Shown: piece after piece, positions 1 through 33,596 of the stretch
How positions within the stretch are numbered: the stretch's first letter is position 1
How the letters are laid out: each line of letters starts with the position of its first letter
Source: an uncultured Candidatus Saccharibacteria bacterium
Lineage (GTDB): Bacteria > Patescibacteriota > Minisyncoccia > CAYZDR01
Length of the DNA: 33,596 nt
NCBI GenBank assembly: GCA_964477425.1
Contig: CAYZDR010000002.1
Span: 1-33,596, forward strand
Reading direction: 5' to 3'
Made by a program: the position numbers and the translations under genes
The notes under the pieces: generated by a model
What the model saw: only the letters and a program-made list of their open reading frames with translations
What the model was told of the DNA's origin: nothing
Database searches by the model: none

Positions 1-45
1 GCACCGCAGGTGCGTAAAACTTCCGAAAATTCTGAAATTGTAAAT

Positions 46-133
46 TGGCGGAGAGAAGAGGATTCGAACCCCTGGTCCCTTTCAGGACAACGGTTTTCAA
101 GACCGTCGCATTAAGCCGCTCTGCCATCTCTCC
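46..133 (-). tRNA. tRNA-Ser (anticodon UGA), CCA encoded
   Basis: The reverse complement folds as a class II tRNA. Acceptor GGAGAGA/TCTCTCC; anticodon stem ACGGT/ACCGT with loop CT-TGA-AA; long variable arm TGTCCTGAAAGGGACCA; T-loop GGTTCGAATCC; discriminator G plus CCA. The + strand ORF 45..344 is its translation shadow. Confidence 0.93.
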
Positions 134-135
134 AG

Positions 136-170
136 TCAATGATCAATGTGCAATGAACAATGATCAATTA
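136..170 (-). repeat. Heptamer tandem array, family H7 (5 x CATTGWW read on the - strand)
   Basis: + strand reads TCAATGA TCAATGT GCAATGA ACAATGA TCAATTA. Same family as 5428..5462, 6364..6398 and 29446..29480. Ends 2 nt from the 5' end of tRNA-Ser. Confidence 0.8.
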
Positions 171-274
171 ACGACGAATTACTACAATCATCATAATACA
201 CCATTTTTCTTCAATCGTAAACTGCATAATCGCCGACGAACTACAACAACAAAAAAACAGGCTATTCACCTGCC

Positions 275-322
275 TCGTATGTTTACATGTTCGTATGTTT
301 ACATGTTCGTATGTTTACATGT
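275..322. repeat. Perfect 3 x 16-bp tandem repeat TCGTATGTTTACATGT (= 6 octamers of family O8, ACATNNNA on the - strand)
   Basis: Identical units at 275-290, 291-306 and 307-322. The last base is the first base of the permease stop codon (322-324). Confidence 0.9.
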
Positions 323-1341
323 TAAGATGACGCCGTCCCCATAAAATCACTAATAAGCACCTCAATTACAGCTGCAACTGGAACTGCCAACACCAAACCC
401 AATACTCCCGCAAGTTTTGTTCCAATTAAGATTGCTAAAATAACAACAATCGGATTTAATCCCACAGCGCTCTGCATTATTTTTGGAGTGATCACATGAT
501 TTTCAATTTGCTGAACAATCAAAAACCAAACACCTGCTAATATCGCTATGGTCAAAGATTGAGACAAACATATTAAAAATACAATCATCGTAGCAACCAT
601 AGGTCCAGCATATGGAATAATTTCTAATATCGCACCCATAATTCCTAATAACAATGCAAATCTTGCTCCAATAAAAAATAATCCTAAAAAATCTAATACA
701 CCGACTAAAAGAATCACAACAAATTGCCCCTGCACCCATTTCCCAAGTTTCGCCTGACTCTTTTTAACCAATCTCATAACATTGTCTCTCTGATTTTCTG
801 GGGTCAATGCTTCAATGAATTTCTTCAAACCACCCTTTTCAACAGACATGTAGAAAGAAACCGCCAAAACAACAACGACAGAGATTGTTCCAGCTACGAC
901 AGCTTTGGTGGTAGAGAAAATATTGGGAGCGACCTGGCCAAGTTCAGCGCTCAGCGAGTCAAAGAAATATTCCACATTTGAAGCAATGTTGTGCTGAATT
1001 GCAAATAGCTTGAATGATTCAAATTTCATTATAGCTGAATCAAAGAATGATGGCATTGCAACAGCCAGTTGCCTCACCTGTTCCAAAAGTGGTGGGATCA
1101 AAAAGAAAAGAGCTGTCCCAAAAAGAAGAGCTCCAATTACATAAACCATTGCCACTGCCACAACTCTAGGAATTTTTTTATTTTCCATTCGCGCAGCGAA
1201 TGGTTCTATTGCAGAAGTTAAAATTACAGCAAAAAGGACAAGTACAACTACATCGCGAATGAGAAAAATTAACCCTAATACTAAGAGGACCCCTATGACT
1301 TTAAGAATAGTCGCAGTAGAAATTGAAATTTCTCTATCCAT
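322..1341 (-). CDS. AI-2E family transporter (PerM/UPF0118-like permease)
   Basis: 339-aa ORF, multi-pass hydrophobic protein. Has an N-terminal TM pair, a central soluble loop and a C-terminal TM bundle (..IIPYAGPMVA.., ..GLNPIVVILAILIG..) typical of this family. Confidence 0.8.
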   Translation of the reverse strand: MDREISISTATILKVIGVLLVLGLIFLIRDVVVLVLFAVILTSAIEPFAARMENKKIPRVVAVAMVYVIGALLFGTALFFLIPPLLEQVRQLAVAMPSFFDSAIMKFESFKLFAIQHNIASNVEYFFDSLSAELGQVAPNIFSTTKAVVAGTISVVVVLAVSFYMSVEKGGLKKFIEALTPENQRDNVMRLVKKSQAKLGKWVQGQFVVILLVGVLDFLGLFFIGARFALLLGIMGAILEIIPYAGPMVATMIVFLICLSQSLTIAILAGVWFLIVQQIENHVITPKIMQSAVGLNPIVVILAILIGTKLAGVLGLVLAVPVAAVIEVLISDFMGTASS

Positions 1342-1350
1342 ACTTTGCTT

Positions 1351-1388
1351 CGGTACGCCGTATCCGCCCAGGGCGGAAAAGGCGACTA
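1351..1388. repeat. GC-rich hairpin repeat (CCGCCCAGGGCGG)
   Basis: GC-rich island in AT-rich spacer. Hairpin CCGCC-CAG-GGCGG at 1364..1376; a near-identical hairpin CCGCCCGAGGCGG occurs at 5140..5152. Confidence 0.6.
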
Positions 1389-1407
1389 TTTAAAATTTAC
1401 ACGTAAA

Positions 1408-2676
1408 TCAAACTTTTAGTAACTTTTCAAATTTCACAGAATCTTTATGTGGTCCAATCATTGCAAGTTTTAGATTATCATCAGTAAATAATTCATTTGC
1501 AACTTCCTGAATTTGTTCAGCTGTTACACTTTCTATTTTAGCAACATATTCTTCTGGCGTCAAAATTTTGTTTTCCAAAAGTTCCTGCCCAGCTACCCAT
1601 TCCGCCACATCGTCTGAAGATTCAAGCCCAATAGCAAGTCCTCCTTTGATCATTTCTTTCGCTTTCCTCAATTCTTTCGCACCAACTTTTTTATCTTTTA
1701 ATTTCTTTAATTCATTAACTGATAATTTTATTGCTTTTTCAACTCTATTGCTATCTACGCCTGAACGAATAGCATAATTTCCAGTTGTAGCCTTTGTTCC
1801 CAACCCCGATCCTACATAATATGCAAGCCCATTTTTTTCTCTGATCACAGAAAATAATCTTGAGCTCATTCCTTGACCTAATATAGCAAATAGAACTTCC
1901 GCGATACATTCTTTTTTATCCCCAGTTTTATATGCAAAACCACCTAATCGAAAATGCGACTGACTTGTATCTTTATACTTGAGTAAAACTTTTGATCTAT
2001 TTTTGTTTTCTTTTACTATATCTTTATCTTTTGCTTGATTTTTAGAAATTCCTTTAAAGTACTTAGTAATTTCTTGCTCTATTTTCTTTGAATCAATATT
2101 CCCAGCAACAGCTACCACAATATTTTTGGCTATATAATGTTCCTTTTTGTATTTAACAAAATCTTTTCTAGAAAGTTTAGAAATAATTTCTTTCGGTCCA
2201 AGTACACTTCTTCCTGCAGGTTGATCTCCATAGAGTAATTCACCGAACAATCTGACAACATTCCTCCTTGGCTGATCTTCGTCAAGATTAATTTCCTCTA
2301 ATATTACACCTCTTTCTCTGTCTATCTCTTTCTGTCCCAATAATCCATTTATGGAAATATCAGAAATAATATCCATAGCCAATCCTACATTCTTTGAATC
2401 AACTTTAGCCCAATATCCTGTAAATTCATGCCATGTAAACGCATTGTGCTGTCCACCTACGCCATCTAATTCAACAGAAATTTCCATCGGTTTCGGTCGC
2501 TTCTTCGTCCCCTTAAAAGCCATATGTTCCAAAAAGTGCGATATCCCATTCTCTTCCCTCGTTTCATTATATGACCCCGCTCCCACCATAACCAAAACAG
2601 TAGCAGTGTTGGTGCCAGTCATTGGAACCGTGATTATTCTAAGTCCATTGGGTAATGTTTTTTTATTGTATTGCAT
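1408..2676 (-). CDS. M16 (pitrilysin) family zinc peptidase
   Basis: 422-aa ORF. N-terminal inverted zinc motif HxxEH (GISHFLEHMAFKG); typical two-lobe M16 length. Confidence 0.85.
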   Translation of the reverse strand: MQYNKKTLPNGLRIITVPMTGTNTATVLVMVGAGSYNETREENGISHFLEHMAFKGTKKRPKPMEISVELDGVGGQHNAFTWHEFTGYWAKVDSKNVGLAMDIISDISINGLLGQKEIDRERGVILEEINLDEDQPRRNVVRLFGELLYGDQPAGRSVLGPKEIISKLSRKDFVKYKKEHYIAKNIVVAVAGNIDSKKIEQEITKYFKGISKNQAKDKDIVKENKNRSKVLLKYKDTSQSHFRLGGFAYKTGDKKECIAEVLFAILGQGMSSRLFSVIREKNGLAYYVGSGLGTKATTGNYAIRSGVDSNRVEKAIKLSVNELKKLKDKKVGAKELRKAKEMIKGGLAIGLESSDDVAEWVAGQELLENKILTPEEYVAKIESVTAEQIQEVANELFTDDNLKLAMIGPHKDSVKFEKLLKV

Positions 2677-2699
2677 AATGTTTTAAAATTTACTCTAAC

Positions 2700-2920
2700 C
2701 CTGTCATTGCGAGGGACGAAGCAACCTCGTAACCATATAGTATTCGCATTCACAACATACTGAACTAAGATTCTCAGGATTAAAGGATTTTTAAGATTAC
2801 AACGTCGTCGTTACAATCCTGTTTAATCCTTTAATCCTGCAAATCCTAGTTCAGGTCGTCGTAATTAGAGTTCAAAGCGTATAGTTACGAGTTTGCTTCA
2901 CTGCGGTTCGCAATGACAGG
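2700..2920. repeat. ~220-bp palindromic MITE-like element (terminal CCTGTCATTGCGAGG...GAAGCAACCTCGTAAC inverted repeats)
   Basis: The left arm 2700..2733 and right arm 2884..2920 are imperfect reverse complements. A nested inner inverted repeat pairs TGAACTAAGATTCTCAGGATTAAAGGATT (2761..) with AATCCTTTAATCCTGCAAATCCTAGTTCA (..2853). No ORF. Confidence 0.75.
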
Positions 2921-2929
2921 AAAGTGTCT

Positions 2930-4327
2930 TTATCCGTTTATTCCACTTTTTACATACTCCCCCAATTCATCAATCCCTATCCTAACCTGCTCCATACTAT
3001 CTCTATCTCTCACGGTTACAGTATTATCTTTTAATGAATCATAGTCAATAGTAACACAGTATGGTGTCCCAATTTCATCTTGCCTTCTATATCGTTTTCC
3101 GATATTCCCATTGTCATCAAATTCAGTATTGAATTTTGTTTTTAGGCTATTGTATACTTCTCGAGCTTTCTCTACTAATTCTGTTTTATTTTTCAATAAT
3201 GGAAACACGGCAACTTTTACAGGCGCTAATTCTTTATTGATTTTTAGGACAGTTCTTGTTTCGCTATCATTAATTTTTTCCTCTGTATATGCCTCACTGA
3301 TAACAGCAAGAAAAACACGATCAGCTCCAGCAGATGATTCAACAACATGTGGAATATATTTTTCCCCAGTGGCAGGGTCTCTGTATTCTAAACTTTGTCC
3401 TGAAAATTTGGAATGTTGAGTTAAATCATAATCTCCTCTCGCGTGTAACCCTTCTATTTCTTTAAATCCTGTTGGAAAATTATACTCAATGTCATACGCA
3501 TCTTTGGCATAGAAAGCTAACTTTTCATGTTTGTGCCATTTTAAGTTTTCTTCTTTTATCCCTAACTGCAAATAATATTCCCAGCGATTATTTTTTAATT
3601 CTTCATACTCTTCCAATTCTCTATCTGCACGAACAAAATATTGCATTTCCATTTGTTCAAATTCTCGTGTTCTAAAAATAAACTGTCTTGCAGTAATTTC
3701 ATTTCTAAATGCCTTTCCAATCTGTGCAATTCCAAATGGGATTTTCACTCGCGTTGAATCAAGAACATTCTTAAAGTTCACATAAATACCTTGGCATGTT
3801 TCTCCTCTTAAATATGAGACATTGTCATCTGTAATATCTCCATCTAAATTTCCTAGATTTGTTTTGACAAGCAAATTGAATTTTTTTATTTCGGTAAAAT
3901 CTTTTTTACCACACACAGGACATTTTATTTTCTCTTGATTATCACTAAAAATTTTATCAATCTCTTCTTCACTCATTTTTTCATCAGCGAATACACCTGC
4001 ATCTTCAAGTAAATGATCTACTCTAAATCTATTATTGCATTTTTTACATTCTATTAGTGGATCTGCAAAACCTTTGACATGTCCAGATGCTTCCCAAATT
4101 TTTGGATGCATAAAAATTGCAGAATCTAAACCAACAATATCTTCTCTTTCTTGAACCATATATTTCCACCAAGATCTCTTGATATTATTTTTCAGTTCTA
4201 CCCCATATGGTCCAAAATCATAAATAGCTGAAAACCCACCATAGATTTCAGATGATGGATATACAAAACCTCTCCTTTTACAAAAAGAGATTATCTTATC
4301 CATTTTTTGCTTATCATTATTTTCCAT
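2930..4327 (-). CDS. glyQS: Glycine--tRNA ligase (homodimeric class II type)
   Basis: 465-aa ORF. N-terminus ..CKRRGFVYPSSEIYGG..YDFGPYGVELKNNIK..W is the characteristic GlyRS start. Class II core and C-terminal anticodon-binding domain are present. Confidence 0.93.
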   Translation of the reverse strand: MENNDKQKMDKIISFCKRRGFVYPSSEIYGGFSAIYDFGPYGVELKNNIKRSWWKYMVQEREDIVGLDSAIFMHPKIWEASGHVKGFADPLIECKKCNNRFRVDHLLEDAGVFADEKMSEEEIDKIFSDNQEKIKCPVCGKKDFTEIKKFNLLVKTNLGNLDGDITDDNVSYLRGETCQGIYVNFKNVLDSTRVKIPFGIAQIGKAFRNEITARQFIFRTREFEQMEMQYFVRADRELEEYEELKNNRWEYYLQLGIKEENLKWHKHEKLAFYAKDAYDIEYNFPTGFKEIEGLHARGDYDLTQHSKFSGQSLEYRDPATGEKYIPHVVESSAGADRVFLAVISEAYTEEKINDSETRTVLKINKELAPVKVAVFPLLKNKTELVEKAREVYNSLKTKFNTEFDDNGNIGKRYRRQDEIGTPYCVTIDYDSLKDNTVTVRDRDSMEQVRIGIDELGEYVKSGING

Positions 4328-4375
4328 GTCCTTATACTACCAAAAAAACAGATATTTATCAAATACTCCTATCTC

Positions 4376-4435
4376 CCTGTCATTGCGAGGAACGAATGAA
4401 GTCGCAACGGAATGAGTAACGAAGCAACCTCGTAA
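4376..4435. repeat. Solo arm of the CCTGTCATTGCGAGG...GAAGCAACCTCGTAA repeat
   Basis: CCTGTCATTGCGAGGAACGAATGAAGTCGCAACGGAATGAGTAACGAAGCAACCTCGTAA matches the termini of the 2700..2920 element. Confidence 0.7.
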
Positions 4436-4464
4436 TTACACAGTTATTCTTCTTTAGATGCACC

Positions 4465-4638
4465 TCATTGCCATTCTGAACAACACTTTGGTCTTATAGA
4501 ATATATTTTGCATTTATTATCTTCGCCAAGAAACTTACACCGTTTACTTAACATTAAAGTTCTTGTTCGCAAAGAAATAAATATTCGATCAGACCAATAT
4601 AATCTTTTGCAACATTCTCCACATTTATGACATGCCAT
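4465..4638 (-). CDS. Small YkgJ-type cysteine-cluster protein (CxxCxxCC), 57 aa; below the ORF-track cutoff
   Basis: Hand translation: MACHKCGECCKRLYWSDRIFISLRTRTLMLSKRCKFLGEDNKCKIYSIRPKCCSEWQ*. The CxxCGxCC start and the C.F......C.IY..RP..C end match the zinc/iron-chelating YkgJ (UPF0153) pattern, but the middle is much shorter than usual. Confidence 0.5.
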   Translation of the reverse strand: MACHKCGECCKRLYWSDRIFISLRTRTLMLSKRCKFLGEDNKCKIYSIRPKCCSEWQ

Positions 4639-4656
4639 AATATAAATATTTATTAA

Positions 4657-5001
4657 TTATATACCACGATCCATGCTTGTAATTCTCACATTCACTGCCT
4701 TTAATTCTTTTTTAATATATTCAAATGCCGGCATGGGATCTGATTTTTGACCGCATGTAAAAATATCTACTGCCGCATATAGATATTCTGGATAAGTGTG
4801 TATGCAGATATGACTCTCCGCCAATATACCAAAAACTGTCACTCCTTGCGGTTCAAACTTTTTTGCCCCCAATTTAACCAAATGATGATCGGATACTTTA
4901 ACAGCTTTTCTGATTATCCTCTTGAGCATCACCATGTTATCAAGAATATTTTTATCACATTTTATAAATTCGGCAATAACTTGCTTTCCTACTTTCTTCA
5001 T
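4657..5001 (-). CDS. speH: S-adenosylmethionine decarboxylase proenzyme (small pyruvoyl-dependent type)
   Basis: 114-aa ORF. Contains the self-cleavage/active-site block ..GILAESHICIHTYPE.. followed by ..DIFTCG.. typical of the short SpeH/SpeD class. Confidence 0.85.
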   Translation of the reverse strand: MKKVGKQVIAEFIKCDKNILDNMVMLKRIIRKAVKVSDHHLVKLGAKKFEPQGVTVFGILAESHICIHTYPEYLYAAVDIFTCGQKSDPMPAFEYIKKELKAVNVRITSMDRGI

Positions 5002-5005
5002 ATTG

Positions 5006-5050
5006 ACATATTAACATATTAACATCTAAACATTTTAACATATAAACATG
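5006..5050. repeat. Octamer array, family O8 (ACATATTA ACATATTA ACATCTAA ACATTTTA ACATATAA ACATG)
   Basis: 5.6 tandem 8-mers starting 5 nt upstream of the speH start codon. Same ACATNNNA unit as the reverse complement of 275..322. Confidence 0.7.
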
Positions 5051-5174
5051 CGGTGTATCCGTGATCTGCCGTGCCTCGCCGTCTTGTTCGCCGTAGCTTT
5101 GGCGGAGGAGGAAGCTCCAGCGTAGGCAGGTGTGCATCTCCGCCCGAGGCGGATCAGCCTTGGGCTGACGTTTC
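5051..5174. repeat. GC-rich repeat cluster (family GCR)
   Basis: Sharp GC-rich block in AT-rich DNA. The core TTGTTCGCCGTAGCTTTGGCGGAGGAGGA (5085..5113) aligns with 17821..17853 and 12939..12977. Hairpin CCGCCCGAGGCGG at 5140..5152. The track ORF 4955..5209 is its shadow. Confidence 0.65.
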
Positions 5175-6317
<1,143 letters not shown>

Positions 6318-6363
6318 TCACCACTATCCTTGATATTCTTAATTCCAGCCCGCTGGCTGACGT

Positions 6364-6398
6364 CATTGATCATTATTCATTGTACATTGATCATTGAT
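6364..6398 (+). repeat. H7 heptamer array
   Basis: CATTGAT CATTATT CATTGTA CATTGAT CATTGAT. Contains the stop codon and last two codons of the 6391..8295 gene. Confidence 0.8.
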
Positions 6399-8295
6399 TT
6401 ACCACCCTGTATTGGCTTTGAGATAAATTTTTATCTTCAGATAAACTAGTTGTCTTTGCATCTGCTGTCACTGAAAGAATTTCTTGTGTAAAAATGTCTT
6501 CTCCTGAACATTCAGTTTTATTTAACAAAAGCATTGTTTTCCCAATATCTGGGAGAGCTGGTTTAATACTGATCTGAAAAATTGCTTCATACAAAGGAGC
6601 TTTTATCCCAGTATTGGCTGGAACTGTTCCAATGTCCCACATAACCGTTCTAGTCACATTGCTAAAGGAAAGATTTCCGTTGGCAGTAAAAGAGTTATTC
6701 CCCCACCCAATGCCTGGTGGTAAAACAGCTTTAATCTTGGTCCCACGAACATCATTTGATACATTAAGAATTTGCCAACGAATTGTGTATGAAGTAGTTT
6801 CACCAACTTTAGGTGGGATTGGTCCAAAATTCTTAATCCCGCCATTATTGTAATATGATCCATCTGTGATGACAACCAATCTAGAATTAACTTTTATACT
6901 CATTTTATTTCCACTAATTGGCTCTTCTGTACTTTCAGATTTTGCTGAAGGTGTGCTTGAAATAACGAAATTCTTTGACGTCCCTCCATTCATTGGTAAT
7001 GTATTTTTAACTTTTAGGGAAAATTCCAGAGTTTCCTCACGCATTGAAGCAAGGTATCCAAAATTATCCACTCCTGATGAATTCCACTCTATCACATTAT
7101 TTGAAGAAATAAAACCATCTTCTACAGATAATGATGAGAGATCGATGGCATCACCGTCTAATACTGTTGATACGACTACTCCGCTTAATGCATTTTGTGA
7201 TGTATTTTTTACCTTAATAACAAATTGCACGCTTTCTCCAATATCAACATTTTCTAAATCCCCCACAACAGACTGCATAATTTGTATTTCTGGAGCCATC
7301 AAAATCGTTGTCCCACTTGCCTCATTATATGCGTAGAAATTATCATTTTTAGTAAAACCTATTTTAACATCAACATTCTGAGCTTCTTCAACATCTCCAA
7401 ATAAATTTCCCATTAACTTAAATTCCATAATATCTCCTTCTACAAAACTATCTATGAGAATCTCATTGTCATTTCTGATAAAAGCTTCTTTTATTTCAGA
7501 GTCGGTAAACTGCATAACTTCATCTAGCAAAAAACCAAAAGGAGGATCAATTTTTAATGTCAGATCTGAAAAATCTGTATCAGATAAATTTTCACAATTG
7601 ATTACATATTCTACACTTTCTCCAGAAACAATTTCATCTGGTGCTTCAACTGATATTGCAATTGGATAAGATTTAATATTAATTTTACCATCAACTTTCT
7701 TTCTGAAAAATGAATTAAAGTTTGCTGGCATGTATTGAATTTCTACTGCTATTAAATGTGCACTTCCTTCTGTCCCAAATATTTGAACTGGAATTTCCAT
7801 TTGGTCTGATTCACCTTTAGCAATTTTATCAATCTTCCAAGTTTTTATTGCTATTGTTTTTTCTTCTTCTGCCATGATCATAGAGTCTGGGCGATGAAAT
7901 GATATAGAGACATTGTTCAGATCAACCCTTGAAAAGTTCCCATATTTAATAGTTATCGTTTCTTCCATCCCAGAAACAACTTCCTCGTTATATTCTATTT
8001 CAAATATTATATCTTTCTCTCTAAATGATCTGTTTTGCAAAACATAGTAAAGCAACGCGCTACTTCCTATCAAGGCTACTATGGCAAAAATTATTCCCCA
8101 AATGAAAATTTTCTTTTTGGTCCCTGATGATATTTTTCTCCTAGAAGATTTTGTCATCCGTATTTCTTCCCTCGGCCATTCTTTCTCTACATCCAGAACA
8201 TCCGAAGATTCAATTTCTTTCTTTTCAAAATCAACATTTGGAGCATCATCTTCCCCTCTTTTATATATTTGTTTTTCTAGATCTTGTAACGACAT
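6391..8295 (-). CDS. Hypothetical membrane-anchored extracytoplasmic protein
   Basis: 634-aa ORF. Charged N-terminus, one hydrophobic helix (IFIWGIIFAIVALIGSSALLYYVL), then a long polar, beta-rich-looking ectodomain. No family recognised by eye. Confidence 0.6.
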   Translation of the reverse strand: MSLQDLEKQIYKRGEDDAPNVDFEKKEIESSDVLDVEKEWPREEIRMTKSSRRKISSGTKKKIFIWGIIFAIVALIGSSALLYYVLQNRSFREKDIIFEIEYNEEVVSGMEETITIKYGNFSRVDLNNVSISFHRPDSMIMAEEEKTIAIKTWKIDKIAKGESDQMEIPVQIFGTEGSAHLIAVEIQYMPANFNSFFRKKVDGKINIKSYPIAISVEAPDEIVSGESVEYVINCENLSDTDFSDLTLKIDPPFGFLLDEVMQFTDSEIKEAFIRNDNEILIDSFVEGDIMEFKLMGNLFGDVEEAQNVDVKIGFTKNDNFYAYNEASGTTILMAPEIQIMQSVVGDLENVDIGESVQFVIKVKNTSQNALSGVVVSTVLDGDAIDLSSLSVEDGFISSNNVIEWNSSGVDNFGYLASMREETLEFSLKVKNTLPMNGGTSKNFVISSTPSAKSESTEEPISGNKMSIKVNSRLVVITDGSYYNNGGIKNFGPIPPKVGETTSYTIRWQILNVSNDVRGTKIKAVLPPGIGWGNNSFTANGNLSFSNVTRTVMWDIGTVPANTGIKAPLYEAIFQISIKPALPDIGKTMLLLNKTECSGEDIFTQEILSVTADAKTTSLSEDKNLSQSQYRVVNQ

Positions 8296-8330
8296 AAATC
8301 AATTCTCAATTACGAATTACTAACCGCCAC

Positions 8331-8993
8331 TCATCTCGTCCTACTTATACAGTCTACAACATTTTTAACAAATTGCCACGAGTTTAATTTACTGTGGATA
8401 GCATTAGACAGTGGATCTTCAATTATTTTTCTCAAATTAGATAGATTAACACTTGATAAATCAACTTTTTCAATAATATCATATCCAAACTTTATACACA
8501 GCCTCAAGAGTTTTGTTTCATTATTTTTGTCATTAAAATCTGGACAGTACCCTGCAATATTCAATAACCTCGCCGCGAACACAGCTGGGATGTATTTAAT
8601 TTTATGATCAGGCGCGGACTCAAGTTTATCTAAAACATTTGATAGCTCACGATATTCTTCTCTCACAATAACATTTTCTTCTGACATCTGGTCAGATAAT
8701 TCAGCTACAAAAAATCCCATTGCAAGACGATCAAGATCTGATTTTATATTTTTGTAATATTTATCTGTTATACTTCCTGTTAACCTTGGAAATTTTTTAC
8801 CCATCACAAAAGCAATCTCACTTTTATTAAACAAATCCAAATGCCCTGCCAATTTGGCGTCAATTTTTCTCACTCCTTTTGCAAATATTTTCATCTTCCC
8901 AAAGTCTTTAGTCAACACAACAAAAAAAGCATCCGCCTCTCCAAAGGGGATGTTTTTCAAAATTATTCCTTCTGTCCGTTGTATTTCTGCCAT
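8331..8993 (-). CDS. recO: DNA repair protein RecO
   Basis: 220-aa ORF. The N-terminal OB-fold start MAEIQRTEGIILKNIPFGEADAFFVVLTKDFGKMKIFAKGVRK is typical of RecO. Confidence 0.82.
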   Translation of the reverse strand: MAEIQRTEGIILKNIPFGEADAFFVVLTKDFGKMKIFAKGVRKIDAKLAGHLDLFNKSEIAFVMGKKFPRLTGSITDKYYKNIKSDLDRLAMGFFVAELSDQMSEENVIVREEYRELSNVLDKLESAPDHKIKYIPAVFAARLLNIAGYCPDFNDKNNETKLLRLCIKFGYDIIEKVDLSSVNLSNLRKIIEDPLSNAIHSKLNSWQFVKNVVDCISRTR

Positions 8994-9102
8994 GCCTGTA
9001 TTATATCATAATTTATGATTTTTTCTACCGCCTTTTAAGGCGGGTTCAGGATACTTTAGTATCCGTTTTATAAGAACCGTAATTTAGGGTAAATATAATT
9101 AA

Positions 9103-9126
9103 AGGGAGAATCCATAGATTCTCCCT
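9103..9126 (-). terminator. Intrinsic terminator-like hairpin after ORF 9129..9488
   Basis: Perfect 10-bp stem AGGGAGAATC/GATTCTCCCT with a 4-nt loop, starting 2 nt after the stop codon. Followed on the - strand by the U/A-rich tract TTAATTATATTT. Confidence 0.6.
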
Positions 9127-9128
9127 TA

Positions 9129-9488
9129 CTACATTAAATATATCCCCCTCATCTTTTTCCCCATTGGACTATGCCATGTCTCTGGTATATAAAGTCCATC
9201 TTGCCCCCATTGAAATCCCATCTTCTCCATACTTTCATGCCAGAGAAATCCGTTTCCGAATCTTCCTCCTCGGCTAGTCAAAAAATTTATGTTAGAAGGA
9301 ATCATAATTAACTTTTCCCTAAAACACGACCCACTAGCCTTTAGTTTATTTGAGCATAATGGATCAAAAAAATACTCTAATTTATGCTTACTTAAAAAAA
9401 GCGCTGTCGGAATCCCGTCTACTTTAACATAGAGTAATATTTGTGGATTCCAACAACAAGTACAGACTACTCTAAATATTCTTTTCAT
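9129..9488 (-). CDS. Hypothetical protein (orphan by eye; Cys-rich N-terminus, Trp-rich C-terminus)
   Basis: 119-aa ORF with consensus SD AGGAGG 6 nt upstream of the ATG and its own hairpin terminator. No motif recognised. Confidence 0.55.
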   Translation of the reverse strand: MKRIFRVVCTCCWNPQILLYVKVDGIPTALFLSKHKLEYFFDPLCSNKLKASGSCFREKLIMIPSNINFLTSRGGRFGNGFLWHESMEKMGFQWGQDGLYIPETWHSPMGKKMRGIYLM

Positions 9489-9579
9489 CTTTCCCCTCCT
9501 TGCCTCGACTTGATGAAAATCAAGACGGGCTCATCTAATCAATATAATTTATACCCTACAAATTTTCAAAGACCTATTT

Positions 9580-9990
9580 TTAACAATTCAAACGACTTTC
9601 AATAAATTCTTTTATTTTGTTAGCCATTTCAAATGCTTCTTCTGCCATTTCCCAAGAAATTCCTTCTGGATAATCTGCTGGATATCTAGTTTCTATATAA
9701 AACTCAGTTAGTTTTATTGACTCTTCTTTTAGATCCACGAAAGCAGGATCAATCCCTATACATAATTCTAGTATCCTCTCTAAATTATGTATTTTAGGAA
9801 AATTTTCTTGTTTAGAAATTAGGAATGCCTTTAGATATTTTTCTACCATTTGCTGTGACATAAAACAAACAGAACTCGGAGCTCCGTCTCTATGTTTTAG
9901 AATAGACTTTGAAGAAAGCTCATCTTCGCCTGCTCTTTTAATCCATTCTTTGACCACGGAATCTAAATTTGTTTTATCACTATCTTGCAT
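9580..9990 (-). CDS. hepT: HEPN domain protein (toxin of a HEPN/MNT type VII TA pair)
   Basis: 136-aa helical ORF. HEPN-type blocks ..KRAGEDL..A.. and ..EFYIETRYPADYPE... Overlaps the upstream nucleotidyltransferase gene by 11 nt. Confidence 0.82.
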   Translation of the reverse strand: MQDSDKTNLDSVVKEWIKRAGEDELSSKSILKHRDGAPSSVCFMSQQMVEKYLKAFLISKQENFPKIHNLERILELCIGIDPAFVDLKEESIKLTEFYIETRYPADYPEGISWEMAEEAFEMANKIKEFIESRLNC

Positions 9991-10300
9991 ACAAAACTTT
10001 GCCTTTATTAACTATTTTTTCTGCAAAAAAATCTTTCATTGCTAATCTTCTTTCTATCTCTTCTGGCGTATAACTCACGACATCATAAGCAATTCCTGAG
10101 CCAAAAAGCAATCTTCTTATATTAATCTGCCTTTCTCTCCGTGATTCTTTTGATTTTTCAACCACTACAAGATCAACATCACTATCAGGCCCCGGGTTTC
10201 CCCACGCATAAGAACCGAAAAGAATTATTTTTTCAGGATCAACTTCTTTAACAATTTTATTAGTTATTTCACTTAACTTTTTTTCTATATCTTTACTCAT
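9980..10300 (-). CDS. mntA: Minimal nucleotidyltransferase (MNT antitoxin)
   Basis: 106-aa ORF with the pol-beta-type motif ..ILFGSYAWGNPGPDSDVDLVVV.. (GS-x-DxD). Confidence 0.87.
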   Translation of the reverse strand: MSKDIEKKLSEITNKIVKEVDPEKIILFGSYAWGNPGPDSDVDLVVVEKSKESRRERQINIRRLLFGSGIAYDVVSYTPEEIERRLAMKDFFAEKIVNKGKVLYAR

Positions 10301-10312
10301 ATTTAGATTATA

Positions 10313-11230
10313 TCATACTTTGTTAATTTTCTCCATAAAATCCAAAATTTCTGTTTCTACTTTCTCCATTGGAAACTTTCTCCATTGGAAAATAGATTTT
10401 GATATAGACATAATGGCGCAAGTATAATGGGCATTTTCGCTTTTTGCTACATAAGCATTGTTATGCCATCGTATAACTGCCCATTGTTTTTGTAAAATAC
10501 TTTTACAAACAGATAGAAAAGAATGCTTCCAAAGATTTATTTCTAACCATCCTCCTTTACCATAAATATATTTATATCTTTCTTTGTTTAATTTTTCTAG
10601 ATCTCTTTCTTTCCCAAATTCTAAAAGTTTTTTTGATACCCATGGCGAAACTAATTGTTGAGTTTCAATAAGATAAAAACACTCCGCTAAATGTCTTACA
10701 CAAGACATCGTAATTTCTGAAAAACGATATTTCTGTTTTTCTTTAGTTCTATTAAGAAACTTTCTTGTTATTCCACTCCCCTGCCAATTATATTTTTGGA
10801 TTATATTTTCAGTAACACTTTCTCTTGAAACAAAATCTATCAAACAGTTTGATGCAGTATTATCTGATCGAGTGAGCATTAGATTTAATAAATATTCAAT
10901 TGACATTTTATCTCCAGATTTCAAAAGCGGTCTAGTATCATTTGGGAAAATACGGCTATCTTTATCTACATCATTTGGAGATTTGACTTCAACTATTGTT
11001 TCCAGAGAAAAATTACCTTTTTCAATTTGTCGCAAAATTTCTGCTCCAATAAAAATTTTATAGCAACTTGCTGGATAAATAAATTTATCTATATTGTACC
11101 CGAAAATGCAAGGATTATCTGGTATAAGATCAATAATGCAAATTGAAAACTCAAACTTATTCTGATATTTTTTAATAATTTTATCAAAAAGTTCTTTTTC
11201 AAATTGTTGATTTTGAATTAATTGTTTCAT
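10313..11230 (-). CDS. Serine hydrolase, class A beta-lactamase-like / penicillin-binding-type fold
   Basis: 305-aa ORF. SxxK (PASCYKIF), SDN (TRSDNTASN) and a KTG-position motif (GKGGW) in the expected order. Sits directly downstream of ddl. Confidence 0.62.
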   Translation of the reverse strand: MKQLIQNQQFEKELFDKIIKKYQNKFEFSICIIDLIPDNPCIFGYNIDKFIYPASCYKIFIGAEILRQIEKGNFSLETIVEVKSPNDVDKDSRIFPNDTRPLLKSGDKMSIEYLLNLMLTRSDNTASNCLIDFVSRESVTENIIQKYNWQGSGITRKFLNRTKEKQKYRFSEITMSCVRHLAECFYLIETQQLVSPWVSKKLLEFGKERDLEKLNKERYKYIYGKGGWLEINLWKHSFLSVCKSILQKQWAVIRWHNNAYVAKSENAHYTCAIMSISKSIFQWRKFPMEKVETEILDFMEKINKV

Positions 11231-11235
11231 TTCAA

Positions 11236-12339
11236 TTATTTATCGAAAGTAGTTTTTAATTTTTGCTCTTTATTAAATCTCTCAATTGATAATTGAATTA
11301 ATTCATCAATTAATTTAGTATACGATATTCCGCTGGCTTCCCAAAGTTTGGGATACATACTATTTTTTGTAAAACCTGGCATAGTGTTAATCTCATTTAC
11401 TATAATTTTATTATTATCTTTAAGAAAAAAATCAACTCTTCCCAACCCTTCACAAGATAAAGTTTCGAATGTTTTTATTGCAAGCTCTTGTATTTGTTTC
11501 GTTATCTTACTCGAAATCTTTGCTGGTATTTCTAAAACTAAATTTTTTTCATCAATATATTTAGATTCATAAGAATAAAATTCATGATTATATAAAATTT
11601 CACCAGGAACTGAAGCAGCTAGTTTAGTATTTCCAAGCACCGAACATTCAATTTCTCTACCATTAATACATTCTTCGATAATTATTTTAATATCATACTC
11701 AAAAGCATCTTTGATACCATTCTGATATTCAGTTTCATTATGAATCTTATTTACACCAATAGATGAACCCATATTTGCAGGTTTAATAAAAAACGGAAGC
11801 CCCAGTTTATCTTTTATATTTTCAAAATCAGGAATTGTTTCATAGGATTTTAGAACAATAAATTTCCCGATTGGAACATCGGCATCACGCAATAAGCGTT
11901 TCATAATATCTTTATCCATTCCAATAGCCGAACCAAGAACACCAGCTCCTATAAATGGAATATTTGCTAATTTTAATAATCCCTGCACTGTTCCATCCTC
12001 TCCAAATGGTCCATGCAAAATTGGAAAAATTATATCAATTACTAAATTTTCATTTTGATTAACAAGATTTAAAATTTTTCCATCACTTTGAGGAATTAAA
12101 GCAACTGAATCACCTGATTCGCCTAATTTAATAAATTGAGAATCATTAGTATTGAGCAACGACTCTGAATTATTATTTAATGACCATTTTCCAGTCTTAT
12201 CTATTATAATAAGAATTGGATTATATTTTCCCTTATCTATAGCATTAAAAACATTTTTTGCTGATTGTAAAGATACTTCATGCTCAGCAGATTTCCCACC
12301 AAATAGAATTCCGACATTGATCTTATTCTTTCTATTCAT
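11236..12339 (-). CDS. ddl: D-alanine--D-alanine ligase
   Basis: 367-aa ORF. N-terminus ..VGILFGGKSAEHEVSLQSAKNV.., then ..HGPFGEDGTVQGLL.., an ATP-grasp core and ..VNEINTMPGFT... Confidence 0.93.
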   Translation of the reverse strand: MNRKNKINVGILFGGKSAEHEVSLQSAKNVFNAIDKGKYNPILIIIDKTGKWSLNNNSESLLNTNDSQFIKLGESGDSVALIPQSDGKILNLVNQNENLVIDIIFPILHGPFGEDGTVQGLLKLANIPFIGAGVLGSAIGMDKDIMKRLLRDADVPIGKFIVLKSYETIPDFENIKDKLGLPFFIKPANMGSSIGVNKIHNETEYQNGIKDAFEYDIKIIIEECINGREIECSVLGNTKLAASVPGEILYNHEFYSYESKYIDEKNLVLEIPAKISSKITKQIQELAIKTFETLSCEGLGRVDFFLKDNNKIIVNEINTMPGFTKNSMYPKLWEASGISYTKLIDELIQLSIERFNKEQKLKTTFDK

Positions 12340-12341
12340 AG

Positions 12342-15320
12342 TTACACTTTACCAATTTTCAAAGACCAGTTTTTAGCCTCCTTCTCAAAACTAAAATCAC
12401 CTTCCATATTTTCCTCCATTTTTTCTGCAAGAACTTCTCTTGCTATATATTCTCCAAAATTAGAAAATGCTTTTTTAATATCCTCATCATCAGAACTCCA
12501 TGAAACATTTATTCTATCATCAATCTCAAACCCCGCCTCTTTCCTCGCCTGCTGAATAGACCTTACAATCTCCCTAGCAACCCCCTCAACCCGCAACTCC
12601 TCCGTAATCTCTATATTCAAACAAACCGAAATCCCCCCATCTTCCACCATCACAGATTCGTCAGATTTACCTGCACCGTCATCGTCCCTTAATTCTTCAT
12701 TCTTAATTCTTAATTCTTTAATATTAATCTCGCCTTTAACTAATTCGACTAAATCATCCGGCAATACCCCCACTCCATTAACACTCATCTCCCCCAGTGG
12801 TTGTCTCACTTTAATTCCAGCTTTTGCTCTCGCCGCCAATCCTAATTCAACAATTTTTCTTGTCTTCGCCATCTGATCATTTAATTTTTCATCAATCAAA
12901 GATTCATCTGCAACTGGAAAATTTTCCAAGTGCACCGACTTGTCCGCCGTAGCTCCCGCAGGAGCGAAGGAGGATCCGCCCTCATGAGTTAACTCTGTAG
13001 ATCCAGTTTTCAAACCTCTGTAAATCATTTCTGAAATAAATGGAGTAAATGGTGCCATGACTTTGGATAATTCTAACAGGACAGTATACAAAGTTTGGTA
13101 AGCACTATTTTTATCTTCATCGCTTTCACTCTTCCAAAATCTCCTACGAGATCGGCGAATGTACCAATTAGACAAGTTATCAATAAATTCTGGGATTGCT
13201 CGGGTCGCCTTAACGACGTCATAGCCAACCATATTGTCATTCACTGTTTTTATTAAAGAATTTAATTTTGATATTATCCATTTATCTAATAGATTTTTTG
13301 AAAACTCTACTTCATCTTTTGGCTCCCAATTATCAACTACTGCATATGTATTAAAAAACGCAACAGAATTCCATAGTCTCATAAATACTCCTCGCTGAAT
13401 TTCTGCAATATCTTTTTCAGAAAAATTCATATCCTGAGCAGACATCAAAGGAGAAGAAAGAAAATAGAATCTCAAAGCATCAGCTGAATATTTTTCAAGT
13501 ACCTCATCTGGGGCAGTAAAATTTCCCAATGATTTTGACATTTTTCTTCCATCACTACCTGCAATAGTTCCAGTAACAACAACATTCTTGAAGGCCGGCT
13601 GATCAAAAATAGCAACAGAAATTACGTGCAATAAGTAAAACCATGCACGAGTCTGTGGAACATACTCAGAAATAAAATCAGTAGGAAAACTCTTCTCAAA
13701 TTTTTCTTTGTTCTCAAATGGATAATGAAACTGAGCAAATGGCATTGACCCTGATTCTAACCAGCAATCAAAAATCTGTGGAATTCTTTTCATTATACCT
13801 CCGCACTCATCACACTTAAATGTTACTCCGTCTATTTTTGGACGATGATAATCATCCAATCTGTCTTTAGATAATTTCTCTAGTTCATCATATGAACCAA
13901 TAATTTTTATATTTTTACAATCTTTCTCCTCACATTTCCAAACGGGCATTGCTGTTCCCCAATATCTGTCTCGAGAAATATTCCAATCTGGAGCACTTTC
14001 TATTCCTTTCTGGAATCTTCCTTCTTTAAGGTGCTTTGGAAACCAATTTATTTCTTGATTTTTTTCTAAAAGTTTTTTTCGAATTGTAGCAATATTTACA
14101 AACCATGCTGGCTGAGCTTTGTATATCATCTTGGAATGGCATCTATAACAATGAGGATAACTATGAGTGACTTCTTCCATTTTGAACAAATATTTATTTT
14201 CTTCTAACCATTGTACAATTTCTTTGTTAGCATCCCAGACATTTTTGCCTTTCCATTCTCCGTCAATAAACTTTCCCGCTTCATCAACATTTAAGATTAT
14301 TGGCAAACCTTTTTCTTTCCGAAGATTAAAATCATCTTCTCCAAAAGCAGGTGCAATGTGTACAATCCCTGTCCCGTCTTCAGCAGTAACAAAATCTCCA
14401 GAAACTACTTTATATCCATCTTGAATATCACTCTTAAAAACTGCTTCGTAATTTCTACCAACTAAATCGCTTCCTTCTATTTCTTCAATGACCTCATATT
14501 TTTCATCTTTCATAACATCGGTAATTCTATCTTCAGCCAAAATATATTTTTCTTCTCCATTTCTGATACTTACCACTTGATACTTAATATTACTACCGAC
14601 TGCCAATGCAACATTAGCCAGAAGAGTCCACGGAGTAGTTGTCCAGACAAGAAAATAAGTATTTTCCCAATCTTTAGCTTTCATCTTTACATATACGGTT
14701 GGATCGGTATCTTCCTGATAACTATTATCCATTGCAATTTCAAAATTACTAAGAGGCGTAGCACATCTAGGGCAATATAGTGAGATTCTTACATCTTCAT
14801 AAACTAACTTTTTGTCGTACAATTGTTTGAATGCCCACCAGACTGATTCCATATAATCTTTATCCATCGTTTTATAGGCATTCCTAAATTCTACCCATCG
14901 ACCAATTCTTCCAATAACATCTTCCCATTCTCCTGCAATTCTAGAAGTCTCTTCAAAACAAGTTTGATTGAATTTCTCAATTCCAACTTTGTCTTCAATA
15001 TCTTTTTTACTTTTCGTCCCCAATTTCTTTTCTACCATATGTTCAGCAGGCAATCCATGACAATCCCATCCCCAACGTCTTTCTACTTGATACCCTTTCA
15101 TTGTCCAAAACCTAGGAAAACAATCTTTGACAACAGATGAAAGAAGCGTCCCCCAATGTGGAACACCAGTGATGAATGGTGGACCATCGTAAAAACTATA
15201 CTGCTCCGCATCCTTCCTATTCTCTAAAGACTTTTCAAATATTTTATTTTCATTCCAAAAAGCCAGAACCTCTTTTTCCAGATCCGCTAATTTCTTTTTG
15301 TTATCTATTGGTTGAAACAT
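12342..15320 (-). CDS. ileS: Isoleucine--tRNA ligase (type 2, eukaryote-like)
   Basis: 992-aa ORF. Blocks: ..FYDGPPFITGVPHWGT.. (HIGH region), ..GWDCHGLP.., CP1 editing region, ..GRKMSKSLGN.. (KMSKS). Contains two in-frame repeat copies (listed separately). Confidence 0.95.
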   Translation of the reverse strand: MFQPIDNKKKLADLEKEVLAFWNENKIFEKSLENRKDAEQYSFYDGPPFITGVPHWGTLLSSVVKDCFPRFWTMKGYQVERRWGWDCHGLPAEHMVEKKLGTKSKKDIEDKVGIEKFNQTCFEETSRIAGEWEDVIGRIGRWVEFRNAYKTMDKDYMESVWWAFKQLYDKKLVYEDVRISLYCPRCATPLSNFEIAMDNSYQEDTDPTVYVKMKAKDWENTYFLVWTTTPWTLLANVALAVGSNIKYQVVSIRNGEEKYILAEDRITDVMKDEKYEVIEEIEGSDLVGRNYEAVFKSDIQDGYKVVSGDFVTAEDGTGIVHIAPAFGEDDFNLRKEKGLPIILNVDEAGKFIDGEWKGKNVWDANKEIVQWLEENKYLFKMEEVTHSYPHCYRCHSKMIYKAQPAWFVNIATIRKKLLEKNQEINWFPKHLKEGRFQKGIESAPDWNISRDRYWGTAMPVWKCEEKDCKNIKIIGSYDELEKLSKDRLDDYHRPKIDGVTFKCDECGGIMKRIPQIFDCWLESGSMPFAQFHYPFENKEKFEKSFPTDFISEYVPQTRAWFYLLHVISVAIFDQPAFKNVVVTGTIAGSDGRKMSKSLGNFTAPDEVLEKYSADALRFYFLSSPLMSAQDMNFSEKDIAEIQRGVFMRLWNSVAFFNTYAVVDNWEPKDEVEFSKNLLDKWIISKLNSLIKTVNDNMVGYDVVKATRAIPEFIDNLSNWYIRRSRRRFWKSESDEDKNSAYQTLYTVLLELSKVMAPFTPFISEMIYRGLKTGSTELTHEGGSSFAPAGATADKSVHLENFPVADESLIDEKLNDQMAKTRKIVELGLAARAKAGIKVRQPLGEMSVNGVGVLPDDLVELVKGEINIKELRIKNEELRDDDGAGKSDESVMVEDGGISVCLNIEITEELRVEGVAREIVRSIQQARKEAGFEIDDRINVSWSSDDEDIKKAFSNFGEYIAREVLAEKMEENMEGDFSFEKEAKNWSLKIGKV
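12691..12725. repeat. Heptamer tandem array inside ileS (AATTCTT CATTCTT AATTCTT AATTCTT TAATATT)
   Basis: 7-nt periodicity over 35 nt within the CDS. Translated on the - strand as ..NIKELRIKNEELR... Confidence 0.7.
12936..12986. repeat. GC-rich GCR repeat copy inside ileS
   Basis: CTTGTCCGCCGTAGCTCCCGCAGGAGCGAAGGAGGATCCGCC aligns with the intergenic copies at 5085..5113 and 17821..17853. Translated as ..HEGGSSFAPAGATADKS... Confidence 0.7.
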
Positions 15321-15322
15321 AA

Positions 15323-15616
15323 TTAGGATTTAATCTTAAATGGACGTTTATTAACCTCTAGTAAAATATCAAGTGTCGCATGTACTGAAAGATTATCGCT
15401 TGGTAAAAGAATTAAGCGATCATCTAATTGATTTAACAATGGACTTAAAAACTCATCAGCCCACGATGGTGACAATGTTGATATTCCAGAAAAATCTATT
15501 TCCAGTTCTTCATCTTTAGGAAGCTCGCTCAAGGTTGGCTGAAATGCTTTAAGTGCTTCACTCCCCAACTCTCGCGATATTAATGTTTTACCAAATTTTT
15601 CTAATTGTAACTTCAT
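15323..15616 (-). CDS. STAS-like domain protein (DUF4325 type)
   Basis: 97-aa ORF. ..LEIDFSGISTLSPSWADEFLSPL.. matches the DUF4325 hallmark (..DF.gV...sSF.DEf..). The stop codon lies 2 nt from the ileS start. Confidence 0.62.
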   Translation of the reverse strand: MKLQLEKFGKTLISRELGSEALKAFQPTLSELPKDEELEIDFSGISTLSPSWADEFLSPLLNQLDDRLILLPSDNLSVHATLDILLEVNKRPFKIKS

Positions 15617-15623
15617 ATATTTT

Positions 15624-16349
15624 CTAAAATTTAAATTCTATTTTCGCTAAACATCCACGCACAACATGTTGGCCACGATTGACATGAAATTCTTTATCAG
15701 ATCCCTGTATACGTACTTCTGCATCACCACTAGTAAAGAATAAATCAATTGGCCACTTCAGAACCACATTGCGAACAGTTTTAAGACCATTCCCGCGTTT
15801 TTCTGGCGCTCGCCCAGAGACAAATTCTGTAAATGCAACTTCCACTGCATCAACATGACTTGAAAGTTGAGGTTGAACACGACTTAATGTTTCCAAAATA
15901 CCTAATCCTCTATCGGCTAGAACGATAATACCTTTAGCAAGATCATATCCGAAAAATATTCCAGATGTATCCGGCCACTTCCCCAAATTGTGTGCAAACG
16001 AATTATCTCCAATCTCTCCGGCAATCAAAACAATTAGGGAATACAATTTTTCAAATCCAGACATCTGTTTGAGAACATTTTCCATTTTTGCCAATCGTGC
16101 ATTAAAATCTGAACTTGTCTGACAATAAAATTCACCGGGAAATTCAGTGCCATCCTGAATCCATTCGGATGCAAACTTCATTAAATCACTAGTAAAAATT
16201 TCCAGATCTTTTTCACGATAATATCTGTGAGTGCCACCATCTTTATTGATCGCCGTTAATTTACCGCTTTCATCCCAACGACGAAGTGTCTTCAAGGAAA
16301 CCTTGAGATATTCGGAAGCCTGACCAATTGTAAGTAATTTTTCTTTCAT
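15624..16349 (-). CDS. MerR-type HTH fused to a GHKL (RsbW/SpoIIAB-like) ATPase domain
   Basis: 241-aa ORF. N-terminus LTIGQASEYLKVSLKTLRRWDESGKL....GTHRYY is a MerR HTH. C-terminus has N-box EIGDNSFAH (E-x3-N-x3-H), G1 ADRGLGI (DxGxG) and G2 RGNGLKTV, in RsbW-like spacing. Confidence 0.7.
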   Translation of the reverse strand: MKEKLLTIGQASEYLKVSLKTLRRWDESGKLTAINKDGGTHRYYREKDLEIFTSDLMKFASEWIQDGTEFPGEFYCQTSSDFNARLAKMENVLKQMSGFEKLYSLIVLIAGEIGDNSFAHNLGKWPDTSGIFFGYDLAKGIIVLADRGLGILETLSRVQPQLSSHVDAVEVAFTEFVSGRAPEKRGNGLKTVRNVVLKWPIDLFFTSGDAEVRIQGSDKEFHVNRGQHVVRGCLAKIEFKF

Positions 16350-16355
16350 ATGTTT

Positions 16356-16384
16356 ATAATACCATACTTTTCAAATCTATACAA
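16356..16384 (-). promoter_or_regulatory. Candidate sigma70-type promoter (TTGTAT-17-TATTAT) ending 6 nt before the ATG
   Basis: - strand reads TTGTAT agatttgaaaagtatgg TATTAT aaacat ATG. This geometry predicts a leaderless or near-leaderless mRNA. Confidence 0.45.
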
Positions 16385-16394
16385 GTATCGACCA

Positions 16395-16450
16395 AATCTA
16401 CCCAAAAATACATCAATCTACCCATTTTTCACCTGAAACTACCCATTTTT
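16395..16450. promoter_or_regulatory. Three phased direct repeats AA(T/A)CTACCCA + A/T5 (iteron/operator-like)
   Basis: CTACCCA at 16398, 16418 and 16439, giving 20- and 21-bp spacing. Lies upstream of the MerR::GHKL gene at the left edge of the accessory island. Confidence 0.5.
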
Positions 16451-16701
16451 AACTAATTTTACAGTCTTTAAAACTTATCTCTGTTCTGTTTGGTTTACAC
16501 CATTCACTAATTTGGTGTCAAGTTCTCTTTACACCAAATTTTTGTACCCTTATTTTCCGCATAGAATAAAGGTTTTTACCCCTCTTTTGTTGTTTGGTAA
16601 TGTCGTTTTTTGAGGTGTTACGTAGTATGTTACGTAACAAAATGTTTTAATTCACCTGATATTTGAAATTAATCAAATTAAAAAGATGTTCATACACCTT
16701 T

Positions 16702-17178
16702 TTAAATCTTAATATGATTTGGTTTAATAGCTACTATACACACGTATCTCTCCACGAAATAAGCAAATATCCTTCCGCTGTCAGAAAATCTAATTTCCCT
16801 AATTTCCACATCGGGGGATAACCCATCAAATAAAGATTTATAGTTACCTCCCTTTTTCACGTTATCGTGTATCAATTTACTACTAGGTAATTCCCTTATA
16901 GTTGTTTCATTTATTCTCCGCAATTTTTCAATCAACTGTTTTGAGTCTTTTCCGTAAAGATCTTTTAGACCACATTGTCCTATCTTGTAATGAGCAAATG
17001 AAAACAAAAAGTTTTCTTTCAATTTATCTTCATAGTCAGGGACTTCCGCTCGAATTGCTACGCTTTGATCAATTTGTTTTGTTCTCTCAAATTTTCCTGC
17101 CTCTATGTTTATGTGCCAATCTTTTGATTTCGATTTTCTTTCCGCTTTTCTATTTTTATTTTTTGACCTTCCTCCCAT
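16702..17178 (-). CDS. Putative toxin partnered with the PanA antitoxin (uncharacterised; C-terminus RelE/HigB/Gp49-like by pattern only)
   Basis: 158-aa ORF overlapping the upstream DUF4065 gene by 23 nt. Very basic N-terminus (MGGRSKNKNRKAERKSKSK). The C-terminal ..EIREIRFSDSGRIFAYFVERYVCIVAIKPNH resembles the ..lyElR....RilY.....i.il....H end of RelE-fold toxins. Confidence 0.5.
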   Translation of the reverse strand: MGGRSKNKNRKAERKSKSKDWHINIEAGKFERTKQIDQSVAIRAEVPDYEDKLKENFLFSFAHYKIGQCGLKDLYGKDSKQLIEKLRRINETTIRELPSSKLIHDNVKKGGNYKSLFDGLSPDVEIREIRFSDSGRIFAYFVERYVCIVAIKPNHIKI

Positions 17179-17632
17179 AATATTCTTTCATTTCCTCCTT
17201 ACTAATAATAGCATCGGAAGCATCATAAGCAACACAACCACTGCGAGCATTTTGCCATGGTTCTTCATTGTGAGACAAAATTTCCAAATATGTCGCATCG
17301 TATTTCCCGTATACTTTCCAAACTTCGTCTAATATTTTTTTATCGTTATCGGTCAGTGCTCTAAAATCACTTTCCTGTGTTTTCATATCAATAGTAGCAC
17401 TACCAAATCTTTTAAATTCCCTGTAAACTTTTGGAATAGCAGGACCATGTACCCACGCTTCAAAATCCTCTAAAAATAAATCTTTCTTACGAAAAACTAA
17501 GTTCCATGCTTGTGAATAGTATAGAAGCTTTTGCAATTTTTTATTGGATAAATCTTTTTGTCGAGAATTATTGTTTTTTGCAATAAAATATTTGATTGTT
17601 GCCATTAATTTTGGCGACATATTTTGTGACAT
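17156..17632 (-). CDS. Panacea/DUF4065 (SocA/GepA-like) antitoxin-domain protein
   Basis: 158-aa ORF. ..KLQKLLYYSQAWNLVFRKKDLFLEDFEAWVHGPAIPKVYREFKRFG.. is the DUF4065 core (KL.KLlYy.q.w.....lf...feAW..GPv.p.vY). Confidence 0.8.
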   Translation of the reverse strand: MSQNMSPKLMATIKYFIAKNNNSRQKDLSNKKLQKLLYYSQAWNLVFRKKDLFLEDFEAWVHGPAIPKVYREFKRFGSATIDMKTQESDFRALTDNDKKILDEVWKVYGKYDATYLEILSHNEEPWQNARSGCVAYDASDAIISKEEMKEYYGRKVKK

Positions 17633-17820
17633 ATATTTTTTAAATTTTTGTTTTTATTAAGATATCCAATACATTTATATTGTACTTCTTTTTTGTCATA
17701 AATTCAATATTTATTTTTTGATTTGGTACTGTGGTCAACCACTTCTTGATACATTAATTTATTTCCAGTCTTTTATCAAAATTCCATCACCATATTTTTT
17801 GGCAACAACTTTTTGATTGA

Positions 17821-17853
17821 CTTGGTCCGCCGTAGCCTTTGGCGAAGGTGGAG
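17821..17853. repeat. GC-rich GCR repeat copy
   Basis: CTTGGTCCGCCGTAGCCTTTGGCGAAGGTGGAG, followed by a small hairpin CCGCCTTTGGGTGG at 17877..17890. Confidence 0.65.
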
Positions 17854-17920
17854 TGTTAGTTTATTTATTATTTTATCCGCCTTTGGGTGGAAATGTGCAT
17901 TTTAATGTACATTTTATTTT

Positions 17921-17945
17921 AATTCACAATTTAAATTGTGAATTC
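17921..17945. terminator. HP1 palindrome (AATTCACAATTTAAATTGTGAATTC), cassette-end hairpin
   Basis: Begins 14 nt after the stop of ORF 17959..18699. Same palindrome as 22412..22437 and 23207..23232, but lacks the first G and the U-tail on the - strand. Confidence 0.5.
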
Positions 17946-17958
17946 TTTTGTTATTCAC

Positions 17959-18699
17959 TTAATGAATATACTTATAAATTTCTTCACCTATTGATGAAAG
18001 TAAAACATTGCTACTATTACTCAAGTAAAGCATCCTGTTACTTTCCAATTCAAGATATGCGTGTGCGATTCTTTGTCTATGTTTTATATCTTCAATACTC
18101 TTACTCTGAGCAAATTTGTCAGCCATTTCAATACTCCAATTTTTAGAAACTGTTTGCCCACTTACCGTAGACCCTCCAGAAAATTTTCCTCCTCTCCAAA
18201 CCTCAAAATTACTCAAAATAATTAGTGCTTGCGGACTTAATTTTTCTACTTGAGATAACATATAATCATATTCTTCAAACATTTTCTCAAGATCATCAGA
18301 ACTGGAAATTTTTTTCAGTACTTCTGCTAACGTCCCTGTGTATTCTTCGTTGAAATTACCACGATTTAGTATCCTTATAATTTTATTAAAAAGTAGCAAA
18401 CCTGCATTACTAGTAAGTAGCTTTTCTAATTTATTCTTAAAATCTTCATTCAAATCTAATCGATTTTGGAATTCATTAAGTAGAATTAACGCACGAACGG
18501 AATCGACCTCATTTTTATATTTTTGAGGAATACTAATGATTTTACTTATTTCATTAACCATTGGTAATATTTCTACGACCGTTTTCCCAAGTGTTTTTGC
18601 AAGAATTTCTATTCGTTTTCTTTTGGAAAGCTGTATATTATCTAATACATTTTTATTCTTTGTTATATTAGTTTGTTTTTTTATTATTTCTTTTTTCAT
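17959..18699 (-). CDS. Hypothetical protein, predicted mostly alpha-helical; last gene of the DpnI-like/ATPase-DUF4435 operon
   Basis: 246-aa ORF whose start lies 4 nt after the stop of the ATPase gene. No catalytic motif recognised. A faint resemblance of ..DDLEKMFEEYDYMLSQVEKLSPQALIILSNF.. to Abi-alpha-type proteins is not enough for a call. Confidence 0.6.
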   Translation of the reverse strand: MKKEIIKKQTNITKNKNVLDNIQLSKRKRIEILAKTLGKTVVEILPMVNEISKIISIPQKYKNEVDSVRALILLNEFQNRLDLNEDFKNKLEKLLTSNAGLLLFNKIIRILNRGNFNEEYTGTLAEVLKKISSSDDLEKMFEEYDYMLSQVEKLSPQALIILSNFEVWRGGKFSGGSTVSGQTVSKNWSIEMADKFAQSKSIEDIKHRQRIAHAYLELESNRMLYLSNSSNVLLSSIGEEIYKYIH

Positions 18700-18703
18700 A
18701 TAA

Positions 18704-20233
18704 TTATTTTTTATTCTGACAATTCAATTTTAAACTGATATCAGGCAAATATTTTTTTAGAATATCTAAAATTTCTTTTCTTTTTTCGAATACAATAAAA
18801 TTTAAAACTAAATCTCTATATCCATTATTTGTAAGGTCAAGTTTGTCTTGAACTAGCTTCACTAATCCCTTATAAGGATATTCCCGTAAAATCTCCATGA
18901 TATCATCCCCTTCTAGTAATACCACATTTGAAAATTCTTGATCCATCTCGCTAAATATTGATGTTTTAAAACTTTGATATCCCTTATCATTATTTATAAT
19001 ACTGAATTTTTTGTTTATCAAACACTGTATGCGATATTTAATCGCCTTAAATTTAATAGAGTCCTTTTTTTCAATATAATGTTTTTTAATTTCCGCTATT
19101 ATTTCGTCTTTCTTTCCACTTTTTAAAAGGTACTCGCAGACTAATTCAATAATTTCAGGAATCAAAAACAAATTTTCTACTTTATTTAAACCAAGACAAA
19201 ACACATTATTTTTTTCTAACGAACTAATTTGTTCTTCGGGACGAAAATCTCTGTCGATTAGACCAAATACTTTCTTGCCATGAAGATCTGCATTATTCCT
19301 TAATCCTTTGACTGATTCAATTACTTTTTCACACGATTCACGAGGAATAATTGTAAAATTACCATAGAATGATTGATACATTTGCACATCTAGAGAACCC
19401 TTATCTCCTTCGACAAATAAAATCGACTTTCTACTACCTAGTATTTCCAGATAAAGGTTTTCTGGTATAACTTCATTAGGAGTTAACTCTTTCCATTCCC
19501 ATTTATTATTTTTATAATCTTGCATCCAAATTCGCTTACTAATAGGCTTATTTACCGCAAAATCAAGATCGTGAGTTATATATACAAAAATACAATCTTT
19601 TCTTTGTACTTCGAGTTTACTCCACAATCTCACCATTAGAGATTTGTGCAAATGGAGTTCCGGCTCATCAATAATTAAAATACAATTTTGATCAGCCAAT
19701 AAAATTTGCGAGATAAGATACAGACCAACTTTTTCACCATCACTCATTTCCATACCCGAAAATTCATTTTCCTCACTTTCAGCCCTCACCTTATCGTTTT
19801 TCAACTTTAATTTTCTATATGAAAAAATAGAATCCCAAATATCTATAACTTTTTCTTTAATTGACTGGGAAACAAATATTTTGTTTTTTGAAACACGTGA
19901 TTCCTTTACATATTCAGAATTCCTTCTAGACTCTTGGGCAAATAACGAAATGAGAACTTGTTGATAATCATTTTGTGGCTGAATAGAAGGTTTATTTTTG
20001 TAGCTATTTTTTAACTTTGCTGAAGCTGTCTCAAAATCCTGTTTTTGTACATTTTCATCAAGTTGTAAATACCTTTGTGCAGAAATTCTCTTTGAATTAC
20101 TATTATTCCCTTCAATACATGATCCAAAGCGCGTTTTTCCCGCTCCGTTGGCACCAACAATAACCATATTTTTTTCAATTGTTATGGTTTCGTATTCATT
20201 TGTATTTGATTTTGGAATTTTGATATTTCTCAT
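18704..20233 (-). CDS. Minimal ABC-type ATPase fused to a DUF4435/Toprim-like (OLD/AriB-like) domain
   Basis: 509-aa ORF. Walker A GANGAGKT (K33), signature-like MSDGEK, Walker B CILIIDEPELHLH, H-loop ITHD. Then ..ILFVEGDKGSLDVQMY.. (Toprim Glu) and ..FGLIDRDF.. (DxD) as in DUF4435. Confidence 0.8.
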   Translation of the reverse strand: MRNIKIPKSNTNEYETITIEKNMVIVGANGAGKTRFGSCIEGNNSNSKRISAQRYLQLDENVQKQDFETASAKLKNSYKNKPSIQPQNDYQQVLISLFAQESRRNSEYVKESRVSKNKIFVSQSIKEKVIDIWDSIFSYRKLKLKNDKVRAESEENEFSGMEMSDGEKVGLYLISQILLADQNCILIIDEPELHLHKSLMVRLWSKLEVQRKDCIFVYITHDLDFAVNKPISKRIWMQDYKNNKWEWKELTPNEVIPENLYLEILGSRKSILFVEGDKGSLDVQMYQSFYGNFTIIPRESCEKVIESVKGLRNNADLHGKKVFGLIDRDFRPEEQISSLEKNNVFCLGLNKVENLFLIPEIIELVCEYLLKSGKKDEIIAEIKKHYIEKKDSIKFKAIKYRIQCLINKKFSIINNDKGYQSFKTSIFSEMDQEFSNVVLLEGDDIMEILREYPYKGLVKLVQDKLDLTNNGYRDLVLNFIVFEKRKEILDILKKYLPDISLKLNCQNKK

Positions 20234-20255
20234 AACTTTTATATTAATTGACTTT

Positions 20256-20411
20256 TTACTCCCTATCCGTCACAATCACGTTTTTATCCAAATTCCCCTC
20301 CAAAAAAACAGGATCAACTACAGAAATATTATCAGCCATAACAACCACAACATCATCCCCATGCTTCTCCCTAATATCCTCCAACCTTTTAATAAAATCT
20401 TTTAATTTCAT
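20256..20411 (-). CDS. Small acidic hypothetical protein, 51 aa; below the ORF-track cutoff
   Basis: Hand translation: MKLKDFIKRLEDIREKHGDDVVVVMADNISVVDPVFLEGNLDKNVIVTDRE*. The ATG lies 4 nt after the DpnI-like stop; its own stop lies 22 nt before the ATPase start. Locally higher GC than true spacers. Confidence 0.45.
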   Translation of the reverse strand: MKLKDFIKRLEDIREKHGDDVVVVMADNISVVDPVFLEGNLDKNVIVTDRE

Positions 20412-20415
20412 ACAC

Positions 20416-21177
20416 TCAAATTAATTTATATTTACCACTACTCACAAAATCTAAATATCCTTTGTCCCTAAGAAACTGTAACTGTTGCCTTATTTTATCC
20501 TTAATGTGTTTATTCTCTGGATATTTTTTACTCAAGATATTTTCAAAAGAATAAATATCTTGGAGTGTAAACTCTGACTTATTTAATTTATCAATACAAC
20601 CCATAACATCCAAAATCCATCCCTTTAGATCCGCCTTTCCAGTTTCTCGCAAAAATAAAGTCTTCTGCCAATTTTTTAAAACTTTTTCTTTATTTTCTAC
20701 TACCTTATTTTTGATATAAAATATTTTCCCACTATTAGGAATACTAGTTAAATCTATATTACACATTATATAGTTGGGTCTATTTGGTATTCCTTTATTC
20801 CTTTTTACAATCATTGCTGGAACGAAGAAATGTTTTGGGACAACGACAAAATCTAAAACTGCATAATTACTTACATCGTAACTTAAAAGAAAAAGATTAG
20901 GATTATTTTGGCTTTGCAATCTCTCAAGCATAGTTTTATAAGCGCCATCGGGGACCTTTTTACCTATGCTATTTCTTTTACTTTTCAATTCATAATCTTC
21001 TTTACAGTTTGAGCAATAAAAATCTGCTACTGGTCTATTATTTTCATAATTTTTAATACTAGTTCCACAATTTGGACAAAATATCTCATTATCAACCCAA
21101 TTTTCAGATAAAATTCTAATTTTGTGGGAATTGCTTTTATAAGAATCTGCTAATTGTGTATCTAAAATTGTTTGCAT
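20416..21177 (-). CDS. DpnI-like methyl-directed (GmATC-type) restriction endonuclease
   Basis: 253-aa ORF. Blocks ..YKSNSHKIRILSENWV..FCPNCG...NNRPVADFYCSNC.EDYELKSK..., ..DGAYKTMLERLQSQNNPNLFLL.Y.. and the C-terminal winged helix ..HIKDKIRQQLQFLRDKGYLDF...GKY.. match my memory of S. pneumoniae DpnI block for block. Confidence 0.8.
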   Translation of the reverse strand: MQTILDTQLADSYKSNSHKIRILSENWVDNEIFCPNCGTSIKNYENNRPVADFYCSNCKEDYELKSKRNSIGKKVPDGAYKTMLERLQSQNNPNLFLLSYDVSNYAVLDFVVVPKHFFVPAMIVKRNKGIPNRPNYIMCNIDLTSIPNSGKIFYIKNKVVENKEKVLKNWQKTLFLRETGKADLKGWILDVMGCIDKLNKSEFTLQDIYSFENILSKKYPENKHIKDKIRQQLQFLRDKGYLDFVSSGKYKLI

Positions 21178-21208
21178 AATTTATATCTATATTTCAATTC
21201 TACCTCTC

Positions 21209-21276
21209 ATTATACCCCTTTTATGCAATAAAACAAGCAAAATACAGAGAAATACTATATAATACATCCCCCAAAA
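21209..21276 (-). promoter_or_regulatory. Junction leader/promoter module, copy A
   Basis: 68 nt homologous to 22343..22411 and 23138..23206. - strand carries TTGTTT-16-TATAAT about 31 nt upstream of the DpnI-like ATG. Confidence 0.55.
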
Positions 21277-21303
21277 TGCACCATATTGAATGATACGGCA
21301 CAT
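21276..21303 (-). terminator. HP2 hairpin (terminator of the RhuM gene)
   Basis: ATGCACCATAT-TGAATG-ATACGGCACAT. The three non-Watson-Crick positions are G-U wobbles only in the - strand RNA (A-C on the + strand). Flanked by an A-run and a T-run. The perfect copy is at 23268..23295. Confidence 0.6.
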
Positions 21304-21313
21304 TTTTATAAAA

Positions 21314-22336
21314 TTACTTCTTTTGCTTTTTATTATCAGCTAAAAATCTTTTAACTTCCCGATCAAAATCAGAAATATAGTTTTTATCCTGCTCAACCCT
21401 AAAAACATTATACTCTGCTTCTGCTTTTATCTTTGCTTCCTCTGCTGATACTTTCCCCTTATCTTCCAATATTGGATAATTAGACAGTTCCAAAAAACGA
21501 TGCAAGAAAACAGCCCAATCATTCATATTCATGATGATTCCTTTTTTTGCTCTGTTTTCTGCCAAATCTAAATATGCTGAAACAATTCTATTTAACTCAT
21601 CAATATGATTTTTATTAAGATAATTTTTGGCAATCAGGACATCCCTCTTTAAAATTTTACCCTTCGGAGCATTTTTCCATGTATTCAACCCCATGAAAAT
21701 CTTTTTTGCATCTGCTTTTTCATAAATAATTTCTGCTGCAGTTTTACCTGTAATAGCCCAATGTAGTTTATTTTGAACTGTAGCAAAAAACTCTTTTGTT
21801 AAATCCTCGTTTTTATCATAATCTGCTGAAAGAGCATAGATATCTGTAATTTTTTGATAAAATCTTCTTTCACTTGTCCGAATCTCTCTTATTCTTTCTA
21901 AAAGTTCTTCAAAATAATCTTTGCCGAAATGTTTAATTTGCTTCATCCTCTCATCATCCATAGCGAATCCTTTGATAATAAACTCTTTCAAAACATCTGT
22001 TGCCCAAATTCTAAAATTGGTCGCTCTTGTAGAATTTATTCTGTAACCAACAGCAATAATAGCATCTACTGAGTAGAATTTTGTTTTATATAATTTACTA
22101 TCATCTGCAGTTGTCAAGAAATCCTTGACAACTGCTTTATCATCAAGTTCCTTCTCTCTGAAAATATTTTGAAGGTGTAAACTCACATTTTGCTTTGTTG
22201 TCCCAAATAATTCTGCCATAATTTTTTGAGTAAGCCACAGAGTGTCTTCAGCAAAAAAAACATCAATATTTACTTTACCTTCATCTGTTTTGAAGATAAC
22301 GAAATTGTTTAATTTTTGTAATTCTTGTTTTTCCAT
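21314..22336 (-). CDS. RhuM family protein (virulence/defence-island associated)
   Basis: Start trimmed to Met23 of the track ORF (MEKQELQ..), because the upstream 22 codons are the repeated junction leader. ..IFKTDEGKVNIDV.F..DTLWLTQ..MAELFGTTKQNVSLHLQNIF.E.EL...V.K.FLTTA.D.K.Y.TKFY..DAIIAVGYRINS.RAT.FR.WAT..LKEF.IKGF.MDDER is the RhuM core. Confidence 0.85.
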   Translation of the reverse strand: MEKQELQKLNNFVIFKTDEGKVNIDVFFAEDTLWLTQKIMAELFGTTKQNVSLHLQNIFREKELDDKAVVKDFLTTADDSKLYKTKFYSVDAIIAVGYRINSTRATNFRIWATDVLKEFIIKGFAMDDERMKQIKHFGKDYFEELLERIREIRTSERRFYQKITDIYALSADYDKNEDLTKEFFATVQNKLHWAITGKTAAEIIYEKADAKKIFMGLNTWKNAPKGKILKRDVLIAKNYLNKNHIDELNRIVSAYLDLAENRAKKGIIMNMNDWAVFLHRFLELSNYPILEDKGKVSAEEAKIKAEAEYNVFRVEQDKNYISDFDREVKRFLADNKKQKK

Positions 22337-22342
22337 ATTATC

Positions 22343-22411
22343 ATTATATCCCCTTATCACTACAAAAACAAGCAAAATACAGAGGAATACTATATAATAC
22401 ATCCCCCAAAA
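22343..22411 (-). promoter_or_regulatory. Junction leader/promoter module, copy B
   Basis: - strand reads TTGTTT-17-TATAAT-gataat-ATG(RhuM). 7 mismatches over 69 nt against copy C by hand alignment. Confidence 0.55.
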
Positions 22412-22437
22412 GAATTCACAATTTAAATTGTGAATTC
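22412..22437. terminator. HP1 perfect 26-bp palindrome GAATTCACAATTTAAATTGTGAATTC
   Basis: Flanked by CAAAA and TTTTTT, so it looks like a bidirectional terminator. On the - strand it is followed by TTTTGGGGG and the leader module. Confidence 0.55.
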
Positions 22438-22520
22438 TTTTTTGTCTTCTCTATTCATGAATCATCTCCTTCGCATAACATCAACGAGAATTGTGGTTAC
22501 ATTAGACTAATATTGTCGAC

Positions 22521-22548
22521 TTGACAGGTTCATATAGTCTTGTATAAT
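22521..22548 (+). promoter_or_regulatory. Consensus sigma70-type promoter TTGACA-16-TATAAT on the + strand
   Basis: Both hexamers are perfect. It points at the 3' end of the minus-strand NYN gene; only ~50 nt separate it from a hairpin plus T8 run. Confidence 0.55.
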
Positions 22549-22563
22549 AAGAATATCAATACG

Positions 22564-22606
22564 AAAGGGTCCCTGAGATCGTAAGATCAAAGGTCCCCTT
22601 TTTTTT
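22564..22606. terminator. Extended hairpin + T-run (bidirectional terminator; NYN gene 3' end and candidate + strand sRNA)
   Basis: AAAGGG-TC-CCT-GA-GATC [GTAA] GATC-AA-AGG-TC-CCCTTT, with symmetric 2x2 internal loops, followed by TTTTTTTT on the + strand. Confidence 0.55.
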
Positions 22607-23117
22607 ATTTTTTTATTTGATGTTTTATGTTAATCAAGTAATCAAAGTAAACTCTGGTTATACTTTTATACAGTGAAGATGCAAACTTCTTATTTGGAAA
22701 AAGTATTTTTTCAAATTTCTCTTCTTCAATCAAAAAATCTACTAGCATTTTATAATCCCCATCACCCGACACAAGAACTATTTTATCAAATGGTTCTTTT
22801 TTATATAATCTTTTCATAATATTAAAGATAATATCAGAATCAACATTGCCTTTTTTCTTTCCAAGCATTGCCGTATTATGTTTACGAAATACTAAAATAA
22901 AGTCAGCACTCTGAATTTCTTCATATAAGTCTTGGTACTTTTCATCAACACATCCCAAATAATAATATGCTTTTTGAACATTATATTTTTTGAGCAAATA
23001 TTTCCTAAATTTTGCAAGATTGATTTTCCATGCTGGGCTGTCTGATCTTGTTCCCATATACAAATTCTGACCGTCTATAAAAGCAATATTATTTTTTTGT
23101 TGTTTATTAGTATTCAT
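22605..23117 (-). CDS. NYN domain (LabA/DUF88-like, PIN-fold) putative ribonuclease
   Basis: 170-aa ORF. ..IAFIDGQNLY.., ..KGNVDSDI.. and ..LVSGDGDY.. are the three acidic NYN blocks. Confidence 0.85.
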   Translation of the reverse strand: MNTNKQQKNNIAFIDGQNLYMGTRSDSPAWKINLAKFRKYLLKKYNVQKAYYYLGCVDEKYQDLYEEIQSADFILVFRKHNTAMLGKKKGNVDSDIIFNIMKRLYKKEPFDKIVLVSGDGDYKMLVDFLIEEEKFEKILFPNKKFASSLYKSITRVYFDYLINIKHQIKK

Positions 23118-23137
23118 AATTTTAACTTTATACTTCT

Positions 23138-23206
23138 ATTATATCCTTTTATCACTACAAAAACAAGCAAAATACAGAGAAATACTATATCATACCCACC
23201 CCAAAA
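23138..23206 (-). promoter_or_regulatory. Junction leader/promoter module, copy C
   Basis: 69 nt, near-identical to copy B. The TATAAT lies 20 nt upstream of the NYN ATG. Confidence 0.55.
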
Positions 23207-23232
23207 GAATTCACAATTTAAATTGTGAATTC
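23207..23232. terminator. HP1 perfect palindrome, third copy
   Basis: GAATTCACAATTTAAATTGTGAATTC flanked by AAAA and TTTTTT. Confidence 0.55.
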
Positions 23233-23267
23233 TTTTTTAACTGCATCAAAATCAACACAACTAAAAA

Positions 23268-23295
23268 ATGCACCGTATTGAATGATACGGTGCAT
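23268..23295. terminator. HP2 hairpin, perfect copy, with no gene upstream of it on the - strand
   Basis: ATGCACCGTAT-TGAATG-ATACGGTGCAT flanked by A6 and T5. Followed at 23304..23375 by a degenerate fourth copy of the leader module. Confidence 0.5.
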
Positions 23296-23391
23296 TTTTA
23301 TAATCCATCCCTCGTTTCTTCTAAAAACAAACAATAAAATAAAGAAAAATACTATCCACTTCTCCACAACCCTTGCCTATTATATCCACTA

Positions 23392-23420
23392 TTGACATTG
23401 TGTATAACTTTTGCTACAAT
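23392..23420 (+). promoter_or_regulatory. Near-consensus promoter TTGACA-17-TACAAT on the + strand
   Basis: It points at the 3' end of the minus-strand DUF3800 gene. About 25 nt downstream is a hairpin plus T-run. Confidence 0.5.
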
Positions 23421-23445
23421 AAAATTATCAAGTATTTGAAAAAAG

Positions 23446-23476
23446 CGTTGGCTCGATTGGCCAATGGCTTTTTTCT
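23446..23476 (+). terminator. Hairpin CGTTGGC-tcgattg-GCCAATG + GC + TTTTTTCTTTTT
   Basis: 7-bp stem containing one G-U pair that is only valid in the + strand RNA (C-A on the - strand). This argues that the + strand transcript uses it. Confidence 0.5.
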
Positions 23477-23483
23477 TTTTACC

Positions 23484-24296
23484 CTATTTTTCATCATCCT
23501 TAATTATCTTATCATCTCCTCCCGATCTTATATTATCGTCATTCTCATCGTCATTATGAAAATGAATGTTAAAATTATAATTTCTGAAATCCTCGGTTAA
23601 ATTATCAACACCCAAATTATTCTTGAATGCCTTTATAAACTGTGCCTTGTACTGTGAAGACTGGTCAATAATTTTTTCTTTTAAGAGTAGCTCGTAATTA
23701 ATTGCTCCGATAATTAAATCTGTCATTTGTAATAAATCATTTGTTTTAGAATCTAGACGACAGACACCAGCAATAGCTAATCTTTTAAACTTATTATTAA
23801 GATGGTTTTTAATGTTCACCTCAAATTTATTTCTTTTTGGAGTAACTACATTATCAGCCAAAACTATCAAAACCTCATTTTTCCTCAAATTCCCCTCTAG
23901 TAAATGTTTGGTAATTTGTTCATAGGCGATAAATGGATCACTATGAAATTCGTTTTTGAAATAATCGCTTTTTTTATTAATTGTATAGGACGAAAAACAA
24001 ATACTACGAGTCTGAAAAAATGCATCTAAAACTTCCATGGCAATCTTTACTTTTACCTTATTTAAATTATTAAATTTAAGTTCCCACCAAAAATTATTTT
24101 TTTCTCTAATGTATCTGATTTTCTGTTGAAGATAATATGGTTGTGAACATTTTACCATTCCAACAGTAAAATGTGGATGTGTTTTGATATCAAGAGTCCC
24201 TGATTCATCTAAAAAACAAAATGGCGTCCAAATATCTTTATAATCTCCGAGGGTTAACCCATGATTTTTTTCTTTACCAAAAATTTTATTTAACAT
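23484..24296 (-). CDS. DUF3800 family protein
   Basis: 270-aa ORF. N-terminal ..FCFLDESGT.. and C-terminal ..NDLLQMTDLIIGAI.. are the two hallmark DUF3800 blocks. Acidic tail. Confidence 0.72.
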   Translation of the reverse strand: MLNKIFGKEKNHGLTLGDYKDIWTPFCFLDESGTLDIKTHPHFTVGMVKCSQPYYLQQKIRYIREKNNFWWELKFNNLNKVKVKIAMEVLDAFFQTRSICFSSYTINKKSDYFKNEFHSDPFIAYEQITKHLLEGNLRKNEVLIVLADNVVTPKRNKFEVNIKNHLNNKFKRLAIAGVCRLDSKTNDLLQMTDLIIGAINYELLLKEKIIDQSSQYKAQFIKAFKNNLGVDNLTEDFRNYNFNIHFHNDDENDDNIRSGGDDKIIKDDEK

Positions 24297-24384
24297 ACAT
24301 TGTTTACCTAAAAATTATTACTACTGTTTAATTTCTTAAACAAATTTTTCCCATTTTTATTTAGCACGACTGACATCTATCCCA

Positions 24385-25908
24385 CTAATCCCCTCTCTGC
24401 ATCCTCTCAATCTCATCTTTAATCACCATCATCGCCTTACAATCATCCTTATTGTAAATTAAAATCCTTTTCAAAACAGCAGGATCCTTTGTCTCTACAT
24501 ACCTATTATACCACTCAATTGAAGCAGCACCAGACGGATTTTCATCCTCCCATTGAAAACCCAAAAACTGGGCAATTGATTTAACAGAATAACTCGTTAA
24601 CGGCCAATCTGTTTCCTTGAGAATATGCTTTGTATACAGATCAACAGTATTTGGATTATCAAAAAAATCATTAACATCTTTCATAGATACAACATCTGGA
24701 TATCTTTTTTGAAGACGCCTATAAACAGACTTTTCATGAGGAGAATAATAATAAACAGAAAAATCATTCTTTGGAAGAGAATTTATATAATCCCAAAAAT
24801 CGCTCCATGCTTTTTTCTCTGATTCTCTTGTATTCTCTTTAGCCGTAAAATCAATAAATTTTTCCTCCCCACCCTTTCTCTGATAAACTCCGTGTAAATA
24901 CACAAATTCTTGAGTTGGATCATCTTCAATATCAAAAAACAATTCATAACTTGTTTTTGGGAAAACGATTTGATTGTAAAAAACTGGTTTTTTTGTTTGA
25001 TAAAATATTTTAGCACGCTTGATTGCTTTTAATAAACTATTTTCCCCTACCCTGTAAAGAAATTCTTTATTCCCCATCTGAATTTCTTTTTTCTTCTGCT
25101 CCATTATTTCATCCACATCCATATTCAAAAAATCATCAATATCGTCAATAAAAAGATCTTCGTTTATTCTATCTCTAATACTTCTCCCAAAACAAAAAAT
25201 ATTAGTTAGATCTTTTGTTTCTTGACACCACTTTTTACAACTCGCATGCCATGGACAAATTTTACAAGTACCTAACAAAGCAGGTTTATTTTTGTTTTTC
25301 CCAGCTATTAACAATTCAACATTTCCTTTAGTCGTCCTGTAAAATTCCCACCATGTTCTCTTGTCTCTCAACCCCATTTGAGAATTTAGATCATACACCA
25401 CTTTATCTGTATTAACATCAATTATCGTCCCTGTATCGTGTGTAGCAAATTCAAGTTTTTTTAATAATTCATTGTATAGACAAAGTTGGACAGCATAATG
25501 TTTTTTTGGCTTTCCTTCTTCCCCAAGCTCTTCATCAGCACTATCAAATCCCATCCCAGACTTAATATCAATTGGCATATAACTGCCATTGGGTAATTTT
25601 TTCAGGAGATCCGGAATACCCAAAACATTGTCATATTTAAGTACACCTTGATAAATCAAAGGTGCTTTATCTTTCATTGCTTGAATTGTTTTTTCAAAGC
25701 GTTCGTCTAATGTACCTTTTTCTAAATCTACAAAATCTCCCAGTTTGGAAACAACATCTTTTTCATGTTTAACACCTTTTTTCCATAAAAGCTGAATAAA
25801 ATCATTTGGTTCTTGTGATTTTTCTTCTTGTGGTCCATAAACATCCCGCCAAACTTTGTGAGGACATTTTATATAATCATAAAGTTTTGATGCTGTTATA
25901 TATTGCAT
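24385..25908 (-). CDS. RecB-family nuclease, TM0106 type (Cas4-like PD-(D/E)XK + 4Cys cluster, C-terminal RNase H-like YprB-type domain)
   Basis: 507-aa ORF. ..ITASKLYDYIKCPHK.., ..GIPDLL...YMPIDIKSG.. (D..D-x-K), then C-x2-C-x5-C (TCKICPWHASC). C-terminal half has ..LFFDIEDDP.., ..YYYSPHEK.. and ..YNKDDC... Confidence 0.78.
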   Translation of the reverse strand: MQYITASKLYDYIKCPHKVWRDVYGPQEEKSQEPNDFIQLLWKKGVKHEKDVVSKLGDFVDLEKGTLDERFEKTIQAMKDKAPLIYQGVLKYDNVLGIPDLLKKLPNGSYMPIDIKSGMGFDSADEELGEEGKPKKHYAVQLCLYNELLKKLEFATHDTGTIIDVNTDKVVYDLNSQMGLRDKRTWWEFYRTTKGNVELLIAGKNKNKPALLGTCKICPWHASCKKWCQETKDLTNIFCFGRSIRDRINEDLFIDDIDDFLNMDVDEIMEQKKKEIQMGNKEFLYRVGENSLLKAIKRAKIFYQTKKPVFYNQIVFPKTSYELFFDIEDDPTQEFVYLHGVYQRKGGEEKFIDFTAKENTRESEKKAWSDFWDYINSLPKNDFSVYYYSPHEKSVYRRLQKRYPDVVSMKDVNDFFDNPNTVDLYTKHILKETDWPLTSYSVKSIAQFLGFQWEDENPSGAASIEWYNRYVETKDPAVLKRILIYNKDDCKAMMVIKDEIERMQRGD

Positions 25909-25947
25909 ATTTATTTACAAAATCTCCGAGATACCTCCGAGATTTTC

Positions 25948-25989
25948 GTTATATGTTATAAGTTATGCGTTACAAGTTACACGTTATAC
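25948..25989. repeat. Heptamer array GTTATAT GTTATAA GTTATGC GTTACAA GTTACAC GTTATAC
   Basis: 6 x 7-mer (GTTAYNN). The last unit contains the GT4 stop codon (25984-25986). Preceded by an 8-bp A/T-rich hairpin AAAATCTC...GAGATTTT at 25919..25946. Confidence 0.7.
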
Positions 25990-27144
25990 GGTAATTATTT
26001 TATCATAAACATCCAATGTCTCCCTTGCACACTTCTCCCATGAAAACTCTCCTGCCCTATTACAGCTCTTTTCACACTGACTTTTTATATCATATTTATT
26101 TAATGAAAATTTTAACATTTTATCCACGATACTATTAACATCATAAGGGTTCACAAACTCTGCCGCATCTCCAGCAACTTCTTTTAGAGAATCTATATCT
26201 GAGGCAATAATTGGAAGGCAACACGCCATCGCCTCAACAACAGGAGAACCAAACCCTTCATAAAGAGGTATAAAAATGAAAGCACACGACGCCTGAAAAA
26301 GTGGAGCCATATCTTCAGGAGGAATGTACCCTGTAAATATCACATCTTTCTCAATTCCCAAATCAATCGCCATACTTCTAATTTCATCTGCCATCCAACC
26401 ATCTTTCCCCGCAATTGCCAGCTGACACGCCTCTGAACTTTGATCTTTGGCTTTCTTAAATGCCTCCATTAAACGTGGAATATTTTTTACTGGTTCAATT
26501 GTTCCCATATACAGTATGAACCGATCACTTAAATTATATTTTTTTCTAATCTCCTTAATTTTATCTTCATCTCTATAATTGCAGATACGCTCATCAATTC
26601 CTTCATGAACAACAGCGATTTTTTCTTCAGGAATTTCTAATAAAGCCATGGTATCTTTTTTCAAAGAATTAGAAGAAACTATCAAATTCAAATGATCAGA
26701 ATTTGCTTTCAGTACTTTAATAATTCTCTTGGCTCTTTTCTGAATTTCATCTGGATAAAGTTCAGGATATTTAGTACATCCCACTCCTCTTCCCGTAACG
26801 ATAATCTGACCAGAAAATTCAGGTGGGACAGCGGAGCTTAATCCGATGATGTGTAAAATATCCAAATGTTCTTGATTGAAAAATCCACCTAACATTATAT
26901 CCCTATACCGATTTGGCAAGAAACGTCTGTATTTATTGTATGGAAAAAATTTTACTGAAAAATTATCTTTCTTAAATTTATCAATATCTTTTTCCCTGAC
27001 CGTTGAATCCAGAAAAATTACATACTCATTTTTTTTATCAATTTTTTGTAGATGTCGCAACAAATGATAAGTGTAATGTCCTACACCTATGTTTCCCTTT
27101 TTTTCTGGGTTTAATATTGATCTTGCGTCAATTCCTATTTTCAT
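25984..27144 (-). CDS. Glycosyltransferase family 4 (GT-B, group 1)
   Basis: 386-aa ORF. The C-terminal ..[24 protein letters not shown].. is the E-x7-E region of GT4 enzymes. Confidence 0.85.
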
Positions 27145-27176
27145 AATTTATCCTTTATTATTTTAGAATTGATTGA

Positions 27177-28832
27177 TTACATTTTCTTAGGAGCGCTGAT
27201 TCCTAATAGCCGTAAACTTTCCTTTAGAACTATTTGCACAGCTGAAATTAATTGTAGTCGTGCTACCGTAGAATTCTTATCCTCACTAATTACTTTACAA
27301 TGCTCATAGAAATCATGGAAACTTTTAGCCAAGTCAATCGAGAAGTGTGCTAGAGAACTAACATTACAATTGGATGCAGAGTCTTCAATCACATCAGAAA
27401 ATGACACTAAACAACCTATCAAACGCATCTCAACTTCTGAATACTGATATGATGACCTTGTTTTTTCTTCACTTAGAATAATTCCCTTTTCCTCTGCCAT
27501 TTTTATTATGCTACAGATTCGTGCGAACGCATACTGAACATAAAAGACTGGATTCTTTTTTGACTTCTCTCTTGCAAGATCTAAATCAAAATCCATGTGA
27601 GAATTGACGGAATACATAAGAAAGAAAAATCGTGTAACATCAGCTCCGACGTCATCAACTAAATCCCTCAGTGTCAAAAATTCACCTGCTCGTTTGGAAA
27701 CTTTTCGTATTTGTCCACCTTCTATTAACCTTACTATTTGGACAAGAATGAAATCTACTTTAATCTTACACTTCAATGCTTTTATCATCGCCCCTATTCG
27801 TGGCATGTACCCATGGTGATCTGCCCCCATAACTTCAATGGCACGCTTAAACTTTCGCTTTTCTTTGTTTTTGAAATACGCAGCATCTGAAGCAAAATAG
27901 GTTTTCTCCCCATCCTTTTTTACCAACACTCTATCTTTATCATCTCCAAAATTAGTTGACCTAAACCATAACGCTCCATCTCTTTCATACAACATTCCAT
28001 CTTGATCTAACTGATCCAAAACTTTCTGAACTTCGTCTTTTCTTTGAAACCATGATTTATTATACAATTCGCTTTCATAAAACCATCTATCATATTTCAC
28101 ATTCACAAATTCTAAATCTTTCTTAATCATGTCCACCATACTCACAAGAGTGAACTCTTTTACTGCTTTTTTAACATCTTCCAACTCTTGAATATCTACC
28201 ATTTCTTCAATCACAAATTTCTTTGCCACATCAACTATATAGTCCCCCTGGTAACAATAGTCAGGAAAATCAATCTTTTTCCCTTTAAGCTCTAATGCTT
28301 TCCGCGCGACAGACTCAACTAAAATATCTATTTGTTTACCTGCATCATTAACATAATATTCTTTCTGAACATTAAACCCTGCCTTACTTAAAATGCTTCC
28401 TAACGTATCTCCAAAAAAAATCCCTCTACCATGAGCAATGGTGAGGGGACCCGTTGGATTGGCAGAACCAAATTCAAGTTGAACCTTTTGTTTTTTCCCT
28501 AACTTCAAATTTCCGTAATCAGATTTTTGATCAAGAACTTTCTTAATCTCGTTTCCTAAAAACTTTTCTGAAAACTTAAAATTAATAAATCCATTTTTCT
28601 GATCAATATTAGAAAAATTGTCAATAATCTTTTTATCTTTTTTAATTTCATCAATAATTTCATTGGCTATATCTTTTGCAGATTTCTGGGTAGTCCTTGC
28701 CAATCGCATAGCTACATTTGAAGAATAATTACCAAATAAACATTCTCTCGGACTTTCTATTTCCGTAGATATTTCAACTCCGAAAAGACTTTTGACAATC
28801 TTCTCGATTTTTTGTGATAAATAGGCTTTCAT
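27177..28832 (-). CDS. argS: Arginine--tRNA ligase
   Basis: 551-aa ORF. ..EFGSANPTGPLTIAHGRG.. (HIGH region), ..YVNDAGKQI.., and a C-terminal DALR anticodon-binding domain ending ..LGISAPKKM. Confidence 0.93.
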   Translation of the reverse strand: MKAYLSQKIEKIVKSLFGVEISTEIESPRECLFGNYSSNVAMRLARTTQKSAKDIANEIIDEIKKDKKIIDNFSNIDQKNGFINFKFSEKFLGNEIKKVLDQKSDYGNLKLGKKQKVQLEFGSANPTGPLTIAHGRGIFFGDTLGSILSKAGFNVQKEYYVNDAGKQIDILVESVARKALELKGKKIDFPDYCYQGDYIVDVAKKFVIEEMVDIQELEDVKKAVKEFTLVSMVDMIKKDLEFVNVKYDRWFYESELYNKSWFQRKDEVQKVLDQLDQDGMLYERDGALWFRSTNFGDDKDRVLVKKDGEKTYFASDAAYFKNKEKRKFKRAIEVMGADHHGYMPRIGAMIKALKCKIKVDFILVQIVRLIEGGQIRKVSKRAGEFLTLRDLVDDVGADVTRFFFLMYSVNSHMDFDLDLAREKSKKNPVFYVQYAFARICSIIKMAEEKGIILSEEKTRSSYQYSEVEMRLIGCLVSFSDVIEDSASNCNVSSLAHFSIDLAKSFHDFYEHCKVISEDKNSTVARLQLISAVQIVLKESLRLLGISAPKKM

Positions 28833-28927
28833 GTAATTCTCCTTCTATGCCTTAACATAAGACTTACGTGTCTGAGAAGTCTTTAATTTAATATATTATA
28901 TCATAGTTCAATCCTCTTTAGCAAGAC

Positions 28928-28956
28928 TTGTAGGACAAGGTACTTTATGTTAAAAT
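28928..28956 (+). promoter_or_regulatory. Candidate promoter TTGTAG-17-TAAAAT ending 6 nt before the smpB ATG
   Basis: + strand reads TTGTAG gacaaggtactttatgt TAAAAT atctct ATG. Same leaderless geometry as at 16356..16384 and 22337..22380. Confidence 0.45.
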
Positions 28957-28962
28957 ATCTCT

Positions 28963-29424
28963 ATGAATACAAAGGTTTTAGCGACAAATAAGCATGCTTC
29001 TTTTGATTATGAAATTCTTGAAAAAATAGAATCTGGTTTAATTTTAACTGGTCAAGAAGTAAAATCTGTTAAAGCAGGTCATATTAGCCTATCAGGAACA
29101 TATGTAACAGTCCATCATAATGAAGCATTTTTGACTAATTGCCTGATTTCTCCATATAAAAATGCTGGTCAATTACCTGCATATAACCCAGAGAGATCCA
29201 GGAAACTTCTTTTACATAAAACAGAGATTGCAAAACTAACAGGAGTTGCAAAACAAAAAGGCTTGACATTTATTCCCATTAAGGTGTATATTAAGCATGG
29301 TTGGATAAAACTTGAATTTGCCATAGCCAAAGGAAAAAAGAAATTTGACAAAAGACAATCAATCAAGAAAAGAGAAGATAGTATAAATATTGAGAGAGAG
29401 CTAAAGCAATTAAAAAGATTTTAA
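28963..29424 (+). CDS. smpB: SsrA-binding protein SmpB
   Basis: 153-aa ORF. ..NKHASFDYEILEK.E.G..L.G.EVKS...G..SL...YV.. and a basic C-terminal tail. tmRNA follows. Confidence 0.93.
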   Translation: MNTKVLATNKHASFDYEILEKIESGLILTGQEVKSVKAGHISLSGTYVTVHHNEAFLTNCLISPYKNAGQLPAYNPERSRKLLLHKTEIAKLTGVAKQKGLTFIPIKVYIKHGWIKLEFAIAKGKKKFDKRQSIKKREDSINIERELKQLKRF

Positions 29425-29445
29425 AATTTCGTCAATTACATTCGT

Positions 29446-29480
29446 CATTGATAATTGTTCATTGAACATTGATCATTGAA
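29446..29480 (+). repeat. H7 heptamer array (CATTGAT AATTGTT CATTGAA CATTGAT CATTGAA)
   Basis: Ends 3 nt before the tmRNA 5' end. Same orientation relative to the RNA gene as the array next to tRNA-Ser. Confidence 0.8.
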
Positions 29481-29483
29481 TAC

Positions 29484-29861
29484 GGGGATGACAAGTTTCG
29501 ATGGAAGTTCACTTTGAAAAATAGCAAGCCATGGAGAGCCCATGTAAAAAACATCACTCACCTAATAAGTGCAGTCAACAAGTTAAAGAGTCTAGTTGCT
29601 TCTGTAACTAGTCCTCTTGCTTTCGCTATCGCCTAACCGCGGTGGCCATCAAACCGCTCAAGCCTGATAGGCGGATCTTGGTGCTATACATCTGGCTATA
29701 ATTACAGTTCGCTTCCGCCTGTAATTGAATTCTTGGAAGCCTCGGTAAAAAGTTTTCTGACTATCTTTTATCTTTTTACTTAAAACATTAGATAGAATAA
29801 GCTTGTAGAATATTTTCTAAACAACTTCTAGACGTGGGTTCAATTCCCGCCATCTCCACCA
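29484..29861 (+). ncRNA. ssrA: tmRNA (SsrA), one-piece
   Basis: 5' GGGGATGACAAGTTTCGA.. pairs with 3' ..GACGTGGGTTCAATTCCCGCCATCTCC-A-CCA. This gives a tRNA-Ala-like acceptor with G3-U70 and a T-arm. An internal tag frame GCA GTC AAC ... GCT TTC GCT ATC GCC TAA lies at 29571..29636. Confidence 0.9.
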
Positions 29862-29881
29862 TTTCGTTATTCGTTATAAAT

Positions 29882-30421
29882 ATTAATATATTCGCCATCA
29901 GCAAATTTTATAGAACCAACAATAGAATAAGAGCCGGAAAAGTAAAGGTCATAGGAGCTGATGGAAAGTTTCTCGGTGATGCAATGGATTTATCGCAAGC
30001 TTTACAAATGGCTCAAGAGCAAGAATTAGATTTAGTAGAAATTGTTGCAAAAACAGATCCTCCTGTATGTAAGATCATGGACTTTGGAAAATTCAAGTAT
30101 GACAAAGAAAGAGATAGTAGAATCAGCAAGATCAAGCAACGAAAAACTGGAGAAATTAAAGGAGTACGGATAGGATTCAAGGAAGGTCAACATGATTTAG
30201 ACTTTAAGAGCAAATCCGCAATTAAATTTTTAGAAAAAGGGTACAAAGTTAAAATAGAGCTACGAGTGAAAGGGAGAGAAAAAGCACACTTTGATCTAGC
30301 GTATGAGCGATTAAATGACTTTGTTAAGAATATATCACAAACAGTTGAAGTTACTGTTGATGGTAGAATTCAGAAAAGTCCACGTGGACTAATAATAATT
30401 ATTCAATCAGAGAAAAAATAG
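29882..30421 (+). CDS. infC: Translation initiation factor IF-3 (non-AUG start; exact start uncertain)
   Basis: ..NNRIRAGKVKVIGADGKFLG......AL..A.E..LDLVE.....PPVCKIMDFGKFKY.. is IF-3. The only canonical in-frame start (GTG 29834) lies inside tmRNA. I place the start at ATT 29882; ATA 29876/29888 and ATC 29897 are alternatives. Confidence 0.8.
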   Translation: MNIFAISKFYRTNNRIRAGKVKVIGADGKFLGDAMDLSQALQMAQEQELDLVEIVAKTDPPVCKIMDFGKFKYDKERDSRISKIKQRKTGEIKGVRIGFKEGQHDLDFKSKSAIKFLEKGYKVKIELRVKGREKAHFDLAYERLNDFVKNISQTVEVTVDGRIQKSPRGLIIIIQSEKK

Positions 30422-30422
30422 T

Positions 30423-30623
30423 ATGGGAAAACTTAAGACTAACAAATCTATCTCAAAAAGAGTTAGAGTAACAAAGAATAAGAAGGTCATGGCAAAGGTA
30501 TGTGGACAGGCACACTTCAATGCAAAAGAACCTGGAAGCGTGAGAAGGACGAAACGTTCACCTCAATCTTTAAGATCTTCATGTATGCCAAAGAAAACAT
30601 GGCAGAAAATTATAAGCAAATAA
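30423..30623 (+). CDS. rpmI: 50S ribosomal protein L35
   Basis: 66-aa basic ORF starting MGKLKTNKSISKRVRVTKNKKV....G..H. Canonical infC-rpmI-rplT order. Confidence 0.9.
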   Translation: MGKLKTNKSISKRVRVTKNKKVMAKVCGQAHFNAKEPGSVRRTKRSPQSLRSSCMPKKTWQKIISK

Positions 30624-30635
30624 TCAACTACACAT

Positions 30636-30986
30636 ATGCCGCGAGTTAAAAGAGGCGTTCAAGCCCATAAAAGAAAGAAAAATGTCCTAAAGCAAGCCAA
30701 AGGTTATCAAGGACGTAGGAAAAGCACTATTAAAGCTGCTAAACAAGCTGTAACAAAAGCTGGTGTTTATTCATATCGTGACAGAAAGACTAAAAAGAGA
30801 AATTTTAGAAGACTTTGGCAAATCAGAATCAATGCCGCTGTTAGAGAAAGAGGTCTTACCTATTCAAGGTTTATTGAAGCGTTGAAGAAGAATGAGATTG
30901 AAATAGATAGGAAAGTTCTTGCTGATGTAGCATTAAACAACCCAAAAACTTTTGACAAAATCTTCGCCGAAGTTTCTAAAGCGTAA
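30636..30986 (+). CDS. rplT: 50S ribosomal protein L20
   Basis: 116-aa [32 protein letters not shown].....A.QAV.KA..Y.YRDRK.KKR.FR.LWI.RINAA. Confidence 0.93.
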
Positions 30987-31020
30987 TCTAAAAGTCAGAG
31001 AGTACAATATCATTAAAAAA

Positions 31021-31046
31021 CAGGGAAATTAATCCCTGTTTTTGTT
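31021..31046 (+). terminator. Intrinsic terminator of rplT
   Basis: CAGGGA-aattaa-TCCCTG followed by TTTTTGTT and preceded by A6. A diverged duplicate lies at 31771..31801. Confidence 0.7.
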
Positions 31047-31056
31047 ATTATTAACT

Positions 31057-31091
31057 AAACTCGTCAGCCTCATTTATGAGGCTTTAACTAT
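31057..31091 (+). repeat. REP-like hairpin repeat R1, copy 1
   Basis: AAACTCGTCAGCCTCATTTATGAGGCTTTAACTAT (stem AGCCTCA/TGAGGCT). Identical 35-mer at 31434..31468. Followed by a run of further small GC hairpins (GGGTTC..GAACCC, GCATGC..GCATGC). Confidence 0.75.
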
Positions 31092-31200
31092 GTATGGGTT
31101 CAAAATCTTGAACCCGCATGCGTTGCATGCCTAGGCGAACGTTCAACTAACTCTTATCTTTACTATTCAGCCCCAAATTTAAAATTCCTACTTACCTTAA

Positions 31201-31230
31201 CGTCCGCCTAGCCCTAAAAGATGCTAGGCT
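31201..31230. repeat. Inverted-repeat partner X (CGTCCGCCTAGCCCTAAAAGATGCTAGGCT)
   Basis: Its reverse complement closely matches 31470..31498 (AGCCTAGCCTCTTTTAGGGCTAGGCGGAC). The pair brackets the transposase remnant. Confidence 0.7.
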
Positions 31231-31285
31231 AATTAACAAAGCCCTATAAAATGGGGCTACGGTGATCAATAAAATTAACAGGTAA

Positions 31286-31429
31286 TTAACAACTTTCTAA
31301 AATATCAATTAAATTTCTATTGTCTTTATGATGTTGTTTTTGATTTTTAATATAATGTTTTACAAATGGTATGCCTTTTTCAAATAGACTTAATACTCCA
31401 AATCCGGATTGCCAATAAAATGATTTTTC
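31286..31429 (-). pseudogene. C-terminal remnant of a Y1 (IS200/IS605-like, RAYT-type) transposase
   Basis: Hand translation: EKSFYWQSGFGVLSLFEKGIPFVKHYIKNQKQHHKDNRNLIDILESC*. This matches the family end-block F.WQ.GYgaFSvs.....V..YI.NQ..HH. The catalytic N-terminal ~100 aa are absent. Confidence 0.55.
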
Positions 31430-31433
31430 ATTT

Positions 31434-31468
31434 AAACTCGTCAGCCTCATTTATGAGGCTTTAACTAT
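31434..31468 (+). repeat. REP-like hairpin repeat R1, copy 2
   Basis: Identical to 31057..31091. Confidence 0.75.
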
Positions 31469-31469
31469 T

Positions 31470-31498
31470 AGCCTAGCCTCTTTTAGGGCTAGGCGGAC
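31470..31498. repeat. Inverted-repeat partner X'
   Basis: See 31201..31230. Confidence 0.7.
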
Positions 31499-31705
31499 AG
31501 ACAATCTAGTACCCAATGTTACTATTTACTCTCAAATGTTAAACTCTGCCAATCTCAAAAGATCGGCTTCAATTAAATCTATCTTTGTTTTTATAAAATC
31601 TTTTCTGATCATAAATTTCCTTTAATATAAGCTCTTTTTTCATAATATATGGTTTATACTTAGTCTACTAATTATAAATATACTATCTATGGTTATGCCT
31701 GTCAA

Positions 31706-31753
31706 TTTATAGTACACTATAAGAATTTGTCAAATAGTTTATAGTATACTATA
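31706..31753 (-). promoter_or_regulatory. Promoter TTGACA-16-TATAAA (- strand) interleaved with two 14-bp palindromic operator-like sites
   Basis: TATAGTACACTATA (31708..31721) and the perfect palindrome TATAGTATACTATA (31740..31753) lie 32 bp apart centre to centre. The -35 (31728..31733) sits between them and the -10 (31706..31711) overlaps the first. Confidence 0.5.
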
Positions 31754-31770
31754 GATATAACTGAATCATT

Positions 31771-31794
31771 AAAAAACAGAGAAATTATTCCCTG
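31771..31794 (-). terminator. Intrinsic terminator of the fibre-like gene
   Basis: - strand reads CAGGGAA-taat-TTCTCTG (one G-U, valid only on the - strand), then TTTTTT. Confidence 0.6.
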
Positions 31795-31832
31795 TTTTTT
31801 TGTTTCTAACCTTAATAAAGACTATTAAATGA

Positions 31833-33596
31833 TTATTTATTCTCCAGAGCCGAAATTCTTTGTTCCAAAGATTGATTGTTTTTTTCTAATTCATCAATTT
31901 TATCTATTTTCTGAAAATCTTCTCCCGAAACATAATATCCTACATTAACAAATACTAATATCTCTGAGGTATTTTTATTTTCAAAACTTTCAGCTTCCAT
32001 AGCATAACCAACAATTTTGGTAGTCTGATTGGCTTTCATTCCTATACCTGGCTGAGAAGATGAAGTAATTGGATCTCCTACTTGAATAGTTCCTCCTTCA
32101 TTATTAACTTTTACAAATATTCTACCTACTAAAGCTACTGGTAGACTTTCTGTATCATCATAAAGTGATTCCCCGTTTCCTAAATGTAGTGTTGAAGTTT
32201 TACTTCCGCTAATAACTCCAATTAAATTTTCATCATTCTTCTTGGTAGTTTTACCTAATTTATCATTACTAATTAAAGATACTATTTCTCCTTCTTCTGC
32301 TTTGTCTGTTTTTATAACATCCATAAATTCTGCAACGTCAGATATGAGTCCCCCATTAACATACACGCCCCCCCCATGAGAAGTTAGTTCTATCCTATCA
32401 AGTGATCCTATAAATATATCTTTACCACTTCCCACGGAAGTCAATTTAATATCTCCTTGATTACTATATAGTTCTATACCGGCTAGGTTCGCTTCAATCC
32501 AAGTTTGCGCAGCATCTGCATTTAGACGAACCCGATTATTTGCATTTATATTTACTTCATTCTTGGTACTTACCTGTACGCCACAACCAGTTCCTACTAA
32601 GTTACCACCTTCATTTACAAACCTACTATCGCAAACATCACAAGTAGCAACTCCACCCCCTCCCGCCGTTATACATCCAACCGAATCACAAATTGTTCCG
32701 CTTGCTGTAATATCCCCACTCGCCGTCACATCCCCTTCATTAGTAAGTGTCAACACTTTATCACTATCTTCATGCCAAAAGTTTAAATCTTGTGAACCGC
32801 TATCCTGATATATTCCCCAGTGTCTGTTTGCCCCTGCTACGCTTTGTATATCTAATTCTGCATTAGTTCCAGTATCATAAATGTGTAATAGACTATTTGG
32901 TGCTGTTGTTCCTATTCCTATACTATTTGCCTTAATATTCCCATTTACATCTAATTTAGAAGAGGGGATTGCAGTTCCTATGCCGACGTTGCCATCGTTA
33001 TAAAAAATATCATTATCATGGAATACCCACGGGGGAGTCCCCGAAACTACTTCGTCGTGAGCTTCAATTAATGTAATTATAGCATCAAGACGTAGTGGTT
33101 CTAAATCTATTTCTTGACTTACTCTGGCTCTTATAGAGACAGAACCTGTTGATGCTACCAAATCAGTAACGTCTTCACTTGAAACAATATTAGCACACTT
33201 TAAAGTAGCTCCTCCACAAGCTGTAGTAGTGTAAGAAAGAGGATTAAATCTACCTATAAACTCTTCCTTAACATAATCCCAAAAATATAAATCTACATAG
33301 CTTCTTGAATCGCCGATAAAATTACCGCATACATGAAAATCTATATGTGCAGAAATCAAATCAGTATTAGGCGTACGTAAGGTGCCCATTCTAAAAGTTT
33401 CTGTTGGATCAGCGTCATAAACACAATCAGAATAATCAACATCTTTCGTTGTTTCCACTGCTTCTAATACTAATCCTCCTTCCCCTATACATCCAACCGA
33501 ATCACAAATAGTTCCACTTGCCTCTATATTCCCCGAAGCAAAAATAGCATAGCCATCTAAATTAGTCTGTTCAGCATAAATAGCTGTGCCAGCGGC
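31833..33596 (-). CDS. Large tail-fibre-like surface protein, 5' end outside the window
   Basis: The frame stays open from 33458 to the window edge (hand-translated 46 further codons, no stop). Repeats GNVGIGTAIPSSKLDVNGNI / SIGIGTTAPNSLLHI are typical of fibre-like proteins. Motif ASGTICDSVGCI occurs twice. C-terminal coiled coil ..DELEKNNQSLEQRISALENK. Confidence 0.7.
   Translation of the reverse strand, partial: AAGTAIYAEQTNLDGYAIFASGNIEASGTICDSVGCIGEGGLVLEAVETTKDVDYSDCVYDADPTETFRMGTLRTPNTDLISAHIDFHVCGNFIGDSRSYVDLYFWDYVKEEFIGRFNPLSYTTTACGGATLKCANIVSSEDVTDLVASTGSVSIRARVSQEIDLEPLRLDAIITLIEAHDEVVSGTPPWVFHDNDIFYNDGNVGIGTAIPSSKLDVNGNIKANSIGIGTTAPNSLLHIYDTGTNAELDIQSVAGANRHWGIYQDSGSQDLNFWHEDSDKVLTLTNEGDVTASGDITASGTICDSVGCITAGGGGVATCDVCDSRFVNEGGNLVGTGCGVQVSTKNEVNINANNRVRLNADAAQTWIEANLAGIELYSNQGDIKLTSVGSGKDIFIGSLDRIELTSHGGGVYVNGGLISDVAEFMDVIKTDKAEEGEIVSLISNDKLGKTTKKNDENLIGVISGSKTSTLHLGNGESLYDDTESLPVALVGRIFVKVNNEGGTIQVGDPITSSSQPGIGMKANQTTKIVGYAMEAESFENKNTSEILVFVNVGYYVSGEDFQKIDKIDELEKNNQSLEQRISALENK

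Follow-up and report, generated by a model that had tools for sequence, protein, structure and literature searches.

The island and its genes

The window analysed here is a stretch of 33,596 nt of contig CAYZDR010000002.1 (assembly GCA_964477425.1) from an uncultured Candidatus Saccharibacteria bacterium, which has a small, repeat-rich CPR genome of about 0.8 Mb. It contains a variable accessory and defence island, located between a glycosyltransferase gene and ileS (Table 1). The transcription units of interest are an operon of four genes with a DpnI-like member, a RhuM-family gene and an NYN-domain gene, all on the minus strand. These genes are non-homologous: they belong to different Pfam families, and tblastn revealed no cross-matches among the island proteins. 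The true start of the RhuM gene is the ATG at position 22339, 6 nt past a -10 box, and the paralogues align from residue 1 at this position.

The locus differs between related genomes. In the congener G001, the glycosyltransferase gene and ileS abut and there is no island. In G002, which belongs to the same genus, the gap is filled otherwise, with pieces of a type I restriction-modification (RM) system, a ParA-like gene and the palindrome HP1 described below.

The NYN unit includes a conserved convergent small-RNA gene that was absent from the junction model of the preliminary description. Its predicted promoter matches the consensus at 12/12 positions. With a covariance model, the element was found at 30/30 of the NYN loci tested, and TTGAC(A/T) is retained. 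Close NYN homologues in G002 and in G003 (same family) retain both the gene and the 3' small RNA; their upstream DNA is unrelated and has no module of the kind described in the next section. A second convergent unit is located at the 3' end of a DUF3800 gene (promoter match 11/12 with TG; fold of -19.0 kcal/mol). Neither the junctions nor the convergent small RNAs have a matching family in Rfam.

Table 1. Features of the island and of its junctions, with positions in the window.
Feature	Position	Strand	Description
Variable accessory/defence island	15321..25983	-	between glycosyltransferase gene (25984-27144) and ileS (12342-15320)
HP1 copy 1	17921..17949	.	just 3' of the DpnI-like operon; preceded by the palindrome AAATGTGCATTTTAATGTACATTT; leading G missing; minus strand without U-run
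DpnI-like operon, 4 genes	17959..21177	-	DpnI-like (20416-21177), 51-aa ORF, ABC-ATPase/DUF4435 (18704-20233), 246-aa protein; Pfam DpnI 2e-71 and DUF4435/SMC_N
Module copy A	21209..21276	-	GGGGG, three GTATT repeats 10 nt apart, TTGTTT-16-TATAAT; 31-nt leader to the DpnI ATG
HP2 copy 1	21273..21307	-	3' of RhuM, abuts module A; 3 imperfections
RhuM-family gene	21314..22339	-	Pfam Virulence_RhuM 2e-108
Module copy B	22343..22411	-	upstream of RhuM; TTGTTT-17-TATAAT
HP1 copy 2	22408..22441	.	34-nt perfect palindrome; -17.1 kcal/mol; U4 on minus, U6 on plus strand
Convergent unit, NYN 3' end	22521..22610	+	TTGACA-16-TATAAT, then hairpin RNA of ~55 nt and U8
NYN-domain gene	22605..23117	-	Pfam NYN 7.6e-19
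Module copy C	23138..23206	-	upstream of NYN gene; TTGTTT-17-TATAAT
HP1 copy 3	23203..23236	.	same sequence as the other HP1 copies
Spacer between HP2 and HP1	23237..23263	-	part of the 159-nt composite; 92.5% over 159 nt to contig C35
HP2 copy 2	23264..23299	-	perfect stem; -21.6 kcal/mol
Module copy D, decayed	23304..23375 (approximate)	-	-10 reads GATTAT; runs directly into HP2, no gene; aligns with the module family
Second convergent unit, DUF3800 gene 3' end	23392..23476	+	TTGACA-17-TACAAT, hairpin and T-run

A promoter-like module repeated before unrelated genes

The preliminary description had reported that the same sequence of about 69 nt precedes the DpnI-like operon, the RhuM gene and the NYN gene, that two of its copies (B and C) differ at 7 of 69 positions, that each copy carries TTGTTT-16/17-TATAAT on the minus strand and that a hairpin of one of two kinds, HP1 or HP2, stands before it. 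The alignments confirm all of this for copies A, B and C, with a spacing of 16 nt in A and of 17 nt in B and C, and the repeats are far beyond chance (E-values from 1e-18 to 2e-39). The TATAAT boxes end exactly at positions 21209 (A), 22343 (B) and 23138 (C). Copies B and C are 93.1% identical over 58 nt and 93.07% identical over 101 nt when HP1 is included (E = 2e-36), whereas the identity of A and B (97.9%) covers only 47 nt.

A search of the genome, suggested in the preliminary description, detected at least four further copies of the module: the gene-less copy D, one before an AntA-like gene, one before a PLD-helicase/methylase pair and one at a contig end. The copies outside the window lie at or near contig ends (C35/C51, C22 and C35:6444). 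For copy F, where the contig ends, overlaps between contig ends were sought to reach the downstream gene and none was found. Five downstream units could be identified, and each of them is of the accessory or defence kind (DpnI/OLD-like, RhuM, NYN, AntA, and PLD-SNF2 helicase with Eco57I-like methylase), and the module is not a general housekeeping promoter. The preliminary description had stated that a module standing before housekeeping genes, or junctions invariant between strains, would speak against its reading; neither was observed, and the comparison between congeners gave the variable locus described above.

Copies B and E are 94.8% identical over 58 nt. Other matches extend beyond the module: a 139-nt stretch of the window holding module B and HP1 (BC139, 22305-22443) is 96.7% identical to contig C35 over 90 nt. 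A composite of 159 nt, made of HP2, a spacer, HP1 and the module, is common to the window and C35 with 92.5% identity, and different genes flank it on both sides. No copy of the module was detected in 60 relatives, in the regions upstream of three RhuM paralogues or, by exact-pattern scans, in the metagenome and viral contig collections.

The alignment of the seven copies has sharp limits. On the left, copies A, B, C and E, which directly follow HP1 or HP2, have the edge TTTT|GGGG; on the right, the limit is just past the -10 box. The -35 box, the spacing and the -10 box are retained in A, B, C, E and G, the -10 being TATAAT in A, B, C and G and TAAAAT in E. Relative to the start codon, the module lies at roughly -32 to -100 in copy A, -9 to -75 in copy B, -22 to -90 in copy C and -100 to -170 in copy E. 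The spacing falls within the 16-18 nt of sigma-70 promoters, although TTGTTT agrees with the -35 consensus at only 4/6 positions and promoter-like matches in this AT-rich region are no commoner than in shuffled sequences (59 found, 56 expected). The phased GTATT triplet, on the other hand, occurs in module copies only (4 observed, 0 expected). An alternative promoter combining TTGTGA (inside HP1) with TATTAT (in the module) was rejected, since copy A is preceded by HP2 and is devoid of that -35 box.

The hairpins HP1 and HP2

The two copies of HP2 are 92% identical and have U4-U6 after the stem on the minus strand. For copy 1, the preliminary description had pointed out that all deviations from perfect pairing are G-U wobbles in the minus-strand RNA only, and had argued from this for a terminator. 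The observation is correct, as the three non-Watson-Crick positions are G-U in the minus-strand RNA and C-A in the plus-strand RNA; the argument is weak, three transitions of this kind being expected by chance in about 1 in 4 to 1 in 8 cases. The predicted fold of copy 1 is -15.5 kcal/mol on the minus-strand RNA versus -5.5 kcal/mol on the plus strand, and HP2 looks like a candidate intrinsic terminator acting in the minus-strand RNA.

HP1 is an AT-rich perfect palindrome of 24-34 bp with 10 exact copies in the genome, and its three copies in the window are 100% identical over 29-34 nt. Nine of the ten are intergenic, beside RM, toxin-antitoxin (TA) or other accessory genes, and one is in frame in prmC. 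The predicted folds range from -9.8 to -18.9 kcal/mol with three G-C pairs; U4 followed by GGGG is found at two copies and no U-run at position 17921. The A/T flanks of the palindrome are short, and HP1 appears marginal as a sense-strand terminator.

At least five copies of HP1 are present in G002, where HP1 occurs at island edges marked by the conserved anchors tRNA and ileS. Identical copies occupy non-orthologous sites in this congener, for example after a tRNA that is followed by a GC hairpin in the present genome. A decayed version of the HP1-like sequence in prmC is present in G001, which shows that this sequence is old. Matches to HP1 in metagenome contigs come mostly from contigs of the congener species and include no variant of the module; nothing was found in viral contigs. 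HP1 is thus no peculiarity of the junctions but a palindrome dispersed across the genus. It is a member of a REP-like dispersed palindrome family of the genus that travels with variable, mostly defence DNA. Its identity across two species exceeds what a terminator needs, which points to mobility or protein binding. More generally, 9.4% of the bases of the genome have a non-self match, and HP1 is one of many palindrome families.

Origin of the shared junctions

The reuse of a promoter-like and terminator-like sequence in a variable defence island is real, and it is a known kind of phenomenon rather than a new mechanism. We consider it probable, with moderate confidence, that a sigma-70-type promoter module and REP-like terminator hairpins have been spread and shuffled by recombination between copies of the junction. 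Each junction would be a small expression unit built from two reusable parts. The first is a putative sigma-70-type promoter of about 70 nt (TTGTTT-16/17-TATAAT), which would drive whichever gene follows; its AT-rich upstream element, before the -35 box, carries three GTATT repeats one helical turn apart. In two copies the ATG lies only 6 nt after the -10 box, so the mRNAs would be leaderless. The second part is the preceding hairpin, which would end or insulate transcription from the previous unit. The junctions would be shared because homologous recombination or gene conversion takes place between blocks of 90-160 nt with 92-98% identity. Such events would place an identical promoter-terminator block before newly joined genes, and would sometimes result in the loss of a gene and a scar. 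Copy D is likely such a deletion scar: it matches the product expected from a deletion of the antA-like gene of C35 between ATAAAAAT repeats.

The preliminary description had proposed either cassette shuffling or a portable promoter-terminator element. Its core is retained, as the same junction precedes non-homologous genes, the 159-nt block has different flanks and the locus is variable; a dedicated cassette system is not, as neither recombinases nor terminal inverted repeats, target-site duplications or attC features speak for one.

Among the closest published counterparts are the putative mobile promoters (PMPs), defined as sequences with at least 80% identity over at least 50 nt upstream of non-paralogous genes in one genome (Matus-Garcia, Nijveen and van Passel 2012; commentary PMC3575422). 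On the alignments, the module qualifies for identity (B with E, B with C, and BC139 with C35, but not A with B, at 47 nt) and, from the Pfam families and tblastn searches, for non-paralogy. As in PMPs, very similar sequences lie upstream of non-paralogous genes. Unlike PMPs, the promoter forms one composite junction with repeated hairpins, is restricted to defence and accessory genes of a CPR genome, and tends to lie nearer to the start codons than PMPs, which are defined within a window of -150 to -50 (PMC3575422).

Conservation by selection would account for the likeness of the copies without recent copying. In this explanation, which we find rather unlikely, the conserved stretch of 35 nt before the -35 box, in which three GTATT repeats are phased at 10 nt, is the site of one transcription factor, and co-regulation of the defence genes keeps the module alike. 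The upstream half of the module is conserved at least as well as the spacer between the -35 and -10 boxes, the GTATT phasing resembles direct-repeat activator sites, and every driven gene is a defence or accessory gene. However, the similarity extends through non-binding positions into the flanking hairpins (159 nt, 92%), which argues for common descent rather than convergence. In addition, a search for GTATT triplet sites outside the module copies found none, the close NYN homologues of relatives have no module, and no candidate regulator is tied to it. Such co-regulation is compatible with copying, and the two can coexist.

It is doubtful that the hairpin with the module, or HP1 alone, is a non-autonomous element of the REP/REPIN or Correia type, with an outward promoter, moved by a RAYT or another transposase. 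The genome does carry a single-copy RAYT-like HUH/Y1 gene (C13:9593-10186; Y1_Tnp match, motifs HiHGii and YYEH), and several families of identical palindromes are present among the matches listed, with palindromes in frame within prmC and within the RAYT gene itself. Many identical short palindromes, mostly intergenic at gene ends, are also a feature of REP/REPIN-RAYT systems, and HP1 is identical at non-orthologous sites in two species. In contrast to REP/REPIN sequences (PMC3116915, PMC5581495), HP1 is AT-rich, perfect and mostly a singlet instead of an inverted doublet, with one copy in frame in a core gene. A link between HP1 and the RAYT gene was sought and not found: the RAYT gene goes with another, GC-rich palindrome (GGGGCAATTCAYGAATTGCCCC, GTAG flank), and in G000, G002 and G003 palindromes of the GC type (GGGCAATTCRYGAATTGCCC or GGGTAATTCATGAATTACCC) lie within or next to the RAYT gene. 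The HP1-like sequence of prmC, moreover, is old. Like the Correia elements of Neisseria (cited in PMC3575422), the junctions are dispersed intergenic repeats that may supply promoters and terminator-like hairpins to their neighbours; unlike them, the module is asymmetric, shows neither terminal inverted repeats nor target-site (TA) duplications at its edges (TTTT|GGGG and the -10 box), and is limited to seven copies in one genome.

We regard as very unlikely that HP1, HP2 and the module serve a site-specific system of the hairpin or dif type, in which the domesticated RAYT or the Xer recombinases of the genome act on them, and which captures defence genes, provides them with a ready-made terminator-promoter adaptor and shuffles them. 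If it were true, this system would be a functional analogue of the integron in CPR bacteria.

Highly improbable is a conventional arrangement of site-specific cassettes, integron-like or Xer-dependent and dif-like, in which HP1 and HP2 would be recombination sites for insertion and excision. Unrelated genes in the same orientation lie between repeated hairpin-forming junctions, as in integron arrays, and one gene-less pile-up of junctions exists (copy D). Yet the genome encodes no integron integrase, and its only two Phage_integrase matches (278 and 317 aa), which look Xer-like, are conserved single-copy genes whose size is also conserved in G002. In an attC site the hairpin is imperfect, with R''/L''-L'/R' boxes and extrahelical bases. 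HP1, being a perfect palindrome, has no such bulges or boxes, and inspection by eye revealed no RYYYAAC...GTTRRRY pair at the borders of the junctions; the copies are few, the units bring their own promoters and no circular or empty-site junction was seen. With respect to dif sites, HP1 is located at island edges near tRNA and ileS in G002, and any 28-bp HP1 core fits an 11-6-11 layout. The Xer-dependent dif modules of Acinetobacter plasmids (PMC6449649) similarly bound accessory genes, including toxin-antitoxin pairs, with repeated palindrome-like sites of about 28 bp, but in these pdif sites the XerC arm differs from the XerD arm, with a centre of 6 bp between them, and the orientation alternates, while HP1 is symmetric and chromosomal.

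Finally, a short hydrophobic leader peptide (MYYIVFLCILLV...) encoded by the module in place of a promoter was rejected as scarcely credible: copies A, B and E share the ATG position and a hydrophobic ORF of 18-26 codons, in frame into RhuM in B, but copies C and F reach a stop within 3-5 codons, GGGGG abuts the ATG with no spacing for a ribosome-binding site and the RhuM paralogues align from the downstream ATG.

Implications for CPR bacteria

CPR bacteria are uncultured and have tiny genomes, and the expression of their newly acquired genes is poorly understood. In this genome of 0.8 Mb, one portable promoter block, putatively insulated by repeated hairpins, appears to be used by at least five defence or accessory units that are unrelated to each other, at an island hot spot that is not the same in different congeners. 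The junctions are also a source of candidate promoters and terminators for the lineage. Their wider and so far undescribed setting is a CPR family that has a RAYT gene and many REP-like palindromes, of which some lie in frame within core genes. The analysis suggests that recombination between short regulatory repeats may assemble and prune the defence islands of these bacteria.

The promoter module family

The preliminary description reported three copies of a ~69-nt promoter-like module on the - strand, which carries every gene in the region of interest. Reading of the sequence and a repeat finder both recovered these copies (A, B and C in the table). The seven differing positions counted between B and C were confirmed (93.07% identity over 101 nt, E=2e-36), as were the boxes TTGTTT-16/17-TATAAT of the three copies, where the -10 box ends at the lower coordinate of each module. 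Between A and B, identity is 97.9% over 47 nt. The alignment in gene orientation extends the family to seven members in the genome. This genome (0.80 Mb, 34% G+C), whose size and gene content point to the CPR/Patescibacteria, is a fragmented MAG of 68 contigs with masked stretches, the window being one complete contig (C2), and the location of module copies at contig ends indicates that the assembler broke at the module repeat.

Coordinates of the module copies, the hairpins and other features of the genome
Feature	Position	Associated genes	Remarks
Module A	window 21209-21276	DpnI-like operon downstream	
Module B	window 22343-22411	RhuM downstream	
Module C	window 23138-23206	NYN downstream	
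Module D	window ~23304-23375		decayed, -10 box GATTAT; gene-less join to HP2
Module E	end of contig C35, 55-nt overlap into C51	1095-aa PLD/SNF2 helicase and Eco57I-like methylase downstream	
Module F	end of contig C22, pointing outward	divergent from a phosphoglycerate-mutase-like gene	contig stops there
Module G	C35:6444-6473	AntA-like gene downstream (assigned from its N-terminal sequence), which comes next after a radC-like gene	limited to the -35 to -10 part
HP1	window 17921, 22408-22441 and 23203-23236		
HP2	window 21273-21307 (copy 1) and 23264-23299		
Convergent small RNA	window 22521-22610 (+)	between NYN and HP1	TTGACA-16-TATAAT
Second convergent unit	window 23392-23476 (+)	overlaps the 3' end of a DUF3800 gene	TTGACA-17-TACAAT with TG
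11-codon ORF	window 22423-22458 (-)		MNREDKKEFTI; ends inside HP1
RAYT-like gene	C13:9593-10186		motifs HiHGii and YYEH

Copies A, B, C and E, which follow one of the hairpins HP1 and HP2 directly, have the left homology edge TTTT/GGGG in common. The right edge lies just past the -10 box, and part of the leader is also common to A and E. Upstream of the -35 box, three GTATT repeats follow each other with an exact spacing of 10 nt, and this triplet is confined to the module copies (4 observed versus 0 in shuffles). The module is probably a moderately strong promoter, its upstream element being AT-rich and phased. In copies B and G an ATG lies 6 nt past TATAAT, a distance that suggests leaderless mRNAs. 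The RhuM start at 22339 is backed by three paralogues whose alignment begins at residue 1, so that the longer ORF running through the module is spurious. Neither the 60 relatives searched, two congeners among them, nor the metagenome and viral collections yielded the module.

HP2 and the composite block

Both HP2 copies of the window were confirmed by sequence reading and by the repeat finder. As reported, copy 1 has three imperfections, which are G-U pairs when read as - strand RNA and C-A when read as + strand RNA; folding gives -15.5 kcal/mol on the - strand versus -5.5 on the + strand. The wobbles had been taken as an argument that the hairpin works in the transcript as a terminator, a support that is statistically weak with three events. 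HP2 and the composite HP2-spacer-HP1 recur in contig C35, and a degenerate form is found in contig C5 beside a type I HsdM-like gene (identified by N-terminal sequence only). The window and C35 share the complete block HP2-spacer-HP1-module at 92.5% identity over 159 nt; it precedes NYN in the window and the helicase in C35, and upstream of it lies the antA-like gene in C35 and nothing in the window. Loss of the C35 antA-like gene between its flanking 8-nt repeats ATAAAAAT would give a product that aligns across the junction with copy D and HP2, the left part of the alignment being weak. This partly weak alignment supports the reading of copy D as a deletion scar. The AntA fragment present directly upstream of NYN in the congener G002 fits an older AntA-NYN neighbourhood.

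HP1, a dispersed palindrome

HP1 had been described at three sites of the island. It is a perfect palindrome with the core AATTCACAATTTAAATTGTGAATT. At 17921 the first G is missing, and an A-rich sequence instead of a U-run follows this copy on the sense strand. Ten copies of the 24-nt core are present in the genome. Besides the three island sites, its neighbours are a type I HsdR gene, an HTH-Panacea gene, the AntA/helicase junction, a DUF2326 gene near an rve transposase and an uncharacterised gene beside an XRE/ImmA pair. In C19:4295-4772, a 56-aa AbrB/SpoVT-like gene and a heptamer array are enclosed by two copies spaced 454 nt apart; this other small hairpin-bounded unit has a type I HsdR gene on one side and a tRNA on the other. 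The last of the ten copies is in frame within prmC (C61:908-931, in the prmC-like ORF 310-1239, translated ..IHNLNCEL..). HP1 is thus a dispersed palindrome and not a part specific to junctions. The 11-codon ORF that ends inside HP1 has a good ribosome-binding site (GAAGGAG, 7 nt upstream); it probably arose by chance or is what remains of a lost gene.

Among 185,579 species genomes, the HP1 26-mer was found only in G002, which contains at least 5 copies at 100% identity in positions non-orthologous to those of the genome under study. After one tRNA, G002 displays HP1 and then an island; in our genome this place is taken by a GC-rich hairpin and other genes. The genes of the genomes compared are 80-95% identical, and HP1 copies that are identical at different sites of such genomes imply that the palindrome spread recently or is strongly constrained, more than a terminator would need. 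In prmC, HP1 is in frame in both our genome and G002 and decayed in the congener G001 (L038, L039, L040); the prmC of G003, a relative of the same family, has its own GC palindrome at this site and a second copy further on. One and the same site of a core gene thus hosts palindromes that are specific to each lineage.

The genome is generally rich in repeats: a non-self blastn match covers 9.4% of its bases, an unusually high content for its size, and several other perfect-palindrome families accompany HP1. Long composite inverted repeats made of CAATGAT/CAATTAA-type heptamers were also observed (e.g. C60:1-303, C41:4670-4865 and C55:2190-2351); those of the window (134-170, 5411-5461, 6361-6397 and 29443-29479) adjoin tRNA-Ser and tmRNA.

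Variable genes and exchange at the junctions

The units behind the module (a DpnI and ABC-ATPase/DUF4435 operon, RhuM, NYN, AntA, and a PLD-SNF2 helicase with a methylase) are mutually unrelated and all accessory or defence genes, "accessory" being based on Pfam names and, for the island only, on absence from congeners. The contig with a RhuM paralogue, C47, also contains (at 80-229) a paralogue, 62% identical, of the 51-aa ORF in the DpnI-like operon. The glycosyltransferase gene (25984-27144) and ileS (12342-15320) are separated by 10.7 kb (15321-25983) in our genome. They abut in G001 (contig C1, 4560-4700 of L034), where the site is empty, and in G002 (L033, L014) they flank pieces of a type I RM system, a ParA-like gene and an HP1 copy, which makes this locus a hot spot for variable DNA. 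The variation between strains that the preliminary description had set as a test is therefore observed at the level of the locus, the scale of this comparison, rather than at single junctions. In G002 (78% amino acid identity across the aligned region, with an internal deletion in this copy) and in G003 (82%), the NYN homologues retain the gene together with its 3' flank. Their upstream DNA is unrelated to ours, which argues that the module was joined to NYN in the lineage of the genome under study.

The blocks of 90-160 nt at 92-98% identity offer an ample substrate for homologous recombination. Recombination between them may have copied the junction before new genes, exchanged neighbours and deleted genes, and the resulting units would be insulated from each other by HP2 and, less clearly, by HP1. 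A role of the RAYT (REP-associated HUH/Y1 transposase) in HP1 is possible but unsupported, since none of the RAYT genes examined (our genome, G002 and G003) was accompanied by HP1. In these related genomes RAYT goes with the GC-rich palindrome GGGGCAATTCAYGAATTGCCCC, with a GTAG flank, present in 4 copies in our genome (in the C13 RAYT gene, C23:3946, C30:2926 and C50:2256) and 6 in G003. The RAYT gene contains this palindrome in frame in our genome (GGGGCAATTCACGAATTGCCCG, translated ..GAIHELP..) and in G003, where one of the 6 copies of GGGGCAATTCATGAATTGCCCC is within the gene; a related form is just upstream in G002. An integron is improbable: the genome has only two tyrosine recombinases, conserved at the same sizes in a congener and thus probably Xer, HP1 is devoid of attC features, and each unit has its own promoter. 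As to a MITE, no terminal inverted repeats or duplications were found at the module.

Under the operational criteria in the literature (PMC3575422), the module can be counted as a putative mobile promoter family; HP1 is a REP-like repeat.

A conserved convergent small RNA at the 3' end of NYN

The 160 nt between NYN and HP1 are not an empty spacer. They contain, on the + strand, a perfect consensus promoter followed by ACGAAAAGGGAUCC...GGAGCCCUUUUCUUUUU, a hairpin RNA of ~55 nt, and U8. NYN homologues of many genera have this promoter-hairpin arrangement on their 3' side as well. A covariance model derived from 16 copies detected the element at 30/30 NYN loci (including L043-L071), with no other match in 178 kb. 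A -35 box TTGAC(A/T) is found at a fixed distance in essentially all these loci, the outer stem of the hairpin displays compensatory changes, and the NYN stop codon is usually inside the hairpin. No match was found in Rfam. The second convergent unit of the window, at the end of the DUF3800 gene, has the same design, with a hairpin and a T-run.

The convergent RNA is a candidate cis-antisense or antitoxin-like partner of the predicted NYN RNase. Its conservation across genera is a new result, and from these comparisons of sequences the transferable conserved unit is considered to be NYN with its small RNA, the module being a later upstream addition.
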